Positions 1 through 64,000 of a stretch of DNA of 64,000 nucleotides are shown here, piece by piece. Made by a program: the position numbers and the translations under genes. Each line of letters starts with the position of its first letter. Within the stretch, counting starts at the first letter, position 1. The notes under the pieces were generated by a model. That model saw nothing but the letters and a program-made list of their open reading frames with translations, was not told where the DNA came from and ran no database searches. This DNA comes from Minisyncoccota bacterium (GTDB lineage: Bacteria > Patescibacteriota > Minisyncoccia > JBAYJV01), in contig JBAYJV010000002.1 of assembly GCA_041664925.1 (NCBI GenBank), positions 136,302 to 200,301 of the forward strand. Reading direction: 5' to 3'.

Positions 1-2
1 CA

Positions 3-977
3 CTAACTTCCAAATTCATTCAAAAAGTTCTCCACAATATCCTTAATTTCCTCACCATTCCTTGCTTTCATTAATTCAAATCGAAGAGCGCTAGCGCCCT
101 TAAAATCAGAAATATAGCTTTTATAAAACTTTTTCATGTCAGAAAAGTTTCTGTTGTCATCCCTAAAAACCTCTTCAAATATCTTTATGTGCTCCAGAAG
201 CATATCAAATCTTTCCCTAATTGATAAATCTTTCATCTGCCTCGTCTTTTTGAAAAATAGGGGATTTGCGATAAGCGCTCGACCAATCATAATACCATCT
301 AAATCATATTTCTTAACTTTTAAATAAGCATCATCCAGTGTTTTAACATCGCCATTCCCAATAATTAAAGTTTCTGGAGAAATTTCTTTTGCTAATGTTT
401 TTACATGGCCAATTTTTTCCCAATTTGCCTCTCCGCCATATCCCTGTTTTTTTGTGCGACCGTGAATCGTCAAAGCATCTAAACTAAATTTTAGCAAATA
501 GTTAATCCATTTTTCCATATCAATCTGGCTATAGCCAAGTCTTGTTTTGACTGATACCGGCAAATTACCAGCGCCTTTTCTAGTCGCCTCAATGATCTTA
601 CCAGCCAAGAATGGATCTTTTATTAAACTCGAGCCCGATTCTTGCTTTACAACGCTTTTATCGGGACAGCCCATATTAATATCAATACCATCAAAACCAA
701 GTTTTTTGCAAATTAGAGCAGATTTATAGAAATTTTCTGGCTTTGAACCGAAAAGCTGAGCGACAATCGGTTTTTCTGATTTGTTATAAATCAATTGTTT
801 TAATAATCTTTCTTTGCCATCACTACACAGCCCATCGCAAGAAACAAATTCAGTGAATATCACATCCGGTTTTCCGTATTTTGCTAGCATAAACCGAAAA
901 GAAGCATCGGTGATGCCAGACATGGGAGCTGAAACTAGAATTGGTCTACTAATTTTATTCCAGAAATTAAATTTCAT
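3..977 (-). CDS. dus: tRNA-dihydrouridine synthase (Dus family, TIM-barrel flavoprotein)
   Basis: 324 aa protein beginning 'VSAPMSGITDASFRFM...'; strong family-level resemblance to Dus over the whole length; stop codon lies at the window edge. Confidence 0.8.
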   Translation of the reverse strand: MKFNFWNKISRPILVSAPMSGITDASFRFMLAKYGKPDVIFTEFVSCDGLCSDGKERLLKQLIYNKSEKPIVAQLFGSKPENFYKSALICKKLGFDGIDINMGCPDKSVVKQESGSSLIKDPFLAGKIIEATRKGAGNLPVSVKTRLGYSQIDMEKWINYLLKFSLDALTIHGRTKKQGYGGEANWEKIGHVKTLAKEISPETLIIGNGDVKTLDDAYLKVKKYDLDGIMIGRALIANPLFFKKTRQMKDLSIRERFDMLLEHIKIFEEVFRDDNRNFSDMKKFYKSYISDFKGASALRFELMKARNGEEIKDIVENFLNEFGS

Positions 978-1007
978 GCTTTTGATAACAGAAATACTCT
1001 CTTGTTA

Positions 1008-1137
1008 AAATTCGAATATCGAAATCCGAAAATCGAAACAATATTTAAATCTAAAATTCTAAATCTAAAACAGTTTAAATATTAGATATTTGAATTTTGA
1101 ATTTGTTTCGTATTTCGTGCTTTGTATTTCGGATTTA
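1008..1137. repeat. AT-rich ~130-nt dispersed repeat, copy 1 of 3 (core aaattcgaatatcgaaatc...gaaacaatat.taaat...aaaacagttt...atttcg)
   Basis: Near-identical blocks at 1008-1137, 4778-4910 and 21180-21299. Each lies directly upstream of a minus-strand housekeeping gene (dus, mfd, ychF). Confidence 0.7.
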
Positions 1138-1154
1138 TTACATTATATCACAAC

Positions 1155-1262
1155 ATCCCGCACCAGAATAAATACGGTGCGGGATTATTAATTGCGTAAT
1201 TTCTTGCTCTGCTCGAAAACGCAATCAATAAAAAAGACGGGCTCCAGCGCTGTGGAGCCCGC
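1155..1262 (-). repeat. Composite structured element, copy 1 of 4: intrinsic terminator hairpin + 'TTATTGATTGCGT...ACGCAATCAATAA' hairpin + 'CCCGCACC..GGTGCGGG' hairpin
   Basis: Copies at 1155-1262, 1731-1833, 9688-9804 and 10648-10817. On the minus strand the GC hairpin is followed by a T-run. Copy 3 changes gcg/cgc to ctg/cag in the second hairpin, which preserves pairing. Confidence 0.7.
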
Positions 1263-1598
1263 TTACTGCCTTGCCAAGCTGTAGAAGATGCCGATAGAAG
1301 ACTTGGCACCCGGCGCGAGTTGAAATTGCTCGCTACCGCCCACTCAAGCGCAGTGGTCTACTAACTTGGCGGTGAGTCTGCAGCCTTCGCCACGACGGGG
1401 GAGTGTCCCTTATTCCGGCGAGAACTGTGTCAGCCGATTGATGAGTCAATAGACCCGTGCGATCGCTTACTTTTAGTACCCACGGCGATCACCAGTGCTG
1501 ACGGCGCTGCAGACCATTGATAGAGAGGCGGTGTAAGTACAACCAGTACCGTTGCGAGCGTGCACATAGCAGACCACACCGCCTCCCAAATCACATCA
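1232..1598 (-). ncRNA. GC-rich structured ncRNA candidate A (~365 nt), family unassigned
   Basis: Minus-strand -35 TTGACA (1628-1633) and -10 TATAAT (1606-1611) with a 16-nt spacer. No ORF of 60 aa or more. GC-rich in an AT-rich background. Long internal helices such as gaggcggtgt...acaccgcctc. Ends at a terminator hairpin plus T-run near 1235-1260. Confidence 0.5.
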
Positions 1599-1730
1599 TA
1601 CTCCCATTATACTCCTTTTAATTTATTTGTCAAGAGATATGGTAAATAAACTCAAAAATATTAAGTAATCCTCCTTCGCTAATCTGTTTACTGATAGATG
1701 TTTCGAGTTTATTATTATATCATAACAACA

Positions 1731-1833
1731 TCCCGCACCAGAATAAATACGGTGCGGGATTATTGATTGCGTAATTCTCGCAAACTCGAAAACGCAATCA
1801 ATAAAAAAACAGGCTTCAGCTATCTGAAACCTG
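1731..1833 (-). repeat. Composite structured element, copy 2 of 4
   Basis: Same three-hairpin architecture as 1155-1262, immediately 3' of candidate ncRNA B. Confidence 0.7.
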
Positions 1834-2005
1834 TGACTTCCAGCAGGAAGGGGTAGAGGCATAGTCATGTCTGTTCGTCCCAAGAGAGTTGACACCTCTT
1901 TTGTCGCTCTCGGAATACGCGTGCACGGAACGCGGAGAAGAGCGATTGACTACCCCTTCCTTGTCTTTTGCGGTTAGCGGTTGGCTTTATCCAGTCGCTT
2001 TATGT
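1806..2005 (-). ncRNA. GC-rich structured ncRNA candidate B (~200 nt), family unassigned
   Basis: Minus-strand -35 TTGACA (2035-2040), 16-nt spacer, -10 TAAAAT (2013-2018). An 11-bp closing helix GGAAGGGGTAG/CTACCCCTTCC encloses about 110 nt. Terminator plus T-run at about 1806-1830. ORF-track hits here (1623..1895, 1889..2098) have no RBS and cross repeats. Confidence 0.45.
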
Positions 2006-2159
2006 AATAAGCATTTTAGCAAACCCAAAAACTTTGTCAAGAGCTCTAAGAAAAAATGCCAATATTTGCGAATAAGAAATGCAAATTATCGCGAATAACT
2101 AGTAAAATCTTTGGAATTCTTCTCTCGCCTTCGGCGGATCAAAATGAAACTATAAAATA

Positions 2160-2215
2160 TTATAGTTTATAGTCTATAGTCTAAAGTGCCGAGCTTAAGC
2201 TCGTTAATCGATTGA
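2160..2215. repeat. Duplicated fragment of the mfd 3' end
   Basis: 'gtctaaagtgccgagcttaagctcgttaatcg' at about 2181-2212 is nearly identical to the mfd 3' coding end at about 2731-2762; both encode ...ELKLGTLDY... Confidence 0.6.
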
Positions 2216-2277
2216 CTTTTATGATAAATAATGTAATATAGAATTGGTTCTTTAAAAAAAGAGAAAAAGGAGAAGAA

Positions 2278-2646
2278 ATGAAATACAAGGATGCATTGTT
2301 TTTGTTTTTTAGAGTGATATTCGGATGTCTTGTTGCTGGATCTATGTTTATAGTTAGCACCATGTTTTTCGAAACTCAATTTACTCCTGTTGTAATATTG
2401 CCGATCGCTTTGTGGTTAGGCTTCATACTGTGTATGTTAACATTTCCAGAAACAAATAATTGGCTACAAGTTTCTTGCAGAATAGGATATGTTACATTTA
2501 TGGCATTAGTTGTTACCGTAACACCTCATAGCGCATTGACCGGTGCTATATTATCAGTTCTTGCGGTTATGTGCTTTACTGTTCATTCTTGGTTTAAAAG
2601 AAAACACATTACTCACATAAGATTTGTTGAAAAACTTTTCGGCTAA
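2278..2646 (+). CDS. Small integral membrane protein, function unknown
   Basis: RBS aaaggag upstream, hydrophobic helices, terminator hairpin + T-run at about 2665-2700. Confidence 0.5.
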   Translation: MKYKDALFLFFRVIFGCLVAGSMFIVSTMFFETQFTPVVILPIALWLGFILCMLTFPETNNWLQVSCRIGYVTFMALVVTVTPHSALTGAILSVLAVMCFTVHSWFKRKHITHIRFVEKLFG

Positions 2647-2707
2647 CAACAATCATGTAGTTACAAACTGAAGAGGCGAAAGAAATCGCCTCTCTTTTTT
2701 TTATAAT

Positions 2708-4723
2708 CTAAAAAGTGTAAGTTTTGTAGTCTAAAGTGCCAAGCTTAAGCTCGCTAATCGCTTGATTCAAGATTTGATAATAGAGATTGATGCCAACCTT
2801 GTTGATTGCGCCTGATTGTTCACGCCCTAAAAGATTTCCCGCGCCCCTGATTTCCAAATCTTTGGCCGCCAATTGATAACCGGCTCCCAGATAAGAATAT
2901 CTTTCAAGCGCAGATAATCTTTCTTTTGCAATCGGCGTTAAGCTGTGGTGCGGATAAAGAAAATAGGCATAAGATTGGCGTTCACCGCGCCCAACCCGAC
3001 CACGAATCTGATGCGCTTGCGCCAAACCAAGCCGTGTTGCGTCTTCCACAATCAAAGTATTTACATTCTTTAAATCAAGCCCATTTTCAATAATAGAAGT
3101 GGCGATCAAAACATCGAATTCGCCCTTTCTAAAATTATGAATAGTATCAACCAAGTATTTTTCGCTCATCCTTCCATGAAGTGAGGCAAATCTCAATCCA
3201 GGGAGAAGTTTTTTGAGTTTTTGCTCGGTCGCTGAAAGCGTGCCAATGCGATTATGCAAATAATAAACCTGACCATGACGCAATATTTCTCTTTGAATAA
3301 CTTGCTTGACTAGGCCAGCATCAAAAAGCGAAACAGAAGTTTTAATCGGAAGTTTATAGGTCGGAGGTGTAGTAATCAAGCTGATATCTTTTAAATTAGA
3401 AAGAGCCATGTGAAGGGTGCGCGGGATCGGTGTCGCTGATAAGCTTAAAATATCAACATTCTCTCTCATTTCTTTGAGTTTTTCCTTCTGCTTGACGCCG
3501 AATCTTTGCTCTTCATCTATAATTAATAATCCCAAATCTCTAAAACAGATATCCTTAGAAAAAAGCCGATGAGTGCCGATTAGAATATCTACTTTTCCTT
3601 CTTTTAATTCATGTAAAATTTGTTTTTGTTCAGCCTTTGAAATAAGACGCGTTAAAAGCCGAACATTGATAGGAAATTGCCCTAATCTTTCCTTGAAAGT
3701 TGAATAGTGTTGATCTGCTAAAATTGTCGTTGGCGAAATCAAACAAACTTGTCTTTTATTCAAGGCTATTTTAAAAGCAGTTCTGATGGCGATTTCTGTT
3801 TTTCCGAAACCGACATCTCCGCAAATTAATCGATCCATCGGTCTTTCCCGAGACAAATCTTTGATGATTTCTGTCCAAGTTTGTTTTTGATCTTTTGTTA
3901 ATTCATAATCAAAGCTTGCTGATAACTGATCCTCGAATTCTGACTCCCCCTGATATGGTAATCTTTGCGAGATTTCTCTTTTTGCATAAAGGCGCAACAA
4001 TTCTTCAGCTAATTTAAGCGCATCCTCTTTAACCTTTCTCTTGGTTTTTTCCCAGATATTTCCCCCTAAACGCGTAAGTCTTGGCTGAACAAAACCAAGG
4101 TAAGGAGAAAGTTTACTTTCTAATCCCTCTGGTACTAACAACATATCATTACAGGCATATTCCAATTCATAATATTTTCTATCTTTTCGAATAATTACAC
4201 CCTTGAATCGCCCGACGCCATGATCAAGATGGACAACGAAATCACCCGAAACTAAATTTAGAATCGCTTCTTTGGGTACCTTAAATTTTTCTTCAATATT
4301 AATAACTCTCAGTTCTTTTTCAGTAAGACGATATATCTTTTCAATGGTATTGCCTAAAAATTCAATTCTGATAGGAAAATCAAGATTAATCGGGTAGATA
4401 TCAATAATTTCCCCTCTATGAGCATATTCTCCAGGAATATCGACAGTTCTGGCTTTATCATAATTCAAATCATCTAGTTGTTTTAAAAGCTCAAAGGGAT
4501 TAATGTGTTGTTCTTGTTCTATTGCAAGAGAAAATCTCTGCCAAAAGAAATTGAAAGCGCGAGCCTCTTTTATCTTAATTTGGTTATCTTGGAACCATTT
4601 TTTGAGTTTATCAATTTCTGCTCGATCAAAAACAGCCTTGGCTTTATCCCAAGCCAGGCCTAACGCTTCGTTAAAAAGTTCTGCTTTTTTCGCGAGAATA
4701 ATTATTGGCGAAATAGATTGCAT
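2708..4723 (-). CDS. mfd: Transcription-repair coupling factor, short form (CarD/TRCF RNAP-interaction domain + SF2 helicase + TRG motif; lacks UvrB-homology N-terminus and D7)
   Basis: 'GDFVVHLDHGVGRFKG' CarD-like motif; helicase motifs 'GDVGFGKTEIA', 'DEEQRFGV', 'SATPIPRT'; TRG motif 'LGAGYQLAAKDLEIRGAGNLLG'; only 671 aa. Confidence 0.8.
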   Translation of the reverse strand: MQSISPIIILAKKAELFNEALGLAWDKAKAVFDRAEIDKLKKWFQDNQIKIKEARAFNFFWQRFSLAIEQEQHINPFELLKQLDDLNYDKARTVDIPGEYAHRGEIIDIYPINLDFPIRIEFLGNTIEKIYRLTEKELRVINIEEKFKVPKEAILNLVSGDFVVHLDHGVGRFKGVIIRKDRKYYELEYACNDMLLVPEGLESKLSPYLGFVQPRLTRLGGNIWEKTKRKVKEDALKLAEELLRLYAKREISQRLPYQGESEFEDQLSASFDYELTKDQKQTWTEIIKDLSRERPMDRLICGDVGFGKTEIAIRTAFKIALNKRQVCLISPTTILADQHYSTFKERLGQFPINVRLLTRLISKAEQKQILHELKEGKVDILIGTHRLFSKDICFRDLGLLIIDEEQRFGVKQKEKLKEMRENVDILSLSATPIPRTLHMALSNLKDISLITTPPTYKLPIKTSVSLFDAGLVKQVIQREILRHGQVYYLHNRIGTLSATEQKLKKLLPGLRFASLHGRMSEKYLVDTIHNFRKGEFDVLIATSIIENGLDLKNVNTLIVEDATRLGLAQAHQIRGRVGRGERQSYAYFLYPHHSLTPIAKERLSALERYSYLGAGYQLAAKDLEIRGAGNLLGREQSGAINKVGINLYYQILNQAISELKLGTLDYKTYTF

Positions 4724-4777
4724 ATCAATAAATAAGCTGTCAATTTAAAATACTAAGATTATAGAACTTATGACTAA

Positions 4778-4910
4778 AAATTCGAAATCCTAAATCCAAA
4801 ATCCGAAACAATCTCTAAATCTTAATTTCTTAAATTCAAAACAGTTTTGGTATTAAGTATTTCTGAATTTTGTATTTGTTTCGAATTTCGAAATTCGAAT
4901 TTCGAAATTA
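4778..4910. repeat. AT-rich ~130-nt dispersed repeat, copy 2 of 3
   Basis: Matches 1008-1137 and 21180-21299; upstream of mfd. Confidence 0.7.
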
Positions 4911-5120
4911 CTATTAAAATTCTTGACAAAACTATAATAAAGGAGTATAATGGATAATAGATAGTAAGAATTTCTTTTTCTGATCTTACCTATGAGTGCT
5001 GATGCAGAAAATCCCTCCTATTTCTGCTAGGCTGTGAAGTTTAGGGATTAGTGCAACTGCGCTGATTTCTAACGCTCGTAGGTGAGATTAGGAAAGGAAA
5101 TCATCCAAGGAGGAAAGACT

Positions 5121-5267
5121 ATGAAGTGGAATCCATACGCAAACCAGATTTCCTGGCAAGCACGGCTCGCAAAGGAAACAGCCAATGAGGTATTCTGGAC
5201 ATACCTAGCCGTCTTTGCCGTAGCAGGTTCTCTGATGTTTGTACTTAGCCTCCTACTCGGAGCCTAA
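5121..5267 (+). CDS. 48-aa single-TM small protein behind a ~150-nt structured GC-rich leader
   Basis: Promoter TTGACA-17-TATAAT at about 4928-4957. RBS aaggagg then ATG at 5121. Terminator 'agagcggtctctaagagagaggccgcgcttttttt' downstream. Confidence 0.45.
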   Translation: MKWNPYANQISWQARLAKETANEVFWTYLAVFAVAGSLMFVLSLLLGA

Positions 5268-5315
5268 ACTAGCAAGACGAAAGAGCGGTCTCTAAGAGAG
5301 AGGCCGCGCTTTTTT

Positions 5316-5897
5316 TTAAAATGCAGTTTCTATAAATGAAATTGCATTTTTCTTTATGCTGATTAATTCTTTCTCTTCTTTCTGGTTAAATCTATCCAAT
5401 ACATAATTTTGAGTAATTTCTTTGTTTTTCTCTCCAGAGTCTTCATTCCAAATGCCAACTCTTAAGCGGTTAAAATCTTTTGTGCCCAAATGTTCTATAA
5501 TTGATTCAACGCCATGATGTCCGGCTGCTCCCTGGCCAAGAGAAATTTTTATTTTTCCAAAAACAATATCAATATCATCGTGAATTACCCAAATATTTTG
5601 CGGAATAATGCCGTAATAGTCTTTTATGAGTCTTAGAGCATAACCAGATTCATTCATATAAATTAGTGACTTTGCCAAAATAACTTCTTTTTGATTAATA
5701 TTTGTTTCTGCGATCTCGCTTTGAAATTTCTTTTTTTCGTCAAAATTACCGCCATGTTTTTTTAGTAATTCATCAAGAACCATTCTGCCAATATTATGTC
5801 TCGTGAGCTCATATTTTTCACCAGGATTTCCTAATCCGAAAATGAGAATTTTGTCCGATGTTTTTCTTTTAAAGAGTTTCATAAATTTCTTTGACAT
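5316..5897 (-). CDS. pth: Peptidyl-tRNA hydrolase
   Basis: 'ILIFGLGNPGEKYELTRHNIGRMVLDEL' N-terminal Pth signature with conserved His. Confidence 0.85.
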   Translation of the reverse strand: MSKKFMKLFKRKTSDKILIFGLGNPGEKYELTRHNIGRMVLDELLKKHGGNFDEKKKFQSEIAETNINQKEVILAKSLIYMNESGYALRLIKDYYGIIPQNIWVIHDDIDIVFGKIKISLGQGAAGHHGVESIIEHLGTKDFNRLRVGIWNEDSGEKNKEITQNYVLDRFNQKEEKELISIKKNAISFIETAF

Positions 5898-6873
5898 ATT
5901 GTTTTATTTGCGTATAATTATTAAGCCCTTGCGAAGGTGTTAAAACAAACATTCTGCCTTGGGAAGTTGAAATATAAGATTCGTCCAATAAAAGCGGATC
6001 TTTTATTGTCAATCTATAAGCTTTAGAAGATGAAATATCTAAATCCTTAGCGATTTCCCAAAACGACTTTAGCTCGCTAATAGAAATATCTGTTTCGATG
6101 TGTTCCTTAAAATTATCATAAAGTTTCATCGCCATATTAAAATTCTGAAATTGATTTTGGTTCTCTATTTTATTTCTCAGAGCTGCTAAAACCTGTTGTT
6201 GCCTCGTCATACGTCCAAAATCTCCTTCTTCATCATAACGCGTCCTGACATATTTTAGCAATATTTCGCCGTCAAGATGACGCCAGCCTTTTTCCAAATA
6301 AAATGGATCATAGCTGTAATTGGGGCCGGGAAAAAGAGGATCTTTAATATCTTCTTTTACTGAAACATTCACTCCGCCAACATATTCGGAAATTTCTTTT
6401 AAAAGCTCCAAATCAACCACCACCGAATAATGGATATCTTGCCCCGTAATCGCAGATACTGTCTTTTTTATATCATTTGTGCTTATTCCCATCGCGTAAA
6501 AAGAATTAATTTTTTGATTATAACTGCGATTAGGCACTAAAACATAGAGATCTCTTGGAATTGAAAGTAAGACAACTTGATTTTTACGAAATGATGCGAC
6601 AATGATTGTGTCTGTAAGATTAGGAGCGGGGTTGCCTTTTCCCGGTTTTCCTAGAACAAGAACATTTGTCCAGCCATTGTCATCGACAAGCAAATTCTTA
6701 GAGGAAGAAAAAGTGAGCTCGAAAATGCGCCCAAGATTTAAAAATCCCTTTGTAAAAGAATTGGCCGTATCAAAGCCTCTGTTTTGAGGAATATAGATAA
6801 CCAAAAAGACAAGAAAGATAAAAACAACAACTAATGCAAGATTTTTAATAAATTCCTTAATTTTCTGGGGCAT
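5869..6873 (-). CDS. LytR-CpsA-Psr (LCP) family cell-envelope phosphotransferase
   Basis: N-terminal TM helix, then 'NVLVLGKPG...TDTIIVASF...LLSIPRDLYV'; LCP fold pattern. Confidence 0.75.
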   Translation of the reverse strand: MPQKIKEFIKNLALVVVFIFLVFLVIYIPQNRGFDTANSFTKGFLNLGRIFELTFSSSKNLLVDDNGWTNVLVLGKPGKGNPAPNLTDTIIVASFRKNQVVLLSIPRDLYVLVPNRSYNQKINSFYAMGISTNDIKKTVSAITGQDIHYSVVVDLELLKEISEYVGGVNVSVKEDIKDPLFPGPNYSYDPFYLEKGWRHLDGEILLKYVRTRYDEEGDFGRMTRQQQVLAALRNKIENQNQFQNFNMAMKLYDNFKEHIETDISISELKSFWEIAKDLDISSSKAYRLTIKDPLLLDESYISTSQGRMFVLTPSQGLNNYTQIKQYVKEIYETL

Positions 6874-6928
6874 TGAATAAAAAATAAATTTCTGGTAAAA
6901 TCAGACTGTTAATTGGTATTTTCTTAAA

Positions 6929-7492
6929 ATGAAAAAAATTTTTTCAATCTTTTGGGAATTCATACAAGTTATCGCAATCTCACTTATTATTATTATACCC
7001 GTAAGATACTATATTGTTCAACCCTTCTTTGTAAAAGGCGCCAGCATGGAAACTTCCTTTCAAGATGGAGATTATCTGATTGTTGATGAACTTTCTTACC
7101 ACTTAAGAAATCCTAAGAGAGGAGAAGTTATTGTGTTTCGTTATCCTAATGATCCGTCGCAATTCTACATAAAAAGAATCATTGGTCTTCCAGGAGAAAC
7201 AATTCAGGTAACAGATGATCAAGTTAATATTAAAAATAGCAAACATCCCGAAGGATTTAGCTTAAACGAAACTGCTTATTTAGGAGTAGGCACGACTCCA
7301 GGAAACATAACAAAAACATTGGACACTAATAGTTATTTCGTCATGGGTGATAATCGTTTTCATAGTTATGATTCGCGAGGTTGGGGAGAATTGGATGGAA
7401 AATTCATAATTGGAAAAGTTCTTTTCCGTGTTTGGCCAATAAAACAAGCAATGGCTTTCAGTTTGCCTCAATATGGTATTACTGGAAATTAG
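6929..7492 (+). CDS. lepB: Signal peptidase I
   Basis: 'GASMETSF' catalytic Ser box, 'YIKRIIGLPGE' Lys box, 'GDNRFHSYDSRGWG'. Confidence 0.85.
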   Translation: MKKIFSIFWEFIQVIAISLIIIIPVRYYIVQPFFVKGASMETSFQDGDYLIVDELSYHLRNPKRGEVIVFRYPNDPSQFYIKRIIGLPGETIQVTDDQVNIKNSKHPEGFSLNETAYLGVGTTPGNITKTLDTNSYFVMGDNRFHSYDSRGWGELDGKFIIGKVLFRVWPIKQAMAFSLPQYGITGN

Positions 7493-7526
7493 TATTTTTT
7501 AATTTTTAGATTTTAAATTTGGCACC

Positions 7527-8840
7527 ATGCCTAAATTAAAATACCAAAGACCAAAAGGAACTTTAGATATTCTGCCAGAAGAACAGGTATACTGGCACAA
7601 AGTTAAAGATACGATAAGAAATATCGCGGAATATCATGGTTTCAATAGAATAGATACGCCCATTATTGAATCTACCGAGCTTTTTTCAAGAAGCATCGGC
7701 TCTTCTTCCGATATTGTTGATAAGGAAATGTTTAGCCTCAAAACAAAAGGCGGAGACAAATTAACCTTGCGCCCTGAAGCAACAGCTGCAATTGCTAGAG
7801 CCTATATTGAGAATGGCATGAAGAATCGCCGTCATCCTGTTAAGCTTTATTATATTGGATCGATGTTTCGCCACGAAAAACCTCAACATAATCGCTTGCG
7901 CGAATTTCACCAATTTGGACTCGAAGTTATTGGCAGTTCCAGCCCAATTATTGATGCTCAAATCCTTCAAATTGCTTTTGCGATCTTTAAAGAACTTTCT
8001 ATTAACGAATTAAGCGTCCACATCAACAGTATTGGTTGTAAAATTTGCCGACCTGAATACCTTAAAGCTCTCAAGAGTTTCTTGTCTTCTCAGTTAAGAA
8101 AGTTGCCCGTTGAATATCGCAAGAGAATTCAAGCCAATCCTTTAAGATTATTTGATATCAAAGACGAAAAATGCGAGAGAATCACCCAAGAAGCTCCTCA
8201 AATTGTCGATCATCTTTGTGAAGATTGCCGAGCTAATTTTGAAAAATTGTTGGAATTTCTCGATTTTCTTGATATTCCTTATGTCTTTAACCCTTATTTA
8301 GTGAGAGGTCTTGATTATTATAGCGGTCCTGTTTACGAAATTTTACCTTCAAATAAAGATTATGCTGCCAAAGAAGCTTTGGGTGGCGGTGGACGCTACG
8401 ATTATCTGATTAAGTCGCTTGGCGGTAGGGATGTGCCTGCAACTGGCATTGCTTTTGGACTAGAAAGACTGATTGGTTTTATGAAAGAAAATAATATTAG
8501 GGTTGATGCAAAAAGAGAGATTCCTGTATTTATAAGTCATCTTGGCGATTTTGGTCAAAAAAGAGCGTTAAAATTAACTGAGGAATTGCGCAAAGAAAAT
8601 CTATATATTCAAGAAGGATTGTCAAAATCAGGCCTCAAGCCTCAAAAGAAAATTGCCGATAAAAGTAATACCAGATTTACCGTTTTAGTTAGTCAAATGG
8701 AGGCTTTGGAAGAAAATGTTATCTTGCGCGATCAAGTTGCTGGAACCCAAGAGGTTATTGCCATAAAGGATATTGCAAAAAAGATTAGAGAGGCTTTAAA
8801 GAAAACCCCAAAAATTAAAAAAGATAAGTCGAAAAAATAA
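7527..8840 (+). CDS. hisS: Histidyl-tRNA synthetase
   Basis: Class II aaRS motifs; 'RHEKPQHNRLREFHQFGLEVIG' His-specific motif; anticodon-binding C-terminus. Confidence 0.9.
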   Translation: MPKLKYQRPKGTLDILPEEQVYWHKVKDTIRNIAEYHGFNRIDTPIIESTELFSRSIGSSSDIVDKEMFSLKTKGGDKLTLRPEATAAIARAYIENGMKNRRHPVKLYYIGSMFRHEKPQHNRLREFHQFGLEVIGSSSPIIDAQILQIAFAIFKELSINELSVHINSIGCKICRPEYLKALKSFLSSQLRKLPVEYRKRIQANPLRLFDIKDEKCERITQEAPQIVDHLCEDCRANFEKLLEFLDFLDIPYVFNPYLVRGLDYYSGPVYEILPSNKDYAAKEALGGGGRYDYLIKSLGGRDVPATGIAFGLERLIGFMKENNIRVDAKREIPVFISHLGDFGQKRALKLTEELRKENLYIQEGLSKSGLKPQKKIADKSNTRFTVLVSQMEALEENVILRDQVAGTQEVIAIKDIAKKIREALKKTPKIKKDKSKK

Positions 8841-8880
8841 TGATTTCACTTGAAAAACAAAATAATATTAAACAAAGGAG

Positions 8881-9159
8881 GTGTCAAAAATGGTAAAAGC
8901 AGTTCGTCAAGATAGAGAAAATGTTTCTTCCTTGTTGCGCCGTTTTTCTATGAATGTAAAAGAAAGCGGTATTTTGTCAGAAGTTCGCCAAAAACGCTAT
9001 TATAGAGAACAACCGACAAAACGACAGGAAAAACTATCTGCTCTTTGGCGTAATAAAATCGGCAAACTTAAGCATAAGATGGTTAAAATGGGCGAAATTC
9101 AAAAAGGACAAAAAATCGACCCAGAAAGAATTCGTAAAGAATTTCAAAGTGACAAGTAA
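8881..9159 (+). CDS. rpsU: 30S ribosomal protein S21
   Basis: 'LLRRFSMNVKESGILSEVRQKRYYREQPTKRQEK' matches the S21 pattern; RBS aaaggagg. Confidence 0.8.
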   Translation: MSKMVKAVRQDRENVSSLLRRFSMNVKESGILSEVRQKRYYREQPTKRQEKLSALWRNKIGKLKHKMVKMGEIQKGQKIDPERIRKEFQSDK

Positions 9160-9613
9160 ACTATTTGATCAAATCAAACAAGACTTAGTCCTAATCCTTA
9201 AGGCAAATAAACCTCAAGAGGTTTTGGTTTTGCGAGGGATTTTGTCATCTGTTCATAATAAAGAAATTGAAAAAGGAAAAGATGCGGAATTAATAGATGA
9301 CGATGTTCTTTCGGTTTTGATGCTCGAAGCAAAGAAAAGAAAAGACGCAATTGCGCTTTATGAGAAAGGCGGGCGCCCAGAAAAAGCCGAAGATGAACGC
9401 CGTGAACTTGAAATTATATCTAAATATTTACCAGAGCAGTTATCGGAAGAAGAAATAACGGAAATCGTTAAAGAAGTTATAAAGGAAACCGGTGCCGAAA
9501 CAATGCAAGATATGGGAAAAGTCATGGGTCAGATTATGGCAAAAGTGAAAGGAAAAGCCGATGGCATGAAAGTAAAAGAAATTGTTGGAAGAGAACTGAT
9601 GCAGAAGGCATAA
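9149..9613 (+). CDS. yqeY: GatB/YqeY domain protein
   Basis: YqeY-like sequence; conserved adjacency to rpsU; terminator 'ttacagagaatttctctgtaatttt' follows. Confidence 0.75.
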   Translation: MTSKLFDQIKQDLVLILKANKPQEVLVLRGILSSVHNKEIEKGKDAELIDDDVLSVLMLEAKKRKDAIALYEKGGRPEKAEDERRELEIISKYLPEQLSEEEITEIVKEVIKETGAETMQDMGKVMGQIMAKVKGKADGMKVKEIVGRELMQKA

Positions 9614-9687
9614 CTTTACAACACTACAACTTAACGACTTAACAACAAAAAATTACAGAGAATTTCTCTGTAATTTTGCTTAATATA

Positions 9688-9804
9688 CCCTCCTTCGCCA
9701 TAGTCTGCCTGTCGGCAGACAGGGCTACGGACGGGTTATTGATTCTGTAGTCTCTCGTAAACTCAAGAACAGAATCAATAAAAAAGCGGAGATCGTATCT
9801 CCGC
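9688..9804 (-). repeat. Composite structured element, copy 3 of 4 (covarying second hairpin)
   Basis: Terminator gcggagatacgatctccgc + T-run, then 'ttattgattctgt...acagaatcaataa' with compensatory substitutions relative to the other copies. Confidence 0.7.
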
Positions 9805-9815
9805 TAAGTTTTTTC

Positions 9816-10115
9816 TTAAATTGTTATCATGCCTGCGCAAAAACTCAAAAACAATCCATAGGCGATAATAGTTTTAAGAGAATCTTTCTTTTTAGGAATA
9901 AGCCACAAACATATTACAAGAAAAATCTCTATACATACAAAAATATTACTTATCGATATTCCATTAAAGCCAATATTCCACAAAGGCATTACTCCAAATG
10001 CTTTGAGTAACATAATTATTGTTGAAAATAATGGCAAAATCGGAAACACCAAAGAGCTAATGTTAAGATTTTTCTTTTCTCTTACTTGTTCCATTTTTCC
10101 TCCTTTACTCCTCAA
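9816..10115 (-). CDS. Small membrane protein, unknown
   Basis: Two or three hydrophobic helices; followed by composite element copy 3. Confidence 0.45.
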   Translation of the reverse strand: MRSKGGKMEQVREKKNLNISSLVFPILPLFSTIIMLLKAFGVMPLWNIGFNGISISNIFVCIEIFLVICLWLIPKKKDSLKTIIAYGLFLSFCAGMITI

Positions 10116-10479
10116 CCGCTATCATTTCTTCTAATCTTTCAGCGATGAATGATAGCTGAACAATCTCATCGGCTGTGAAATACTTTGGCAAGTCCCGTCT
10201 TATTTCTTTCAGAACATCATTTCTTATGGCAAATTTTTGACCATTTAATCCTTCATAACACACGATACCTGATACTAATAAGCAATCAAAAACCCCTTCA
10301 AGTTTTTCGGAAAAACCAGATTCTCCAAAAACCAGTCCCCTTAACAGACTAAATGTCCTTAATCTCTTAAATGCTCGATGTAATAAACCTTGATTTGCCG
10401 AAATATGTCCTGACCTAATGAAGCTTAAAACTCCTTTAATCACTTCTTTGATATTAATTTCTCTCTTTTCTTGCACCAT
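10105..10479 (-). CDS. Hypothetical protein behind a modular conserved leader
   Basis: RBS 'ctctaagggaggaagaATG'. Leader modules ATGTAGTCC-hairpin, TAACCCTTCGATAAACGCAGGGCAAGG and AGCTTTTAAGTTCAC.AAAGTTTACTAAAAATCTCTAAGGGAGG. Confidence 0.5.
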   Translation of the reverse strand: MVQEKREINIKEVIKGVLSFIRSGHISANQGLLHRAFKRLRTFSLLRGLVFGESGFSEKLEGVFDCLLVSGIVCYEGLNGQKFAIRNDVLKEIRRDLPKYFTADEIVQLSFIAERLEEMIAVEE

Positions 10480-10647
10480 TCTTCCTCCCTTAGAGATTTT
10501 TAGTAAACTTTCGTGAACTTAAAAGCTCCTTGCCCTGCGTTTATCGAAGGGTTAGGTCCTGAGCTTGTCGAAGGACTACATTCATATAATTTTGAAGAAC
10601 TACTCTATATTACATACTTTTTAAATTTTGTCAATAAATATAACAAT

Positions 10648-10817
10648 ACCCCGCACCAGAATAAATACGGTGCGGGGTTATTGACTGTGTAATCTTCGTT
10701 TTCTCAGAAAATACTTAAGGTAATCCTTCGACTTCGCTCAGGATATTGATTGCGTACTCCTTCATAAATTCAGGAACGCAATCAATAAAAATGAGGGCGG
10801 TTTCGTTACCGCCCTCA
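10648..10817 (-). repeat. Composite structured element, copy 4 of 4 (with internal partial duplication)
   Basis: Terminator gagggcggtaacgaaaccgccctc + T-run directly 3' of the GC-rich def; attgattgcgt hairpin; ccccgcacc hairpin; inserted degenerate half-copy 'ttattgactgtgtaat'. Confidence 0.7.
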
Positions 10818-11255
10818 CTACGCTCCGACCATTCTCTCGATGAACAGGATGCCATCGAGATGGTCAACTTCGTGCTGGACAACTCGCGCCATCCAGCCAT
10901 TAAACTTTCCCACTTGTCTCTTGCCATTCTCATCAAAGAAGCCCAGCAGAACTTCTACCGACCTCCTGACGAGTCCGTATTGTCCGGGGAAGCTTAGACA
11001 TCCTTCCTCGGAACATTTTACCTGAAGCGACTTTCTCACGATCTGAGGATTGGTCAAAATGGTTACCCGACCTTCTGCGTCCTTCACGGCGAACACCCTC
11101 AGATTGACACCAATCTGGGGCGCAGCCAACCCTACGCCAGTTTCCGACCCAAGAAGATCTTCCTTTAACTCTCCGACTAGCTCTCGGAAAGCCATCGCCT
11201 TGAAATCCTCTACGGGCAATGACTTTTGCTTAAGCACATCGTTCGGATAAAGCAG
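10818..11255 (-). CDS. def: Peptide deformylase (GC-rich paralog; probable TTG start after RBS ggaggtg)
   Basis: 'GLAAPQIGVNLRVFAV', 'EGCLSFPG', 'QHEVDHLDGILF' metal-binding motifs; GC content far above neighbours; promoter motif 'ataatatgcTATAATg'. Confidence 0.8.
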   Translation of the reverse strand: MLYPNDVLKQKSLPVEDFKAMAFRELVGELKEDLLGSETGVGLAAPQIGVNLRVFAVKDAEGRVTILTNPQIVRKSLQVKCSEEGCLSFPGQYGLVRRSVEVLLGFFDENGKRQVGKFNGWMARVVQHEVDHLDGILFIERMVGA

Positions 11256-11377
11256 GATTCCGGACAACCCCAACCACCTCCATTCTTACTATCATTATAG
11301 CATATTATTAATAAAAAATCAAGCTTTTTCCAAAAAAAATACAGCTAATCGCTGTATAATAAGATTTTTTTATTTAT

Positions 11378-11824
11378 TTACTTGATTAATTTATCTACAT
11401 ACAATATTCCATTCAAATGATCGATCTCATGCTGAAAGGCTTGAGCAATAAGGCCTTTAACAGTGGTTTTGTGTTTTTTGCCGGTTTCATCATAATATTT
11501 CATAACAACCTTGCTCGATCTTTCCATTTCATCAAATTCTCCGGGAACGCTTAAACATCCTTCATTGAATAAGTTTTTTTTATTAGAAAAATGGGTGATT
11601 TCAGGATTGATAAAAATCTTAATTTCACCTTTCATATTTAAAACAAAAACCCGAAGATTAACACCAATCTGAGGAGCAGCTAGTCCCAACCCTTCTTTTG
11701 TTACTAAAAGAGTGTCTATTAAATCTTTAATTGTTTGTTTTGTTTCTTTGGACTCAAAATCAACAACAACTTCAGATCGGGTTCTTAATATTTTACTTGG
11801 TTCACGCAAAATGCTTTTGATCAT
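11378..11824 (-). CDS. def: Peptide deformylase (AT-rich, native-looking paralog)
   Basis: 'GLAAPQIGVNLRVFVL', 'EGCLSVPG', 'QHEIDHLNGILY'. Confidence 0.85.
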   Translation of the reverse strand: MIKSILREPSKILRTRSEVVVDFESKETKQTIKDLIDTLLVTKEGLGLAAPQIGVNLRVFVLNMKGEIKIFINPEITHFSNKKNLFNEGCLSVPGEFDEMERSSKVVMKYYDETGKKHKTTVKGLIAQAFQHEIDHLNGILYVDKLIK

Positions 11825-11851
11825 AATGCCTTTATTATAATGATAATATCC

Positions 11852-13756
11852 TTAAATTTCAATTGTGTCGACATCAATATCCCAAGAATCGGGAATTGTC
11901 ACAAGAAGATGGTTGCGTTCTTTAAGATGACTTCTTTTTACCTTGAGAATAATTGAACGATAGTAAAAACCCTTGATTTTTGGTTTTAGCGAATTCATCG
12001 GACCTAAAATTTTTATTCCTTCTGGTAATTTATTTTTTATAATCAATTGATCAAATAATTTCTTGCTTTCTTTTTCTGCTCTGATTTCATCTTTATGGCG
12101 ATATTTAAGGCTAATTATTTGCCAATACGGGGGATAGGAAAGCGCTTTTCTAAGACCCAGCTCTTTTTTATAAATATCTTCGTATTGCCCAGAATGTAAC
12201 ATCTTGAGTAATGAATCTTCCGGATTATATGTCTGAATAATGAGTTCTTTTGAAGAAAGCGCTAATTTCCTGACTAAGCGAATTATTCTTTCTTCTGTGG
12301 AAAAATCAGGAAAATTGACCAAAAGATCAAAGTTCAAAATAGAAACAAGATCAAACTCCATTTCTTGGACCCCAAAAATAATACTAGTCGCTATAAGAAT
12401 TTTTCCTTTTTTTTCGCCGATAAAGTTCTGAATAATTTTCTGTTTTTCAATGTTTGTTGGCGCAGAATTAAGATCTAAAAGATATATCGGCGTTTCAGGA
12501 AAAAAATTTGCAATCTCTTTATAAATTCTTTGGGTACCATGTCCAGAATACTTAACAAGATGACCATGGCACTTGCGGCAACCTCCAGGAGGATTTTCTT
12601 GGTGATTGCATAGATGACAAATTAATTTGTTGGCATCTCGATAATAGACTAAAGATGATTTGCAATTAGGACATTCGTAAAAATAGCCACAATCCTTGCA
12701 ATATATATAAGTAGCTAATCCTCTGCGATTTTGAAAAAGTAAAACAGTGCCATTTTTATTAAGAATATTTTTAATTTTTTCTAAAAGAACAGGGGAGAAG
12801 TAAGAAAATTTATTTCCTTGCTCCATTAACTTAATCATATCTACTATTTCTATTTTTGCGGTTTTTTCTTCAAACAATTTTGTTTTTGGAAAATATTTTT
12901 CATCCTTAATGTTTGAATATGATTCAAATGATAAAACTTTATCTGTAAATATGATTTTTGCTTTGTGAAGATCAGATAGCTTTAGCGCCACATGTTTAGC
13001 GTTGTATTTTGGATGCTGATCCCATGATTTATAAGAAAGAGAATTTTCGTCATTAACAATAATTAATTTTAAGTTTTTGAAAGGAAGAAAAACTCCCTGT
13101 CTGGTCGAGAAGATTATGACTGATTCTCCAGATAAAATCCTAAGCCAATTTTTTTTGAGCTGAGATTTTTTAATCTCGCTGTGAAAGACTAAAGTTTTTT
13201 TCTTTAGACTTTCGGGTAATTTCTCGTAAGCTTGTTCTAGTTTAATTATTTCTGGATACAGTTCTAATACTTGCCTTTCTTTCTTTATTGCGCCTAATAA
13301 TATTTTATAGTGCTGTTCGTTGTTAATATCACTATAAAATTCTTTTTTGCTTAAATCATTCTTTTTTTTGCTTTCTTTATTGTTTTTATAAAAACTTTCT
13401 TTTTTATTTAATTCTTTCAGAGGAATATTTGTAAGAATTGATTTTAAAACAATTCCTGCTGGTTCCCAATAATAAAGACTCGTCCACAAAATCAGTTCTC
13501 TTAATTTTTCGTCAATAATCTCACTAGAAACTAATATTTTCTCAATGTTTTTTAATTTGAAATTAGACTTTCTTAAATTCATTTTTGTTTGCCTTAAATC
13601 TTCTGCCTCAAACACGACTCCTGCAACCTTTCTATTTTTTAACTTAACAGAAATTAAACCTCCGAGCTCAATATTTTCTTTTGAAAAATATGTTAGAAGT
13701 TGAGGTTGATTTAAGGGAATTTTTGTTCCGGGTATGACTTTTAAAATTTTTATCAT
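11852..13756 (-). CDS. priA: Primosomal protein N' (PriA-like replication-restart helicase, divergent)
   Basis: N-terminal 3'-end binding-like domain; Cys4-rich zinc module 'CPNCKSSLVYY..CHLCNH...CRKCHGHL' typical of PriA; helicase core degenerate. Confidence 0.6.
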   Translation of the reverse strand: MIKILKVIPGTKIPLNQPQLLTYFSKENIELGGLISVKLKNRKVAGVVFEAEDLRQTKMNLRKSNFKLKNIEKILVSSEIIDEKLRELILWTSLYYWEPAGIVLKSILTNIPLKELNKKESFYKNNKESKKKNDLSKKEFYSDINNEQHYKILLGAIKKERQVLELYPEIIKLEQAYEKLPESLKKKTLVFHSEIKKSQLKKNWLRILSGESVIIFSTRQGVFLPFKNLKLIIVNDENSLSYKSWDQHPKYNAKHVALKLSDLHKAKIIFTDKVLSFESYSNIKDEKYFPKTKLFEEKTAKIEIVDMIKLMEQGNKFSYFSPVLLEKIKNILNKNGTVLLFQNRRGLATYIYCKDCGYFYECPNCKSSLVYYRDANKLICHLCNHQENPPGGCRKCHGHLVKYSGHGTQRIYKEIANFFPETPIYLLDLNSAPTNIEKQKIIQNFIGEKKGKILIATSIIFGVQEMEFDLVSILNFDLLVNFPDFSTEERIIRLVRKLALSSKELIIQTYNPEDSLLKMLHSGQYEDIYKKELGLRKALSYPPYWQIISLKYRHKDEIRAEKESKKLFDQLIIKNKLPEGIKILGPMNSLKPKIKGFYYRSIILKVKRSHLKERNHLLVTIPDSWDIDVDTIEI

Positions 13757-13842
13757 AATCTAATCTTAATATTTTTAACTCCAACTATCAAATTATCCAC
13801 AGATCCTATTGACTTTTAACTGTGGATAAGGTAGACTGTTAT

Positions 13843-14054
13843 GGCGGAAGTGTGGTTTGGGCCCAAGGAGGGAGAACGCCAAAAACAACAACTAATGTTG
13901 GTTTTGGTATTTCGAAAGGAGGCAAACCTTCAGATACCAAGAACATGGACTACCCCAGCCCTGATGAGACCGATTTCACGCGTAACCCCCTAGGATGCGG
14001 GATCGGTCACACAAATAGGGGGAGCACATGTGCACAAAGGCAGAACGAAAACAG
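13843..14054 (+). promoter_or_regulatory. GC-rich ~210-nt structured leader (candidate cis-regulatory RNA) upstream of a small Cys-containing protein
   Basis: Promoter TTGACT(13808)-17-TAGACT(13831). No plausible ORF: the 13822..14160 frame is G/R-rich nonsense. High GC and many helices. Confidence 0.4.
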
Positions 14055-14345
14055 ATGGCTGTTTTTGTTTCTCAATGTTGCGGTGGAGAAATCTCCACAA
14101 CTTGCGCGATGGATGCCCTTAAGAAAGTCAAGGGCATTGTCGATGAAGAAGGTTCTCTAGATCCAAGGATAACAGAGGACCGTCTCATGGAAGAGGTCTG
14201 TGGTAACATCGCTCTATTCGGACTTTCTCCCAGTAATCAACAAGGAATACTCGAGTTAGCCTTGAGCGTTGAAAGATCTCTTTCTAATATGGGTATGTTT
14301 ACGCCGTACCCAGAATCGCAAGTGCTTCAACCTCAGACAAGTTAG
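14055..14345 (+). CDS. 96-aa small protein with 'SQCCGGEISTTC' motif, unknown function
   Basis: ATG in-frame in ORF 14028..14345; terminator 'agagaggtaatgagagtacctctcttttt' at about 14355-14385. Confidence 0.4.
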   Translation: MAVFVSQCCGGEISTTCAMDALKKVKGIVDEEGSLDPRITEDRLMEEVCGNIALFGLSPSNQQGILELALSVERSLSNMGMFTPYPESQVLQPQTS

Positions 14346-14449
14346 AGTGTTTGAGTCAAGAGAGGTAATGAGAGTACCTCTCTTTTTTAATATAGAATCA
14401 AGAAAAAAACTTGACATTTGGTTTTTTGTAATTATCATATAATATATAG

Positions 14450-14586
14450 GTAAGAGCCAGCTTCTCGACGGGGTCTGCCGTTAAGACAGCGGTCCTTGAA
14501 GGTGGGTTCCCCCTTCCTTCATTGTGCCACTTAGCGGCACCCCTCGAGAAGGGTTCAAAGAGATAACAGAAGTTATCTCTTTTTTA
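14450..14586 (+). ncRNA. GC-rich small RNA candidate C (~135 nt), unassigned
   Basis: TTGACA at 14411 and TATAAT at 14438 (spacing non-canonical). Long-range pairing cttctcgacgggg/cccctcgagaag. Hairpin GTGCCacttagcGGCAC. Intrinsic terminator agagataacagaagttatctc + T6 at 14561-14586. No ORF. Confidence 0.45.
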
Positions 14587-14648
14587 ATTGTTGACAAACG
14601 AATCAATAAGTAACAGAATAGAGTTATTCAAGTTCTTTAAGGGAGGAT

Positions 14649-15326
14649 ATGATGAATAGAGGAATCTTGTGTAATTTTGTCGGCTGGTTCATTTTCTGGA
14701 TAATAAGAGGAATTTTGAAGATTTATACAATTATATTTTTCTGCGGAAGCTGGTTTATTCCCGGAAAATACGAAAATCTAACAGATAAAACACAGATCGT
14801 GATTGCTCGCCATATTAGCAGAAATGATATTCCATTAGTTTTGGCGGCACTTCCTCGAACCAATCGAATCCTATATGTTGCTAGGAAGGGTCTTAGAATG
14901 CTTGGCTGGCTAGAAAATAACTCATTCTTCCGTAGATGCGCCGAAGGAAAACATATTGTTTTCGTTGATAGAAACGAAACGACCAAGGAACAGGCTGAGT
15001 TAATCACTAGCGCCATTAAAAGTGGTTGGCTTAGATTCATAGTAATTTTCCCAGAAGGAGCAACTTTACCACAAGATCAATGTCTCAATCCTGGATTTGT
15101 CATTCTGGCAAGACGCTATAAATTACAAATTCGTCCTGTTAGAATAATTCCTTGGGGATGTTACCGTAGAAAAAAAGAAAGAAAATCCTTAGGAATCTTA
15201 GGAATGGGCGCTCGTCACACTTCAGTAAAAGTTGGTAATCCATTCTTTTACGAAGATATTTCAAGAGAAGAAAAAGATTACGATGCTATTGCCAAAAGAG
15301 CAATGGAGATAGTAGACAGAGTCTAG
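14649..15326 (+). CDS. plsC: 1-acyl-sn-glycerol-3-phosphate acyltransferase-like (PlsC family)
   Basis: 'ARHISRNDI' HX4D motif and 'FPEGA' motif; N-terminal TM segment. Confidence 0.7.
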   Translation: MMNRGILCNFVGWFIFWIIRGILKIYTIIFFCGSWFIPGKYENLTDKTQIVIARHISRNDIPLVLAALPRTNRILYVARKGLRMLGWLENNSFFRRCAEGKHIVFVDRNETTKEQAELITSAIKSGWLRFIVIFPEGATLPQDQCLNPGFVILARRYKLQIRPVRIIPWGCYRRKKERKSLGILGMGARHTSVKVGNPFFYEDISREEKDYDAIAKRAMEIVDRV

Positions 15327-15425
15327 GCCGATGAAAGTCGGCCTCTTTTTTATCCTTGAAATATTTATTTTTAAGAGTATAATCAACGACTTAGTTAGAA
15401 TTAAGATTGAGGTAACCCCCAATTT

Positions 15426-18221
15426 ATGGAAAACGATTTCATTAAAATTCGCAAAGCAAGAACTCATAATCTGCAGGGCATAGACTTAGATATTCCTAAA
15501 AATAAATTAGTAGTGATTACAGGCGTTTCCGGTTCAGGAAAATCATCTTTAGCTTTTGATACGCTTTATGCTGAAGGACAAAGACGTTACGTTGAATCGC
15601 TTTCCGCTTACGCTAGGCAATTTTTGGGAATTATGAATCGCCCTGACGTTGAAAAAATTGAGGGCTTATCGCCAGCGATTGCTATTAGTCAAAAATCAGT
15701 TGGCGGATTTCATAATCCAAGATCAACTGTCGGTACCGTGACAGAAATTTATGACTATTTAAGACTCCTTTTTTCAAAAATAGGAGAGCCTCATTGTCCA
15801 TCATGCGGAGAGCTTGTTAGTCATCAATCTTGTTCGCAAATTACAGACCAAATTATGTCTTATCCAAAAGATGAGACTCTTTTTATTTTGGCGCCACTTG
15901 TTAAAAATAAAAAAGGAGAACACAAAAAAGTTATTGAAGAAATTCTTCGCGCTGGCTTCGTTAGGATTGAACTTGACGGAACAATTATTAGAACAGAGGA
16001 AGCGCTAGCAACAGAGTTAGATCCTCAAAAACATCATTCAATCCTAGTGGTAATTGATAGAATTATTTTGCCAAAAGAAAAAGATCTTCTCAAGGAAGAG
16101 CGATCGCGCGTTCTAGATTCCGTGGAAACAGCGATTAAGATGGGAAAGGGATATTTAGTGGTTAAATTTGCTGATAAAGAAAATCTTTTCTCTTCTCTTT
16201 TTGCTTGTCCTGATTGTGGTATTAGTATTGCCAAGCTTGAGCCTCATAGTTTTTCTTTTAATTCTCCTTATGGCGCTTGTCCTGGATGTAATGGATTGGG
16301 TGAAAAACTAGAGATCGATCCTAATTTAGTCGTTCCAAATCCCGATTTATCTATCAATGAAGGCGCAATTCGTCCTTGGTCAACAGCATCTCATCGCGTT
16401 GGCCGCCAAGGCTGGTATTGGCATCTATTGAATGAAGTCGCAGAACATCACAAATTCTCAATGTCTCAGCCATTTAAAACCCTAACAGAAAAACAAAAAC
16501 AAATTATTTTATATGGAGATGAATCTTTTGAAGGAATAATTCCTAGTTTAAAAAGACGTTATAAAGAAACTCAATCAGATGGAGCTAGAGCAGAAGTAGA
16601 AAAATATACCATTTTTGAAATTTGTCCGCTGTGCCAAGGAAAGCGCCTTAAAAAAGAGTCCTTAGCTGTTCTTGTTTTTAATAAAAATATTACCGAACTT
16701 TCCGGCATGTCTCTACAAAAATTAATTGATTTCTTTGCTGAGCTGACTAAATCTAAAGATTATTTATCAGAATCTCAAAGAAAAATCGCTGAACCGATTT
16801 TAAAAGAGATAAATGCCCGACTAAACTATATGATTGATGTTGGCCTAGATTATTTGACTCTTGATAGAAAATCATCGACTTTGGCTGGCGGAGAAGCTCA
16901 GAGAATTCGTTTAGCCACGCAAATCGGCACAGGACTTTCCGGGGTTTTATATATTTTAGACGAACCTTCTATCGGCCTTCACCAGAGAGATCAAGGTCGC
17001 CTAATCAATATTTTAAAGAAGTTGCGAGATTTGGGTAATTCTGTTTTGGTGGTTGAGCATGATCGACAAACAATGGAACAGTCCGATTGGCTTATCGATA
17101 TCGGACCTGATGCAGGAAAACATGGCGGAAAAGTTGTTGCTCAAGGAAAGCCCCAAGATGTAAAAAAAGAAAATACCTATACCGGTCAATTTTTAAGAGA
17201 CGCTTTTGAAATTAATCGAAAAAAAATTATCCTCAAGAAAAAAGATTATCTTGAGATTATTGGAGCGACCCAAAATAACCTTAAAAATATTGATGTTAAA
17301 ATCCCTCTTAAGCAACTTGTTGTCGTTACGGGAGTATCTGGTTCAGGAAAAAGCACTCTCGTTAATGATATTTTAACCAAAGCATTATTTCGCGAATTTT
17401 ATCGCTCTCAGGAAAAGCCGGGCGATCACAAATACATTAAGGGAAAAGAATTTTTAGATAAAATTATCGTTGTTGACCAATCACCGATCGGCCGTACGCC
17501 CAGGTCAAATCCTGCGACCTATACCGGTCTTTTTTCGCCCATTAGAGATCTTTTTACTTGTTCAAAAGAGGCTAAGGTTCGAGGATATGGACCGGGAAGA
17601 TTTAGTTTTAACGTTAAGGGTGGCAGGTGTGAAACTTGCCAAGGACAAGGATTGATAAAGGTTGAAATGCAATTTTTGTCCGATGTTTATGTTGAATGCG
17701 AGAATTGTCACGGCGCAAGATATGAACAAGAAATTCTTGATATTGCTTATAATGGAAAAAATATTGCTGACATTTTAGACATGACTGTCAGCGAAGGAAA
17801 AGAATTTTTTTCAAATATTCCGGTTATAAAGAGAAAATTGGAAATCTTGGAAAAAGTCGGACTTGGCTACATTCATTTAGGACAAGCAGCGACGACGCTT
17901 TCCGGCGGAGAAGCGCAGCGCATTAAGCTTGCTAAAGAACTTTCCAAAGTTCAAACAACAAGAACTTTATATATTTTAGACGAACCGACAACAGGTCTTC
18001 ACCAGTATGATATTAAGAATTTGATGTTGGTATTGGATGAATTAGTTAAGAAAGGAAATAGCGTTGTTGTCATTGAACATAATATCGAAGTGATTCGTTT
18101 AGCTGATTGGGTGATTGATTTGGGACCTGAAGGCGGAGATAAGGGAGGAGAAATTGTTGCTGAAGGAACACCTGAACAAATCGCTAAAAACTCCAAAAGC
18201 TGGACAGGAAAGTACATATAA
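15426..18221 (+). CDS. uvrA: Excinuclease ABC subunit A
   Basis: 931 aa; two ABC ATPase modules ([23 protein letters not shown]; second [10 protein letters not shown]); zinc-finger Cys clusters; 'LSGGEAQRI' signatures. Confidence 0.95.
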
Positions 18222-18298
18222 TTTTTTGCTCAACCATTGACTTTTAATTACTAGGGTGCTAGAATCTAACCAGTTCTCAAAAAAGCAAAGGAGGAAGA

Positions 18299-18532
18299 AT
18301 GACAGCTTGGGCATGTGCTCTAGTAGGACTAGTAAGCGCATTACTTTATGGCTGTATCTGGCGAGCAACATTCGTTTGGGTTTATAAGTACTGGATGACT
18401 TGTGGTAGATTTAATGCCGAAGACTATGCCTTTTGCGCTTTCTTTGCTAGTTTTATCTGGCTTATTTATTGGCCTCTTCATCTAGCTGGTAAACTAGGTA
18501 ACAAGGCAAGACTCAGGTCTCATAGATACTAA
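18299..18532 (+). CDS. Small membrane protein, unknown
   Basis: RBS aaaggaggaaga; hydrophobic; co-directional with three further small ORFs. Confidence 0.45.
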   Translation: MTAWACALVGLVSALLYGCIWRATFVWVYKYWMTCGRFNAEDYAFCAFFASFIWLIYWPLHLAGKLGNKARLRSHRY

Positions 18533-18562
18533 AGCTAACTAAGAAAAACCAAAGGAGGAAAG

Positions 18563-18922
18563 ATGAATAAGGATAAGAAGAAAAAAGAAGAAGCAAAGAA
18601 GCAGGCCATTTTGGGGCTCAAGATAGCACGGTATGCCCTATCAGAAAATGTTGAGCTTACCATTAAATCACTCCGTGAAAATGCTGATAAGGCTGGCTGT
18701 TCGCTTGAACAAATAGGAACCAGAGAACAAGAATTAGAGGCTCTTCTGGTTGCTGGCTATAAGAATGAGGCACTCGAAATTAGTAGTCGTTGGCGTAAAG
18801 AAGGTTTTGTTAAAAAGCCGAAGGACAGCGTTGGTTATCTTCGCAGATGCATTGCCAACGCAGGATGCATTCCTGAAGATTTTGGATTAACGGAGGAACT
18901 ACTAAGAAAAATCTGTGTATAA
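18563..18922 (+). CDS. Hypothetical Lys-rich protein
   Basis: RBS aaaggaggaaag; terminator 'ggcgaatgacaaaaatcattcgccttttt' follows. Confidence 0.45.
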   Translation: MNKDKKKKEEAKKQAILGLKIARYALSENVELTIKSLRENADKAGCSLEQIGTREQELEALLVAGYKNEALEISSRWRKEGFVKKPKDSVGYLRRCIANAGCIPEDFGLTEELLRKICV

Positions 18923-19025
18923 ATAGTCAGTTACTTGGCGAATGACAAAAATCATTCGCCTTTTTGTTGACAAAATGTAATAATGTATTAGAATATAGCT
19001 AGTTCTTCAAAATCAAGGAGGAAAA

Positions 19026-19382
19026 ATGAAAATCACGAAAAAAGGGGTTCTCAAGAAAACCAAAGCTGTTTTTAGTGCAGGGCGCGTTCTCTTTATTGTA
19101 TTGGTTCTAATGGTTATTCTTGCTCCGTTTATGGTTAAAGCAGGTTCGTATATTTTGACAGCAATTTCCGGTCCTACAGGTAATAGTGGTAACCCGATAA
19201 CTGATATCTCAAGATTCTCGCAACTGGGACCCATATTTCCATACCTAATGTTCTTCTTTTGTTGGTTTATGATGTATTTGACTGTATTGTCTGGATGGAT
19301 GCTTATATTTCTCGTCATTCCCACAATGCGTGAAGCAATAGGAAATGGAATAAAAAACTTGGTCAAAGACATCAAAAGCTAG
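19026..19382 (+). CDS. Small membrane protein, unknown
   Basis: RBS aaggaggaaaa; TM helices. Confidence 0.45.
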   Translation: MKITKKGVLKKTKAVFSAGRVLFIVLVLMVILAPFMVKAGSYILTAISGPTGNSGNPITDISRFSQLGPIFPYLMFFFCWFMMYLTVLSGWMLIFLVIPTMREAIGNGIKNLVKDIKS

Positions 19383-19506
19383 AAAAAAATAGAGGACTGG
19401 AGATTCCAGTCCTTTTTTTGTGTAAAATTATGTTTTATAGATAAAAAGCTTGATTTTTTATCAATATATGATATAATATAAATATAATCATCGCATAGGA
19501 GGTTCC

Positions 19507-19740
19507 ATGCAGCTAACAGAAGGGTTTCGAAGAGAAGTCGAACTTCATTGGGGAAACCCAAAAAAAGTGGCCAATGTGGGATTGAGTGAGATTCTTGAGC
19601 ATGGCGACGAAATCTCTCTTGATTACGATGATCAGATCAGGTATGCTTTAAGAATCGGTGTCTTGGCTGGAGAAACAAAAGATCAAGGTTCTTCGGTCTT
19701 CATCGAACGATTCGAAAAAGAAATCCTCAACGAGGAATAA
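19507..19740 (+). CDS. Hypothetical small protein
   Basis: RBS taggagg; terminator 'gcgaacgacagggatcgttcgcttttttt' follows. Confidence 0.4.
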   Translation: MQLTEGFRREVELHWGNPKKVANVGLSEILEHGDEISLDYDDQIRYALRIGVLAGETKDQGSSVFIERFEKEILNEE

Positions 19741-19906
19741 GGAGGAAGCGTACAACTGACAATCAGTTAGTTACCATGCGAACGACAGGGATCGTTCGCT
19801 TTTTTTATATAAAATAAGGCTATTTGAAAACAAAAAAGAGGCGTAACAACGCCCAAACTATTGACATTTTTCTAGAGTATGTTATAATGGTTATATAGAG
19901 TGAATT

Positions 19907-19992
19907 GCCGGGATGGCGGAATCGGCAGACGCAGAGGACTTAAAATCCTCCGAGGTTCCCTCGTGCGGGTTCAAGTCCCGCTCTCGGCACCA
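19907..19992 (+). tRNA. tRNA-Leu (anticodon TAA), long variable arm, CCA encoded
   Basis: GCCGGGA acceptor stem, D-loop GGCGGAATCGGC, anticodon loop CTTAAAA, long extra arm, T-arm GGTTCAAGTCC, 3' GGCACCA; promoter TTGACA(19861)/TATAAT(19883) upstream. Confidence 0.85.
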
Positions 19993-20076
19993 GGTCTCCC
20001 GCCCCACCCAAGACCCCTCCTTCACGCGGTAGTACGCACGACGGCCCGCAGGCGACAGCGCTTGCGGGTCCTTTTT

Positions 20077-21138
20077 TTAATTATGAAAAAATTCAACAAC
20101 ATCGCCATCTTTCATTTCATAGTCCTTGCCTTCGAAACGAACCTTGCCTTTTTCTTTTAGCTCTTTCCATGTCTTATATTGGACAAAATCATCGTAGCTA
20201 ACAACAGCAGCCCGAATGAAACCTTTTTCAAAATCAGTATGGATCGTTCCAGCAGCCTCTGGCGCTAAAGCGCCTTTTTTTATTGTCCAGGCTCGTGTTT
20301 CTTTTTCACCGGTCGTCAAAAAATCTATTAGCCCTAAGGTCTCTTGAGCTTTTTTAATTAATTTCTCAAGTCCAAACGATTCAACGCCCAAATCTTTTAA
20401 ATATTCTTTTTTTTCTTCATCGCTCAGTCCAATTAGATCTGATTCGACCTTAGCTGAAATAATAATCGGCTCCCATTTGGCATATTTTTCTTTAATTTCT
20501 CCGATACGAGATAGTTCACCTTCAGAAACATTTAAAACGACGATTTCTTTTTTTAGAGTAATAAAATTTAAATCATTAACAGACGCTTTTTCCTCTTTTG
20601 AGATTCCGCTATTTCTTGCTGATATCCCCTGAACTAGTTTTTCTTTTATTTTAACGATTGATTGCCATTTAAATTGAGCATCTTTATCAACAACACCTTT
20701 TGGTTCTTTTTGTTTTTCAATCGTCTGAAGATCGGCTAAACAAAGTTCGGTATTGATGACATCATAATCTGCTTCTGGGTTCTCGCTGCCCGCTCTGGCG
20801 ATATCCGAATCTTCAAAAGCTCGAACAATATGGACAATAATGTCTGTTTCTCTAATATGAGATAAAAATTTATTACCCAGCCCTTCTCCTTTTGAAGCGC
20901 CCTTGACTAGACCTGCGATATCAATAAATTTGATAGCCGCGGGCACAATCTTTTCTGAATGAGACAATTCCGCCAAAACTTTTAATCTTGGATCAGGAAC
21001 TTCAACTACGCCAGTATTTGGCTCAATCGTGCAGAAAGGATAATTTTGCGCGTCAGCAACTTGGCGCGACAAAAGAGCGTTGAATAAAGTAGATTTCCCA
21101 ACATTGGGCAGACCGACAATTCCACATGAGAGATTCAT
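20077..21138 (-). CDS. ychF: Ribosome-binding ATPase YchF (Obg family)
   Basis: '[17 protein letters not shown]' P-loop, TGS C-terminus, 353 aa. Confidence 0.9.
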
Positions 21139-21179
21139 TGAATTTGAAGTTAGAAGTTAGAAGCTAGAAGCTGGGATAT

Positions 21180-21299
21180 TAAATTCGAATATCGAAATCA
21201 GAAACTCGAAACAATATCTAAATTCGAATGTTCTAAATCCAAAACAGTTTAAAATTTTAATTTTTAAATATTAGAATTTGTTTTGGATTTCGGATTTCG
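21180..21299. repeat. AT-rich ~130-nt dispersed repeat, copy 3 of 3
   Basis: Upstream of ychF; preceded by 'gaagttagaagttagaagctagaagctggg', a motif also at 49691-49718. Confidence 0.7.
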
Positions 21300-21310
21300 C
21301 CTGCCTACCG

Positions 21311-22084
21311 TCAGGCAGGTGCTTCGGATTTTACAATGATGTATCTCCAAACATCGTACTGGTCTTTGAAAAAAACGTAATTTCCATAATGGCATTCTTT
21401 AACAATTTTTTCAATAGCTGGTTTTTGGCCAAAACCAAACTCCATATAAATTTTTCCTTCTGGATTCAAATAATTTTTTGCGCTGGTTAAGAATTTCTTT
21501 ATATATTTTAAGCCATCGCTACCAGCAAAAAGAGCTTTTCTTGGTTCATGATTTAAAACCGATTTTTGAACCATTTTTATTTCTTTCAAAGAAACATAGG
21601 GTGGATTTGCCAAGATATAATCATATTGAAGTCCGACTTCGATATTATGAAAAATGTTTGACCTGATAATTTTGTATCGCGACTGGGAAATCTTATTTAG
21701 CTCAAGATTTCTTTTTATCTGTTTTAAATATTTTCCTTTTATATCCACGAAATCAACTGTTGTATTTTTTGTATTTTTTAAGATCGCAATTCCAATACAA
21801 CCAGAACCAGCGAATAAATCAAGACATTTTATTTTTTCTTTTTTGTTTTTCTTTATATCTTCGATCGCTTTTTCAGTCCAATATTCTGTTTCCACGCGGG
21901 GGATTAACGGGCGATATTTTAAGTCAATCTGACATCCCAAGAACGGCTGATAACCGATAAGATAGGCGAGAGGTACGCCTTTTTTAAGTTTCTTTATATC
22001 ACAACTTGCCTTCAATCCCAATTTCCCTTGGTACTTTTCGTCAATAAGCCATTTAATTTCCCGATTGATTAATTCTTGATTCAT
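21311..22084 (-). CDS. prmC: Release-factor glutamine N5-methyltransferase (PrmC/HemK family)
   Basis: 'LDLFAGSGCIGIA' SAM motif I, 'ANPPY' motif IV. Confidence 0.75.
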   Translation of the reverse strand: MNQELINREIKWLIDEKYQGKLGLKASCDIKKLKKGVPLAYLIGYQPFLGCQIDLKYRPLIPRVETEYWTEKAIEDIKKNKKEKIKCLDLFAGSGCIGIAILKNTKNTTVDFVDIKGKYLKQIKRNLELNKISQSRYKIIRSNIFHNIEVGLQYDYILANPPYVSLKEIKMVQKSVLNHEPRKALFAGSDGLKYIKKFLTSAKNYLNPEGKIYMEFGFGQKPAIEKIVKECHYGNYVFFKDQYDVWRYIIVKSEAPA

Positions 22085-22088
22085 GATT

Positions 22089-22706
22089 TTACGATTTAGT
22101 ACCTAGATAATTTTTACAGACAACATAAAATTCCTTACTTGCATTTCTTGAGGCATTCGCATCGTGGCGTTTTACTATTTCAAAATATTTCCTAAGATCT
22201 TTCATAAAATCATGAGCTTCTTTTGATTCAAAAATCTTAAAAAGAAAATGTCCTTTTGGTTTTAAGTGTTGCTTTACAATTTCAAATGCGGTCAAAACTA
22301 ATTGCAATGACATGTCTGTGTCTCTTGATTTAATTCCTGTCGTGTTTGGCGCCATATCAGAAACAATAAGATTAAAATTTACATTGTTAAAGTCATCGCT
22401 CGTTAAATCATTGATGTCTTTTTCAATAAACTTTGCATTAGAAGAAAGTCCGATTCTTATTCCTTGCAAATCCACTCCCCAAACTTTTCCCATTGGTCCG
22501 ATTCTTTCAGCAATGTACATCAGCCAAGAACCCGGAGCGCAGCCCAAATCTAAAACAAAATTTCCCGACCTTAAAAGTCGGTATTTATTATCAATCTCTT
22601 GTAATTTATAAACTGATCTAGCAGGATAGCCTTCTTTTTTGGCTTTTTTAAAAAAGAAATCCTGTCTCTCGTGAATATTTTTCATATGTATCTTAAGTTT
22701 TATCAT
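22089..22706 (-). CDS. rlmE: 23S rRNA 2'-O-ribose methyltransferase RlmE/FtsJ
   Basis: 'ARSVYKLQEID', 'VLDLGCAPGSW', K-D-K-E tetrad context. Confidence 0.8.
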   Translation of the reverse strand: MIKLKIHMKNIHERQDFFFKKAKKEGYPARSVYKLQEIDNKYRLLRSGNFVLDLGCAPGSWLMYIAERIGPMGKVWGVDLQGIRIGLSSNAKFIEKDINDLTSDDFNNVNFNLIVSDMAPNTTGIKSRDTDMSLQLVLTAFEIVKQHLKPKGHFLFKIFESKEAHDFMKDLRKYFEIVKRHDANASRNASKEFYVVCKNYLGTKS

Positions 22707-22764
22707 ATTTAAATGAAAAAATCAAAAGAGCCTGCTTGCTTCAAACAGGCTCCTGTTTCGCTTG

Positions 22765-22968
22765 TTATGCTTCAATGATCACGCGGTCAGTATCGGATGT
22801 CAGATTACGCCCTCCTGACTTAGAATAGAGAAAGTGAGGATAATGTTGAGAATCGCACTCAACCCTCAACTCATCCTTCGGCTCAATCATTCTGGGATCA
22901 TAGTTGATCCCGAGAGCTTCCATCACTTGATTTCGAGATTCCGGTTTGATCACAGCCAAGATTCTCAT
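22765..22968 (-). CDS. 67-aa hypothetical protein (GC-rich)
   Basis: ORF with terminator 'gaaacaggagcctgtttgaagcaagcaggctc' downstream on minus strand. Confidence 0.35.
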   Translation of the reverse strand: MRILAVIKPESRNQVMEALGINYDPRMIEPKDELRVECDSQHYPHFLYSKSGGRNLTSDTDRVIIEA

Positions 22969-23147
22969 CTCTGCCTCCTTAATATTAATATCATTGTAAC
23001 ATATTTATTCTAAAAGTCAATCTTTGTCAATGATTTTGATTAAATTAAAGAAAAGAGCCGACAATTGCCGGTTATAAGTTTTGTCTTTGTTTTAATCTAT
23101 CAAGAATTTTTATTGCAATTTCTTGTCTTGCAAACATAATTTGAAAA

Positions 23148-23687
23148 TCATAAATAGTTGTATACTTTTGTTAAATATTTTTTAAAGACTTCCTTAAACT
23201 TTAATTGATTGCCAAAACCAGGAAAAGGAATAAATTCATTATTTACTACATTATATCCTTGTTTTTTTAATATATTACTGAAGATTTCAAAAACATTCTT
23301 TTTAATAAGAAATATTGGGGTTTCTTTTGAAATTAATTTTTTTATTTCTATAATTTTCTTTTTTGAATCAAGAATGATTTTTTTATTTCTATCCTTTTCA
23401 TTTAATCTATTAATTGGATCATCTGTGGAATCTATCATGTAAAAACCTTCACTTTTAAATCGTTCAAGATAGATATTTTTATCACCTTTTCTGTACTTGT
23501 TTTTGAAGTCAGAAAAAATAGTTTCCATGATAGCCCTAAACATAAAATCATATTTTTCCTGTGAAGGATTATAAAAAAACCTTACAGAAGAATCTTCGCA
23601 TAGAGGAGGAGATTCGGCTATGATTAGATACTTTATCTTTAGAGGTTTATATTTTTCTCTTAGAATTTGTATTTGCGTTAAAGACAT
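23148..23687 (-). CDS. Hypothetical protein, AT-rich
   Basis: 179-aa ORF, no recognisable motif. Confidence 0.4.
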   Translation of the reverse strand: MSLTQIQILREKYKPLKIKYLIIAESPPLCEDSSVRFFYNPSQEKYDFMFRAIMETIFSDFKNKYRKGDKNIYLERFKSEGFYMIDSTDDPINRLNEKDRNKKIILDSKKKIIEIKKLISKETPIFLIKKNVFEIFSNILKKQGYNVVNNEFIPFPGFGNQLKFKEVFKKYLTKVYNYL

Positions 23688-23719
23688 AAAATTTTATTTA
23701 ATTTCTATATTTTATCTCT

Positions 23720-24718
23720 TTATTCCTCTTTTTCCAATTTATTTTGAACCTGTCTAATTCGTTCTTCACGATTTCCACTTAAGAGAGTATAGGAAATCTC
23801 TCTTCTTTTTAAATCATTAATAATTTGTTCTTGGAATTTAATCCGATGGGTTTCGCCTGATCTTGAGCCATCGTCTTCATAGGGAATATCTATATCGCAA
23901 ACAAACCAAAGATCGTAGCGTTGTTTATTTTTTTTAGCAATTTTAATCAATTCTGGATGCGCTTTTCCATGATAATAACGGCTGAACATTTCGGTCGTAA
24001 TTGCGTTGGTATCAGAAAAGAAATATTTGTTCGCTTTTAAAATTAAAGCATCTTCTTTTGAAAGATGCTTTTTTGCTAGATCAAGTAATTGATCCATAGA
24101 AAGTTTTCCTGAGCTATCATGATATTTATCCCAATATTCTCTGCCAAGCTCCGGCATCCATTGGGTTTTATAAATTTTCCCTAATTCTCTTGCAATTGTG
24201 GTTTTTCCTGTTGACTCAGCTCCCAAAAAAACAATTTTTTTTACAAAACTTTCATATACGACAGGATGAAGAAATTTTCTGTATTTATAAGGATTTTGAC
24301 GAATCATTGTTCCGGATATGGGAACTAATTTACGTTTAATATCAACTATAATATTTTCTGCCCCGAGCGCTTTACTGACATGCTCTCCATACCATTCACT
24401 AGAAAAGAAATGAGTAATTTTAAATGGCACCGTCTTTAAAATATATTCATCGTGTTGTTTGGTAATCCGAGAATCAAGTCCGCACTCCGATGGTCCATTA
24501 TATCCCTTTATAACCGTAACTTGAGGATAGATTTTCTTTATCCAACCAGCGCGAATATTCAAAGGAATGTCGGTAATATCAGGACAATCATAGATAAGCA
24601 CAATAACTTTATCTGTCATTTTTAGTGCCGTATCAACCAAAAGTTGATGGCCTTTATGAAAAGGCGCAAATTTCCCCAAAACTAATCCTGTTGTAAGATT
24701 CTTGGATTTTTTTTCCAT
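23720..24718 (-). CDS. nadR: Bifunctional NMN adenylyltransferase / ribosylnicotinamide kinase (NadR-like, no HTH domain)
   Basis: N-terminal nucleotidyltransferase 'GKFAPFHKGH' (HxGH), C-terminal P-loop 'FLGAESTGKTT' typical of the RNK domain; immediately downstream of pnuC. Confidence 0.75.
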   Translation of the reverse strand: MEKKSKNLTTGLVLGKFAPFHKGHQLLVDTALKMTDKVIVLIYDCPDITDIPLNIRAGWIKKIYPQVTVIKGYNGPSECGLDSRITKQHDEYILKTVPFKITHFFSSEWYGEHVSKALGAENIIVDIKRKLVPISGTMIRQNPYKYRKFLHPVVYESFVKKIVFLGAESTGKTTIARELGKIYKTQWMPELGREYWDKYHDSSGKLSMDQLLDLAKKHLSKEDALILKANKYFFSDTNAITTEMFSRYYHGKAHPELIKIAKKNKQRYDLWFVCDIDIPYEDDGSRSGETHRIKFQEQIINDLKRREISYTLLSGNREERIRQVQNKLEKEE

Positions 24719-25263
24719 GATTTATACCAGTTATAAAATCCTGTACTGGCTAGGATTAAATAAATTATATATAAACCGGCGGTCAGATAGACGCCTTTAT
24801 AAGCATAAATGCCAATCGCTAAAACATCTACCAATATCCAAAGAACCCAGTTTTCGAAAACTTTCGTCATCAGAAATATCTGGGCAATTAAGCTCATAAC
24901 GGTTGTGAATGAATCTAGGTAGGGGATTGAAGCATCGGTAAAATTCTTCAAAGAGAAACCCATAAGCAATGATCCGAAGATAAGAAAAAGAAAGGCCTGA
25001 AGCCTTTCGGTATTATTAAGAACTCTAACTTTTAATTCTGTTTTTTTCTCTCCTCCATGTTTCCAAAGATACCAGCCATAGAAACCGGTTATTATATAGA
25101 AGACCTGCTCGCCCATATCAGCGTAAAGTTTAATCTGAAAGAACATCACCCCTAGGGCTATTACGCTAATAATGCCAATGGGCCAATTGAGGATCTTTTC
25201 TTTGGCTGCTAGGTAAACACACCAAGCTCCGAAGATAACACCGACAATTTCATAGATGTTCAT
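24682..25263 (-). CDS. pnuC: Nicotinamide riboside transporter PnuC
   Basis: 193-aa multi-TM protein with PnuC-like Trp/Gly pattern; classic pnuC-nadR pairing; promoter TTGACA-16/17-TATACT with a candidate NrtR box immediately downstream of the -10. Confidence 0.7.
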   Translation of the reverse strand: MNIYEIVGVIFGAWCVYLAAKEKILNWPIGIISVIALGVMFFQIKLYADMGEQVFYIITGFYGWYLWKHGGEKKTELKVRVLNNTERLQAFLFLIFGSLLMGFSLKNFTDASIPYLDSFTTVMSLIAQIFLMTKVFENWVLWILVDVLAIGIYAYKGVYLTAGLYIIYLILASTGFYNWYKSWKKNPRILQQD

Positions 25264-25311
25264 AGTAGTAAGGTTACAGATAATTGCCTATTTTTCTTTA
25301 ACCTTTTTTAG

Positions 25312-25332
25312 TTAGTGTATCCTCTACAATTA
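25312..25332. promoter_or_regulatory. Candidate NrtR operator 1 (TTAGTGTATCCTCTACAATTA), overlapping the pnuC promoter/TSS
   Basis: GT-N7-AC core with TTAGTGT/ACAATTA arms; half-sites identical to the site at 25433-25453. Confidence 0.55.
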
Positions 25333-25432
25333 GTATAGCGCGAAAAAAAAGTTTGTCAATAGATAAGGGCCTTTTTTGTGAAAAAACCCCTTATTGTGGA
25401 TAAACCACTTGACAAGATTTTTCTTGGGAGTA

Positions 25433-25453
25433 TAATTGTACTAGATACACTAA
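25433..25453. promoter_or_regulatory. Candidate NrtR operator 2 (reverse complement TTAGTGTATCTAGTACAATTA), overlapping the -10/TSS of nrtR (autoregulation)
   Basis: Lies just after TTGACA(25410)-16-TATAAT(25432); same half-sites as site 1. Confidence 0.55.
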
Positions 25454-25465
25454 GTTATCAAATTA

Positions 25466-26148
25466 TGAAAAAAGAAGCTGTTCGGGAAAAAAAATATAAG
25501 TTTGCAGTCATTGCCACTGATGTTGTTTTATTTACCGTAAAGGATGAAAAACTCCAGGTCCTGCTTATTAAGATGAAAAAGAAATTATATAAGGAACACT
25601 GGGCGCTTCCCGGCGGTTTGATTAAATCTCAGGAATCATTGGAAACGGCAGCGAAAAGAAATTTGCTTGCTAAATCCGGTGTAAAAAATATTTATCTTGA
25701 GCAGCTCCGCACTTTTGGCGACATCAGCCGCGATCCTTTTGGAAGAGTCGTTTCGGTTGCTTATTTCGCCCTGATACCTTATAGCGGCATCAAATTGAAA
25801 ACCACCAAAAAATACGCCGGCATCAATTGGTTCCCGATTAAAAAACTTCCTGATTTAGCATACGATCATAAAAAAATGATTGCTTTGGCAGTTAAGCGAC
25901 TGAAAGCAAAACTTGGCTATACCAATATTGTTTATAGTCTTCTACCTCAGGAATTTTCCTTAAGCGATCTTCAGGAAACATACGAAATCATTTTAAATAG
26001 AAAACTCGACAAAAGAAATTTCCGCAAGAAAATCCTTTTATCAAAACTCCTGATAAGAACAAATAAAAAGGAAGGGGGAATGCCTCACAGGCCAGCAGTG
26101 ATTTATCGCTTCAAACAGCGCAGCCCCCAGATTATCGATCTGCTTTAA
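25466..26148 (+). CDS. nrtR: NrtR-family transcriptional regulator (Nudix domain + C-terminal winged HTH)
   Basis: Nudix-like 'EHWALPGGLIKSQESLETAAKRNLLAKSG'; C-terminal 'LPQEFSLSDLQETYEIILNRKLDKRNFRKKI...HRPAVIYRF' wHTH characteristic of NrtR. The ORF track starts at a GTG at 25378, but the ATG at 25466 follows a perfect promoter. Confidence 0.75.
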
Positions 26149-26175
26149 TTAACGCCTATTTTTTTTCCTCATTAG

Positions 26176-26196
26176 TTAGTGTATAAAACACACTTA
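26176..26196. promoter_or_regulatory. Candidate NrtR operator 3 (TTAGTGTATAAAACACACTTA, near-perfect palindrome)
   Basis: Between nrtR and the PP2C gene; GT-N7-AC core. Confidence 0.55.
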
Positions 26197-26243
26197 AAAG
26201 GGTTTAGTTCTTCCTGATTTTTACAAATTTTTTTACCCCTTAA

Positions 26244-26264
26244 TTAGTGTTAATAATACACATA
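26244..26264. promoter_or_regulatory. Candidate NrtR operator 4 (TTAGTGTTAATAATACACATA), overlapping the likely island promoter
   Basis: Followed by CATACT -10-like element and the AGTTCTTTA start motif at 26272. Confidence 0.5.
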
Positions 26265-26345
26265 CTCATATAGTTCTTTAGCCTAAGTAAGTAGTACTTT
26301 AACAATTTAAAAACTCACAAAGCTCTCAATAACCCCTCAAGGACG

Positions 26346-27215
26346 GTGAATGTAATGAAAAATCAATTTGAGATCGCCGGCGGAACTGTTCTGGGAACCA
26401 ATCATCAAAGATGCGGAAAAAATAATCAGGACGCTTTTTTATGGCAAATCACAGAAGATGCGGTTGTCATCGTTGTTGCTGATGGCTGCGGCTCTAAGCC
26501 ACATAGCGAAGTAGGAGCGAAAATCGGCAGCCAATTGATAGTTAATGAAATCATTACCAATCTATATGAGAATGGATTCCTAGATGCGCTTGGAAATGAT
26601 ATCGCCACAAATAACCTCTGGTCTTTAATAGAAAGAAATGTGCTGGAAAAAATCTACGCTCTGGCTCATTCAATGGACCGAGATCTTCATGCTCAGGCAA
26701 TTGCCGATTATTTTCTCTTCACAATGATCGGTGCCATCGCCACAAAAAATAAAACCATAATTTTTTCTCTTGGTGACGGCGCCTACATCATTAACGGAGA
26801 AGTAACACAAATCGGTCCCTTTCCTGACAATGCTCCTCCTTATCTCGCTTATCAATTACTGGACCCCCAGACTCTTGATATCGATCAAAGACTGCTTCAC
26901 ATCAAGACAAAGCGCATCATCGAAACACCTGAAATCAAAAATTTGCTCATCGGCACTGACGGCGTCTGCGATTTAATCAGACAGTCAGAAAAACAAATTC
27001 CCGGCAGCCAAGACCAGGTTGGTCAGATAAATTGGTTCTGGGAAAACGACAAATGTTTTTCCAATCCGGATATGATCAGACGGCGCTTGTCGATGATGAA
27101 CCGCCAAAGCTTAAGAATTGATGAAAAAAAACATCTCGCCAAAGAATCGGGAATTCTGCCAGACGACACAACTCTTGTGGTAATGAGGCAAAAAAAAGGA
27201 GGCGACAAGATGTGA
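26346..27215 (+). CDS. PP2C-family serine/threonine phosphatase-like protein
   Basis: 'GTNHQRCGKNNQDAF', 'VVADGCGS' metal-binding Asp motifs, C-terminal 'IGTDGV'; stop overlaps the kinase start by 4 nt. Confidence 0.7.
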   Translation: MNVMKNQFEIAGGTVLGTNHQRCGKNNQDAFLWQITEDAVVIVVADGCGSKPHSEVGAKIGSQLIVNEIITNLYENGFLDALGNDIATNNLWSLIERNVLEKIYALAHSMDRDLHAQAIADYFLFTMIGAIATKNKTIIFSLGDGAYIINGEVTQIGPFPDNAPPYLAYQLLDPQTLDIDQRLLHIKTKRIIETPEIKNLLIGTDGVCDLIRQSEKQIPGSQDQVGQINWFWENDKCFSNPDMIRRRLSMMNRQSLRIDEKKHLAKESGILPDDTTLVVMRQKKGGDKM

Positions 27216-29077
27216 ATGAAATCTATGTCAACGGACAACGCGTCCGCCTCAGTCAAAATAAACTCATCGGCCAGGGCGGCGAAGCGGAAATCTATGATTT
27301 GGGCAATGGCAAGGCGCTTAAGGTTTTCAAAACACCGGACCATCCCGACTTCCAGGGAAATCCTGTAGAACAGGCAATTGCCAGAGAGCGGATTTTGGAA
27401 CACCAACAAAAACTCAAGACATTTCCCAAAAATCTGCCCCACCGCATCATTGCACCCGAAGATCTGGCGTTTGATAGCACAACAAGGCAAATTGCCGGTT
27501 ATGTTATGCGCTATCTCAAACAAACAGAAGTGCTGATAAAGTATAGCGACCGCAGTTTCCGCGAACAAAGAATTTCCCAGGAAACGGTGACTAAGATTTT
27601 CCTTGATCTTTATAAAACAGTTTCGGAAGCCCATCGGACCGGCGTCGTCATCGGTGATTTCAATGATTTGAATGTCCTGGTCTCAGGGAATGAAGCCTAT
27701 CTGGTTGATGTTGACAGCTATCAGTTTGGGAAGTTCCTCTGCAAGCTCTTTACTGAGCGCTTTGTTGATCCCTTGCTTTGCGATCCAAAAGAAACAAGGC
27801 CAGTACTTGCTTTCCCTCATAACCAAAATTCCGATTGGTACGCTTTCGCTATCATGCTGATGCAATGTCTGCTTTATGTGGGACCGTACGGAGGAATTTA
27901 TAGGCCAAAAAAAGCTCCCCAGAAAATCGTAACGCAGGATTCAAGACCGCTTAAAAGGATTACGGTTTTTCATCCTGATGTCCAGTACCCAAAACCGGCT
28001 ATCCGCCTTGATGTTTTGCCGGATGAAATGCTTGAATATCTGCGCCTTACTTTCGAAAAAGACCAAAGGCGCGTTTTCCCAGAAAACCTGATTCAGAGTC
28101 TATGCTGGAAAAAATGCCTGGTCTGCGGCACAGAACATGCGCGCAATTCCTGTCCCCAGTGTTTCAAAGCTATTGTCAAAGAAATTGTCCATTTCAAAGG
28201 CCATGTTTCAGCAAGAGATATTTTCAGGACTAAGGGTATTATTTTAAAAGCAGGTCTTAACGGAAAAAACTTCCTTTGGCTCTATTACGAAGATGGTTGC
28301 TTTAAAAGAGAAAATGGCGCGATTGTCGCCCGAGAAAAACTCGATCCGCGAATGCGTTTCGGAATCAGTGACGGATCAACCCTGATCGCCAAAGGTGATG
28401 AACTTTATTTATTTAGGACAAACCAGGCGCCTGTCAAAACCAACATCGGAACTTTCCAAAACTTGCCAATGTTTGACGCCAATGAAAATCATATTTACTG
28501 GATAGAAAATAATCAACTGTTCCGTGATGGCCCATTTGGTAAGGAAGCAATCGGTAAAATTCTTGAAAACCAAACGATTTTCTGGGTTGGTCCAGAATTC
28601 GGATTCGGTTTCTATCGCGCAGGAAATCTAACCATCGCCTTTGTCTTCGACAAAGAAAAACTGGGCATCAATGACCAGGTAAAACTTCCACCCATTAAAG
28701 GACAATTAATTAGTTGCGAATGCTTCTTCGATAAGGAGCGCTGCTGGCTTTTGATCTCAACTCAGCAAAAGGGAAAAATCATTAACGATTGCGTGGTTAT
28801 TTTGAAAAATGGCGCTGTAGAATGCGTGGCGCAAGCAACTCAAGATGATGGATCCTGGCTGGGAACACTCAAGGGAAAATGCGCTTTCCGACAGTTCCTT
28901 TTCGCTCCGACTGATGAAGGTATTGTAAGAACGGAAATTGAACAGGGACAAATCGCCAAGATAAATCATTTTCCTGACACAGAGCCTTTTGTGGATAAAG
29001 ATTCACTCCTTTTTACGGACCAGAACGGCATTTATGCTGTTAACCGCCAGGATATCAAGCTCCTAAGAATCGATTAG
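27212..29077 (+). CDS. Atypical protein kinase (Gly-rich loop GQGGEAEIY, VAIK-like ALKVFK, GDFNDLN catalytic loop, DVDS) + Cys4 zinc ribbon + beta-rich C-terminal domain
   Basis: Kinase-fold motifs; 'CLVCGTEHARNSCPQCF' zinc ribbon; translationally coupled to the PP2C gene. Confidence 0.65.
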   Translation: MNEIYVNGQRVRLSQNKLIGQGGEAEIYDLGNGKALKVFKTPDHPDFQGNPVEQAIARERILEHQQKLKTFPKNLPHRIIAPEDLAFDSTTRQIAGYVMRYLKQTEVLIKYSDRSFREQRISQETVTKIFLDLYKTVSEAHRTGVVIGDFNDLNVLVSGNEAYLVDVDSYQFGKFLCKLFTERFVDPLLCDPKETRPVLAFPHNQNSDWYAFAIMLMQCLLYVGPYGGIYRPKKAPQKIVTQDSRPLKRITVFHPDVQYPKPAIRLDVLPDEMLEYLRLTFEKDQRRVFPENLIQSLCWKKCLVCGTEHARNSCPQCFKAIVKEIVHFKGHVSARDIFRTKGIILKAGLNGKNFLWLYYEDGCFKRENGAIVAREKLDPRMRFGISDGSTLIAKGDELYLFRTNQAPVKTNIGTFQNLPMFDANENHIYWIENNQLFRDGPFGKEAIGKILENQTIFWVGPEFGFGFYRAGNLTIAFVFDKEKLGINDQVKLPPIKGQLISCECFFDKERCWLLISTQQKGKIINDCVVILKNGAVECVAQATQDDGSWLGTLKGKCAFRQFLFAPTDEGIVRTEIEQGQIAKINHFPDTEPFVDKDSLLFTDQNGIYAVNRQDIKLLRID

Positions 29078-29155
29078 AAAAGGAGGCAAGTAAAAAACAA
29101 AAATGGCCGCCCGGAAAATCGAACCGCAGCAAAAAGGATCAAAGGAGGATCCGCA

Positions 29156-30217
29156 ATGAGCACGAAGAAAACAAAGGTCGCCCAACTCCCTCTTCCCAAG
29201 CACTATGATCCGCAGAATGCCACGAATGCCGATTATAGCGTTCGCGACATAACCCTGCTTCAAACCTGCGCTGAAGCCTGGCGCAAAACTCACAAAATTC
29301 ATCCTGTAAACGATGATGCTAAAAATGTTCAGATGCTTATCATTGATGACCAGGTTGATTTCAGCTTCCCGACAGGGTCCCTTTATGTGGCCGGTCGCTC
29401 AGGCACCGGCGCCATGGATGCCCATCAGAGACTTGTTGAATTCCTTTACCGATACCTCGACTTGATTTCCGGGATTACCTGCACAATGGATACTCACCTG
29501 CCTTATCAGATTTTCTATCCCAGCGCCCACCTTTTGCCGGACGGAAGCCACCCTCAACCCAACACCGTCATTTCTGCCAAGGATTATCGCGACGGAAAGT
29601 ACGAACCTAATCCGGCAATGGCTGCTCAGATTGGTTTGAGTGTGCTTGACCTAAGACGGCAATTCATCCATTACTGCGAACAATTGGAGAAAACCGGCAA
29701 ATACATGCTTTATCTCTGGCCCTATCACTGCATGCTCGGCTCTCCGGGACATCGCTTAGCTGGTGTTGTTGATGAAGTCCGCCTCTTCCATAGTTTTGCG
29801 AGAGGCGCAGCCAACATCCCGGCGATTAAGGGTGGCAATCCTTTGACCGAGCACTACTCGATTTTCTCACCAGAAGTGACAACTCTTTGGGACGGAAGAC
29901 CTATTCCTCAGGCGCAGAAAAATGAGAGACTGATCAAAACTCTCTTTGAAGCAGATGTGGTTATTATGGCGGGACTCGCGTCCAGCCACTGCGTCAAGGA
30001 AAGCATCGCCGATTTCCTGAAAGAAATCAAAGCCCAGGACGAATCCCTGGTAAAGAAAGTTTACATTCTTGAAGACTGCACTGCTGCAGTTGTCATTCCT
30101 TCGGGACCTGATTTTACCGACGATGCGAATAAGGCTTTGAAGGAATTTGAAAACGCCGGAATGCACGTTGTCAGATCAACTGACCTGATCGAATCCTGGC
30201 CTGAAATCAGGCTTTAG
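29156..30217 (+). CDS. pncA: Nicotinamidase-like cysteine hydrolase (PncA/isochorismatase family, long 353-aa form) - paralog 1
   Basis: 'MLIIDDQVDF' (Asp), 'LWPYHCMLGSPGH' (PncA WPxHC signature), 'KGGNPLTEHYSIF', 'IMAGLASSHCVKES' (catalytic Cys). Confidence 0.75.
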   Translation: MSTKKTKVAQLPLPKHYDPQNATNADYSVRDITLLQTCAEAWRKTHKIHPVNDDAKNVQMLIIDDQVDFSFPTGSLYVAGRSGTGAMDAHQRLVEFLYRYLDLISGITCTMDTHLPYQIFYPSAHLLPDGSHPQPNTVISAKDYRDGKYEPNPAMAAQIGLSVLDLRRQFIHYCEQLEKTGKYMLYLWPYHCMLGSPGHRLAGVVDEVRLFHSFARGAANIPAIKGGNPLTEHYSIFSPEVTTLWDGRPIPQAQKNERLIKTLFEADVVIMAGLASSHCVKESIADFLKEIKAQDESLVKKVYILEDCTAAVVIPSGPDFTDDANKALKEFENAGMHVVRSTDLIESWPEIRL

Positions 30218-30288
30218 GAACCAAAAAAAACGGAGGCAGGCAAGAAAGCTTGTCTGCCTCCACTCTCTCAAAAGCAAAGGAGGCTTCT

Positions 30289-31083
30289 GTGAGCGATAGC
30301 GCAAAAAAACTGATTCAGTCGGCTGCGCAGGAAGGCACAATTTCTCCTGCCACAGCAAAAGCTCTGACAGTTCACGACGTAGGTATGGAAATCGAAGCGG
30401 CTTTGGGAGTCAATGTTGACGACGTGAAGTCAACCGAAGTTGTTCTTGTTACCTTCCTGATTGACGATTCGGGCTCCATTGAAGGAGCGGGAAATACCGC
30501 AAATGTCATGCTTGGACACAATCTTGTTCTCGATGCTCTGATGAAAACCAAGCAAAAAAACAACATTCTCGTTCATACAAGAACCCTGAACGGCACGATT
30601 ATAACGCCTTATTGTCTGTTAGAAAATGCTGTTCAGCTTGATGCTTCAAACTATTTCCCTGTTGGCGGCACTCCGCTTTACGATGAGACCGTCGTAATTC
30701 TTGGAACAGTTATTGCTAAAACGGAACAGTTTTCCAAAAACGCCGTTCCAGTAAGAACAGTAACAATCATTATCACCGACAGCTGCGATCTTCATTCTCG
30801 CAAATACCGACGCCCTCAGGATGTGGCACCCATTGTCCAGGATATGTTTAAAACAGAACAGCACATTATTGCCGGTATGGGCATTGATGACCATCAAACC
30901 GATTTCAAAAAAGTTTTCGGCGATATGGGAATTCTGCCCCAGTGGATTCTGACGCCGGACAATGACCCTCACGAAATCCGCAAGGCTTTCCTGATGGTTT
31001 CCCAGTCAGCTACCAAAATCAGCCAGAACGCCCAGGGTTTCGCTCAAGCCAGCCTCGGAGGTTTCGGTAAAACAGCTCCTTAA
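30289..31083 (+). CDS. von Willebrand factor A (vWA) domain protein, TerY-like
   Basis: MIDAS 'LIDDSGSI' (DxSxS), 'GGTPLY' Thr motif, 'ITDSCD'. GTG start after RBS aaggagg; the ORF track begins upstream at a TTG at 30250. Confidence 0.7.
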   Translation: MSDSAKKLIQSAAQEGTISPATAKALTVHDVGMEIEAALGVNVDDVKSTEVVLVTFLIDDSGSIEGAGNTANVMLGHNLVLDALMKTKQKNNILVHTRTLNGTIITPYCLLENAVQLDASNYFPVGGTPLYDETVVILGTVIAKTEQFSKNAVPVRTVTIIITDSCDLHSRKYRRPQDVAPIVQDMFKTEQHIIAGMGIDDHQTDFKKVFGDMGILPQWILTPDNDPHEIRKAFLMVSQSATKISQNAQGFAQASLGGFGKTAP

Positions 31084-31350
31084 TTGTTCTTTGACAAAAT
31101 CAGGGAGGGATTGTGAAAGCATAATCCCTCCCTTTTTCAAAAAATTATTGTCATTATTCTTAAAAACGTTTAAAATCATTGACAAAACGCAAATTTATTA
31201 TAGAATAGTATGTCAGAATGATAAAGCAATTTTAGAAAATTGAAGCGGAAAAATTCGGCTCTAATTTTCTAGCCTTGATTGGTATCGAGGCTAAAGTACC
31301 TAAACAAAGCTCATAAAAAAACAGCGATAAAGGACAAGGAGGTCCAAGAA

Positions 31351-32331
31351 ATGGAAAGAATCGAAAAGGTTGATTATTTGTCAGCTGCTGGTCTGGGAAA
31401 AACCTGTCAGAAAATGCAAGGTGTCAAACCTGCATCTCGAGATCGGATACGAATTGGTTTATTGATTATTGATCCTCAAAACACATTCTGCCACCCAGAA
31501 CTTGCAGAACTTCTGGTGCCTCATGCTTGGGAAGATAATACCAGATTGATGCATTTTATCTTAGATAATATTGCAAGAATCACAGCTATTGACGTTTCTC
31601 TTGACACGCACTCGCCAATGCAGATTTTTCACCCAATCTTCTGGGTGGATAAAGATGGCAATCATCCTGCACCTGGTACCGAGATTACTCACGAAAATGT
31701 TGTAAGAGGTATGTGGCGAATCAATCCAGAAGTTGGCTATAGATTCAGTAGAACTCAGAAATGGCTTGATGATTATGCTCTCTGGTATACCAGCGAACTT
31801 GAAAAAAGAGAAAAAAAACCTTTAATGATCTGGACTTACCACGGAATCTTGGGAAGTTTTGGTCATGCATTAGATTCATCTGTAGAATACGCAATCTTTG
31901 TTCATGAAATGGCCCGCCAGACAACAAGATTCACCATCCTTAAGGGCACTAATCCGTTTACCGAATACTATTCGATCGTTGGTCCGGAAGTAAGTAAAGC
32001 CCACGATGGATCAGTAATAGACAATTTCAACTTTGAGCTAATAAGACGATTCTTGGGGTATGATACTCTGATTATTGCTGGTCAATCTAGAAGCCACTGT
32101 GCTCCTGAGTCTTTAAATGACATTATGAATAATGCTGAGTCTGCTGATGAGTTTGCTCCGAGATCAAAACTAAGAATTGGTAATATTTACTTCCTTGATG
32201 ATTGTAGTTCTTCAATTCCTGGTTTTGAGAAACAGACAAATGAAGCCTTTGCGCGTTTCGCTGCTCGTGGTCTTCACATCGTCAAATCCACCACTCCGAT
32301 GGAGGAGTGGCCCAATATTGAGCTTAACTAA
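31351..32331 (+). CDS. pncA: Nicotinamidase-like cysteine hydrolase (PncA/isochorismatase family) - paralog 2
   Basis: 'LLIIDPQNTF', 'IWTYHGILGSFGH', 'KGTNPFTEYYSIV', 'IIAGQSRSHCAPES'; same architecture as paralog 1; RBS aaggagg before ATG 31351. Confidence 0.75.
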   Translation: MERIEKVDYLSAAGLGKTCQKMQGVKPASRDRIRIGLLIIDPQNTFCHPELAELLVPHAWEDNTRLMHFILDNIARITAIDVSLDTHSPMQIFHPIFWVDKDGNHPAPGTEITHENVVRGMWRINPEVGYRFSRTQKWLDDYALWYTSELEKREKKPLMIWTYHGILGSFGHALDSSVEYAIFVHEMARQTTRFTILKGTNPFTEYYSIVGPEVSKAHDGSVIDNFNFELIRRFLGYDTLIIAGQSRSHCAPESLNDIMNNAESADEFAPRSKLRIGNIYFLDDCSSSIPGFEKQTNEAFARFAARGLHIVKSTTPMEEWPNIELN

Positions 32332-32407
32332 AAGCTTTGAGGCGAGAGAAAAGCTTCTCGCCTCCTTTCTCCGACTACTTAGTAAATATTAGGTGCTCGA
32401 AGTAAGT

Positions 32408-32554
32408 TAGTTCTTTAAAAAATAAATATAAGGCTCTAATACAGGCTTATGCGAAACAAAGCGTAGCCCCAGTACCAGAATTCGCTTCGCTCATTCGGTA
32501 CAGGGCGTAAGAGTTTATAAGTTTCGCTTTGCTCAACAACAAACACTAACGGAG
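32408..32554 (+). promoter_or_regulatory. Conserved structured leader, copy a (…taaggctctaatacaNgcttatgcgaaacaaagNgtagccccNgtacc agaattcgcttcgctcattc ggtacagggcgtaag…ctaacggaggtg)
   Basis: About 90% identical over roughly 110 nt to copies at 35510-35662 (+) and 47385-47510 (-); hairpin cccNgtacc/ggtacaggg; ends in a shared RBS. Confidence 0.6.
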
Positions 32555-32560
32555 GTGCGC

Positions 32561-33205
32561 ATGGAAGGCAAGGTCAGAATCGCTGTTGGCGGTTCTGCCG
32601 CCAACCCCCCTCATCTCGGACATTTGCAAGTATTGAGATTCTTGATTCATACTAAGCAATTTGACAGAATCATCTGGATACCTTGTGGATCAAGAACCGA
32701 TAAAAAAGACCTTGTTGAAGCTTCCCATCGTCTCGCGATGGTAAATCGTTTTATGGAAAGTTTCACTCACAAAGAAATGGAAGTGCTTGATGTACGAGAC
32801 GATGATGTTAGAGGAGACAACACGCCGACAATTGAATGGCTTGAAAGATTAACCAGAGAATTTCCTGATGCGGAGATCTGGTGGTTTACAGGTTCCGATT
32901 CGATTATTCCTCAGAAAAAATTCGGCGGAAAATCTGAAATTGAAGCTTGCTGGATCAGGGGAGAGGAGTTATTGCGCAATTATAACTTCTTAATTCTTGT
33001 CAGACCAGGATATCCGATTCCAAACAATCTCAAGTTTCCAGGCAACATTAAAATTGTCAACACGAATCTTGAAGATGTTTCAAGTTCGGAAACGCGCGAT
33101 CTGATCAAAGAGCAGGATAGCGCCTTTGAAAGACTTGTGCCAAAAAAAGTTGCAGAATACATAAAAGAAAACCATCTTTATGGATGGAAAGGAGATGGAA
33201 AGTGA
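32561..33205 (+). CDS. nadD: Nicotinate/nicotinamide mononucleotide adenylyltransferase (NadD-like)
   Basis: 'GGSAANPPHLGHL' (HxGH) and 'SSSETRDLI' (ISSTxxR) nucleotidyltransferase motifs. Confidence 0.75.
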   Translation: MEGKVRIAVGGSAANPPHLGHLQVLRFLIHTKQFDRIIWIPCGSRTDKKDLVEASHRLAMVNRFMESFTHKEMEVLDVRDDDVRGDNTPTIEWLERLTREFPDAEIWWFTGSDSIIPQKKFGGKSEIEACWIRGEELLRNYNFLILVRPGYPIPNNLKFPGNIKIVNTNLEDVSSSETRDLIKEQDSAFERLVPKKVAEYIKENHLYGWKGDGK

Positions 33206-34449
33206 ATCGTCAGAAAGATAAACCGATCATTACAAGTCTGCTCGACTCTGACTTCTATAAATACACAATGGGACAAGAAAGTTTCCATCGCCACCCAACC
33301 GCACAGGTAACATTCAGCCTAACCAATCGAACAAGATCGGTAAGGCTTGCCGATTGTGTGGATATCGGAAGGCTCAGAGAAGAATTAGACGAAGTTCGTA
33401 AATTGGCTTTTACTATTTCCAATATCCATTACCTGCGCGGCACGGACGAATATGGACAAAGAATGTTTAGGGAAGATTACCTGGAACATTTGAAGGCTCT
33501 GCGACTAGGAGCTTATGACCTCGATGTGGTCGATGGTCAATTCCATCTGGAGTTTTCTGGTCCATGGTCTGTGGTAACTTACTGGGAAACTCTTGCTCTT
33601 TCGATTCTTACGGAACTTTACACTGAGTATCAATTGAGCAAAATGAGTCGACTTGAACAAGATGCTGTTTTAGCTCGCGGATATACTCAACTTCTGGAAA
33701 AAGTTAGGATTCTCAAGAGCTTCCCTGATATAACTCTTACTGATTTTTCATCTCGACGCCGAGCTTTTAGAGAATGGCAAGATTACGTTGTTAGTGTTCT
33801 TATTGAAGAGCTTCCTGGACAATTCCGTGGAACCTCAAATGTCCTTCTCTCAGACAAATATGGTACAGTGCCAATGGGAACTGCGGCTCATGAGCGCGAT
33901 ATGATTATAGCAGGAATTATGAGCGATACTGACGAAGGTATTCTTCGAACAATCCAAATGACACTCGAGAGTTGGTGGGAAGAATACGGAGAAGCACTTT
34001 CTGTCGCTCTACCAGATACGTTCGGCACAGATGCGTTTTTTAGGGCGATGACTGCTGAACAGGCAGCAAAATGGAAGGGATTGAGACAAGATTCAGGAAA
34101 TCCATTTACTTTTGTAGATAAAGTAATCGCTTTCTATAAGAGTCATGGAATCGATCCACAAAAAAAGCTTATAGTTTTTAGTGATGGTTTGGAAATTGAT
34201 AAAATTCTTGCTATCGCAGATTATTGTCGAGGGAAGATTAGGGCAACATTTGGATGGGGAACCAATCTTGGAAACGATCTCGGACTTCAGGCTCTATCCT
34301 TGGTTATTAAGGCAACCCGTGCAAATGGCAAACCACTTGTTAAACTCAGCGATAACCTCGCAAAGGCAATTGGTCCAAAAGACGAAATTGATCGTTACAA
34401 GCGTATCTTCGGATACGATGTGATACTCAACGAACAACCAAAGTACTAA
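33202..34449 (+). CDS. pncB: Nicotinate phosphoribosyltransferase (PncB/NAPRT family)
   Basis: 'SLLDSDFYKYTMGQ' N-terminal NAPRT signature; about 415 aa; start uncertain (ATG 33184 or GTG 33202 after RBS aaaggag). Confidence 0.7.
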   Translation: MNRQKDKPIITSLLDSDFYKYTMGQESFHRHPTAQVTFSLTNRTRSVRLADCVDIGRLREELDEVRKLAFTISNIHYLRGTDEYGQRMFREDYLEHLKALRLGAYDLDVVDGQFHLEFSGPWSVVTYWETLALSILTELYTEYQLSKMSRLEQDAVLARGYTQLLEKVRILKSFPDITLTDFSSRRRAFREWQDYVVSVLIEELPGQFRGTSNVLLSDKYGTVPMGTAAHERDMIIAGIMSDTDEGILRTIQMTLESWWEEYGEALSVALPDTFGTDAFFRAMTAEQAAKWKGLRQDSGNPFTFVDKVIAFYKSHGIDPQKKLIVFSDGLEIDKILAIADYCRGKIRATFGWGTNLGNDLGLQALSLVIKATRANGKPLVKLSDNLAKAIGPKDEIDRYKRIFGYDVILNEQPKY

Positions 34450-34642
34450 AGCTTTGGGGCGAGAGAGAAAAACTTTTCTCGCCCCCTTTCTCCAGTCACT
34501 TATTATTAGGTGATTGAAGGAAGTCTGTTAGTAAGCTCAGGACAAATCCTTCGACAGGCTCAGGATAAATCCTTCGATAAATTTGTGGTTAACATGTCTA
34601 ACCACTCAGGACAAGTCAGTTCTTTAAAAAATAGACAAGGAG

Positions 34643-35377
34643 ATGATAAGAGTGAAAACGATCATGATTAACGGCAAAGAAGTACCCGTAACAGGAGAAA
34701 GCGTTGACCAAGCTATTAATAGTATAATTTTTAAGGATTGGTTGGCATCATTGAATCGACTGTTCGTAATCAAATCAATCCATTTTCAATCAGTTGACAT
34801 TTCTCCTAGGACATCAAGGGTAAAATTTATCAAAGCTAAAATAGAATTAATTGATTGTGATGGAAGTAAATTTACGAACATCATTTTCATGCGTGGCGGT
34901 GCAGTTACAATTCTCTTTGTTATTCATGTGGATAAAGAAGAATTCACAATTTTGACTCGTCAGCCTCGTCTACCCTCAGGATCATTTAGACTATTGGAAA
35001 CTCCTGCCGGTACAATTGACACGAGCGAAACTGCTGTCAAAGTTGCCGTCAGAGAAATTTGGGAAGAAGTGGGTATTAAGATTCGCGAAAATCAATTAAT
35101 AGATCTAACTGCGCACTTTCATGAAAAACGCCATAAGGGTATTTATACATCACCTGGAGCATGTGATGAGTTCCTTCGAATCTTTCTCTGTGAAATCACT
35201 ATGACAGATGGTGAGTTGGAGCAATTAAGAGGAAAACTTACAGGACTTAGAGATGAAGGCGAAAGAATTACCTTGGAGGTTTTTCGCCTAAGAGAACTTC
35301 CTTTTGAAGCTCCTGATGCCAAATCTCTTGCCGCTCTAGCCTTGTATGATGCTTACATACGAGAGCACAGTACTTAG
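34643..35377 (+). CDS. Nudix hydrolase (ADP-ribose / NAD-derivative pyrophosphatase-like)
   Basis: Nudix box 'GTIDTSETAVKVAVREIWEEVGI'. Confidence 0.7.
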   Translation: MIRVKTIMINGKEVPVTGESVDQAINSIIFKDWLASLNRLFVIKSIHFQSVDISPRTSRVKFIKAKIELIDCDGSKFTNIIFMRGGAVTILFVIHVDKEEFTILTRQPRLPSGSFRLLETPAGTIDTSETAVKVAVREIWEEVGIKIRENQLIDLTAHFHEKRHKGIYTSPGACDEFLRIFLCEITMTDGELEQLRGKLTGLRDEGERITLEVFRLRELPFEAPDAKSLAALALYDAYIREHST

Positions 35378-35397
35378 TATAAAAGCACATAAAACAA

Positions 35398-35462
35398 GAG
35401 GCGACTTAAGTCGTCGCCTCCTTTCTTGGATGACTTAGAAAACTAAGTCATCGAAGTAAGTC
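35398..35462 (+). repeat. Identical ~65-nt junction module: terminator gaggcgacttaagtcgtcgcctc + hairpin ATGACTTAGaaaaCTAAGTCAT + cgaagtaag
   Basis: Exact second copy at 36828-36892; related modules at 32336-32400 and 34452-34520, all followed by AGTTCTTTAA. Confidence 0.7.
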
Positions 35463-35509
35463 CTCCGATAGATTCGATTTACTCACTACAAGCTAAACTC
35501 AGGACAAGT

Positions 35510-35662
35510 AGTTCTTTAACAATATAATATAAGGCTCTAATACAAGTTTATGCGAAACAAAGTGTAGCCCCGGTACCAGAATTCGCTTCGCTCATTCGGT
35601 ACAGGGCGTAAGAGCTTCTAAATTTCGTTTCACTCAACAAGAGTCTCTAACGGAGGTGTAAC
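35510..35662 (+). promoter_or_regulatory. Conserved structured leader, copy b
   Basis: See 32408-32554. Confidence 0.6.
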
Positions 35663-36826
35663 ATGCAAATAGTCTACACTGGAGAAAATCTTCCTAAAAA
35701 GATTGTCAAATCTATTTTTCTTGCCGGTCCAACGCCGCGATCAAAAGAAACGAATTCGTGGCGACCGGAAGCCTTAAGAATTCTCGAAGAGAAAGGTTTT
35801 AATGGAACAGTTTTTGTTCCGGAATTCAGAAATCGCGACAAAGAATACGCTGACGATATGGAAGAAAATACTATCTCTTGGGAAGAACAAGCTCTGAATA
35901 TGGCCGATTGTATTCTTTTCTGGATACCGCGAGATCTCAAAACCATGCCGGCTTTCACAACGGATGTTGAGTATGGCGAATGGTTTAAATCAGGCAAGAT
36001 TGTTTTGGGCGCTCCAAAGAATGCTCCCAAAATGAGCTATCTTTTGAAACGCGGACAGAAATATTACATTCCGCAGGCTACAACTCTTGAAAATACTATT
36101 GATATGGCCCTAGCTATGATTGGCAATGGCGCGCTGCGTGTTGAAGGAGAATGCCAGATACCATTACACATCTGGAAAACCGGATCTTTCCAATCGTGGT
36201 ATCAAGCCCAGATTCAAGCAGGCAATCGGCTGCACAGCGCCAAAGCAGAATGGGTATTCAGAGTTGGACCAAAGAAACAAATATTCTTCATTTGGATTCT
36301 CCATGTTGATATATATATCACTGCTGAAGAAAGACACAAGACCAATGAAGTTGTTATCGGCCGTCCCGACATTTCTACGGTCGCTCTGTATATAAGAGCT
36401 GATGACATTATGGATTCTGATATTGTTCTTATTAAAGAGTTTTGCAGTCCTGCTGCGACTGCCGATGGATATGTCTGGGAACCTCCCGGCGGCTCTTCAA
36501 TTAAAGGAGAGTACGATCCCCGAAAGTTAGCAGTAGATGAGGTTTTTGAGGAAACCGGACTTAAGATTAGCCCGGATAGAATCATTTTCAATGGCGCGCG
36601 GCAAATCTATGGAACCTTGTTGTCACATAAGGCATTTCTTTTCTCTGCGGAAATCACTAGAAACGAATTGGATTGGCTTATATCTCAAATTGGCATCGTT
36701 CACGGAGTAGAAAAAGATACTGAAAGAACATATGTGGAAATTGTCAAACTTCGAGATATTTTGAGCCAAGAACTTGTAGATTGGAGCGCATTAGGTATGC
36801 TTTTCGCTGCGCTCACAAAGAAATAA
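35663..36826 (+). CDS. Fusion protein: N-terminal nucleoside 2-deoxyribosyltransferase-like (NDT/Rcl-like Rossmannoid) domain + C-terminal Nudix hydrolase domain
   Basis: N-terminal 'IFLAGPTPRS...W...CILFWIP...EYGEWFKSGKIVLGAP' NDT-like pattern; C-terminal Nudix box 'GGSSIKGEYDPRKLAVDEVFEETGL'. Confidence 0.6.
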   Translation: MQIVYTGENLPKKIVKSIFLAGPTPRSKETNSWRPEALRILEEKGFNGTVFVPEFRNRDKEYADDMEENTISWEEQALNMADCILFWIPRDLKTMPAFTTDVEYGEWFKSGKIVLGAPKNAPKMSYLLKRGQKYYIPQATTLENTIDMALAMIGNGALRVEGECQIPLHIWKTGSFQSWYQAQIQAGNRLHSAKAEWVFRVGPKKQIFFIWILHVDIYITAEERHKTNEVVIGRPDISTVALYIRADDIMDSDIVLIKEFCSPAATADGYVWEPPGGSSIKGEYDPRKLAVDEVFEETGLKISPDRIIFNGARQIYGTLLSHKAFLFSAEITRNELDWLISQIGIVHGVEKDTERTYVEIVKLRDILSQELVDWSALGMLFAALTKK

Positions 36827-36827
36827 G

Positions 36828-36892
36828 CGCTTGAGGCGACTTAAGTCGTCGCCTCCTTTCTTGGATGACTTAGAAAACTAAGTCATCGAAGT
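36828..36892 (+). repeat. Junction module, exact copy of 35398-35462
   Basis: Identical sequence. Confidence 0.7.
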
Positions 36893-37016
36893 AAGAAGTT
36901 CTTTAACAAATAATCCTCCTTCGCCCCGGCTTGCCGGGGCTTCGGAAGGATGTAATATTTTCTAAATCTCGTTTCTCTCGGTAAGAAAATCTAACAAACA
37001 CTAACGGAGGTGTAAG

Positions 37017-37832
37017 ATGCAAGGAAAAATCGTCTATTCTGTTATTTTCCCCGAACCAGGTTCTCTTGGAAAAGAAAGGTCAGATGATGTCAGAAAATGG
37101 CTAGAAGAATTCTTGATCCCAGCTGGCATTGCAACTCTCTATGAAGACGAAGCTAATGCCTATCTGGTCGCAACTGGTGATGGTGGTCTCATAAGAGCTA
37201 TTCGTGAAAAACATAATAAAGGAAAGATTTTTGTCGGGGCTAACCGCGGAACTTTAGGTTTCTTACTAAATCCTATCCAGAAAATTAAAGATATCCCTTT
37301 GGATTTCAATGAATTACAACTAGTCGACCTTGATCTTATTCAGGTAACATTTATTCTAAAAGATGGCTCAAAAGTTGGACCATTTTTAGTGTTTAATGAT
37401 GTCATGTGCGGTACCAAACCCGCCGGCTGGATTAAATTCACTATTCAGGGATCATTGAGCTATTATCCTAACAGAACCTGCTGGGGAAATTGCGTTTTTG
37501 TGTCAACGCCTCAGGGAGCCACAGGACTGGCACTTAAAGCTCGAGGGACTGGAGCGGTTCTGCCACTTGATAGTAAAACCTGGTTTGTTGGCGGATTCGC
37601 GATCGGACCTTATCCTTGCGATATTGTTCAGCCTCAGAAAATCACGATTGAGGTTGAGTCCAGAGAGGATCCTATTTACGCTAATGCTGACGGACGTGCT
37701 AGAGAAGTTGAAAATGTCGCAAAAGTCATCGTTGAGCCAACAGATAAATCCGTAACCTTAGGATTCTTAAAAAGTATCGACTTTGCGGCACGAAGAACTC
37801 AATTAGCCCAAAAAACGGAAAGGGGTGAGTAA
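37017..37832 (+). CDS. nadK: NAD kinase-like (ATP-NAD kinase family)
   Basis: 'VATGDGGLIRA' (GGDG), 'NRGTLGFL' (NxGxxGFL), 'STPQGATGLALKARG' motifs. Confidence 0.7.
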   Translation: MQGKIVYSVIFPEPGSLGKERSDDVRKWLEEFLIPAGIATLYEDEANAYLVATGDGGLIRAIREKHNKGKIFVGANRGTLGFLLNPIQKIKDIPLDFNELQLVDLDLIQVTFILKDGSKVGPFLVFNDVMCGTKPAGWIKFTIQGSLSYYPNRTCWGNCVFVSTPQGATGLALKARGTGAVLPLDSKTWFVGGFAIGPYPCDIVQPQKITIEVESREDPIYANADGRAREVENVAKVIVEPTDKSVTLGFLKSIDFAARRTQLAQKTERGE

Positions 37833-37833
37833 A

Positions 37834-38799
37834 ATGACAACAAACTCGGCATCTCGCGTTGTAATCTTCACTACTGAGGCGTCGCGATATTTCGCCGAAC
37901 TAATTGCCCAAAGATTGGAAATTCCAATTACCGAAACCCATCGAAGAACTTTTGGTGGCGGTGAAAGATACTATCGTCTCGATATTGACGACAGAGGAAG
38001 CTTAGTTAATAAGGTTGCGATCATTGTAGGATCAACTCATACTGATGAAGATTTTCTTGAAATTGCAAGGATTGGCAGAACCTTAGCTTCATGCGGAACA
38101 TCACGGCGCATCTTCGTCATTCCTTTCTTTGGTTATTCGACCATGGAAAGAGATAAAAAGCCGGGAGAAGTTGTCACGGCAAAAGATTGCGCATGTATTC
38201 TTTCAAGCATACCCAATTCTGGGCTTGGTAATGTTTTTCTAATGATGGATTTGCACGAAGCTGGGTTGGTCCATTATTTTGAGGGTGACTGTGTTAGAAG
38301 AGAGCTTTATGCAGAATCTATTCTGGTTCCAGCTGCCATAGATCTTGGTCTTCGAAATTTCGTAATGGCGACCACCGATCTTGGCAGATCTGATTGGGTG
38401 GAAACATATGCCAAGAAACTCAAGGCAGGCGACATGGCTTTTGTTAGAAAAGCTCGCGATTACGAAATTACTAAAGTTCTTTGCGTTATTGGAGATGTTT
38501 TTGGCGAGATTCTCGTCCCATATGACGATATGATTAGAAGCGGAAGTACTTTCTTTAAGGCAATGCATGCTTATCTTGAAAAAGGAGCAAGTCAGTTTTA
38601 TCCGCTTTTAGGCCACTTAGCATTTAATGATGAATCTGTTATTCAAGAAATTGAAAACGATCCAACGATTGTCCATGTAATTGGCACCAACACTCATTCT
38701 ATGAGTCAGCATCCGTTGGTAAAACAATCTAAGAAAATCGAGGTTGTTGATGTGTCGCCGATTTTCGTAGAAGCAATCCAACAAATAATCGCAGTTTGA
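37834..38799 (+). CDS. prs: Ribose-phosphate pyrophosphokinase family protein (Prs-like; divergent flexible loop FGGGERY)
   Basis: 'IPFFGYSTMERD', 'MDLHEAG', 'VPYDDMIRSGSTF' align with Prs motifs (PYYGYARQDR, DLHA, DDIIDTAGT). Confidence 0.65.
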   Translation: MTTNSASRVVIFTTEASRYFAELIAQRLEIPITETHRRTFGGGERYYRLDIDDRGSLVNKVAIIVGSTHTDEDFLEIARIGRTLASCGTSRRIFVIPFFGYSTMERDKKPGEVVTAKDCACILSSIPNSGLGNVFLMMDLHEAGLVHYFEGDCVRRELYAESILVPAAIDLGLRNFVMATTDLGRSDWVETYAKKLKAGDMAFVRKARDYEITKVLCVIGDVFGEILVPYDDMIRSGSTFFKAMHAYLEKGASQFYPLLGHLAFNDESVIQEIENDPTIVHVIGTNTHSMSQHPLVKQSKKIEVVDVSPIFVEAIQQIIAV

Positions 38800-38809
38800 A
38801 AGGAGAAGA

Positions 38810-39799
38810 ATGTTTAAAAGACCACTGGAAGAGGTTGATGAAAGATTAATCCAAGAAGCAAAAGGTTTAGCTGTTGGCCGAAAACGCGTTTCAGTTGCAT
38901 TTTCTGGTGGCGTTGATTCTACGGTTGTGGTAACAATTCTCTGCCGTGCTTTTGGAGCTGAAAATGTTCTTGCGTTCTATCGCAATATTAGAAGTAATCC
39001 TCTACATGAAGCACATGTCTACGAATTACAAGAACTATTAGGTTTTAATCTTATGGCTGTTGATGCTAATCCAATTTACGACACAATTGTTGGTCAAGCT
39101 CGCGAATGGTTTCAAACACATGGCTACGAGTGGCATAACGAAAATCAACCGGGCACAGAAGAAAGCGGATTCACCAACGCATTCGCTTCTCTCAAGTCCC
39201 GCATCACTACTCCCTATATGGGATTTCTTGCTAAGGCTTGGGATGGTGGAAAAGGTATAATCTTTGGCACAGGAAATGCCGAAGAAGACGGACTTGTCCG
39301 CTACTTTGACAAGTATGGAGACGGAGCGGTTGATAATAATATTTTGAGTGGTCTAACAAAGATGGAAGTCAGACAGATTGCTCTTTATTACGCCAAGGTT
39401 TATGGCAAAGACGGTAAAGAAGCTCAAATTTTCAGAGCTATTGCTGAAAAGTTACCATCAGCCGATCTTAAAGCATGTGGAGATGTTCACAATGACGAGA
39501 GCGAACTGACTTTTTGGGCAAGAACCATGGGATACGATATTCAAATTTCCTATGGCGATTGCGAAAAAGAAGGCAATCTTGCTTGGGCGCTCAAACAAGA
39601 TCTTGATCACGGAGTCATAACCGGTAGCAAAAATCATTGGGGAAGCACTGGTCTTAGTTCATACCTTGACTACACAGATAAACAGATTAAGCTCATTGCG
39701 TTCCTGCGAAAAATTGAGCGCTCAACCAGGCATAAAGCTAATCCTAATATGCCTGGATTGTCGAGAGTTACTCTTAGGATGGAAGGTTACGTAGACTAG
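38810..39799 (+). CDS. nadE: NH3-dependent NAD+ synthetase (PP-loop ATP pyrophosphatase)
   Basis: 'VAFSGGVDSTVV' PP-loop; NadE-like length and layout. Confidence 0.75.
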   Translation: MFKRPLEEVDERLIQEAKGLAVGRKRVSVAFSGGVDSTVVVTILCRAFGAENVLAFYRNIRSNPLHEAHVYELQELLGFNLMAVDANPIYDTIVGQAREWFQTHGYEWHNENQPGTEESGFTNAFASLKSRITTPYMGFLAKAWDGGKGIIFGTGNAEEDGLVRYFDKYGDGAVDNNILSGLTKMEVRQIALYYAKVYGKDGKEAQIFRAIAEKLPSADLKACGDVHNDESELTFWARTMGYDIQISYGDCEKEGNLAWALKQDLDHGVITGSKNHWGSTGLSSYLDYTDKQIKLIAFLRKIERSTRHKANPNMPGLSRVTLRMEGYVD

Positions 39800-39810
39800 G
39801 AGGAGGCACC

Positions 39811-40164
39811 ATGACCGAAGAAACAGTGCTTCAGAAGGCAAGACGATTAAGAGGCGAAATTGCAGTACTTCAAGTCGACCTAGATGGAACAAGAAGAGAA
39901 TTAGATGCTCTAGAGAAATCATGTCGTCATGATTGGACAAATCCTGAGCGTATTGATGATCGAGTCATTTCAGGATATCAAGATCATGGTGATCCTCCAG
40001 GCACTATAGGAGTGGATCGCAGACTTCCCTGTTACGTGCCTGAACAAAGGTTTCCTCGATGGATGCGCAAATGTAGAACATGCGGATTAGCTCAAATCAC
40101 TGAAGATTTTGAAGAAAAAACAGGTTCCACAAAAGTTCCTTCATTTCCTGCTACGCAGCATTAA
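39811..40164 (+). CDS. Small protein with putative Cys zinc ribbon (CRHDW ... CRTCG)
   Basis: RBS aggaggagg; coiled N-terminus; last gene of the plus-strand island operon. Confidence 0.45.
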   Translation: MTEETVLQKARRLRGEIAVLQVDLDGTRRELDALEKSCRHDWTNPERIDDRVISGYQDHGDPPGTIGVDRRLPCYVPEQRFPRWMRKCRTCGLAQITEDFEEKTGSTKVPSFPATQH

Positions 40165-40214
40165 AACAAATCTCCCTAGCCAGCGCGCTAGGGAGTTTTT
40201 CTTTGTCTACATTT

Positions 40215-41969
40215 TTATGGTTGTAACCTGATATCTAAATATTTTTTCCAAATATCAATCGTACCACCGCCACTTTGCCATTTTTGCCAAAATTCTTCAT
40301 AATCTTTTTTTGTAGGAATCGCTGCGCAAAAATCTTTTCCTTGTTTTACATAATCAGAATCAATCCATTGCAATAATCCAATCTTTCTAAATTCCCACGC
40401 TTCATCATAACGATAAACTTTCCCTGAAATATAAACCATCTGAGTACTTCCATTTTCTTTAGTAATTCTAAACCAACTAAATGGATTTGAATCAATTTGC
40501 CATTTTTTGCTTTTTTCAAATTTATTGACAATTTCCGCAATCTGCTTAATATCTTCTTCAGTTAAATTACCCTGCATGATTAAGTCTGCGGCTGATGGCG
40601 CGCCTTCTGGCGCTCTTTCTTGAATAACATATCGAAAAGGCGGACCTTCTTTATCGCTATCGATAATATTTAAATGCGGAACGCCAAACTCATCCAAAGT
40701 CTTCTGACGTTCGATTATCTGATACATTGACTTAAAAACATTATGATCATTGCGTGTATCACCGCGGACAAACTTCAAAACCAAATCTGGATATTCTTTA
40801 AGTCTTAAAATAATTTTTTTAGTTCCAATTTTAATTGATTCTCTGTCAATTTGAAATTCTTGACCGCCAATATTAACGACTTCTCTTTCTAGGTCAACAC
40901 TAATTGAGTTAAGGATTTTTTTATAGTCTACTTCTTCGGGTAATATTTTTTGTTCTTCAGCATCTTCAAAAACAGCTTCCGGTTTTTCGGCAACAACGAC
41001 CATGTGTGTCATTGGAAAATCTGTTTTTTCAAGTCCTTCGTCGGTCATTTTATAAAGTCCGATTTTTCCTTGAAGTCGATTTTTTAGAATCCACTCGTTC
41101 GGATCAGGAACAATCTGAACATTTACGTAACCAATTTCTTCTAAAACTCTTTTAGCCTCCTCAGGTGTCCAATAAGTATATTTTTCTTCAATCTCGCTTC
41201 GCCAATTTCCGGTATAATCTTTGCGCAAATAAAATTCGTGCGCCCATTCAGGACTTAATTTTATATATTCTTCTCCATCAATAATTACTCTTTCATAATC
41301 AAAAGCATTACCGCCGCGAAATTCTTGATGGAAACGATCAAACAAAGCCGATGTTGAAAGTTCGTTATAATCAATATCTTCTTTGACAGTTCCTTCAGGC
41401 ACTTTTTCCAGACCGGCTTTTGAAATAATTTTCATATAAACTGGTTCCTGATTTTCCGGCTTTGCGAAGTCTCGAACAATTACTCTGCCACCAGCCTCAA
41501 GTTCTAAAAAAGTATTTTCCATAGCCTTGCGTGCACTACCTTGACCGCCAAAAGACTCTGCTTCGTGAAGGCTTGTGGAATAATATTTAACCTTGACTGA
41601 ACCTGAGGGAAAAACTTTTTCCCGGGCATCAGCATGAAGTAAACGCACTAAAGAACCCCTGTCGCTTGCTTGTTCTAATTGTTCGTGAGAAAGATCTTCA
41701 CCATAAACACGCGTATGAGGAAATGTGCGTGCAATCAGCTCCGCTACCTGCCCGGTACCAGAACCAGCATCAACGATAACATCACCGTCCTCAACATTAA
41801 AATAGGGAGCAATTGAATCAACTTTTGCCAGGGTTGCAGCGTCAAGCGATTGATTATAAATCGTAAAATCACGGTGTTCGTCAGCCACCTCAAAATGTTC
41901 TTCTAATGCTTCTCTATTAAGCATTTCCCCTCTGTCAACATTCTCAATTTTGCTCTTTTGTTCAGACAT
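40215..41969 (-). CDS. Class I SAM-dependent methyltransferase domain + ~350-aa C-terminal domain of unknown function
   Basis: 'VIVDAGSGTGQVAELIA' motif I, acidic motif II 'YGEDLS'; convergent with the island operon. Confidence 0.55.
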   Translation of the reverse strand: MSEQKSKIENVDRGEMLNREALEEHFEVADEHRDFTIYNQSLDAATLAKVDSIAPYFNVEDGDVIVDAGSGTGQVAELIARTFPHTRVYGEDLSHEQLEQASDRGSLVRLLHADAREKVFPSGSVKVKYYSTSLHEAESFGGQGSARKAMENTFLELEAGGRVIVRDFAKPENQEPVYMKIISKAGLEKVPEGTVKEDIDYNELSTSALFDRFHQEFRGGNAFDYERVIIDGEEYIKLSPEWAHEFYLRKDYTGNWRSEIEEKYTYWTPEEAKRVLEEIGYVNVQIVPDPNEWILKNRLQGKIGLYKMTDEGLEKTDFPMTHMVVVAEKPEAVFEDAEEQKILPEEVDYKKILNSISVDLEREVVNIGGQEFQIDRESIKIGTKKIILRLKEYPDLVLKFVRGDTRNDHNVFKSMYQIIERQKTLDEFGVPHLNIIDSDKEGPPFRYVIQERAPEGAPSAADLIMQGNLTEEDIKQIAEIVNKFEKSKKWQIDSNPFSWFRITKENGSTQMVYISGKVYRYDEAWEFRKIGLLQWIDSDYVKQGKDFCAAIPTKKDYEEFWQKWQSGGGTIDIWKKYLDIRLQP

Positions 41970-42053
41970 AAAAATTAAAAAGTTTTTTTAATTTGTTTAT
42001 ATTGCTATTGATTTTTTAAAAAAATGTGCTAATGTAAAAAATAGGAGGCGAGA

Positions 42054-42512
42054 ATGGATATCAAGGCAAAATCGGCATACCCCGCAAGCGCATTAAGCAA
42101 TTTCGCTCCGCATTCTTTTGAGATAGATGGCGTTAAGTGCGCTTCGATGGAAGGGTTTCTTCAGTCGCTTAAAGTCACGGATCCATTCTTTCAAATAGAT
42201 GTTTGTCAGCTAGTTGGCTCTGATGCCAGACATTGGGGCGACGAACACAATGCCGAATGGAGAAAAGCTCAGACATTGTGGTGGCAAAGCAAAGCCTATG
42301 ACCGCCATAGTCCTGAATATCAAGAACTTCTTGACCGAGCTTTTGAGGCGCTTCTCAAAAACGAAGATTTCAGAAGAGCTCTCTTGATAACCAATCAAGA
42401 AACCCTGACTCATTCCATCGGTCAGACCGACCCGCACATTTCCATTCTTACGCAGGAAGAATTCTGTTCGCGCTTAATGAAAATGCGCAGTAGATTGCTT
42501 CTCAAAAAGTAA
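42054..42512 (+). CDS. NADAR (YbiA-like) domain protein
   Basis: 'LSNFAPHSFEIDGVKCASMEGFLQSLK' signature of the NADAR/DUF1768 family; terminator gaccgcc...ggcggtc + T-run follows. Confidence 0.65.
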   Translation: MDIKAKSAYPASALSNFAPHSFEIDGVKCASMEGFLQSLKVTDPFFQIDVCQLVGSDARHWGDEHNAEWRKAQTLWWQSKAYDRHSPEYQELLDRAFEALLKNEDFRRALLITNQETLTHSIGQTDPHISILTQEEFCSRLMKMRSRLLLKK

Positions 42513-42793
42513 GGTTCATTGACCGCCGCATGACAAAAACTTGAGGCGGTCTTTTTTTACTTCAAAACATCTAACATTTCCAAAAGCTCTTTTTTTATTT
42601 CATCTGGCGGAATATCATCTTTTTCGGGATATTGTTGTTTTTCTAAACTTTCCATATTTTCATTTTATCCCAATAAAAAGAAATATACAAAAATAAATTT
42701 CCATAATCTGATTATGGGATGGAAATGACCGTTGTGCTTGACGTAAAATAATTTATATGCTATACTGACAATATAATTGAAAAGGAGGCAGAA

Positions 42794-43066
42794 ATGTATC
42801 TCGAGCTGCACGATAACGAAAAAGGCAATACTCTCTGCGCTAGGGTTAAAGATATCGAATACGATTATGTGGCTGAACAGTGGGTAATTGATACTCACAA
42901 TGATGCCAGTGCTACTAAAGTCGTCAAGTGGATTCTCTATGATGACATAGGAATTCGCTGTGTCTGGGAACGCCCTGAAGGCGACGAGTCAATGCCCAGC
43001 ATTACCCAGCGCTCTGCCCGCTTTACTGGAAAGTGGGAAAAGGGACCCGCTGAAGTTTCAATCTAA
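42794..43066 (+). CDS. Hypothetical 90-aa protein
   Basis: Promoter TTGACG-17-TATACT, RBS aaaggagg. Confidence 0.45.
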   Translation: MYLELHDNEKGNTLCARVKDIEYDYVAEQWVIDTHNDASATKVVKWILYDDIGIRCVWERPEGDESMPSITQRSARFTGKWEKGPAEVSI

Positions 43067-43254
43067 GCTACCGAAGATACATACCCAATTTACCGCCAAT
43101 ATACCAAAAGGTTGAGGCGGTTTTTTTAAAAAAAACATATAAAAAAAAGACTGCTTTTAATTTAGTGAACAATATTCTGTTTTCTTCTGCAATAAAAAAA
43201 AGAGGGGTCCGGCGTACATCATCTGCCGAACCCCTTCTACTCGTAAGCGCTAGC

Positions 43255-43569
43255 TTACCGCACTTCGACTTCTTCCTTGAGAAGCGTGGCATAACCAAGC
43301 TTCTCGAGAAGTCTCTCGATCTTCGCGCGCGGACCCTTGATCGTTCCACACGAACTGACGTGATCGCCATAGTCGGTGGTGACAATTTCGGCTCCGACCG
43401 TCTTGTGTCCTTCGTCAATCTTCCAGGAAATGGAAGCAACAGGCGACCAACAAGCACAATTCACGCCGTCGGCACCAAGAATGTCGACATGTTGCGAAGC
43501 TCCCGTGTTTCCGATCTGGCGAATTCCGACAACATCTTCCACAACAACAACCGGTTCTTGCTTTTCCAT
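43255..43569 (-). CDS. GC-rich ~104-aa hypothetical protein (HVDILGADGVNCAC motif)
   Basis: Promoter 'TTGACAtttaaaatataatatgcTATAATg' with the same -10 context as the GC-rich def; RBS gagggagg; strong terminator 'aggggttcggcagatgatgtacgccggacccct' + T8. Overlapping ORFs 43068..43457 and 43165..43596 rejected. Confidence 0.5.
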   Translation of the reverse strand: MEKQEPVVVVEDVVGIRQIGNTGASQHVDILGADGVNCACWSPVASISWKIDEGHKTVGAEIVTTDYGDHVSSCGTIKGPRAKIERLLEKLGYATLLKEEVEVR

Positions 43570-43690
43570 AATGCCTCCCTCTTTTTCGTTTCTTAATGCC
43601 ATTATAGCATATTATATTTTAAATGTCAACAAGAAATACTGTATTGTAAATAAAAAAACCTTTAAAAAGAGGTTTTTCATAATTTATTCT

Positions 43691-44347
43691 TTATTTTTCT
43701 AATTTTTTATTAGTTGAATTTCCTTGATTTTTATTTTGACGGTTGAGTTTGCGATTGCGGAAATATTTTTTTATCCTTGGAATTACAAAGAGAAATAGAA
43801 TTGCAATAATAGCTACAGCAACTAAAATTTTACCAACAGTAAGATGTTCAGCAACACTTTGCCATCTTTTTCCCAATAAACGACCCGCAGTAACATAACC
43901 ACCGCTCCAAAGCATTGCTGATGCAATGACTGCCGGCAAAAATTTTCTAGGCGAAATTCTCATTAAGCCAGCTGCCACTGAAGCATAGCCTCGCAAGTAG
44001 GGGACTAAGCGCCCCAGAAAGACGCCAAGAGTTCCTCGACGATTAATATTTTCCTTAAATTTTTCAATCTTTTCAGCAGGAAACCAACGGGAAGCAAAGT
44101 GTACAATCCGATCGCCAAAAAAATAGAAAACCAGGTAAAGAATGGTCGTACCAATAAAATCTGCCGCTACGCCAAATAAAAGAATAAGGGAAAATTTAAG
44201 AGCGCCCGTAGAAGCAAGATAGCCCGCAAATAACAAGATAATTTCATTAGGAACAGGATTGGGCACGCCTAATTCTTGCAAAAATATCATTGAAAAAACT
44301 GCTAAATAACCGTATTTTGTTATATAAATTGCTAGCTCTGGAGGCAT
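43691..44347 (-). CDS. dedA: DedA/SNARE-associated family membrane protein
   Basis: DedA-type pattern with 'GYLASTG', 'RLVPYLRGYASVAAGLMRIS'. Confidence 0.75.
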   Translation of the reverse strand: MPPELAIYITKYGYLAVFSMIFLQELGVPNPVPNEIILLFAGYLASTGALKFSLILLFGVAADFIGTTILYLVFYFFGDRIVHFASRWFPAEKIEKFKENINRRGTLGVFLGRLVPYLRGYASVAAGLMRISPRKFLPAVIASAMLWSGGYVTAGRLLGKRWQSVAEHLTVGKILVAVAIIAILFLFVIPRIKKYFRNRKLNRQNKNQGNSTNKKLEK

Positions 44348-44540
44348 ATTGGTAAAAACTTAATCACTACATTTAATATTCCATAATCATATCAGAAAAA
44401 AATGTCGCTAGGAAGAGTCTCGATATCTAAATTGTGGATATCTATATTAATTTAATTTACTAATAAATTTTGTTTTATAAAAATAAAATGTTATTATTAA
44501 CATAGATTTGTAATTTGCGCATATTTGCGTATTAAATTCT

Positions 44541-45275
44541 ATGGATAAAAATTCAAAACCAGTAATCTATTTGGGTATTATTTTAGGAGTAAGTTTTGTC
44601 GCTTGTGCGCTGATTTTCGGATTATTTTTTTATAATAAAAAACCGATAGATAACACTCTAACAGTTACTGGTTCTGCTAAAAAAACTGTTACTTCTGATT
44701 TGGGAAAATTAATCGGATCGTTTTCGCGAACCGTTACTATCTACGACCTTAAATCAGGTTATGAACAAATGGCAAGCGACTTAGTGATTGTAAAAGATTT
44801 TTTCAAGAAACAGGGGATTGATGAAAAATCGCTTGTTATTTCTCCTGTTTTTATGGATCAACAATATAAATATGATTCTAGCGGTCAAGCGCCCACTGAA
44901 TATATGTTGCGCCAAACAATTGAGTTGCAATTGAAAGATGTTAATAAAATCACCCAGCTTTCCAGCGCCACTCAGGAGCTAATTAAAGATGGCGTGCTTT
45001 ATTCAACTCAAGCGCCTGAATATTATTATACTGACTTGGCAAAAACAAGAATCGATCTTTTAGGAGAAGCGGTAAAAGATGCTAAGGCCAGAGCCGATAA
45101 AATTGCTCAGAGTGGGGGACAAAAAGTCAGATCGTTGAATTCAGCTAGCGTCGGCGTCACTCAAGTGACTTCTGTTAATTCGATTGATTCAATCTCCGAC
45201 TATGGCGCCTACGACACATCAAAGATTGAAAAAGAAGTTATGATTACTGTAAAAACAATCTTTTCGTTAAAGTAA
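44541..45275 (+). CDS. SIMPL-domain (BP26/DUF541-like) secreted/periplasmic protein
   Basis: N-terminal TM anchor; SIMPL-like 'LTVTGSAKKTVTSDLGKLIGSFSRTVTIYDL...' layout. Confidence 0.6.
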   Translation: MDKNSKPVIYLGIILGVSFVACALIFGLFFYNKKPIDNTLTVTGSAKKTVTSDLGKLIGSFSRTVTIYDLKSGYEQMASDLVIVKDFFKKQGIDEKSLVISPVFMDQQYKYDSSGQAPTEYMLRQTIELQLKDVNKITQLSSATQELIKDGVLYSTQAPEYYYTDLAKTRIDLLGEAVKDAKARADKIAQSGGQKVRSLNSASVGVTQVTSVNSIDSISDYGAYDTSKIEKEVMITVKTIFSLK

Positions 45276-45347
45276 ATATATTCTAGAGTTATAAATGAAA
45301 AAAAGAGGTTCGTCTTGAACCTCTTTTGTGTTCGTCACTAAACTAAT

Positions 45348-45641
45348 CTAACTTCTACGAAATCTCACTTGACGATTGCGTGCAAGTAATTCCTTTGGCA
45401 TTCTCAGGCAAAAATATACTCTTTTATATTCAGCCAAAGACACTACGATAGAAGAGATCAATCCAACAAGTCCTGCTACAAAAACAAGTAATGTCAAACA
45501 TTCATCTGTCCAGTAATAATCACAAGTAAGATTATCCGAAGAATAATATTTCCTCCAATAACCCTTGTTGATTCCATAGCCGAAGAATCCCAGAACAAAC
45601 CACCCGGCTAAAGTAATCGCAATTACTGTTGCAGTTGACAT
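45348..45641 (-). CDS. Small membrane protein behind a modular conserved leader
   Basis: RBS 'ctctaaaggaggaaagATG'. Leader GTAGTCCcggcaagccGGGACTA hairpin + AGCTTTTAAGCTCAC.AAAGTTTGCTAAAAATCTCTAAAGGAGG. Promoter TTGACA-16-TAATAT then AGTTCTTAAAAA. Confidence 0.5.
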   Translation of the reverse strand: MSTATVIAITLAGWFVLGFFGYGINKGYWRKYYSSDNLTCDYYWTDECLTLLVFVAGLVGLISSIVVSLAEYKRVYFCLRMPKELLARNRQVRFRRS

Positions 45642-45865
45642 CTTTCCTCCTTTAGAGATTTTTAGCAAACTTTTGTGAGCTTAAAAGCTCTTAGTCCCGG
45701 CTTGCCGGGACTACATCCATATTATTTTTTAAGAACTATTTACATATTACTATTAAGAATAAAAAATGTCAATAAAAAAAAGCGGCGCTTGTCTTCGCGC
45801 CGCATGAAATTCTCTCTTTAGAAAATGTCCAATTCTTTAACGAGATGAGACTAGAAAATATTAAG

Positions 45866-46315
45866 TCATCCTGAAACTTTTGGTCTAGGCATACACAACA
45901 TTATTGCTTTCGCAATACTATCTTGACATGTGCGATCTTCCGCTGCAGCTCGCGCGATATTCCAGAAAACTCTTGCTTGTTCAGCATCAAGTTCTAGATA
46001 AGGAATGTCAAAATATTCTGAACTTACTTCAAATGCCTCTCTGTCTTCTGTCTTTTCTCTTAATGTTACAACCTGATAAACAACACATTCTTCAGTCACA
46101 AACTCGATTTCGTCATGTTCCTCAGTCCAGATAAATCCCTTGACTACAAATGTTTGCCCTTCTAGATTGTCGACTCCTAATTCCTGCGCTATTGATTCTA
46201 GTACTTCACTTAACTCTTCTTGTAGTAGGTCTTTCGGTTTTACACCAGAAAATTTAATCCTTTGCCCAACTCGAACCGGTTCATAAATCCTAACCTTCTT
46301 AGTCGATTCGCTCAT
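45866..46315 (-). CDS. Hypothetical acidic protein
   Basis: 149-aa ORF with RBS. Confidence 0.45.
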   Translation of the reverse strand: MSESTKKVRIYEPVRVGQRIKFSGVKPKDLLQEELSEVLESIAQELGVDNLEGQTFVVKGFIWTEEHDEIEFVTEECVVYQVVTLREKTEDREAFEVSSEYFDIPYLELDAEQARVFWNIARAAAEDRTCQDSIAKAIMLCMPRPKVSG

Positions 46316-46334
46316 CTTGCATCCTCCTTATGCT

Positions 46335-46679
46335 CTACTCAATGTACTCTCTGAAAATCTCGCGAACCTTTGCCGGGCATTCTTCCGGAAGCCATTCCTG
46401 CACGCTCAAAAGTTCATCATCAATCATTTCAAGAAGAAGTTGGTCATATTCAACTTCGCCAGGTCTCTTAGATTCATAGCCAGTATGAGTCTGTAAATCA
46501 AAGAAACGAAAAGCCTTGATAGGTTTGTTTTCTTTTCGTGCAATCGCCCTTACAATATCTTCGGCGCAATTGATAGTGGATAAGCTTTCTCTGCCAGTTG
46601 CGGTAAAGACGCAAATCCCTTCATCAAGAATCACATAAGCTATTCCCTTATGGTGCACATCGATGATTTTCTTTTTCAT
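46335..46679 (-). CDS. Hypothetical protein
   Basis: 114-aa ORF, RBS aggaggatg. Confidence 0.45.
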   Translation of the reverse strand: MKKKIIDVHHKGIAYVILDEGICVFTATGRESLSTINCAEDIVRAIARKENKPIKAFRFFDLQTHTGYESKRPGEVEYDQLLLEMIDDELLSVQEWLPEECPAKVREIFREYIE

Positions 46680-46680
46680 T

Positions 46681-47172
46681 TTATCTCCCTTCCTTAGGAC
46701 ACGGACAAAGAGCTTTAGAAGGAGAAATAATGACCAGAACCAATAAGCGGATAAGCATTATGATACACCAGCAAACTGTTGTAAAAATATTCCAGATAAT
46801 CTTAAACCACCAACCGCCAATCGCCATGAAGAAGAGATATCGATTAATTTTTTCTTTTTGTTCTTTGTAGTATCTGCTTGATTCGTTAACTGGTAATGGC
46901 ACCAAAAAACTATCAAACCCATCGACTAACCTACTTATTGGCCATAAAAAACAGTATAAGAAACGATGCCATCTTTTTTCTCTGTCGTAATTCCAATAGA
47001 GCTTGAGGTTTAGCTTCCCAACGCAGTAACCAATATTCAGATAGATAATCGACAACGCCGGAATACTTACCTGAAGCGGGATTGCTTTCCAAAAAACAAT
47101 CACCATTGAAACTACGAGTGCCATTACCGCCAGCGCCACCCACTGCCACACCTTCTTTTTCATCCTGTGCAC
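46681..47172 (-). CDS. Integral membrane protein, unknown
   Basis: Multiple TM helices; ~340-nt composite leader upstream (47173-47515). Confidence 0.5.
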   Translation of the reverse strand: MHRMKKKVWQWVALAVMALVVSMVIVFWKAIPLQVSIPALSIIYLNIGYCVGKLNLKLYWNYDREKRWHRFLYCFLWPISRLVDGFDSFLVPLPVNESSRYYKEQKEKINRYLFFMAIGGWWFKIIWNIFTTVCWCIIMLIRLLVLVIISPSKALCPCPKEGR

Positions 47173-47384
47173 CTCCCTTAGAGATTCTTACTGAACGCTA
47201 GTGAAGTATAGAAGATCTTAGGTCCCGCCGAAGCTGAAGGCGAAGGCGGACATATTCTATACCCCCTGTAATTACTTTATGCGAAGAAGGACTACTTTTG
47301 ATTTCTTACTGAACTACGGTGAAGTTAGAAACTCTTAGGTCCCGTACCGTGCTTTGCTCTGGTACGGGACTACCTTTAACTTGT

Positions 47385-47510
47385 TGTTGAGTGAAACGAA
47401 ACCTACAAACCCTACGCCCTGTACCGAATGAGCGAAGCGAATTCTGGTACCCGAGGCTACACCTTGTTTCTAATAAGCTTGTATTAGAGCCTTATATTTT
47501 TTTTTAAAAG
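47385..47510 (-). promoter_or_regulatory. Conserved structured leader, copy c (minus strand), within a ~340-nt multi-module leader that also has two GGGACCTAAGA hairpin modules
   Basis: Reverse complement matches copies a and b; followed by GTAGTCC...GGGAC hairpins and the 'TCTCTAAGGGAGG' RBS module. Confidence 0.6.
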
Positions 47511-47622
47511 AACACTTGTATCCTATCAAATAATCTTCTTTATGTCAAATTTTAAACAAAAATATGGAGTAAATATTAATACAATAAAAAATCAGCGGAA
47601 AACTGTTCTCCGCTGATCTTCT

Positions 47623-48432
47623 TTATGAATTAACCCGTTTTGGCTGCAAAACCACCAGCCTCCGATAGCCGAAAAAGTAAGAACAAAGGAGAGCACCCAA
47701 CCCAATGCCTGCGCCGATATAAGGATTGTTCAGAACAATGCCTGTTACTGATCCAATCGCCGCATCGGTTCCAACCATAAGACCGACTTGCGAATGAGAC
47801 AAGACCAGGAAACGCCAAATGATTCTCTTCCAAACAAACCTCAAGACAGATCCCACAACGACCGGCATCCTGAAAACAATAAACCATAGCGTGAAAATGA
47901 TAGCCATAGGAACAAGGCGCAGAACAAATGAAAGACATTTAAGAAGTCCTCTCTTCATATATTTACCTGGAGTCAATCCCTTATTGTAAGCAGATCGATA
48001 AAAATCATCTGCAATGTTTTTCATGATTTGAGAGACCATAATCGCAAAAACAAAACTCATTACAAAACACACCGTCGTTAAGCTAATATTGGCAGAATCT
48101 AAGATACTACCATCCTGGATGCCCCATACGACTAGATAAATACACAAACCGATACCGACCAAACCTGTCGCAATTCCAGAAATAATTCCTACTCTTTCTG
48201 CAAAAACATTCTCTTTTCTCCACCATTCTTTAAGCTCGTGTCTGACGGTTCTTGCGGCTTTCAGAATCTGGCGATAAGCAAAAATGGTAAAACCAGTGAT
48301 GCCGCCGATTAGTCCTCCGACAATCAGCGACCACCAGGTAATAGAACCGGCAATCTTAATGCCGATCCAACCGCCAAAAAAAGCTCCCAAGACCACAGCG
48401 ATTGACGCCCTTGCCCAATCTTCCCGCTTCAT
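47623..48432 (-). CDS. Integral membrane protein, unknown
   Basis: 6-8 TM helices. Leader 48433-48560 has ATGTAGTCC-hairpin-GGGACTTAACCCTACGATAAACTCAGGGCATGG modules like those before 10105..10479. Confidence 0.5.
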   Translation of the reverse strand: MKREDWARASIAVVLGAFFGGWIGIKIAGSITWWSLIVGGLIGGITGFTIFAYRQILKAARTVRHELKEWWRKENVFAERVGIISGIATGLVGIGLCIYLVVWGIQDGSILDSANISLTTVCFVMSFVFAIMVSQIMKNIADDFYRSAYNKGLTPGKYMKRGLLKCLSFVLRLVPMAIIFTLWFIVFRMPVVVGSVLRFVWKRIIWRFLVLSHSQVGLMVGTDAAIGSVTGIVLNNPYIGAGIGLGALLCSYFFGYRRLVVLQPKRVNS

Positions 48433-48665
48433 TTGTTCCTCCTTTAGGTTTTCTTTCTGAGCATAGCGAAGATTAGAAAATCCATGCCCTGAGTTTATCG
48501 TAGGGTTAAGTCCCGCTGAAACTTTAGTGAAGGCGGACTACATTTAATTCCTTTTTTTTTAGAGAACTACGAACATTATAGTAAAAATATATATAAAAGT
48601 CAAGATTTTAATAAAATGTTAAGATAAAAATACTCGGACAACCTCTGTTATCCGAGTATAAATAC

Positions 48666-48977
48666 TTACTTCTTTTCGACTTTCATACGACGTTTTCCTC
48701 GAACAAACACCGCTGGACGATCCTCTTTTACTCCTTGGGCAAATGCGCCTCGTTCACAAGTCAAGGTTATCTCTCCAGGAGCCAAAGCAACGATCACGGT
48801 TGGATTATTTCTTCTGTCTGCAACTCTCTCAATCTTGAACATGTTTTTCCTATAATCCGCCTGAATACGCACTTGGTCGTTAACGAAAAGATTTCGAAAC
48901 ATGCCATGACCTCTTTGGTCTTTTCCCTGTTTGTCTAGAACTAGTTGTATATTATCACACAAACAATGTAAAGTCAA
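48666..48977 (-). CDS. Hypothetical protein (start uncertain)
   Basis: ORF only; no RBS at the annotated start. Confidence 0.3.
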   Translation of the reverse strand: MTLHCLCDNIQLVLDKQGKDQRGHGMFRNLFVNDQVRIQADYRKNMFKIERVADRRNNPTVIVALAPGEITLTCERGAFAQGVKEDRPAVFVRGKRRMKVEKK

Positions 48978-49085
48978 TTGTTTTGAGTAAAATAAACCAT
49001 TTTAATTTAATAATTTTGAATTTTGATCTGTAGATTTTACTTTTGCACTTTGAACTTTAAGCTGAATTGTCTTATACTATAAATC

Positions 49086-49718
49086 ATGATCACCAACATT
49101 GTTGATTTTTTAGCTAAAACGGTTGTCAGTATTATTGGATTCGTCGGTTATGGCGGAATTTTTTTATTGATGTTTTTGGAAAGTTGTGGCATTCCCATGC
49201 CATCTGAAGCCATTATGCCGTTTTCCGGATTTCTGGTAGCAGACGGCAGATTAAATTTCTGGTTAGTTGTCCTAATAGGAACCATAGGAAACCTTGTTGG
49301 ATCATGGCTCGCTTATTGGATTGGGCTTAAGGGTGGACGACTCTTGATTGAAAAATATGGCAAATATATCTTAATTTCGCGCCACGATTTAGATTTGGCT
49401 GACAAGTGGTTCGCTAAAAGAGGGGACTTGACGGTATTTATTGGCCGGCTTTTGCCTGTTGTCCGGACTTACGTTTCTTTTCCTGCTGGTATCGCGAAGA
49501 TGGATTTTAAAAAGTTTTCTCTTTACACTTTCCTAGGCGCGCTGCCTTGGGCGATTCTTTTTACTTGGTTAGGAGTAAAAATGGGGAATAATTGGGAACT
49601 TATTCGAACAAAACTTCACAACTTTGATCTAGCGCTTGGTGTTCTAATCCTCGCCTTAATCATTCTTTATGTTTGGCGACACATTAAAAGAAGCAAGAAG
49701 TTAGAAGTTGGAAGTTAG
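49086..49718 (+). CDS. dedA: DedA family membrane protein (second copy)
   Basis: 'GYGGIFLLMFLESCGIPMPSE', 'RLLPVVRTYVSFPAGIAKM'. Confidence 0.75.
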   Translation: MITNIVDFLAKTVVSIIGFVGYGGIFLLMFLESCGIPMPSEAIMPFSGFLVADGRLNFWLVVLIGTIGNLVGSWLAYWIGLKGGRLLIEKYGKYILISRHDLDLADKWFAKRGDLTVFIGRLLPVVRTYVSFPAGIAKMDFKKFSLYTFLGALPWAILFTWLGVKMGNNWELIRTKLHNFDLALGVLILALIILYVWRHIKRSKKLEVGS

Positions 49719-49841
49719 AAAAAAATATATTCTTCTGTCATTCTGACCCCGTATCGCATGGTACGGGGGAAGAATCTCATGAAATATTAAAAAAAGAAGC
49801 GGTCTTTCTAGATCGCTTCTTCGTTATTCTTTTAAGAACGA

Positions 49842-50333
49842 TTATGGCTCAAGATGTGAATGCTGATCCTTAGCTAATCTGGTCACTTCTTCTGGAACAA
49901 TTCCTAATTCAGACAAATTTCTTCCCAAATAGAGATAAGCTGTCTTAACATATTGCCTGATTTTTTCTATATCATTTCTCAATACAGCGAACTTATACAA
50001 TGGAGTTTTTCGATTACCAAAAAGCAGTCTAAGCACCAGAAGTTCAGCATCTTTAGATGAAAGCTCGATTTTTCCCCTGACTATTCCTTTGGTCTTCTCT
50101 GTAACCGAAATCATACTCCCTGACGGCGGAAGAAGATCACGTGTTTGTCCTTGATCCATTGGCGCCAAGAACCACATTAACTGTTCTCGACCAAGATTTA
50201 AAGTTGCTTTACCGCGTTCAAAAACTATGGTTATGCGATCTTCTCTCCCATGTTTGGAACAAATAATTTCAAGATTAAGTTCGCGAATATAACCGCTCGA
50301 TACCTCGGTTACCCTCATTCCGCTTTTTTTCAT
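49842..50333 (-). CDS. Hypothetical protein
   Basis: Promoter TTGACT-17-TAGGAT-6-AGTTCTTAAAAAGGAG upstream. Confidence 0.45.
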   Translation of the reverse strand: MKKSGMRVTEVSSGYIRELNLEIICSKHGREDRITIVFERGKATLNLGREQLMWFLAPMDQGQTRDLLPPSGSMISVTEKTKGIVRGKIELSSKDAELLVLRLLFGNRKTPLYKFAVLRNDIEKIRQYVKTAYLYLGRNLSELGIVPEEVTRLAKDQHSHLEP

Positions 50334-50477
50334 TTCACCTCTCCTTTTTAAGAACTATTAATATCCTACAAATCATATAACTGAAAGTCAAGCTTCTGCG
50401 CTGATATTTAAACTTTTTGAAATTTTCCGAACTACCAAAATGGAAGAATTTTGTCATTTAACCAAATTAATACAATA

Positions 50478-50744
50478 AAAAAAAGAAGGGATCAAGCCTT
50501 GCCTGATCCCTCTCCACTGATGATTGGCCGGGTTCTCACCGACACCCACTTCTCATTAAGCGCCCCGTTCCCTTGATATGCGCCGGGAACACGCTAGTAA
50601 GCTCCTCCTTTGAGGCGCGGCAGCGCATGGCTTTCGCGTTTTATCCTCAAGATCAACAGAGGCCTTTTCGGCTCTTAACCTACTTGGGACTTTTAGCGCA
50701 CGGGGACTTTGGTGCGCAGGTGTGTAAGCCACACCGCAATCATC
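50478..50744 (-). ncRNA. GC-rich structured ncRNA candidate D (~265 nt), unassigned
   Basis: Minus-strand TTGACA(50774-50779)-16-TATAAT(50752-50757). 5'/3' terminal pairing GATGATTG/CAATCATC. 'GAGAACCCGGCC' near the 3' end. Intrinsic terminator gggatcaggcaaggcttgatccc + T-run. Only a spurious ORF (50573..50836). Confidence 0.5.
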
Positions 50745-50941
50745 ATTATCTATTATACTCTTTTCTTATAATTTGTCAATGGTTTAAGATTTTTTATTAT
50801 ATCCTTTTTTTACATTTTACTTCTTTGTCATCCTGAGGTCGCCTAAAGCGACCGAAGGATCTCATGTCTTGTTTTATTAAACGCAAAAAAAAGAGTCTAA
50901 CGATTCGTCGTTAGACTCAAAACTTTTCTTGCTTTATCTTG

Positions 50942-51253
50942 CTATTTTGCAAAACCAATTACTTTGTCTTCATCAACATAAAAGACATCGTTTTCAAAAT
51001 GATAATCAGTAAGATCTTTAGGATCAACAATTACTCCATAAGAAACTTTATGCGTTCTTCGCTCAAATCTAATTTCGACAACTTCTGACCTAACTACTTT
51101 TTCTTTTTCTGATCCAAGCGCGAACGGATGTTCTATACGATCATCAATATTAAACTTATGACGATTACCCTGATTCTCGCATTTTTCAACTTCGCCAGAA
51201 TCATTTGAAATATACCCACAAACTTCGCACTCATGAATCTCAACTGTTCTCAT
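50942..51253 (-). CDS. Hypothetical protein with N-terminal CxxC pair
   Basis: RBS 'gaggaggcaaaATG', promoter TTGACA-17-TAAGAT. Confidence 0.45.
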   Translation of the reverse strand: MRTVEIHECEVCGYISNDSGEVEKCENQGNRHKFNIDDRIEHPFALGSEKEKVVRSEVVEIRFERRTHKVSYGVIVDPKDLTDYHFENDVFYVDEDKVIGFAK

Positions 51254-51382
51254 TTTGCCTCCTCAAGACTTTTAACGAACATTAACATCTTATTATATTG
51301 ATGCAAAAATGTCAACAAAAAAAGAAATATGTGGGAGGCTGAGCCTCCCACATATGTCATAAAAATTACAAGATTTCTAAAC

Positions 51383-51517
51383 TTATTTCTTCTTGCACCC
51401 GCAGTTACATTCTTCTTCGCATTCACAGCAATACACACAAAGATCGTCTGCACATGAACATTTATCCTCTGGTTTATCTAATGGCATATCGCATTTTTTG
51501 CATTTTTTTTGTTCCAT
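51383..51517 (-). CDS. 44-aa Cys-rich peptide (13 Cys; MEQKKCKKCDMPLDKPEDKCSCADDLCVYCCECEEECNCGCKKK)
   Basis: Complete ORF below the 60-aa track cutoff; no clear RBS; adjacent to a metal-sensor locus. Confidence 0.4.
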   Translation of the reverse strand: MEQKKCKKCDMPLDKPEDKCSCADDLCVYCCECEEECNCGCKKK

Positions 51518-51531
51518 GTATTTTATATAAA

Positions 51532-51888
51532 TTACAATTTATGCAATTTGTTTTTATTGTAAATAAAATACCATTTAATAACTGTATTTTCTAGTTTGAA
51601 ATAATGGAAAATATATAATACTGTCATAATTAAAAACAGAGAAAAGGGGACCAGGAGTAGGCAAAGATTTAAAACTAAAAATAGACAAAGAAAAACAATA
51701 AGACAAAAAGAAACGAATAAAGTTACGAGTAAATGAATCACTCTTTCGTGTTGTAAAAACTTTATTTGTCTTAAATGAAACGCCAAAAAATCTTCATCAA
51801 AAACTGCCTTTTCTAAGATTTTATTATGTTCTTTGATCAAATTTGATACGCTTGATTTCATAGATACTATTTTACCAAATAAACACAA
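51532..51888 (-). CDS. Small membrane protein
   Basis: Hydrophobic; terminator 'aaaagggctctcataagcccttttt' at about 51892-51918. Confidence 0.45.
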   Translation of the reverse strand: MCLFGKIVSMKSSVSNLIKEHNKILEKAVFDEDFLAFHLRQIKFLQHERVIHLLVTLFVSFCLIVFLCLFLVLNLCLLLVPFSLFLIMTVLYIFHYFKLENTVIKWYFIYNKNKLHKL

Positions 51889-52153
51889 AACAAAAAAGGG
51901 CTCTCATAAGCCCTTTTTACTTAACTTCTCTTGACCGTATAAAAATATATACCAAACCAATTATTCCAAGTATTAGCGCAACTTCCCAAGATCCTGTTAA
52001 GGAAAAAAAGATTCCTATTGAAAAAATTGCAATACCAACCCCTCTTTCCATTTACCCTCCTCATAAGAACTGTTACTCGTATCGTATCATTTATAAATTG
52101 TTTATCAAGTTGCTGAAAACTTTTTCTTTTTAAGATTTAAAGAATAGGGGGGC

Positions 52154-52215
52154 TTGACAGGATTTTTTTATAGACTAAAATGGATACATACCTATACCAT
52201 AGGTATGGGTATAAT
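52154..52215 (+). promoter_or_regulatory. Promoter TTGACA-16-TAAAAT with palindromic operator ATACCTAT-acc-ATAGGTAT (52188-52206), a candidate CsoR-type site
   Basis: Perfect 8-3-8 inverted repeat between the -10 and the csoR-like start. Confidence 0.5.
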
Positions 52216-52239
52216 ATGTTTATTTAATATTTAATAACT

Positions 52240-52512
52240 ATGATAAACGAAAAAAACAAAATTCTCATAAATTTCAAAAAAGCGCAGAGTTTGATGCTTA
52301 AAATCATAAAAATGTCAGAGGAAAAAGAATATTGCATAAACATTATGCAACAAAATCTCGCCGTTATTGGCCTGCTCAGGTCTGCTCATGAAATGCTTAT
52401 GGAAAATCATTTGAACACCTGTTTTAAAAAAGCAATGTCAACGGGAAGCGAAAAAAAGAAAAAAGAAATGACCGAGGAAATTTTGAAAGTTACTAATTTG
52501 TTTAATAAATAA
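52240..52512 (+). CDS. CsoR/RcnR-family (DUF156) metal-sensing transcriptional repressor
   Basis: 'EKEYCINIMQQNLAVIGLLRSAHEMLMENHLNTC' matches the Y-C...H...C ligand pattern of CsoR/RcnR. Confidence 0.65.
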   Translation: MINEKNKILINFKKAQSLMLKIIKMSEEKEYCINIMQQNLAVIGLLRSAHEMLMENHLNTCFKKAMSTGSEKKKKEMTEEILKVTNLFNK

Positions 52513-52516
52513 AAAA

Positions 52517-53122
52517 ATGGAGGAAAAAAATAGCTGCTGCCAATCTCAAGATACAAAAAAGAGGGGATTAGTGAGTGGTCTTTTATATGGTCTTATTCCA
52601 CATATTTTCTGTATCGGTTTTGTTATTTTTTCTGTCATAGGCGCCACCGTCGCAACTGCTTTTTTTAAACAAGTCCTTTTGATCCCATATTTTTTCCCGC
52701 TTTTAGTTTTTATTTCTTTTGTATTTGCCACCTTATCGGCTGTTATTTATCTTAAAAGAAATCAATGTCTTTGCAAAAGTGGCATAAAAAATAAATGGAA
52801 ATATATAACCATTCTGTATGTAACAACGATTTTTATTAATTTGCTGTTATTCTTTGTTATCTTCCCGGCTGTTGCAAATCTTAATGCGCGCGAAATAACT
52901 AATCATGAAATTCAGCTAGCTGATTTATCTATAAGTGTTCAAATACCTTGCTCTGGACACGCCTCGTTAATAATCAGCGAAATTGAAAAAGACGAAGGAG
53001 TCGGTGCGGTTAGATTTAAAATGCCCAATACCTTTGACATAAAATATGATCCGCTCAAGACAACACCAGAAAAAATCAGTTCACTTGAAATATTCAAAAC
53101 TTACAAAGCTACGATTCAATAA
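52517..53122 (+). CDS. Membrane protein with N-terminal CC pair, 3-4 TM helices and a C-terminal HMA-like domain (CSGH in place of CxxC) - MerT/MerP-like metal handling
   Basis: 'NSCCQSQ', TM helices, C-terminal beta-alpha-beta-beta-alpha-beta pattern 'ISVQIPCSGHASLIISEIEKDEGVGAVRF'. Confidence 0.5.
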   Translation: MEEKNSCCQSQDTKKRGLVSGLLYGLIPHIFCIGFVIFSVIGATVATAFFKQVLLIPYFFPLLVFISFVFATLSAVIYLKRNQCLCKSGIKNKWKYITILYVTTIFINLLLFFVIFPAVANLNAREITNHEIQLADLSISVQIPCSGHASLIISEIEKDEGVGAVRFKMPNTFDIKYDPLKTTPEKISSLEIFKTYKATIQ

Positions 53123-53202
53123 AAAACAAGTTTTTGTTTAATGATATTAAATAAAAAAAATAAAGGTCGAAAAATAATTAATAATTGTAATCCTCCAATA
53201 AC

Positions 53203-53325
53203 ATGACAAAAGAAAAACAAACATGCGAATGCAATTGTAAATGTAAATGCGAGCCTGATTGCAAATGCGGTTGCCAAGATAAATGTGAATGTGAACCGGG
53301 CTGCAAATGCGGTTGCAATCAATAG
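53203..53325 (+). CDS. 40-aa metallothionein-like peptide (MTKEKQTCECNCKCKCEPDCKCGCQDKCECEPGCKCGCNQ)
   Basis: 15 Cys in CxC/CKC arrangement typical of metallothioneins; terminator-like hairpin downstream. Confidence 0.5.
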   Translation: MTKEKQTCECNCKCKCEPDCKCGCQDKCECEPGCKCGCNQ

Positions 53326-53419
53326 GTCAAGATAAAGACCCTTGCGCCTAGGAGCAAAGGTCTTTTTGTTTTTTGAAATAAAAAAAACGCCGCCTCGTCT
53401 GAAGCGGCATAGATTCGTA

Positions 53420-53941
53420 CTAACTTGTTGGTACTGTTATCTCGGCAAAAACATTTTCAATTTCCTCAACAAGCATGTAAACATTAACCGAATTCTTGTC
53501 TAAGATACGGACAATACTTGGATTCTGTCTAAATTTCCTAAGAATGATTTCTTCCGAGACTCTTTCTTTACTATACCAAGTAAAAATCACGATCGGAGTA
53601 TCAGACATAATGGCATTAAGAAGATCAACAACGACCCATCCTTGATCCATCTGAGCCATTACTGGGTTATCGTCAAGCATTGGCAGACTACCAAAACGAG
53701 TTTGCCTTAGCCGTTCATACATATCCCTGCTTTCCTGACAAATCATCGCAGTTAACGGCTCTATGATAACAAGGTCAATCCTTTGTCCATGATACATCAT
53801 TCCTTCGATGACCGGCAATACTTGGTGAATGTGCTCAGCGGTCATGACATTGCAACCAGATTTTCTAAGCTCAGCTACGCGAAGACGATTTGCGACACCA
53901 GCATCACCAAAAGACAAATAAAGAACTGTCCCTTTACTCAT
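53420..53941 (-). CDS. Hypothetical protein (moderately GC-rich)
   Basis: RBS 'caggaggatgatcagATG'. Confidence 0.4.
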   Translation of the reverse strand: MSKGTVLYLSFGDAGVANRLRVAELRKSGCNVMTAEHIHQVLPVIEGMMYHGQRIDLVIIEPLTAMICQESRDMYERLRQTRFGSLPMLDDNPVMAQMDQGWVVVDLLNAIMSDTPIVIFTWYSKERVSEEIILRKFRQNPSIVRILDKNSVNVYMLVEEIENVFAEITVPTS

Positions 53942-54007
53942 CTGATCATCCTCCTGTTAGTTTTCCTTCTCAAGTAATTCCTTAAATGCGTAATCTTTAA
54001 AAATCGT

Positions 54008-54415
54008 TTACTCTGGTTGGTGCAAATACTTGAAGAAAACACTTATGAAATGATGAGCAGAAAGACCGCCTTCTTCAAGAAATCGAACCCTTGGTTTGTA
54101 AATATCACAGACAACTTCATCATTCGCCACAATAAAAGAATAATGTGAGGGCGTAGCCATTCTTATCTCAATTTTATCTCCTAGCTCAGTTAAGAAGAAA
54201 CCATTAATCCTATCATGCCTTGGCCCGGTTAGAACATGAAATTCAACACCGCGTTCTAAGGCAGATTTTATCGCACTAATAATTTCTTCGTTGCTAAAAA
54301 CATCGCTTGGCAACAGAGCATCCATGATATAAACATGAGAACGACTACGTGCTTTGCTAATTGCTTTAAGAAAACCTTCTCGTCTTTGTTCCTCAAATGT
54401 TTGGGGTTTTTTCAT
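54008..54415 (-). CDS. Hypothetical protein
   Basis: Leader 'AGTTCTTAAAAGACGGATAAAAAAGGAGTCGTCATG'. Confidence 0.4.
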   Translation of the reverse strand: MKKPQTFEEQRREGFLKAISKARSRSHVYIMDALLPSDVFSNEEIISAIKSALERGVEFHVLTGPRHDRINGFFLTELGDKIEIRMATPSHYSFIVANDEVVCDIYKPRVRFLEEGGLSAHHFISVFFKYLHQPE

Positions 54416-54633
54416 GACGACTCCTTTTTTATCCGTCTTTTAAGAACTAACCGTATCATAATCTTTATTTCACTTATTGTCAATAAAAACTGTCGAGAAC
54501 AGAAAAACTGTCGATGATTTATCCCGATATTTTTTCGAGACAGTCTAGACAGTTAAAATATGTACGAGGCCGAACCTCGTACATTGACATAATTATTAAT
54601 CAATGATAGGATATTAATTAATCGGTAGGGTTT

Positions 54634-55299
54634 GTGCCATTGGGGCATGAACTAGGCCGTACAGGAGGTAGTATGCGTCATAGAGAAATCGTCGGACCAG
54701 TCAATCTCGGTGCTAGCATAATTCAAAAGCTTGTTGAAGCTGTTGAAGATGCTGGAGGACAAGAAGCTGACCTTATCAATGTCGCCATGAGGCCTGGGTT
54801 GGAACTTAGAGCGATTGGAGAATCTATTTTTGACAAATCAAATACTTTTTCTGTCTCTTGTGCAGGAGGTAGAAGTCCAAGAAATTTTGCTCTTGAAATG
54901 GGACTCAGGATTGATGGGGCGCTCGAAATAGATGATCTTTGCTTGGTAGCTATAGAATTTCCATTGGGCACGGTTGTAAGAATTAAGCTTGTTCGTCCGA
55001 ATATAGAATTATCAATGATAGAGGCCGAACAGCACCTCAAGGAGCTCGGGCTTCGACCAGCTACGCTCATTGAGATTCTTTATTTAATAGAACATTGTGG
55101 GAAATCGCTCGATCACAAGCTCAATCCCCATAATCCTTTGATTGTTCTGGGAGAAAGAAGAATCTCTGAAGGAAGGGAAATGTTTATTACTGTTTCAACG
55201 ACATGGATCTGCGTTCTTCGTCTCCCGGGCGAATGTCATCGAAACGAAAAACAAGACAAAAATACATTCTGGGCTGGCGTAGAAATCGATAAGCAGTAG
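54634..55299 (+). CDS. Hypothetical protein (GC-rich)
   Basis: ORF; terminators ccccgtatcgcaatgatacgggg and gaggcttagcctc + T-run downstream. Confidence 0.4.
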   Translation: MPLGHELGRTGGSMRHREIVGPVNLGASIIQKLVEAVEDAGGQEADLINVAMRPGLELRAIGESIFDKSNTFSVSCAGGRSPRNFALEMGLRIDGALEIDDLCLVAIEFPLGTVVRIKLVRPNIELSMIEAEQHLKELGLRPATLIEILYLIEHCGKSLDHKLNPHNPLIVLGERRISEGREMFITVSTTWICVLRLPGECHRNEKQDKNTFWAGVEIDKQ

Positions 55300-55404
55300 C
55301 AATAAGCCCCGTATCGCAATGATACGGGGTATTTTATATTCGATTAATCAATTTATGGAAGTCGGACTTCCGTAAATTATTGCCAGTCATGCTAAATTTG
55401 AGGC

Positions 55405-55656
55405 TTAGCCTCCGATTTTTTTAATAAACAAAGTTAATTTTTTATCTCTTTTCCATTTTTTAATCTCCGCTTCACGCTTGAGGGCTTTTGATTTTGTTTT
55501 GTGTTTTTCGGTGTAAACTATTTTAGTTGGTCTATTAGCCCCAGTATAATGTCCTCCTTTGCCTAATTGGTGTTCCTTAAATCTTCTTTCAAGATCATTG
55601 GTAATACCCGTATATAAACTCCCATTCTCGCATTTTAAAATATACACTACCCACAT
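55405..55656 (-). CDS. GIY-YIG nuclease-domain protein (UPF0213/YazA-like)
   Basis: 'VYILKCENGSLYTGITNDLERRFKEH' GIY-YIG motif; flanked by GAAGTCsGACTTC hairpins at about 55356-55385 and 55686-55715. Confidence 0.65.
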   Translation of the reverse strand: MWVVYILKCENGSLYTGITNDLERRFKEHQLGKGGHYTGANRPTKIVYTEKHKTKSKALKREAEIKKWKRDKKLTLFIKKIGG

Positions 55657-55866
55657 AATTATTCTAAATTAGATAAGCATAAAATTAAAATTATTGAAGT
55701 CCGACTTCAATAATTTACCATGAATTATAATTTCTCCTTTTTTAATTTCTTTTTCTTTTTTCATATACATCTATTATAGCATTTTACCAAATAAAAAAAC
55801 CCTGTTAATACCGTAATTATTTAATAAAAACAGAGAACCCGTAAGTTCTCTGTGAGCTTCAATTTC

Positions 55867-56259
55867 TTACTCAATTGGGATAAGGCAAACTCCAAGACGA
55901 TATCTCTTTCGATCTTCGTCGCCAAACAATTCTATAGAATGTAACTGTTTGCTGGAAGTAGGAACAGATCCTAATCCTTTATCATTCGATGCATCTCTCG
56001 CTGGAATTAGTGATTCAATGTCTATCACATTCGCTCTAATGGTACACGGTGCTTCGCTGCGAATGCGAGCTTTTGCGAAACTCGGCTCAGCTTTTGCAAG
56101 CGCCTCTTCTTGCCCTTTTGCAAGAACGTGCGTTACTACAACATCAGGAACTGTGATGCTACTACGGGAACTAACATCGCGATAAAACCCTCTACAAGTC
56201 ACACGCCAAAGCCTCTCTCCTTTGTCAGTCTGACAAGTTCCTAGAATCACACTTCCCAT
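55867..56259 (-). CDS. Hypothetical GC-rich protein
   Basis: Promoter TTGACA-16-TAATGT and RBS aaaggaggg. Confidence 0.4.
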   Translation of the reverse strand: MGSVILGTCQTDKGERLWRVTCRGFYRDVSSRSSITVPDVVVTHVLAKGQEEALAKAEPSFAKARIRSEAPCTIRANVIDIESLIPARDASNDKGLGSVPTSSKQLHSIELFGDEDRKRYRLGVCLIPIE

Positions 56260-56342
56260 ATTGTCCCTCCTTTGAGTTTATCTTACGCTATAACATTATC
56301 ACAAAGACTATCTTTGTCAATAGCTAATGCCTAGGGTCAGGT

Positions 56343-56855
56343 TTATAAAGCTTTAAATGTTTTTACGATTCCGACGGCTTCATCCATACCCAAATCATCT
56401 GTAAATCCGTACCAGCGCGGGGGAGTAGCAAAAATAAATTTTTGATTTCGTCCGACCTCGCTTGGTCCAATTGGTGCAGCGCTAACCGCAATTTTTTCTT
56501 CAGTAACTAATTTCCAAACATCTGGCGTAAAAACCATTATGGGAATATCTTGCCAATGTTTTGCTCCTGTCCAATTCGGATTTCTAAAAACAATTTCCGG
56601 TCCACTATATTGCTTAGCGGTCTCAGAAGTGCCAGAAATATCTTGACCAGTCCATGTATTGTTTAAAACAGTATACCCCTTCCATGAGTCAGAGAAAGTC
56701 ATTTCGAATCCATATTCTTGATTGTTATATGTCTGTGTCTGAATAACTGGCTGTGTTTTTATTCCAAGATAACGCGCTATACCAATCCAAGCTAAGGCAA
56801 TAAAAATAATAATTATTATGGCCACTAATATATTTTTTTTACTAAACTTGTTCAT
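56343..56855 (-). CDS. Membrane-anchored hypothetical protein
   Basis: N-terminal TM helix followed by a Trp/Thr-rich domain. Confidence 0.45.
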   Translation of the reverse strand: MNKFSKKNILVAIIIIIFIALAWIGIARYLGIKTQPVIQTQTYNNQEYGFEMTFSDSWKGYTVLNNTWTGQDISGTSETAKQYSGPEIVFRNPNWTGAKHWQDIPIMVFTPDVWKLVTEEKIAVSAAPIGPSEVGRNQKFIFATPPRWYGFTDDLGMDEAVGIVKTFKAL

Positions 56856-56890
56856 ATTGATAAATATTTACAAATATATTTGTTGAATTA

Positions 56891-57502
56891 TCATCTCCTT
56901 GCGGATGTCCAGGCTTTTTTCCACCAATCACTTGGATTTTGCGTTTTTATTTCTTTAGCGATTTTTTTGGCTAACGCCGTTGACATCATCTTTTCATGCT
57001 GGCTTTGTTTATTTTTTGCGCCCAGCCAAATGCTCGCTTCTTTATTGCCTTGCCATTCGTACTCTCGTAATAAAAAAATCTGATCAAGCAGATCAGCATC
57101 TTTGGCTATTTTTGCTTCAATTGTCTTTCTCTCGTCATATTCCTTAGAAAGTTGCCTCAAGTCTTCAGTTCCCGATAATTCAGAAAATTGTTCACTTCTA
57201 ATTTCATCTTCAAATATTTTCGTATATTTTTTATGGATCCAATTATGATCGCCGCTTCTTACTTCTTCTATGTCGTGCATTAAGCACATTTTTAAAACTT
57301 TGTCAGCATTTGCCTTTAAATTTTTTGCCAAAAAATATCCTACCCAAGCAACCCTAAAAGAATGAGTGGCAATATTATCGGTAAGGTCGCTGGCAAGCAA
57401 TGTTTGCTGATGGCCTCTGATAATCTTTCTCAGATTGCCAATCTCATATAGAAATGCTGTTAATCTTTTAATTTGATTTGAATTCATGTTGTACTTTATC
57501 AT
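56891..57502 (-). CDS. HD-domain phosphohydrolase (YfbR-like 5'-deoxynucleotidase family)
   Basis: 'THSFRVAWVGYFLA' and 'CLMHDIEE' His/Asp metal ligands. Confidence 0.65.
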   Translation of the reverse strand: MIKYNMNSNQIKRLTAFLYEIGNLRKIIRGHQQTLLASDLTDNIATHSFRVAWVGYFLAKNLKANADKVLKMCLMHDIEEVRSGDHNWIHKKYTKIFEDEIRSEQFSELSGTEDLRQLSKEYDERKTIEAKIAKDADLLDQIFLLREYEWQGNKEASIWLGAKNKQSQHEKMMSTALAKKIAKEIKTQNPSDWWKKAWTSARR

Positions 57503-57586
57503 TCTATCACGCGATAATTTTTAAATCTATACCCAGAATATTATAAATACAAAAAACTCGCGACCTATGTCGCGAGCGAATATCTC

Positions 57587-57874
57587 TTAAGTAACTAATT
57601 GACAACCACTTGCTGTTTTTCTCGGAAAAATCTTTTGAATCTGGAATGAAAAGTACCGAAGAAGATCTAGTATCAACCAACCCCTAGTGACACACTTAGG
57701 ATCTTCTAAGAACTTCAACTCTGGAGTAAGCCTCACAATAATCCGTCCATCGGAAGCCAAGGCAATAGCCTGGCCATGATAACGAATTGACCAACCAGCA
57801 ATTCCATCAGTACATTTGCGCGGCTCAGACCACACAGTCACTTTGTGTCCAATAACACCATTTTGCTCCCTCAT
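57587..57874 (-). CDS. Hypothetical 95-aa protein
   Basis: RBS ggaggaagtATG; terminator ctcgcgacataggtcgcgag + T6. Confidence 0.4.
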   Translation of the reverse strand: MREQNGVIGHKVTVWSEPRKCTDGIAGWSIRYHGQAIALASDGRIIVRLTPELKFLEDPKCVTRGWLILDLLRYFSFQIQKIFPRKTASGCQLVT

Positions 57875-58073
57875 ACTTCCTCCTTTTTCTGCGATTCATC
57901 TTAACTAAACCGCTTTTATTAAAATCTTATAACTTAAATATCTATATGTCAAGAGTTTAGCTATTTTAGCTATTTTTTCTATTTTCATCTCTTCTGTTGC
58001 AATTTGAATTATTTATGTTATAATTTTCAGACCTTATTATTTTGCCTTTCAGGTTTTTTATAAAACCTATATT

Positions 58074-59864
58074 ATGGAAATCAGAAATATTGCCATTATT
58101 GCCCATGTTGATCATGGAAAGACCAGTTTAACCGACGCTTTATTGCGCCAGGCTGGTTTGGTATTGGAGGGAGTAACGATGGATTCCAATGCATTGGAGT
58201 TGGAGCGGGGGATTACGATTTATTCGAAAAATGCTTCTATTTATTATAAAAATACAAAAATTAATATAGTGGACACTCCCGGCCACGCTGATTTCGGTTC
58301 TGAAGTAGAACGAGTTTTGCGCTCAATTGATTCGGTTCTTTTGGTCGTTGATGCTCAGGAAGGCCCGATGCCTCAAACAAAATTCGTTTTGAAAAAATCT
58401 CTAGAACTTGGTTTGAAGCCAATTCTGGTTATTAATAAAATCGATAAACCAGCAGCCCGTCCTCACTGGGTGCATGATAAAGTTTTTGAACTTTTTTACG
58501 ATCTCGGAGCTACCGAAGAACAGCTTAATTTTACTTGTCTTTATGCAATTGCCCGAGAGGGAATTGCCAAGCTTGAATTAAAAGATCAATCAAGTGACTT
58601 GACTCCGCTCCTAGAAACTATCCTAGAAAAAATTCCATCATCCTCTAGTGACAAATTAAGTAAGCAACCATTAAGATTTCAGCCATTTAATTTAGGTTAT
58701 GATAATTTTATGGGCCGATTGGCTATTGGTAGGATTTATGAGGGCGTTGCCAAGGCAGGAGATAATGTTTTTATAAAAAAATCTTCAAATGAAATTAGAA
58801 CCGGTAAAATTACCAAAATATTTTCTTTTTCTGGATTAAAGAGAGAAGAAGTTAAAGAAGCAGTCGCTGGAGATATCGTCATGATTACCGGTCTTCCTGA
58901 TGTTTATATTGGCGAAACAGTTTGCACCGACAAAGATCAAGAACCTTTGCCGTCAATTAATATTGACGAACCAACTATTACTTTAAATTTTTTAGTAAAT
59001 AATTCCCCGTTCGCAGGACAAGAGGGAAAGTTTGTCACCATTAGACAGGTTAGAGAAAGACTAAAAAGAGAACTTGAGGTCAATGTAGGTTTAAAAATAG
59101 ATTTTTCTGAAACTAACTATTTTAAAGTTTCTGGAAGAGGGGAGTTACATATTGCAATATTATTAGAAAATATGAGACGCGAAGCCTATGAACTTCAGGT
59201 TTCACAACCTCAAGCAATTATAAAAGAAGTAGATGGAATAAAAATGGAACCGTTTGAAGAAGTTACTATTGATGTCCCAAACGAATCTTCGGGCGTAGTC
59301 ATTGAAAGACTTTCAAAAAGAAAAGGATCAATGACAGATATGAGACCAGAACAAAATCATACAAGAATAGTCTTTGAAATACCAACTAGAGGATTGTTGG
59401 GTTATCGGAGCGAATTTGTCATTGCCACCAAGGGTGAAGGCATACTTTGTAGCCAATTTATTGGATTTAAACCATTTGTTGGCGAGATTGAAAAACAAGA
59501 TGTCGGTTCAATGATCTCGATGGCAACTGGCAAAGCCCTAGCTTTTGCTCTGTGGAATTTGCAAGATAGAGGAACTTTATATATTGGAGCCGGCACCGAA
59601 GTTTATGAAGGCATGGTTATCGGTAATACCTCAAAAAATGATTCTTTGACCGTCAACCCGACTAAGGGAAAACATCTCACCAATGTTCGCGCTAGTTGCG
59701 CTGATGATGCAATTATTCTTACTCCGCCATTTGATCTTACTTTGGAAAGAGGACTAGAAATAATGAAAGAAGATGAATATATGGAAGTCACGCCAAAGAA
59801 TGTTAGGCTGCGAAAGAAAATTTTAACCAAACTCGATCGAGTCCGCGAAGATAGGAAAAAATAA
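58074..59864 (+). CDS. bipA: Translational GTPase TypA/BipA
   Basis: '[19 protein letters not shown]', 'DTPGHADF', 'NKIDK'; 596 aa, EF-G-like domains. Confidence 0.9.
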
Positions 59865-59937
59865 TAAATATTTAATAAAAAATCTTCTCATCTAGAGAAG
59901 ATTTTTTTTGTTTTTTATTAAATATAAATTGTGAAGA

Positions 59938-60699
59938 TCAAGGACACCGTCTGCAAGTTCCCGTCCAACCCGAATAAACTTGGTTGGGATGAACTGGAAA
60001 ACATAATCCGGGCACTCTGATTTCTTGTCCTCCGATATAATAACTTCCTGAACAATACCACATATGACCGCAATTCGTAGAGATACATCCGCTATTATCG
60101 TTGCCGCCAGTACAACAATAAACTCCAGCTGTGCCATTTGAACAATTGCTATTTATGCGACTTGTATGCGCAGTACTTTCCGAACACGTATAACAATCTC
60201 CATTGGTACCATAAAGACCGCTTTTTCCATTAGCCATACAAGCTGCACCATATGTATGATTTCCTGTAATATTATCAATGTCTATTTTTGGTAACTTTAT
60301 ATATCCCGCCTGAGATAGTCCAATAACAACAAAAATACAAATAGTAATTGCAATGGGAATTATTTGCGCCGCTTTAGATTGTTTTGATATTACTGGTGTC
60401 GGCGATTGGTTTGTTCCATTGCTTTTTTTCTTTGTATCATCTTTTAATCCGCCAAACGCAATATATAAAAAGCCTCTCCAAATTCCTATTAAAACTAGAT
60501 AATACAAGACCAGTCCTACGACAGCATAAATAATACTTCCTTTTAATAAATTGAGAATATTTTCGGACGATAAATTATTGATATCTATTTTCCCATTAAA
60601 AAAGAATACTAAAAACAATAACGGAAAGAGGGCTAAAAATAGTATTTTTGCAACCCTATAATACCACTTATTTTCTAATGATGATTTTTTTATTGACAT
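59938..60699 (-). CDS. Membrane protein with Cys/Gly/Thr/Asn-rich C-terminal extracellular domain
   Basis: Two TM helices, then a low-complexity Cys-rich tail (about 20 Cys). Confidence 0.45.
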   Translation of the reverse strand: MSIKKSSLENKWYYRVAKILFLALFPLLFLVFFFNGKIDINNLSSENILNLLKGSIIYAVVGLVLYYLVLIGIWRGFLYIAFGGLKDDTKKKSNGTNQSPTPVISKQSKAAQIIPIAITICIFVVIGLSQAGYIKLPKIDIDNITGNHTYGAACMANGKSGLYGTNGDCYTCSESTAHTSRINSNCSNGTAGVYCCTGGNDNSGCISTNCGHMWYCSGSYYIGGQEIRVPGLCFPVHPNQVYSGWTGTCRRCP

Positions 60700-61002
60700 A
60701 GTTTTATTACTTTTCCTTTGCGAATTATTGAGCTTAGAAAAAGTTGTACCATTTCGAAGTTTTAACGAAGAATGGTTATATCCGTCCGTAGTTCTGAGCC
60801 TGTCAAAGAACGAAGAAGGATTAAGTTAAAAATTATTATTTCTACGCTACTACATTATACAATAATAAAAATAAAATCACTAACGTTAGACACTCAGTGT
60901 CTAACGTTTGGTGTCTGTGTCTAACATTTGGTGTTTAATATCAAAAATAAGTAGATTTATCTCGCCGAAGTTTATAGAACGATATTGGGACTTGTTTAAC
61001 AC

Positions 61003-62094
61003 TTAACAACCGTATCTCTTTAACTCTTTTTTGGCATTTTTTATAAACTTTCCGAACTGACGGTCTTTTTTTCTTTTTTCTAATTTAGTCATCTCGTAGT
61101 GCTCAGCTTCCCTCTTTAGATTAACGTAGTTGGAATATTTGTCCATATCTAAATTGCCAGACCTTAATGCAGATAATACCTCGCATCCAGGTTCGTGAAT
61201 ATGTGTGCAGTCAGCATATCTACATTTTTTAGCAAGAATAATTATCTCATCAAATAAATTATCTATACCAACGCCCGTATCCGTCATTCCTACTTCACGT
61301 AGTCCAGGATTATCTATCACAATGCCTCCGTTTTCTAAAAAATACATTTCTCTATTAGTTGTAATATGTTTTCCTTTACCAGTGTGGGAACTTATGTTTT
61401 CAGTTTTTATAATATTTTCCCCAAGTAATTTATTAATTAGTGAAGATTTTCCAACTCCAGACGAACCTAAAAAACAATATGTCTTTCCTTTTTTAATATA
61501 CATTTTTAATTTATCTAACCCTTCATCAGTTATGGTGCTTGTAAAAATAAAATCAACTCCACAAAATCTATTTTCTATCTGAGCTAATTTTAAATCCAAT
61601 TCTTCTTTGGATATCAAATCTATTTTATTTAGTATAATGACAGGTTTTATAACTCCAGCACTTGCATTTGCTATAGCAAAATATCTTTCAAAACGATTCA
61701 AATTATAATCCCTGTCAACTGATTCAATGGTAAATGCTACGTCAATATTTGTTGCTATAATTTGAACTTCATCTTTGCCACTGCATTTCCTTTTTATTAT
61801 TGTTCTTCTTGGTAATACTCCATGAATTACTGCTCGTTCTTTATTTGTTTCACTAATTACCACCCAGTCGCCTACAGCAGGATAATCTTCTCTTGATGTA
61901 GCATTAAACATTTGTTTTCCCGTTATTTTTGCAAAGTATTCGCCATTCACATTTTTAACCTTATAAGCGCCTTTATATTCAGCGACTACCCGCGCAACTG
62001 AAAAATTATCCAATTTTAATTTTTTACGATTAGATTCAAAAAATGTGTCGTAGCCAAGATCTTCTATTTTTATTTTTTTAACTTCGCTATTCAT
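61003..62094 (-). CDS. rsgA: Ribosome small-subunit-dependent GTPase A (circularly permuted GTPase, C-terminal zinc finger)
   Basis: G4-G1-G3 order 'NKIDL...GSSGVGKSSLIN...DNPG', 'CRYADCTHIHEPGC'. Confidence 0.85.
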   Translation of the reverse strand: MNSEVKKIKIEDLGYDTFFESNRKKLKLDNFSVARVVAEYKGAYKVKNVNGEYFAKITGKQMFNATSREDYPAVGDWVVISETNKERAVIHGVLPRRTIIKRKCSGKDEVQIIATNIDVAFTIESVDRDYNLNRFERYFAIANASAGVIKPVIILNKIDLISKEELDLKLAQIENRFCGVDFIFTSTITDEGLDKLKMYIKKGKTYCFLGSSGVGKSSLINKLLGENIIKTENISSHTGKGKHITTNREMYFLENGGIVIDNPGLREVGMTDTGVGIDNLFDEIIILAKKCRYADCTHIHEPGCEVLSALRSGNLDMDKYSNYVNLKREAEHYEMTKLEKRKKDRQFGKFIKNAKKELKRYGC

Positions 62095-62328
62095 AAAATA
62101 ATGTTTATCCTTTTACTTTATCAAAAAATCGTCTTAATTAAAAGACGACTTTTGTTGGTTCTCGAGGATGGATTTATCTCGCCGAAGTTTTTTCGACCTT
62201 CCGAAGTTTTAACGAAAGAAGTGTGTAGGCGGACGATTATCCCTGTCTGCCTTGAGCAGAGAACGTTTGGAGGATAAAAAAAGCCCTGGACGAATGTTTC
62301 GCCAAGGGCTGAAGCTCTGAAACAACTA

Positions 62329-62742
62329 TTACTTTTCGGGTTCGACTGCAATAACCCAATACAACTTATTACCCGCTTGAGCACAATGAATAATGGTCAC
62401 TTTGTCGTTTTCAAAAATAATATATGGATTTTTGAATGTAGGATCATATTCATCTTCACGCAAGCTAGTTGAACAACCCCAGACGCCATCAGTGTCAGAT
62501 ACATTAAAGCCTGCAAATGTGTTTCCCGGATCATCTCGATAAACTGTAATCGATGGTTTGTCAGCTCTATCCGATTCCAGTCTTTGTCCAGTTCGCACTT
62601 CCGGTTTGAATCCACGATCCTCATTCGCAGCGACAAAAGCATACCTTTTTCCAGTAAGCAACTGCTGAAGTAAATTTGCTACATCGTCAATGTTCAAAAT
62701 AGTCAGCATACCTCTCCAGCGTAGATCAAGCCCCTTTTTCAT
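62329..62742 (-). CDS. Hypothetical protein
   Basis: Promoter TTGACA-17-TAGGAT-6-AGTTCTAAAAAGGAAG; terminator agcccttggcgaaacattcgtccagggc + T-run. Confidence 0.45.
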   Translation of the reverse strand: MKKGLDLRWRGMLTILNIDDVANLLQQLLTGKRYAFVAANEDRGFKPEVRTGQRLESDRADKPSITVYRDDPGNTFAGFNVSDTDGVWGCSTSLREDEYDPTFKNPYIIFENDKVTIIHCAQAGNKLYWVIAVEPEK

Positions 62743-62817
62743 CTGTTTTTCTCCTTTCTTCCTTTTTAGAACTATCCGTATCCTATCATATACACGTTAT
62801 AATGTCAATGGTTAGGT

Positions 62818-63159
62818 TTATTTCTTCCAATACCTAAGCTGTCCTAAAAATAAAAATACTGCAAATAACACAGAAAGAAACAGAACAGAAAGCTCCGTAA
62901 GCAAGAATCCTAAATCAACTAAATCTTCTTTTCCAGAAAATCTCAGCAAAAACCCTAGCCCAAAGAACATAATAGGACATATAAATATAATACTTTCTTT
63001 TATGTTTCTCTTGAATTTCTTAAAAATAATTAAGGTCAAATAAGAGAATAATCCTGAAAGAAAAATTGTTGTGATTAGTTGTAGTTTTGTCATTAACTGC
63101 AGTATAGAATTTAATAATATATATGCAAGTTTAAAGAATATATTACTCATAAATAACAA
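62818..63159 (-). CDS. Small membrane protein
   Basis: 3 TM helices. Confidence 0.45.
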   Translation of the reverse strand: MLFMSNIFFKLAYILLNSILQLMTKLQLITTIFLSGLFSYLTLIIFKKFKRNIKESIIFICPIMFFGLGFLLRFSGKEDLVDLGFLLTELSVLFLSVLFAVFLFLGQLRYWKK

Positions 63160-63547
63160 AAAGCCACGTCAATCGTGGCTTCTTGAAAAAAACTCGCTTG
63201 TTTATACTGAGCTTGTCGAAGTGCTTGTGCTGCTTGTCCTGAGTATATCGAAGGAAGCGAAGTCGAAATACTTATACTGAGCGAAGTCGAAGTAGGCGGA
63301 CGATTATCCTTGTTTGTCTTGGACAAAAAGCGTTTGAAGAATAAAAAAAAGGGAGATGGCATATTCTCCCCGTGGCGTACTTATGGAACTGCTTTAGCGT
63401 CCCGCCATGGCGCATTGCCATCTCCATGCCAAGTTACTCTAACTAGTATTTTCGCTTGGCATAATTTTATCTTATATTAAAAAAATAGTTTGTCAATAGT
63501 AATATGGTTAAACATCAAAAAAACCACCCTTCCTCAGAAACCAAGTC

Positions 63548-63817
63548 TTAATTTTCTGCATCTTTTAAACTCTCTTTTAACATCAATTTTAAAGTTCTTT
63601 TGCCGTCTGTGGTTTTGAAATATTTTTCACGCCTCATAGCGTCTTTTTTAGAAAGAAAATATTCACAAAAAACCAAACAAAAAGGCCTCCTGAAAGCGGT
63701 GCTTTTTGAATGACCATGAAAATGTTCGGTCAGTCGTCTTTTTAAATTAGTCGTAAAGCCAATATACAATTTACTGTCTTTCTGACTATATAAAACATAA
63801 ACACAAAACATTTTCAT
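63548..63817 (-). CDS. GIY-YIG nuclease-domain protein (second copy)
   Basis: 'VYVLYSQKDSKLYIGFTTNLKRRLTEH'; sits next to tRNA-Asn. Confidence 0.65.
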   Translation of the reverse strand: MKMFCVYVLYSQKDSKLYIGFTTNLKRRLTEHFHGHSKSTAFRRPFCLVFCEYFLSKKDAMRREKYFKTTDGKRTLKLMLKESLKDAEN

Positions 63818-63903
63818 GTTAAAAACAAAAACACACCCTTAAAGTCGTTAAGCAGAGCCTTCGGCACGCTTCACGACCATGAAGTGTGCTTTGCTCTACT
63901 TCA

Positions 63904-63978
63904 TGGCTCCCGGGGGCGGACTCGAACCACCGACATCCTCGTTAACAGCGAGGCGTTCTACCGCTGAACTACCCGGGA
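63904..63978 (-). tRNA. tRNA-Asn (anticodon GTT), CCA encoded
   Basis: Reverse complement folds as a cloverleaf: acceptor TCCCGGG/CCCGGGA, D-arm GTTCAGCGGTAGAAC, anticodon loop CTGTTAA, T-arm GGTGGTTCGAGTCCGCC, GCCA 3' end. Confidence 0.8.
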
Positions 63979-64000
63979 ATATTTTACATCAATTGGATGT

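Follow-up and report, generated by a model that had tools for sequence, protein, structure and literature searches.

Among the closest described counterparts of the system analysed here are the NrtR regulons reported in 2008 by Rodionov et al. (PMC2330246), exemplified by S. oneidensis SO1979 and Synechocystis Slr1690, in which the repressor combines a Nudix domain with a winged helix-turn-helix (wHTH). The majority of NrtR motifs overlap promoters and consist of 21-bp palindromes built around a GT-N7-AC core, and repression was deduced from this box-on-promoter arrangement (PMC2330246). MsNrtR of Mycobacterium smegmatis is an auto-repressor with an inactive, non-hydrolysing Nudix motif; it is located between divergent nrtR and NAD genes, controls de novo nadABC, has the palindrome GTTTTCGA-N7-TCGAAAAC and is released by ADP-ribose (PMC6800001). 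BtAraR of Bacteroides thetaiotaomicron (PDB 5bs6 family; PMC4666351) senses L-arabinose and controls ara genes, with tandem 21-bp sites before its target operon. In its crystal structure with the operator AAAAGTGT-TACTTTT-ACACCC, the GTGT is defined by K179, R180, N181, K184 and R205 (PMC4666351).

The window, i.e., the whole 64-kb stretch of DNA analysed, belongs to a Patescibacteria/CPR MAG of the Paceibacterota lineage with a genome GC of 38%. Its nrtR gene (25465..26148, + strand) encodes 227 amino acids and is flanked by two non-coding regions (25264-25464 and 26149-26354) that contain all four boxes discussed below; no Rfam family was found in the intergenic regions or elsewhere in the window, except for two tRNAs. 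Divergently oriented are pnuC (24682..25263, - strand), which encodes a nicotinamide riboside/NMN transporter and leads the putative divergent target operon, and a nadR-like gene (23720..24718, - strand) for an NMN adenylyltransferase and ribosylnicotinamide kinase. The latter protein lacks an N-terminal HTH and is therefore an enzyme, not a regulator. On the other side of nrtR, an operon on the + strand starts with a PP2C-type phosphatase (26355..27215; PP2C_2, E 1.2e-24), followed by a Hanks-type protein kinase with a CxxC..CPxC zinc ribbon and a C-terminal beta-propeller (27212..29077), a long-form, PncA-like nicotinamidase with the D-K-C triad motifs IIDDQ, IKGG and SHC (29156..30217), and a standalone vWA-domain protein with the MIDAS motifs DDSGS, GTPLYD and TDS (30250..31083). 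An intrinsic terminator (31102..31137, + strand) closes this operon, which is itself NAD-linked because it includes the nicotinamidase. A fold search with the kinase model (pLDDT 90.8) matches Aurora and PknB, and one with the vWA model (pLDDT 86) matches integrin I-domain and TRAP. In PDB sequence searches, neither the nicotinamidase nor the vWA protein had any match, and the best match of the kinase was not significant (E 0.28).

Like the regulons of Rodionov et al. (2008), the window combines a Nudix-wHTH repressor with promoter-overlapping 21-bp GT-N7-AC palindromes and a clustering of NAD genes, as in the nrtR<>pnuC-nadR divergons of Hahella and the nadR-pnuC-nrtR order of Streptococcus (PMC2330246). 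It differs from them in its lineage, in its arm TTAGTGTA and in the PP2C/kinase/nicotinamidase/vWA operon, which is not described by function in PMC2330246; the nrtX-nrtY genes mentioned there are possible relatives of it. With MsNrtR it shares the location between divergent nrtR and NAD genes, a degenerate Nudix motif and a putative autorepression, but the palindrome is different and the window NrtR would control salvage instead of de novo synthesis. The core GTGT-N7-ACAC and the tandem arrangement of 21-bp sites before a target operon are found for BtAraR as well, whereas the genomic context here is NAD salvage.

The N-terminal domain of the window NrtR is a Nudix-like domain (NUDIX PF00293, E 1.8e-13, residues 20-140) with a degenerate Nudix box (GLIKSQESLETAAKRNLLAKSGV; catalytic box RNLLAK), followed by the NrtR winged helix (PF21906 NrtR_WHD, E 7.2e-23, residues 157-216). 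Its closest solved relatives in the PDB, BtAraR (E 1.2e-37) and SoNrtR of S. oneidensis (E 1.5e-30), align end to end. Compared to NCBIfam NF050029 (ADPR-responsive repressor), it scores 169.6 bits versus a cut-off of 400; judged by its sequence, the protein is a member of the NrtR family, without equivalog status in this curated subgroup. The recognition helix DKRNFRK (residues 182-188) is identical to the BtAraR helix, including the GTGT-reading residues of the AraR subgroup (K179/R180/N181/K184), and the wing arginine is kept.

The preliminary description had claimed four 21-bp TTAGTGT-N7-AC sites, and all four are present where it had placed them. Box 1 (25312..25332, + strand; TTAGTGTATCCTCTACAATTA) has a degenerate second arm, box 2 (25433..25453; TTAGTGTATCTAGTACAATTA) lies on the minus strand as claimed, box 3 (26176..26196, + strand; TTAGTGTATAAAACACACTTA) begins 28 nt 3' of the nrtR stop codon, and box 4 (26244..26264, + strand; TTAGTGTTAATAATACACATA) overlaps with its right arm CATACT (26261-26266), the best -10-like hexamer 5' of the PP2C gene. 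All are 21-bp inverted repeats with the GT-N7-AC core, which had rightly been taken as the established core of NrtR operators (PMC2330246), and the near-perfect palindrome ascribed to box 3 is borne out by arms that match at 6/7 positions. On both strands of the 64 kb, TTAGTGT-N7-AC has exactly four matches, which fall within a span of 953 bp; dinucleotide shuffles average 0.22 matches and never exceed 2 (0/100 reach four). When the window was scanned with a position weight matrix (PWM) trained on the four sites, a scan that had been suggested earlier for the whole genome, the boxes scored 19.8-24.9 bits and the rest of the window 9.6 bits or less. A fifth weak site at 25391-25411 (9.6 bits with this matrix) was discarded, as it gains no support from the independent PWM and the TGTGGATAA box contained in it explains it better.

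A PWM built from sites of other organisms only (the cross-phylum PWM) ranks the same boxes as the top four of the window (25.0, 24.0, 18.2 and 13.4), followed by a next match of 12.9. Shuffled windows reach best scores of 9.7 to 19.2 with this matrix; compared with these maxima, boxes 3 and 4 are individually significant, while boxes 1 and 2 (13.4 and 18.2) fall within the shuffle range. Both have a degenerate right arm (ACAATTA) with ACAA in place of ACAC, and their support rests on the exact TTAGTGTA arm, a mutual identity of 18/21 and their placement. Taken with the protein features, these data indicate that the four 21-bp palindromes very probably serve as operators for the NrtR-family repressor whose gene they flank. 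An NrtR-box switch is an ordinary, well-known kind of regulation; the unexpected part is the presence of two boxes at an uncharacterised phosphatase/kinase/nicotinamidase/vWA operon, which is likewise boxed in several other phyla. By homology, an NrtR dimer would bind each box, with the recognition helix D182-K-R-N-F-R-K188 of each winged helix-turn-helix entering the major groove over GTGT/ACAC and the wing arginine R209 contacting the AT-rich outer flank.

Boxes 1 and 2 are located on back-to-back consensus promoters. The textbook promoters that had been proposed for pnuC and nrtR are indeed present: the nrtR promoter (25409..25436, + strand) reads TTGACA(25409)-N16-TATAAT(25436) and matches the consensus at 12/12 positions, and the pnuC-nadR promoter (25332..25359, - strand) reads TTGACA(25359)-N16-TATACT(25332), an 11/12 match. 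Two boxes had been assigned to these divergent promoters; box 1 overlaps the pnuC-nadR -10 element by 1 nt, box 2 overlaps the nrtR -10 element by 4 nt, and each spans the expected start site. Since the boxes sit on the -10/+1 regions, bound NrtR would be expected to block RNA polymerase. At pnuC-nadR, the function held off via box 1 would be the uptake and conversion of nicotinamide riboside, and at nrtR, box 2 would mediate negative autoregulation. The autoregulation suggested earlier is thus in line with the anatomy of the site, and MsNrtR provides a precedent (PMC6800001). When four Patescibacteria nrtR promoters are aligned, their -35 and -10 elements prove to be conserved along with the box.

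The putative targets pnuC, nadR and the nicotinamidase connect the boxes with NAD metabolism, and the box is kept in other genomes. The PWM scans found no boxes before nadD-pncB, before the paralogous second nicotinamidase gene or before the Nudix gene further downstream, indicating that the regulon does not span all NAD genes of the window. A lone ACACTAA half-site at 32543-32549 is the sole box-like trace near the box-less NAD genes searched. Patescibacteria/CPR organisms probably rely on cofactors that they scavenge, and the boxes define a concrete and testable NAD-salvage regulon in such an organism.

Boxes 3 and 4 precede the PP2C-led operon, as had been claimed, in the gap that separates it from nrtR, and they are presumed to hold off the PP2C operon on the basis of their conservation. 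On the + strand of the nrtR-PP2C gap, no sigma-70-like promoter reaches the scan threshold of 9/12; a lenient scan gives best pairs of 8/12, and CTTAAT/TTAATT-N15/16-CATACT before PP2C matches at 7/12, in a layout that parallels other phyla. As no convincing sigma-70 promoter was found there, it is less certain how boxes 3 and 4 act than how boxes 1 and 2 do. One possibility is that box 4 covers the spacer and the -10 element of a weak PP2C promoter. The other is that the two boxes stop read-through from the nrtR promoter, which is conceivable because no terminator was found between nrtR and PP2C.

Comparison with other genomes gives 63 positionally consistent boxes in 48 loci with an nrtR homolog from many phyla, of which 33 immediately precede nadA-nrtR (a Pfam match confirms nadA in one of these loci, L001), 11 immediately precede nrtR and 19 follow nrtR within 30-150 nt. 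The loci contain 108 core matches versus 50 +/- 7 in shuffles. Loci with the helix D[KR]RNFRK carry the box, whereas those with DKPNFRRK or DPxNF do not. Tandem boxes 5' of PP2C are present in loci L091, L092, L098, L099 (Myxococcus, JAAIXY010000008) and L100, and the first four of these share a layout with one box set into the promoter (TTGACA|TAGTGT-N7-ACAC|-10) and a second box after it; the PP2C loci L002 and L042 have two boxes each and L093 has one. The boxed PP2C cassette is found in Myxococcus, Leptolyngbya, Blastocatellia and Patescibacteria, mostly with tandem, promoter-embedded boxes. Centre-to-centre distances vary (23-25, 35, 59-60, 68 and 121 bp), and we do not propose a fixed looping geometry, as the spacing is not conserved.

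This conservation bears on most of the other explanations of the boxes. In a 38% GC genome, AT-rich promoter-region sequence could resemble a motif by chance and have no regulatory role, and boxes 1 and 2 taken alone score within the shuffle maxima of the cross-phylum PWM. Yet none of the shuffles reaches four matches and the palindrome recurs at the same positions in the 48 loci; many of the boxed loci are high in GC (60-70%, with genomes of up to 71%), which makes an AT-rich palindrome conspicuous. Chance similarity is effectively refuted. It is hardly credible, too, that the inverted repeats work at the RNA level as terminating, attenuating or processing hairpins. Read-through from the nrtR promoter would place boxes 3 and 4 on a transcript, but their predicted hairpins reach no more than -2.9 kcal/mol (z -0.1 and -0.8), which is no better than shuffled sequence, and lack a U-tract; the first box (box A) of other phyla resides in the untranscribed -35/-10 spacer, and the arms are kept by sequence across lineages, without compensatory change. 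The adjoining nadR-like gene raises the question whether another NAD regulator (NadR, NiaR or NadQ) binds the boxes in place of NrtR. We consider this extremely improbable, given that the NadR-like protein begins at the adenylyltransferase motif and has no HTH, that the published NadR (TGTTTA-N6-TAAACA) and NadQ (ttATRCTCannntGAGYATaa) motifs differ, and that boxes are found together with one particular type of NrtR recognition helix. A less remote alternative concerns boxes 3 and 4 only, which could be roadblocks or auxiliary operators on read-through from the nrtR promoter, with nrtR, PP2C, kinase, pncA and vWA forming one autoregulated transcript. The gap with neither a terminator nor a good promoter fits such a transcript, as does the same order of the five genes in Myxococcus and a Patescibacteria MAG. 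It is nevertheless unlikely, as L091, L092, L098 and L099 carry the boxes inside a clear TTGACA...-10 promoter immediately 5' of PP2C, even where nrtR lies far away or on the opposite strand, and the window has box 4 and then the -10-like CATACT at the equivalent position.

The least certain step of the proposed NrtR switch is its signal. The catalytically dead Nudix domain may bind a phosphorylated ligand related to NAD, with ADP-ribose released by NAD cleavage as the likeliest candidate, and this binding may reorient the DNA-binding domains, which would lower the affinity of NrtR for its boxes and derepress NAD salvage. Among the ADP-ribose contacts of SoNrtR, K76 is kept as K70 and F15 is conserved as Y11, while R41 and R98 are replaced by M37 and F92. 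These two losses, the arabinose sensor BtAraR as best PDB match, and C. glutamicum NdnR, an NrtR-family protein reported to respond to NAD, would fit a repressor that uses the same operators with NAD or a related dinucleotide as co-repressor, or that responds to an unrelated inducer. Since the closest solved relative senses L-arabinose and NdnR responds to NAD, ADP-ribose is not established as the effector. We nonetheless judge a different signal to be rather improbable: Phe36, Leu67 and Gly89 of BtAraR correspond to Lys39, Lys70 and Phe92, so that the phosphate-excluding Phe36/Leu67 pair is replaced by two lysines, one of them the retained SoNrtR K76, and homologous regulons are rich in ADP-ribose enzymes (NADAR, ADP-ribosylglycohydrolase, PARG). 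The window NrtR has neither the L-arabinose pocket of AraR type nor an ara/xyl context, and no pentose genes were found in the 64-kb window.

The kinase, PP2C and vWA proteins are encoded together in the window operon, an architecture that resembles the 'TerY-P triad' of Aravind's group. With PADLOC models, no significant match was obtained for these three proteins, nor any other significant defence-system match for the operon; the weak matches, listed by family name (PP2C to PDC-M21C, the kinase to PD-T4-6 and MkoA, the vWA protein to none) concern other families only and are read as no TerY-P match. The same three-protein architecture, a kinase with Zn ribbon and beta-rich region, a PP2C and a standalone vWA, has been described by Kaur et al. 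(2020, PMC7159879), but in the window the triad is joined in one operon with a nicotinamidase under NrtR boxes. Related logic is found in the ARG-centred Nudix-HTH systems of Iyer et al. (2022, PMC9503650), where NrtR-like repressors are predicted to sense ADP-ribose and to activate operons for its processing, some of which include vWA, NADAR or Macro domains; loci L011, L016 and L092 resemble them. That description (PMC9503650) includes neither PP2C nor nicotinamidase, and the window cassette in turn has no ADP-ribosylglycohydrolase.

We tentatively propose, as a reading with slightly less than even odds, that nrtR-PP2C-kinase(beta-propeller)-nicotinamidase-vWA forms a cassette that is conserved and has spread horizontally, mostly with a promoter-embedded pair of ADP-ribose/NAD-sensing NrtR boxes, in which NAD cleavage would switch on the phospho-signalling triad together with the first nicotinamide-recycling enzyme. 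The searchable literature yielded no description of this unit. If the proposal holds, the NAD cleavage could originate from NADase-type defence or toxin activity or from heavy sirtuin/ART use, and the boxes would tie the kinase/PP2C/vWA triad to NAD/ADP-ribose status. More generally, the crystallographic GTGT-N7-ACAC code of BtAraR appears to extend to NAD-linked NrtR proteins of many phyla. Instances of the cassette are found in Paceibacterota, other Patescibacteria, a genetic-code-4 bacterium (L095/L096), Myxococcus, Leptolyngbya, Blastocatellia and a 71%-GC MAG. The four-gene operon is highly conserved and regularly stands under NrtR boxes. Among the best matches from several phyla, the cassette kinases are at least 49% identical and the nicotinamidases 54-71% identical. 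The gene order in Myxococcus is identical to that in the window, which makes it a tractable experimental host.

The four 21-bp boxes flanking nrtR very probably act as operators through which NrtR represses pnuC-nadR, its own gene and the PP2C operon. The preliminary description had placed four copies of TTAGTGT-N7-AC around this gene and read them as NrtR operators. All are present exactly there, i.e., site 1 at 25312-25332 (TTAGTGTATCCTCTACAATTA), site 2 at 25433-25453 on the minus strand (TTAGTGTATCTAGTACAATTA), site 3 at 26176-26196 (TTAGTGTATAAAACACACTTA) and site 4 at 26244-26264 (TTAGTGTTAATAATACACATA), and the operator reading is supported by the identity of the recognition helix, the promoter overlap and the occurrence of boxes in 48 homologous loci. 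With both strands counted, the 64 kb hold no other match to the pattern, compared to a mean of 0.22 per dinucleotide shuffle and none of 100 shuffles with four, and all four sites lie in the two non-coding gaps flanking a single gene. A position weight matrix (PWM) trained on sites 1-4 finds no further match in the window above 9.6 bits. An independent PWM, built solely with 51 unique sites of other organisms, ranks the same four sites highest (25.0, 24.0, 18.2 and 13.4; next match 12.9). Since shuffled windows score up to 9.7-19.2 with this matrix, sites 3 and 4 are individually significant. One arm of sites 1 and 2 reads ACAA in place of ACAC, and the case for these two depends on their perfect TTAGTGTA arm, their mutual identity of 18/21 and their placement.

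This placement is within the divergent promoters of nrtR and pnuC, as described beforehand. The promoter scan recovers both as near-consensus elements with N16 spacers: TTGACA-N16-TATAAT at 25409-25436 for nrtR (12/12) and TTGACA-N16-TATACT at 25359-25332 on the minus strand for pnuC (11/12). Four bases of site 2 lie within the nrtR -10, site 1 has one base in common with the pnuC -10, and the expected start sites of nrtR and pnuC are covered by sites 2 and 1, respectively. The NrtR sites of Rodionov et al. show the same promoter placement, which is the basis for inferring repression, and their regulons include the arrangements nrtR<>pnuC-nadR and nadR-pnuC-nrtR (PMC2330246). By Pfam/NCBIfam, the minus strand encodes PnuC (24682-25263) and a NadR-type NMN adenylyltransferase and ribosylnicotinamide kinase (23720-24718) without HTH, its adenylyltransferase motif being right at its start. 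On the plus strand, NrtR (25465-26148; NUDIX and NrtR_WHD) has its true start at the ATG at 25465, because homolog alignments begin at residues 8-16 and the longer GTG-initiated ORF would contain the promoter.

Between both divergent -35 boxes, an imperfect palindrome AAGGGCCTTTTTT-GTG-AAAAAACCCCTT (25364-25392) has A-tracts at UP-element positions for both promoters. The DnaA-box consensus TGTGGATAA occurs five times in the window (0.67 expected; 0/100 shuffles with five), at 25395-25403, just 5' of the nrtR -35, and at 13793-13801 (minus strand), 13821-13829, 28990-28998 and 34927-34935. Adjoining priA, an inverted pair of these boxes brackets a TTGACT-N17-TAGACT promoter at 13809-13837.

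The protein itself points to the same operator. The closest solved relatives of the window NrtR are Bacteroides thetaiotaomicron AraR (BtAraR; 5bs6, E 1.2e-37) and Shewanella oneidensis NrtR (SoNrtR; 3gz5, E 1.5e-30). In the BtAraR-DNA crystal the GTGT motif is defined by helix residues K179, R180, N181 and K184 together with wing R205, R180 intercalates into the operator, and the operator is AAAAGTGT-TACTTTT-ACACCC, i.e., GTGT-N7-ACAC (PMC4666351). Because its recognition helix (D182-K-R-N-F-R-K188) is identical to that of BtAraR and the wing arginine is kept (R209), the window NrtR can be expected, on protein evidence alone, to recognize the very core present in boxes 1-4. That GT-N7-AC is an established NrtR core also agrees with the literature, where most NrtR motifs take the form of a 21-bp palindrome containing it (PMC2330246).

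Since its Nudix box is degenerate (REUxEE to RNLLAK), this NrtR is predicted to be a sensor and not a hydrolase. Similarly, Mycobacterium smegmatis NrtR, an experimentally proven auto-repressor, has an inactive Nudix motif and leaves DNA with ADP-ribose (PMC6800001). We mapped published ligand contacts via alignments with SoNrtR and BtAraR. SoNrtR K76, F15, N43, R41 and R98 correspond to K70, Y11, K39, M37 and F92, and the phosphate-space fillers Phe36 and Leu67 of BtAraR to Lys39 and Lys70. A phosphorylated ligand is thus plausible. ADP-ribose is our best guess for the inducer and a somewhat favored one, given the family precedent and the ADP-ribose enzymes in sister regulons.

The boxes accompany nrtR in other genomes as well. 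Among 90 loci with NrtR homologs (29-54% identity), the pattern T[TA]wG[TC]GT-N7-AC[AG]Cw[AT]A gave 63 boxes in 48 loci, in three positional classes: 33 boxes 1040-1350 bp 5' of nrtR, 11 boxes 20-70 bp 5' of it and 19 boxes 30-150 bp past its stop codon. In the first class, the box of L001 lies 8 nt ahead of nadA in a nadA-nrtR operon (Pfam E 4.8e-119; nadA was checked in this locus only). Core matches number 108 in real versus 50 +/- 7 in shuffled loci, and many of the box-bearing genomes have 60-70% GC. The box is present with helix D[KR]RNFRK and absent from loci with DKPNFRRK (Cytophagales, Bacteroidota) or the actinobacterial DPxNF. Genes after nrtR are NADAR-, ADP-ribosylglycohydrolase- and DUF4291-like in Armatimonadota and Janthinobacterium (translations judged by eye), and pncB (tblastn) and a KptA-like gene (by eye) in Haloferula. 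L002, L042 and L093, which represent three further Patescibacteria lineages, have nrtR promoters alignable with that of the window, with -35, -10 and box conserved. A DnaA-box copy lies upstream of the -35 in L002 (about 5921), in L093 (about 5190; more distant) and, with one mismatch, in L042.

Downstream of boxes 3 and 4, the family search assigned PP2C (26355-27215), a kinase (27212-29077) and a nicotinamidase (29156-30217), the latter two by weak signals, and no family to 30250-31083. In the 621-aa kinase product, the Hanks-type kinase is followed by a zinc ribbon (CxxC..CPxC) and then by a beta-propeller (model pLDDT 90.8; PDB matches include Aurora B, PknB and WDR91). NCBI and JGI use the name nicotinamidase for the family of the 353-aa product, which is a large one (3,433 matches). 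The model of the 277-aa protein (pLDDT 86) shows a vWA fold and an intact MIDAS, its top PDB matches being integrin I-domain, TRAP and Rpn10. The operon comprises PP2C-kinase-nicotinamidase-vWA, since a strong terminator follows vWA (31102-31137, -25.7 kcal/mol, z -6.3) and the next gene has its own promoter, TTGACA-N16-TAGAAT.

How boxes 3 and 4 act is less evident. The plus strand of the nrtR-PP2C gap holds neither a terminator nor a promoter at scan threshold. A lenient scan gives as top pairs GTGTTA-N16-TATAGT and TTTTTA-N16-AATAAT (8/12), both overlapping box 4, while CTTAAT/TTAATT-N15/16-CATACT (7/12; CATACT at 26261-26266), with box 4 in its spacer, parallels other phyla. Given the missing terminator and only sub-threshold promoters, the pair may control a weak promoter, halt transcription that reads through from the nrtR promoter, or do both; box 3 lies upstream, 68 bp from box 4 centre to centre. 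As RNA, the boxes form hairpins of merely -2.9 kcal/mol, not above shuffles.

These four genes recur, with their order unchanged, in a 71%-GC MAG (L091), a Blastocatellia genome (L092; followed by DUF4291, NADAR, Band_7, PARG and NrtR), a Patescibacteria MAG (L093/L094; nrtR-PP2C-kinase-pncA-vWA-NAD kinase-pncB), a genetic-code-4 bacterium (L095/L096), Leptolyngbya (L098; NrtR adjacent, ADP-ribosylglycohydrolase inserted), Myxococcus (L099; nrtR-PP2C-kinase-pncA-vWA) and a 31%-GC genome (L100). Identity among best database matches is at least 49% for kinases and at least 54% for nicotinamidases. The cassette usually adjoins nrtR, and tandem NrtR boxes are usually built into its promoter. In L091, L092, L098 and L099 the promoter before PP2C is TTGACA|TAGTGT-N7-ACAC|-10, the box filling the 17-bp spacer and a second box following 2-7 bp further on. 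Two boxes lie ~200-290 bp 5' of PP2C in L100, and L098 has a second pair ahead of the kinase gene (7918-7966), after the inserted ADP-ribosylglycohydrolase. L095 alone lacks a clear box before PP2C; a tandem pair precedes its isochorismatase-NAPRTase genes (12564-12643). A box within 300 bp 5' of PP2C is found in 9/10 independent instances (chance expectation ~0.02, our calculation from the degeneracy of the pattern). Two Magasanikiibacteriota-like loci (L002, 6790-6850; L042, 2378-2435) share a conserved GC-rich stretch, GGACCCCGTTGGCCTCGTTATGGGAGGGG..CGGCCCGAGG, in the otherwise AT-rich leader that separates PP2C from the last NrtR box; it has no Rfam match.

The operator and its logic are those of a textbook NrtR system in a new lineage, Patescibacteria being absent from the cited NrtR literature. 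The part worth following is the conserved NrtR-gated cassette. The kinase-Zn ribbon-beta-rich/PP2C/vWA sets of Kaur et al. resemble its triad without nicotinamidase (PMC7159879), but PADLOC gave no significant match for any protein of the window triad. In the literature searched, NrtR and PP2C never share a paper, no nicotinamidase is linked with the triad and the four-gene cassette is without description. Iyer et al. (2022) place NrtR-like regulators on ADP-ribosylglycohydrolase systems in which, unlike in the window cassette, PP2C and nicotinamidase are absent.

Beyond the operon, 31279-32331 encodes a second nicotinamidase-family paralog (33% identity to the operon copy, E 5e-56; D/K/C motifs retained) with a TTGACA-N16-TAGAAT promoter at 31179-31206 and no NrtR box, followed by NadD (32555-33205) and PncB (33184-34449). 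A ~65-nt element, composed of a GC-rich hairpin, CTTTCTCC and, last, TATTAGGTG, is repeated with 76-81% identity directly 3' of the paralog gene (32344-32412) and of pncB (34465-34529). The NAD cluster continues at 34643-36826, without NrtR box, with a Nudix hydrolase (34643-35377) bearing an 85-aa N-terminal extension and a 387-aa protein with a nucleoside 2-deoxyribosyltransferase-like domain. Elsewhere, 14411-14590 holds a possible small RNA: a TTGACA-N16-TATCAT promoter (11/12) and a terminator (14557-14582) enclose ~115 nt that are GC-rich and apparently non-coding, and no Rfam family matches at any E up to 1.

Follow-up and report, generated by a model that had tools for sequence, protein, structure and literature searches.

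Kinases of the M. tuberculosis PknD type are bacterial eukaryotic-like Ser/Thr kinases with a propeller sensor domain. The TerY-P triad was reportedly described, computationally, by Anantharaman, Iyer and Aravind in 2012. According to the available part of PMC11090510, the Ser/Thr kinase of this triad has a zinc ribbon fused to its C-terminal end, and its two partners are a TerY-like vWA protein and a PP2C phosphatase. The same part of that source presents these triads as still just hypothesised phosphorylation switches and reports TerY-P-like modules with a different kinase C-terminus as anti-phage systems. In GAP1-N2 GTPase neighbourhoods, an actinobacterial kinase that carries a zinc ribbon plus a domain rich in beta-strands is found with PP2C and a standalone vWA protein (accessible sections of Kaur et al. 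2020, PMC7159879). Concerning NAD metabolism, the regulator of NrtR regulons joins a Nudix-like sensor to a winged helix, its sites are defined by a 21-bp palindrome with a GT-N7-AC core and overlap promoters, and its NAD-salvage targets include pncB, nadD and pnuC-nadR (Rodionov et al. 2008, PMC2330246). Besides metabolic genes, the regulons listed in the accessible text of that paper contain draG and a pair left unnamed, nrtX-nrtY; kinase, PP2C and vWA genes are unmentioned there.

In the window (the whole stretch of 64,000 nucleotides analysed), features of these systems are combined in one four-gene operon with the order PP2C, kinase (zinc ribbon and propeller), nicotinamidase and vWA protein. 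This operon is closed by an intrinsic terminator on the plus strand (31102..31137), in which a 14-bp stem leads into a U5 run and whose RNA fold reaches -24.5 kcal/mol (z -6.35, with 0 of 200 shuffles equally stable). As the original prediction stated, the kinase is encoded by an open reading frame of 621 aa at 27212-29077 on the plus strand, whose GTG start (27212-27214) overlaps the end of the PP2C gene by 4 nt (GTGA). The last sense codon of PP2C, ATG (27210-12), and its stop, TGA (27213-15), both lie under this GTG. The start is preceded by a Shine-Dalgarno sequence AGGAGG 8 nt upstream and is supported because homologues start at the same position (MxVY/IYV). Canonical plasmid triads show the 4-nt overlap as well, and so do some relatives; others have a gap of 10-200 nt between the two genes or an ADP-ribosylglycohydrolase gene inserted there. 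Therefore, the antagonistic kinase/phosphatase pair that had been proposed is indeed co-operonic, but its description as stoichiometrically co-expressed was an over-reading, since the spacing varies among relatives. In the same way, the pair assigned to a tightly buffered switch is real but is not free-standing. It represents two of four conserved genes, given that the nicotinamidase and vWA genes are conserved alongside, behind NrtR operators and in a NAD-salvage island.

The kinase domain covers 27212..28096 on the plus strand (residues 1 to ~295), as supported by the AF2 model, Foldseek, invariant residues and hhalign. The expected motifs were all located: the G-loop GQGGEA (20-25), ALKVFK with K37, GDFNDLN (148-154) and DVDS (166-169). 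The key residues are K37, D149, N154 and D166, together with the alpha-F motif SDW (207-209). In an alignment of 35 sequences with ~50% identity, G22, E24, A25, K37, K40, D149, D152, N154, D166, D168 and S169 are invariant, as is the alpha-F SDW, including D208 and W209. The usual alpha-C Glu is not conserved in this alignment, and invariant H64 and Q65 are found at that site instead. Judging from the aligned homologues, the invariance of the kinase residues and of the Cys4 described below is far beyond chance.

The AF2 model of the 621-aa protein has a pLDDT of 90, and Foldseek matched its kinase part with PknB, CaMKII, Aurora and BRAF at TM ~0.6. The choice between a eukaryotic-like and a HipA- or CotH-like fold, which had been left for checking, is answered by Foldseek in favour of a eukaryotic-like protein-kinase fold; the best 50 matches were protein kinases and propellers, with no HipA, CotH or ATP-grasp fold among them. 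A pseudokinase was also rejected, as the whole family alignment keeps the catalytic Lys, Asp, Asn and Asp unchanged. Hence neither the loss of the catalytic Lys or Asp nor the ATP-grasp-type fold considered in the original prediction was encountered. In sequence searches, the Pfam model Pkinase (PF00069) scored 16.1 bits, under its gathering threshold of 31.7, and weak matches to RIO1 and Bud32 were found. PDB sequence and profile searches with the kinase returned no significant match, so the fold is assigned only via structure prediction. The protein is a real Ser/Thr kinase and is probably active.

The kinase domain is followed by a Cys4 zinc ribbon (28106..28171, plus strand). Its four cysteines, C302, C305, C314 and C317, had already been noticed and turned out to be invariant in the 35 homologues. 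The beta-rich tail suspected to be a propeller corresponds to a high-confidence all-beta domain of the AF2 model, with 29 predicted strands (28187..29077, plus strand; residues ~326-621). Its best Foldseek matches are seven-bladed WD40/DDB1-type propellers, and also Kelch, and the modelled domain is a beta-propeller, probably with seven blades. Conserved motifs in it include GFGFYRAG and FPDTEPFV. A Pfam search found no WD40, Kelch, NHL or PQQ repeat family in this region, and only the fold matches known propellers. Sequence relatives of the propeller number 556, and practically all of them share its kinase-propeller architecture (the 150 that were listed showed this architecture or were short fragments); by this comparison the propeller is confined to the kinase family of the 621-aa protein. 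The succession of kinase domain and beta-propeller recalls the PknD type, and the kinase domain of PknB is among the best structural matches. However, the 621-aa protein lacks a transmembrane segment as well as recognisable NHL or WD40 sequence repeats, a zinc ribbon joins its kinase and propeller, and its kinase belongs to a different clade, with GDFN and DADS motifs.

By profile comparison, this clade is that of the TerY-P-triad kinases. When the kinase family profile was aligned by hhalign with the triad kinase of the Sphingomonas panacis plasmid NZ_CP014169, a probability of 99% was obtained (E 2.8e-18, 289 columns), and the Cys4 ribbon lined up in position with the zinc ribbon that the canonical triad kinase carries. 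Kinase and aligned ribbon are thus homologous in both systems, with GKGGE, GDFN and IDADSFQ as common motifs. The motifs that had been called non-canonical are therefore present but not idiosyncratic, since GDFN and DADSFQ are the signature of this clade. For the kinase, PADLOC returned no TerY-P model and nothing beyond weak matches to the PD-T4-6 and MkoA kinases, and it is uninformative on triad membership because canonical plasmid triads match the same weak models. Furthermore, all three protein types of the triad are within one operon, both systems have a PP2C of one and the same Pfam family, PP2C_2 (BLASTP of the window protein with the plasmid triad PP2C, E 3e-8), and the overlap between PP2C stop and kinase start is shared with the plasmid triads.

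On the other hand, the locus differs from the TerY-P triad in several respects. The order is vWA-PP2C-kinase there and PP2C-kinase-X-vWA here, where the inserted X is an obligatory fourth gene, the nicotinamidase. The kinase C-terminus, a propeller of about seven blades here, consists of HhH, Topo-type zinc ribbon or OB nucleic-acid-binding modules in the triads, and the plasmid triad kinases examined carry HhH and a Topo-type zinc ribbon. The vWA protein of the operon has diverged too far to be recognised by the Pfam VWA model, and NrtR operators and NAD-salvage neighbours take the place of the ter, restriction or DNA-processing genes. The version of Kaur et al. (PMC7159879), compared by its description in the accessible sections, is restricted to actinobacteria and GTPase-centred, and no nicotinamidase or NrtR link is described in them.

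The partner genes all lie on the plus strand. The phosphatase (26346..27215; PF13672, E 1.3e-24) is a Ser/Thr phosphatase of the PP2C_2 family, whose true start is possibly ATG 26355. It has the metal-binding Asp motifs NQD, ADGCG, TDG and DDTT, and its orthologues in related loci are 33-46% identical and directly upstream of the kinase gene. The third gene (29156..30217) encodes a long-form nicotinamidase, PncA-like and with an isochorismatase fold, which was identified by the annotation of relatives, profile and invariant residues. Its catalytic D64, K225 and C279 and its metal ligands D112, H114 and H191 are invariant in 22 sequences, and its family profile matches M. tuberculosis PncA (3pl1) in three colinear motifs (D8, WPxHC and C138). 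The long form is named nicotinamidase by NCBI and JGI and some relatives match PF00857; the window protein itself scored 20 bits with NF008623 (cut-off 174) and had no Pfam match.

The fourth gene (30250..31083) encodes a vWA-domain protein, identified by its AF2 model (pLDDT 87, pTM 0.85; family fold made with database homologues), by Foldseek, whose top matches are all vWA or integrin I-domains, and by its invariant residues. The MIDAS site is complete, with D72-x-S74-x-S76, T141 and D177 invariant, and the protein also has a helical extension at its N-terminus and, at its C-terminus, a disordered, conserved tail that ends in ...GGFG. Neither Pfam nor PDB-sequence searches gave a match, even with the family profile, and the Pfam VWA model is too distant; one homologue is named VWFA domain protein in UniRef. 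Compared with the canonical triad vWA, the similarity is weak (hhalign probability 17%, in the MIDAS T...D region only), so the protein is a vWA by fold and MIDAS and a putative member of the TerY-like clade. Internal stops apparent in two vWA orthologues were merely the terminal stop codon inside the coordinate range.

Upstream of the operon, nrtR (25465..26148, plus strand) encodes a Nudix-like sensor domain (PF00293, E 2e-13) and an NrtR winged helix (PF21906, E 8e-23). Its likely start is ATG 25465, within a longer listed ORF from 25378, and its Nudix box is degenerate, with RNLLAK in place of REUxEE, as expected of a non-catalytic sensor. A pattern search found four predicted operators in the window, all within the two intergenic regions that flank nrtR and described by the 21-bp palindrome TTAGTGT-N7-ACACTAA. 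The first, TTAGTGTATCCTCTACAATTA (25312..25332), is over the -10 of the minus-strand pnuC-nadR promoter (TTGACA-16-TATACT at 25359-25332), and the second, TAATTGTACTAGATACACTAA (25433..25453), is over the -10 of the nrtR promoter, which a promoter scan also identified, with the consensus TTGACA-16-TATAAT. The remaining two, TTAGTGTATAAAACACACTTA (26176..26196) and TTAGTGTTAATAATACACATA (26244..26264), are located 5' of the PP2C-kinase operon. Regulator, operators and targets thus resemble those of the NrtR regulons (PMC2330246). Of 73 related loci, 56 have a predicted operator no more than 350 bp 5' of the PP2C gene (background, 0.009 sites per 380 bp), and it is kept even at loci without adjacent nrtR, which is adjacent in 50 of 82. 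Rfam detected no riboswitch or other RNA family over 23000-37000.

The operon lies in a NAD-salvage island. Its neighbours in the window are nadR, pnuC, a second nicotinamidase, nadD, pncB and Nudix genes, and those at other loci are pncB, nadD, nadE, prs, Nudix, ADP-ribosylglycohydrolase, NADAR and PARG genes. The order PP2C-kinase-nicotinamidase-vWA is kept in 62 of the 67 related loci with enough flanking sequence, which rules out a chance neighbourhood, and it spans at least eight phyla, with Patescibacteria, Cyanobacteria and Sorangium among the carriers, and in addition a DPANN archaeon. In five loci of cyanobacteria, the kinase is alone or has just PP2C beside it, and no nicotinamidase or vWA gene is adjacent. 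The cassette is present in at least 435 species-level genomes, minimal Patescibacteria and the DPANN archaeon among them. This kinase-propeller operon is widespread and unstudied: no paper was found that ties NrtR, kinase, phosphatase and nicotinamidase together, although an earlier description of the variant is still possible.

Since the four genes sit behind an NrtR-type operator, phosphorylation by kinase and PP2C is probably wired into NAD recycling. Our leading interpretation, held with slightly more confidence than doubt, is that the operon is a form of the TerY-P triad placed under NrtR control, in which phosphorylation gates the salvage of nicotinamide. The motif predicts that an NrtR-type repressor on TTAGTGT-N7-ACACTAA would hold the operon off. 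From the known behaviour of NrtR, NAD cleavage would let ADP-ribose build up and release NrtR from DNA, so that the four proteins would be made together. The kinase, competent by its motifs, could then phosphorylate a protein of the module once its propeller binds a partner or ligand; the vWA protein or the nicotinamidase would be the likeliest substrates, with NrtR as the alternative. PP2C would undo this phosphorylation, and the MIDAS of the vWA protein might bind an acidic or phosphorylated peptide, by which a complex would be assembled or released. The output would be a gated conversion of nicotinamide to nicotinate, which would enter the adjacent PncB-NadD salvage route.

The same components could serve in biological conflict, as an anti-phage or counter-counter-defence module in which a TerY-P-like sensor switch, induced by the ADP-ribose that NAD-depleting immunity or phage attack sets free, acts through a nicotinamidase effector that destroys nicotinamide. 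Such a module could deny phages the substrate of NAD+ reconstitution or lift the nicotinamide inhibition of host NADases. The homology of the kinase to the triad kinases agrees with this reading, as TerY-P-like modules are reported to be anti-phage in the available part of PMC11090510, and so do the weak PADLOC matches to the PD-T4-6 kinase and the ART (DUF4291)-NADAR, PARG or ADP-ribosylglycohydrolase genes at some loci. Moreover, the cassette is patchily spread across phyla and crosses the bacterial-archaeal divide at ~50% identity, a distribution which implies that the cassette was passed on horizontally as a whole, operator included. Nevertheless, NAD-salvage genes are the recurrent neighbours and restriction, Abi or further defence genes are not, the sequences are uniformly and highly conserved rather than fast-evolving, and minimal Patescibacteria genomes keep the cassette beside pncB and nadD. 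The full-length kinase had no match on plasmids at E 1e-10, and phage records contained only distant relatives made of the kinase domain alone. With this evidence, a conflict module is possible but unlikely. Its narrower form, an ADP-ribose-triggered immune or counter-immune device, is decidedly unlikely; here NrtR would sense the ADP-ribose from NAD cleavage during infection and the triad would license the nicotinamidase to remove nicotinamide, starving phage NAD+ reconstitution or locking NAD depletion. If true, this would give a TerY-P-type triad its first defined input, output and enzyme.

It was also considered that kinase and phosphatase target NrtR, other NAD-metabolic proteins or global proteins, the nicotinamidase and vWA protein being co-regulated cargo outside the complex. 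The frequent adjacency of nrtR and the five loci without adjacent nicotinamidase or vWA genes would fit this idea, as would the acetylation control of NrtR cited in the literature (accessible reference list of PMC9503650). However, the strict order and tight spacing of the four genes in the 62 loci argue for a functional unit, and vWA, PP2C and kinase are an established co-inherited triad elsewhere, which makes this reading unlikely. That the 621-aa protein is a small-molecule kinase (with ADP-ribose, nicotinamide riboside or some related nucleotide as its substrate, for example) or a dead scaffold is highly improbable, even with the sub-threshold Pkinase score, the weak RIO1 and Bud32 matches, the non-conserved alpha-C Glu and the metabolic context. 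In structure it is closest to bona fide protein kinases, the invariant alpha-F SDW is typical of these enzymes, its pairing with a PP2C protein phosphatase is obligatory and it is homologous to the TerY-P kinases, while a dead scaffold is contradicted by the invariance of every catalytic residue.

Returning to the gating of nicotinamide salvage, the variant offers a tractable entry to TerY-P systems, as an easily assayed enzyme (the nicotinamidase) and a regulator with a known ligand (NrtR and ADP-ribose) are genetically attached to it and the cassette is strongly conserved. If the kinase does gate this salvage, Ser/Thr phosphorylation would be an added layer in the control of bacterial NAD homeostasis, and more than 2,000 clusters of 620-aa proteins now called "hypothetical" would gain a function, as would a propeller family without sequence relatives elsewhere. 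Points against this reading, beside the five loci without adjacent nicotinamidase or vWA genes, come from the nicotinamidase: its long-form family is bigger than the kinase family (3433 versus 2065 clusters) and the second copy in the window is solitary, with its own promoter and terminator, so this enzyme is generally independent of the kinase.

The kinase gene (27212..29077, + strand, 621 aa) is the second member of a four-gene operon encoding, in this order, a PP2C phosphatase, the kinase, a nicotinamidase and a vWA protein. This cassette is widespread, strongly conserved and uncharacterised, and it is best explained as a derived TerY-P triad gating nicotinamide salvage under the control of NrtR, a regulator of NAD metabolism genes. 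The upstream gene (26346..27215, + strand) encodes a PP2C_2 phosphatase (PF13672, E 1.3e-24), and the GTG start codon of the kinase (27212-27214) shares the bases GTGA with its final codon and TGA stop, just as the original prediction had read from the sequence. An AGGAGG box is found 8 nt 5' of this start, which the N-termini of the homologues match in the alignment. An ORF of 203 aa on the opposite strand (27023-27634, - strand) spans the PP2C/kinase junction; it is without support as a gene and is most likely an artefact opposite the coding strand.

The homology search with the kinase returned 2,065 protein clusters, and the best 120 of them are ~620 aa long and ~50% identical to the query over the full length. 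The window protein is 100% identical to a protein of a Candidatus Paceibacterota MAG, which is annotated as hypothetical. All the kinase motifs named in the original prediction were found in the ORF. In an alignment of 35 of the best homologues, the invariant residues are G22, E24 and A25 of the glycine loop (GKGGEA), K37 and K40, G148, D149, D152 and N154 of the catalytic loop (GDFNDLN), D166, D168 and S169 of the DADS motif which takes the place of DFG, and D208 and W209 of alpha-F. The four cysteines of the proposed Cys4 ribbon (302, 305, 314 and 317) are also invariant, which confirms this element.

AlphaFold2 modelling on the kinase alignment gave a mean pLDDT of 90.3 and a pTM of 0.54, so the domains are confident singly and their relative orientation is not. 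The model comprises a bilobal kinase domain (residues 1 to ~295), a zinc ribbon (residues ~299-320) and a beta-rich C-terminal domain with 29 beta-strands (residues 326-621). Foldseek against the PDB matched the first part with PknB, CaMKII, Aurora B and BRAF (target-normalised TM ~0.6), confirming the protein-kinase fold expected from the motifs, and the C-terminal part with the seven-bladed propellers of WDR91 (WD40) and DDB1 (BPB), as well as with Kelch proteins, so that the propeller formerly suggested for the tail is confirmed by structure prediction. None of the top 50 Foldseek matches of the kinase was a HipA, CotH or ATP-grasp fold. Concerning the sequence, the Pfam Pkinase model scored 16 bits, under its cut-off of 31.7, other sequence models (LanL, LanKC, Bud32) matched weakly, and no match was found in the PDB by sequence and profile searches. 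In sequence, the protein is very divergent. A search of 1.84 billion representative proteins with the propeller alone retrieved 556 relatives, and the 150 listed are all either proteins of 552-669 aa with a C-terminal propeller or shorter, fragment-like sequences; from this architecture, the propeller appears to be confined to this kinase family.

According to PMC11090510, a TerY-P triad unites three proteins, namely a vWA protein of the TerY-like type, a PP2C and a Ser/Thr kinase whose C-terminus bears a zinc ribbon; its hypothesised role is that of a phosphorylation switch, and its OB-fold variants act as anti-phage systems. The tblastn search with the kinase domain gave weak matches on conjugative plasmids, where the annotated context is the canonical vWA - PP2C - kinase triad, and the PP2C and kinase genes of these plasmid triads overlap by 4 nt as they do in the window. 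Moreover, the family profile aligned with one plasmid triad kinase over 289 columns (probability 99%, E 2.8e-18), pairing GKGGE, GDFN, IDADSFQ and the zinc ribbon. Since the same motifs are aligned there, those previously considered non-canonical are indeed present but are not peculiar to this protein, being rather a signature of the TerY-P-triad kinase clade. Where the window kinase carries its propeller, the canonical plasmid kinases have a C-terminal HhH, and one of them also a Topo-type zinc-ribbon module. A combination of kinase, zinc ribbon and beta-strand-rich domain with PP2C and vWA proteins has also been reported in actinobacterial GTPase systems (PMC7159879). The private propeller, the added nicotinamidase and the NrtR operators are new with respect to the triad, and no TerY-P-like triad tied to nicotinamidase or NrtR was found in the literature searched, which did not extend to the first description of the triad in 2012 or to the supplementary data on NrtR.

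The third gene of the cassette (29156-30217, 353 aa) is named nicotinamidase in both NCBI and JGI. D64, K225 and C279, together with D112, H114 and H191, are invariant in its family, whose profile aligns with M. tuberculosis PncA at three colinear motifs (D8, WPxHC and C138). The fourth gene product (30250-31083, 277 aa) found no match in Pfam and was assigned as a vWA protein from its AlphaFold2 model (pLDDT 87, pTM 0.85), since the top Foldseek matches are all vWA or integrin I-domains; its MIDAS site (D72-x-S74-x-S76, T141, D177) is invariant. This protein and its orthologues share a conserved, predicted-disordered ...FSxxAxGGFG tail, at the C-terminus or a few residues short of it, which may serve for docking or as a phospho-acceptor. 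In one orthologue from Moraniibacteriota (L076, 4226-5074), a CxxC...CxxC zinc-ribbon-like insert is located inside the vWA domain. The cassette ends at an intrinsic terminator (31102-31137), a 14-bp hairpin followed by U5 (-24.5 kcal/mol, z -6.35).

The gene directly upstream of the cassette encodes a regulator of the NrtR family, which combines a Nudix-like domain, its Nudix box being degenerate, with the NrtR winged helix. A 21-bp palindrome, TTAGTGT-N7-ACACTAA, is repeated in intergenic DNA. Five sites with <=3 mismatches are present in the 64 kb, four of them within the two intergenic regions on either side of nrtR. Of these four, two are upstream of the PP2C gene, and two overlap the divergent promoters of nrtR and pnuC-nadR, both close to consensus, at the -10 box. 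NrtR sites are described in PMC2330246 as 21-bp palindromes with a GT-N7-AC core, so the repeat fits the published description and is a predicted operator. At least one such operator (<=2 mismatches) lies within the 350 bp preceding the PP2C ORF in 56 of 73 related loci, against a background of 0.009 sites per 380 bp. These loci include distant phyla and loci without an adjacent nrtR, which indicates that the operator travels with the cassette.

The surroundings form a 13-kb NAD island containing a nadR-like NMN adenylyltransferase/ribosylnicotinamide kinase gene, pnuC, nrtR, the cassette, a second long nicotinamidase, nadD, pncB, a Nudix hydrolase and a deoxyribosyltransferase-like-Nudix fusion. 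In the segment 23720-25263 (- strand), the product of the nadR-like gene has an adenylyltransferase and a ribosylnicotinamide kinase domain but lacks the HTH of the enterobacterial protein. The gene shares 37 nt with the end of pnuC, and the operator-covered promoter divergent from nrtR serves both. The second nicotinamidase (31279-32331, likely start ATG 31352) is 33% identical to the cassette copy and lies 200 bp downstream of the cassette, just upstream of nadD-pncB. It is monocistronic, with a near-consensus promoter (31179-31206) and a terminator hairpin past 32331. The fusion at the end of the island (35663-36826, 387 aa) joins a nucleoside 2-deoxyribosyltransferase-like domain (PF15891, E 2.8e-13) to a Nudix domain. 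Among the 82 related loci fetched for comparison, L006 and L022 keep the layout of cassette, nicotinamidase paralogue and nadD, and the recurrent neighbours elsewhere are pncB, nadD, nadE, prs, Nudix, ADP-ribosylglycohydrolase and NADAR genes. In L002 and L004 (Blastocatellia), DUF4291, NADAR, Band7 and PARG-like genes follow 3' of the cassette at 12.2-17.8 kb, with nrtR at the far end, an arrangement that resembles a more extensive island of ADP-ribose genes.

A pattern scan with each species represented by a single genome located kinase relatives in at least 435 genomes, including Patescibacteria, Cyanobacteria, Sorangium, Gammaproteobacteria, Planctomycetota, Acidobacteriota, Gemmatimonadota, Clostridia and one Aenigmatarchaeota archaeon. 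When the neighbours in the window were compared with the 82 loci by tblastn, the gene order was kept in 62 of the 67 with sufficient flank, and the five exceptions all come from cyanobacteria. The PP2C and kinase genes overlap by 4 nt in several loci, stand 0-200 nt apart in most, and are separated by 0.8-1.2 kb in some cyanobacteria, where an ADP-ribosylglycohydrolase gene intervenes. This insert (L001, 7101-7916; also L034, L046, L056, L067, L077, L079 and L080) is carried by cyanobacteria and one MAG labelled Rhizobium, usually between PP2C and kinase. Given this variation, co-transcription is conserved but translational coupling is not universal, and the stoichiometric co-expression originally proposed goes too far. 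The Aenigmatarchaeota MAG (L021, DPANN) has a full cassette, ~50% identical to the bacterial ones and adjoining pncB, which implies, from sequence comparison, transfer between domains of life. Identity to the cassette nicotinamidase of the window falls into two classes (63-71% and 33-51%), separating L002, L014, L015, L017, L038, L040 and L047 from the rest, whereas kinase identity is uniform (45-52%); this suggests that nicotinamidase subtypes have been exchanged inside an otherwise stable cassette. Distant relatives of the kinase domain, without the propeller, are encoded by the huge uncultured phages LR756511.1 (595 kb) and LR745208.1 (485 kb), with 24-28% identity over residues ~10-290.

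The main alternative is a role in conflict, for which TerY-P defence is a precedent and with which the patchy, horizontally transferred distribution agrees. However, the slow sequence evolution, the metabolic neighbours and the retention of the cassette in minimal genomes agree poorly with such a role, and no restriction or abortive-infection genes were seen as recurrent neighbours of the related loci. If the cassette gates nicotinamide salvage, ADP-ribose, which frees NrtR from DNA according to PMC2330246, would induce the operon. The substrate of the kinase would be either NrtR or one of its two partners, the vWA protein and the nicotinamidase; the propeller would bind a partner or ligand, the MIDAS site would bind a peptide or phosphopeptide, and the phosphorylation module would alter nicotinamidase activity. 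The buffered kinase/phosphatase switch first envisaged is reasonable but incomplete; it leaves out the nicotinamidase, the vWA protein and the NrtR operators. With a defined input (NrtR, ADP-ribose) and a defined enzyme, the cassette offers a way of learning what these triads do, and its culturable hosts, among them Sorangium cellulosum So ce26, Leptolyngbya sp. 'hensonii' and Myxococcus, are a further route. Regarding the enzyme itself, the long nicotinamidase family outnumbers the kinase family in the homology searches, which, together with the stand-alone paralogue, argues against a strict dependence of the nicotinamidase on the kinase.

Follow-up and report, generated by a model that had tools for sequence, protein, structure and literature searches.

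Why should three unrelated transcription units begin with almost the same leader? The question is raised by a stretch of 64,000 nucleotides of Minisyncoccota DNA (the window), in which a cassette of ~135 nt occurs three times: on the plus strand 5' of nadD-pncB (copy A) and of an NDT-Nudix gene (copy B), and on the minus strand 5' of a small membrane-protein operon (copy C). The original prediction saw here a riboswitch-like or protein-binding cis-regulatory RNA linked to an island of NAD genes. The three copies lie where it placed them and its consensus of the leader is correct. Between GTTCTTT and CAACAA, a span of 136 nt, pairwise identity is 85.5-87.6%, compared with ~49% (maximum 55%) for random 130-mers and 46-52% for the 100 nt upstream of each copy. 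The likeness begins exactly at the start motif, the flanks further upstream being at the random level, and the copies are roughly equidistant (12-15% diverged). Exactly three occurrences were counted for the 30-mer GTACCAGAATTCGCTTCGCTCATTCGGTAC and likewise for the 18-mer ATATAAGGCTCTAATACA, where shuffles lead one to expect 0.00 and 0.07, respectively. Variable columns number 29 of 138 in the three-copy alignment and avoid two invariant runs (P ~0.001 by permutation), one of 37 nt formed by the cap and 3' arm of a hairpin and one of 19 nt, AATATAAGGCTCTAATACA. The census of further copies covered ~84 kb of the genome and found three of this sub-type there.

Copy A occupies positions 32410-32560 of the plus strand, from the motif GTTCTTTAAAAA to the Shine-Dalgarno sequence (SD) GGAGG at 32551-32555, with the ATG of nadD at 32561. 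Most of its invariant 5' block lies at 32426-32443 and contains GGCTCTAA, a variant of the start motif, and AAATAT, which by analogy with copy B may be a -10-like hexamer. The GTAG tag and capped hairpin follow at 32463-32506 (GTAG 32463-32466, 5' arm 32467-32476, cap GAATTCGCTTCGCTCATTC 32478-32496, 3' arm 32497-32506) and give way to a tail, GTAAGAG...CAACAACAAACA, at 32507-32545, in which a second small capped hairpin, gttTCGCTTTGCTCaac, lies at 32521-32537. Copy B (35511-35662, plus strand) has its GTAG at 35564-35567, cap at 35579-35597 and SD at 35652-35656, and is followed by an ATG at 35663. It is overlapped by a sigma-70-like site, AGGACA-16-TATAAT, at 35501-35528 of the same strand (10/12 matches, the top site in the 4.9 kb scanned); as the -10 falls within the conserved 5' block, part of this 'leader' may be promoter DNA.

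The shared part of copy C runs from 47513 to 47377 on the minus strand. It opens with the start motif (47513-47502) and the 5' block (47497-47480), continues with GTAG (47460-47457) and the cap (47444-47426), and carries its small capped tail hairpin at 47402-47386. Just outside this shared part, at 47520-47548 of the minus strand, is a consensus promoter, TTGACA-17-TAGGAT, followed after 6 nt by GTTCTTTT. The leader is ~350 nt long, from 47513 to the ATG at 47163-47161, because two to three further hairpin modules continue it: the remaining part (47164-47376) carries hairpin-plus-tail modules in direct order, with GTAG at 47373-47370 and its hairpin TCCCGTACC...GGTACGGGA, a second GTAG at 47295-47292, a hairpin at 47251-47222 and a match to model R1 (hairpin plus tail) at 47171-47238. 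The ribosome-binding site originally assigned to all three leaders, CTAACGGAGGTG, is found in copies A and B but not in copy C, where GGGAGG at 47177-47172 takes its place.

The hairpin is 44 nt long and lies ~53 nt from the GTTCTT motif. As predicted it is stable, with a folding energy of -17 kcal/mol (z -3.4), and it is the only stable structure in the leader, the tail alone being unstructured (-1.1 kcal/mol, z +0.6) and the folding of whole leaders unremarkable (z -0.8 to -1.8). The repeat is real and structured, keeps the same strand relative to its genes and stands in their 5' leaders. Two structural details need amendment. The conserved '20-nt loop' is invariant in sequence, as the cap, but it is not open, being made up of GAAU/AUUC, a UC/UC internal loop, GC/GC and a UUC triloop. 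A second proposed pairing, caaagcg/cgctttg, is a perfect 7 bp only in copy A, and only the minimum-energy fold of that copy shows it. The main hairpin is upheld by covariation: over 20 instances 94% of cells are paired and 14 of 17 pairs have changed on both sides, while none of 500 shuffles did as well and slid controls reached 25-59%. Compensatory changes thus maintain the pairing across homologues on other contigs. The apex is kept in sequence while the stems covary, and this apex, TCGCTTCGCTC, is also found on unrelated hairpins in many metagenomes; capped hairpins of the form UCG-N4-6-CUC are enriched (30 versus 8.8 +/- 3.2 in shuffles). The folding strand is not indicated by the main stem, in which G-U and A-C counts are 4 versus 5, and the antisense strand folds even better than the sense strand.

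At least eight leader modules in the window follow a common grammar, of which the three copies form one sub-family: GTTCTTAAAAA as the start motif, then a hairpin tagged with GTAG, a TAAGAG tail and a strong SD. Consensus promoters, TTGACA-17-TAnnAT, are followed 6-7 nt downstream by this motif. Leaders with the order GTAG, hairpin, TAAGAG tail and SD start at 45736, 48567, 10604 and 47513 on the minus strand and at 32410 and 35511 on the plus strand, with a variant at 36898 (plus). The leader at 45645-45736 (minus; promoter 45772-45744) has a different hairpin and reads GTTCTTAAAAAA, GTAG-TCCCGGCaaGCCGGGA, a CTAAGAGC tail and AAAGGAGG; it scores 27.9 bits with R1, a model that gives weak scores to the local leaders outside the three copies. 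That at 48433-48567 (minus) has the tail hairpin tctTCGCTATGCTCaga at 48472-48456, and that at 10480-10604 (minus) consists of GTAG plus gtcctTCGACAAGCTCaggac, a tail and GGGAGG. The variant (36898-37016, plus), which leads the NADK-like/prs/nadE unit, shares with copy A the start motif and the SD context CAAACACTAACGGAGGTG and has a different hairpin. The 64 kb hold five to eight GTAG hairpins, and every GTAG module found is in the sense orientation to a gene, just upstream of it and downstream of a promoter. As a second, unrelated leader family of ~130 nt also precedes three genes (ORF 3-977, mfd and ychF), the reuse of leaders is a habit of this genome.

Several families of intergenic repeat lie within the window, and gene conversion is active here, as a 63-nt repeat with 100% identity shows.

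On other contigs, the closest hairpin-plus-tail homologues likewise precede unrelated genes. R1 gives strong scores on two metagenome contigs: 103 bits on L082, in front of an alpha/beta hydrolase gene and with a promoter of its own, TTTACA-17-TAAGAT-GTTCTTTG, upstream, and 85 bits on L050, in front of fpg, where modules stand in tandem as in copy C. These homologues do not have the 19-nt block, which among the 128 loci compared occurs only in copies A, B and C. A comparable NAD island is present in three of the five relatives examined, and no copy was found before the NDT-Nudix genes of the five (L122, L124, L126, L002 and L003).

Any explanation has to account for a repeat with a covarying hairpin and a common grammar in unrelated gene contexts. 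The cassette itself is real, and it probably affects how stable the mRNA is or how it is translated. Our preferred account, which we put forward tentatively, is that the three copies are a sub-family of a reusable, promoter-proximal 5'-UTR cassette with a REP-like hairpin that stands before many unrelated genes in this tiny-genome Paceibacterota bacterium and acts on mRNA stability, processing or translation. Its parts are, in order, the putative transcript-start motif (GTTCTTAAAAA or the variant GGCTCTAA), an unpaired GTAG, a REP-like and very stable hairpin with the widespread cap UCGCUUCGCUC, a CA-rich, largely unstructured tail and a strong SD. The element would be transcribed and its action constitutive and at the RNA level: the hairpin would stop or steer RNases, so that the downstream cistron is stabilised or processed, and the open tail with its SD would allow efficient initiation. 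Recombination, gene conversion or mobilisation of the REP kind may have spread the copies. Two features fit a stabiliser less well. The ~53 nt between the GTTCTT motif and the hairpin is a greater distance than in classical 5'-terminal stabilisers, and the invariant 19-nt and 37-nt blocks, which exceed the needs of a generic stabiliser, hint that the sequence itself is specifically recognised or that gene conversion was recent.

Recognition of this kind is the essence of the alternative that survives best, unlikely as we consider it, in which a DNA- or RNA-binding protein regulator acts at the 19-nt block and/or the capped hairpin and nadD-pncB, NDT-Nudix and the membrane-protein operon form a small regulon. 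The avoidance of both blocks by variable columns despite 12-15% divergence, the restriction of the 19-nt block to the three copies and the conservation of the apex on covarying stems all speak for such a protein. A candidate factor was not found, however, and the third operon shows no functional connection with NAD; elsewhere the hairpin and tail do without the 19-nt block before unrelated genes. Conservation of the block could also be explained by the -10-like hexamer that overlaps it, and the active gene conversion counts against the regulator as well.

Ranked next, and again improbable in our estimation, is a selfish or neutral repeat of the REP or MITE kind, a small mobile or recombinogenic GTAG-hairpin DNA at intergenic sites with no role for the host. 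The GTAG REP super-family (PMC3733652) has as its signature an unpaired GTAG that immediately precedes an imperfect palindrome, as here, and the apex is common to REP-like elements of high-GC bacteria; the several intergenic repeat families, the tandem modules in copy C and L050 and the lack of strand asymmetry in the main stem agree with such an origin. Yet each GTAG module seen lies in the sense orientation between a promoter and its gene, whereas most REPs follow ORFs and inverted dimers of them are frequent, and the likeness among copies covers a functional unit from start motif to SD rather than the palindrome alone. Nor was a RAYT gene (Y1_Tnp) found among the precomputed Pfam calls, which span ~60 kb of the contig.

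A bolder proposal, to which we give little credence, is that the GTAG-tagged, UCG-N5-CUC-capped hairpin and its tail are an undescribed class of cis-acting 5'-UTR RNA in Paceibacterota, the apex being read by a dedicated RNA-binding protein or RNase and the 19-nt-block sub-family being a post-transcriptional regulon. If true, that regulon would tie NAD salvage (nadD-pncB, NDT-Nudix) to the membrane-protein operon.

The link with NAD itself is not supported. Two of the three copies do precede NAD genes, but two of the four units of the island, the Nudix unit and the NADK-prs-nadE unit, are without the element; the operon behind copy C encodes proteins with no detectable NAD link, and with the hydrolase and fpg genes behind the homologues the gene set is not coherent. 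NAD-specific control is more plausibly the work of NrtR, which the island encodes (NrtR_WHD E 8e-23), at four island-specific palindromes, ACTTAG-N-CTAAGT, that are found only at the four island units, upstream of the leader; these palindromes are better candidates than the leader element. Operators of NrtR are palindromes of 21 bp that usually have a GT-N7-AC core (PMC2330246); inspection by eye found no such core in the best 21-mer within the leader, TAAGGCTCTAATACAAGCTTA, in which 6-8 of 10 pairs are symmetric, the number varying among copies. That the cassette senses NAD or another small molecule is not supported. That the leader is a metabolite riboswitch which responds to NAD+ or a precursor and controls genes of NAD salvage is most improbable: the conserved sequence, the covarying hairpin and the two copies before NAD genes favour this idea, and the leader could be a new class because known families give no match, but the leader has a single hairpin with an unstructured tail, no multi-helix junction, no pocket-like conserved internal loop and an enclosing helix that is perfect in copy A only, no expression platform (neither a terminator-like site after the hairpin in the sense direction nor a CCUCC-type anti-SD in the leader) and no counterpart before the NDT-Nudix genes of the five relatives. 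The riboswitch-like reading in the original prediction is not supported; its remark that the leader matches no known family holds: Rfam 15 gave no riboswitch family for the whole window at gathering score or for the three copies at E up to 10, the nadA and pnuC NAD+ models included.

How does the cassette compare with known systems? With the NAD+ riboswitches of class I (nadA motif) and class II (pnuC motif) it shares a leader position before NAD biosynthesis or salvage genes and differs in having no Rfam match, no comparable architecture, no expression platform and genes that are not NAD-specific. The apex recalls the d(GCGAAGC)/GNA-triloop mini-hairpins whose biophysics was reportedly studied by Hirao, Yoshizawa and co-workers: on the complementary strand it is GA-GCGAAGC-GA, and the inner pair is retained in variants (GC-UUC-GC versus GU-UUC-AC). 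This likeness may account for its recurrence on unrelated hairpins, although that work is said to concern short DNA oligomers and not a family of genomic elements. The ompA, ermC and aprE leaders carry 5'-UTR stabiliser stem-loops, the classical ones within a few nucleotides of the 5' end. The proposed mode of action is similar, with a stable leader hairpin before an open, strong translation-initiation region; the position of the hairpin is not, unless the RNA is processed or begins at an internal site.

Putative mobile promoters are upstream regions within a genome that are highly similar although the genes behind them are not homologous (Matus-Garcia et al. 2012, PMC3488235). The cassette resembles them in its high identity before three unrelated units with random flanks, and in starting at the promoter or start site and ending near the RBS. 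It differs in that the shared part is mainly transcribed leader with a hairpin, and a consensus promoter stands directly upstream of copy C alone, the promoter-like sites of copies A and B being weak or internal. GTAG-tagged REPs are small (20-40 bp) and of high copy number, with several related families per genome, and are probably transcribed and thought to be RNA hairpins of mRNA stability (Di Nocera et al. 2013, PMC3733652). The modules here differ from these in lying in 5' UTRs just past promoters, always in the sense orientation and in direct tandem, in carrying a ~40-nt tail and an SD, and in a modest copy number, with the three of this type in ~84 kb. They share with the REPs an unpaired GTAG that abuts, on the 5' side, an imperfect palindrome a few tens of nucleotides long; besides copies A to C, the modules at 47373, 45716, 10583 and 48544 show it.

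The leader stands in the window at 32410-32560 (+) before nadD-pncB (copy A), at 35511-35662 (+) before the NDT-Nudix gene (copy B) and at 47377-47513 (-) before a small membrane-protein operon (copy C). The three copies reported in the original prediction were recovered, aligning from GTTCTTT(A/T)AAAA to CTCAACAA with pairwise identities of 85.5-87.6% over 136 nt, against a baseline of ~49% for random 130-mers of the window. As identity drops to 46-52% over the 100 nt preceding each copy, the repeat has a sharp 5' edge at the GTTCTT motif. Shuffled sequence is expected to contain neither the core 30-mer nor the 5' 18-mer; the window has exactly three of each. Variable columns number 29 of the 138 aligned, and two runs are free of them: 37 nt that make up the hairpin cap and 3' arm (permutation P ~0.001), and 19 nt, AATATAAGGCTCTAATACA. 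These two invariant blocks keep a protein-binding regulon in play as a less likely alternative, although copy B has a promoter-like site (10/12) which suggests that some of the 19-nt block may serve as -10 element and transcription start. Copies A and B end, as predicted, in a ribosome-binding site, CTAACGGAGGTG, followed by the start codon, but copy C does not; it runs on into more hairpin modules, with the start of the gene, at 47163, lying ~350 nt beyond the motif. No further copy was found in 20 kb added by walking the contig, which brought the search to about 84 kb of one genome.

By itself the hairpin is stable (-17 kcal/mol, z -3.4), and the tail on its own lacks structure (-1.1 kcal/mol, z +0.6). 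Folds of the complete leaders of the three copies are unremarkable (z -0.8 to -1.8). The antisense strand gives a stronger fold still (z -5.2). Counts of G-U versus A-C in the main stem (4 versus 5) are uninformative as to which strand folds, and for the small tail helix such counts are circular because that helix was defined with G-U allowed. The bases first described as a 20-nt loop turn out to be paired internally, and the second pairing described with it is a perfect 7 bp in copy A alone. In most leaders UAAGAG could pair with the 5' motif GUUCUU/GGCUCU in a closing helix; as such a helix consists of low-complexity sequence, it is offered only as an idea.

Scanning metagenomes with the cap turned up genuine homologues of the hairpin-tail unit in two contigs. 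The first (L082; 103 bits with R1, the model of hairpin and tail) precedes an alpha/beta hydrolase gene and has upstream a sigma-70 promoter of its own and a GTTCTTTG start motif; the second (L050; 85 bits) has three tandem capped hairpins (11990-12140; apices GCTTTAC, GCTTTGC and GCTTCGC) in the 186-nt spacer that separates fpg from a 5'-3' exonuclease gene. The hairpin equivalents of both contigs fold similarly to that of the window, and their stems differ from the window stems in a compensatory manner. Over 20 aligned instances, gathered via the loop and in an alignment fitted to the model, 94% of cells pair and 14 of 17 pairs have changed on both sides, a level reached by no shuffle and well above the 25-59% of slid controls. 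The compensatory changes in outside homologues that the original prediction had called for are thus present.

The cap itself is far more widespread. The 19-mer GAATTCGCTTCGCTCATTC matched >118 metagenome contigs, mostly unrelated and from varied habitats and GC contents (loci L004-L121), and it often lies at a hairpin apex between arbitrary complementary flanks, with at least 4 perfect bp directly adjacent in 26 of 121; part of the matches are coding and specify the permease motif EFASLIP. The 19-mer forms the apex of the first hairpin in a REP-like element of high-GC soil contigs, and in further copies of this element its place is taken by TCGCTTTGCTC, TCGTTTCACTC or TCGCTACGCTC; among the hairpins capped in this way are REP-like elements of the form CCCCTCACCCG-[hairpin]-CACCCTCTCCCACAAGGGGAGAGGG. 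Both TCGCTTTGCTC and TCGTTTCACTC also form a small second hairpin in the tails of the window. Across many contigs the 11-nt apex TCGCTTCGCTC tops hairpins whose stems are unrelated; the inner pair of this UCG-N5-CUC sequence covaries and its complement contains GCGAAGC. On the simplest reading, the apex is frequent, and intrinsically favourable, as a hairpin cap. Conservation of the 19-mer across phyla was considered and rejected, the likely explanation being that the scan picked apices whose next 4 bp are GAAT/ATTC. Capped hairpins are ~3.4-fold enriched in the window and enriched also in L050 and L082, and no enrichment was found in four contigs fetched for their NDT-Nudix genes (L002, L003, L124 and L126). 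A literature search found neither the 19-mer nor the apex sequences in any relevant context. Clusters of short capped hairpins of the types CTTCGACAAGCTCAG, CTTCGACTTCGCTCAG and CCTTCGATATACTCAGGA are also found between genes at 63200-63300 (-) and 34540-34600 (+).

The same parts recur in other leaders of the window. Seven promoters there have the form TTGACA-17-TAnnAT followed, after 6-7 nt, by GTTCTTAAAAA at the predicted transcript start (2247, 45736, 47513, 48567, 50355 and 54447, with a variant at 51279). This start motif is complementary to the SD and to the UAAGAG found after leader hairpins. In several such transcripts the order is a short AT-rich stretch, an unpaired GTAG, a hairpin YCCC...GGGR, a tail with (C/G)TAAGAG at its start and CTCTAA(A/C)GGAGG. 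Leaders at 45736(-), 48567(-) and 10604(-) show the GTAG-hairpin-tail order, that of copy C (-) has three such modules in tandem and a variant lies at 36898(+); every module is sense to the gene downstream. Model R1, built from hairpin and tail, recovers the other leaders of the window weakly. A second, unrelated leader family of ~130 nt, a long AT-rich imperfect palindrome (CGAAATnCGAAACAAAT...ATTGTTTCGAnTTTCG), lies upstream of minus-strand genes at 980-1130, 4730-4880 and 21140-21290, before a Dus-like ORF (3-977), mfd and ychF. Conserved leaders ahead of unrelated genes are therefore general practice in this genome, rather than something special to its NAD genes.

Two GC-rich non-coding stretches amid AT-rich DNA, 1232-1605 (-) and 1805-2035 (-), each end in a terminator hairpin and T-run and fold with z of -3.6 or -3.7; the former has a TTGACA-17-TATAAT promoter. 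Neither has a match in Rfam, and both are probably unannotated structured RNAs. Following the terminators of minus-strand genes or RNAs is another repeat family (1147-1235, 1722-1808, 9725-9789 and 10640-10796) consisting of a hairpin, ATCCCGCACC-AGAATAAATAC-GGTGCGGGAT, and a second hairpin, ATTGCGT...ACGCAAT. It has ACCAGAAT in common with the leader hairpin but is opposite in orientation and has no GTAG tag.

A more ordinary route to NAD-dependent control may be encoded next to copies A and B. The window represents part of a bacterial chromosome, with genes for Mfd, PriA, UvrA, HisRS, YchF, BipA, RsgA and two tRNAs; this content, and the lack of any megablast match to phages, rules out a phage origin. 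An NDT-Nudix protein identical to that of the window is assigned by NCBI to Candidatus Paceibacterota. It contains a compact island for NAD salvage and its regulation (23720-40164) in a CPR genome: NadR-like, pnuC, NrtR, nadD, pncB, Nudix, an NDT-Nudix fusion, NADK-like, prs-like and nadE genes, the majority of the enzymes scoring below NCBIfam cut-offs, together with several ORFs without a Pfam match (27212-32331). The main run on the + strand comprises nadD-pncB, the Nudix gene, NDT-Nudix and the NADK-like/prs/nadE unit, and the adjoining minus strand carries pnuC and the NadR-like gene, in divergent orientation to the NrtR gene (25378-26148). The regulator is a bona fide NrtR (NrtR_WHD 8e-23, plus NUDIX). 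A palindrome, ACTTAG-N-CTAAGT, is confined in the window to the four units of this island (32377-32394, 34498-34511, 35433-35448 and 36868-36883), each between a terminator-like hairpin and a GTTCTTTAA motif, and these sites are candidate operators for NrtR. Many NrtR sites have a GT-N7-AC core (PMC2330246), which is absent from the window palindromes; their half-site spacing is variable (4-8 nt), and an alternative is that they act as RNA-processing hairpins. The intergenic layout recurs in three of the NDT-Nudix contigs (L122, L124 and L126) as a terminator-like hairpin, a second hairpin or palindrome, CTAYYTA-N4-TARRTRG, and a GTT-type motif. A 63-nt segment comprising terminator-like hairpin and palindrome is 100% identical at 35398-35460 and 36833-36895, which points to recent gene conversion between these intergenic regions.

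The suggestion that the leader is riboswitch-like fails on each feature that could be tested here, namely model match, architecture, expression platform and gene association. The original prediction could match the leader to no known family, and Rfam likewise returned none for any copy, either at gathering score or with the E cut-off relaxed to 10. There is no terminator-like site downstream of the hairpin and no anti-SD segment in the leader. Nor does the leader accompany NDT-Nudix genes elsewhere, being absent from all five loci read (L002 and L003, with proteins 47-49% identical to that of the window, and L122, L124 and L126, ~60%); the protein collection contained no closer relative, the next match being 62% identical. 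Finding a conserved, structured leader ahead of metabolic genes does not suffice for calling a riboswitch, especially with NrtR encoded next door. An attenuator is ruled out by a hairpin without a following U-tract, and a leader peptide MRNKA*/MRNKV* (ATG CGA AAC AAA G(C/T)G TAG), ending in the GTAG tag at 32449-32466 in copy A and 35550-35567 in copy B, by loss of the ATG in copy C.

The best-supported reading takes the element for a promoter/5'-UTR cassette that has been propagated and that contains a REP-like hairpin. The hairpin would stabilise or delimit the mRNA, and the open tail and SD would promote initiation. To our knowledge, the control of gene expression is almost unexplored in bacteria of the candidate phyla radiation (e.g. 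Paceibacterota), which are uncultured. The architecture of the window suggests that their 5' regions may be simple and modular: a fixed start motif is followed by a capped hairpin of REP-like type, this by an open tail and then a strong SD, and the cassettes are copied among unrelated genes. If borne out by transcript mapping, this would provide a practical grammar by which promoters and leaders could be annotated in Paceibacterota-type genomes, and a case in which REP-like hairpins had been recruited to 5' UTRs in particular. The element resembles the GTAG-tagged REPs (PMC3733652) in its tag and palindrome but differs from them in position, in orientation and in the attached tail and SD, and the cassette agrees with what has been described as reused or mobile promoters (PMC3488235).
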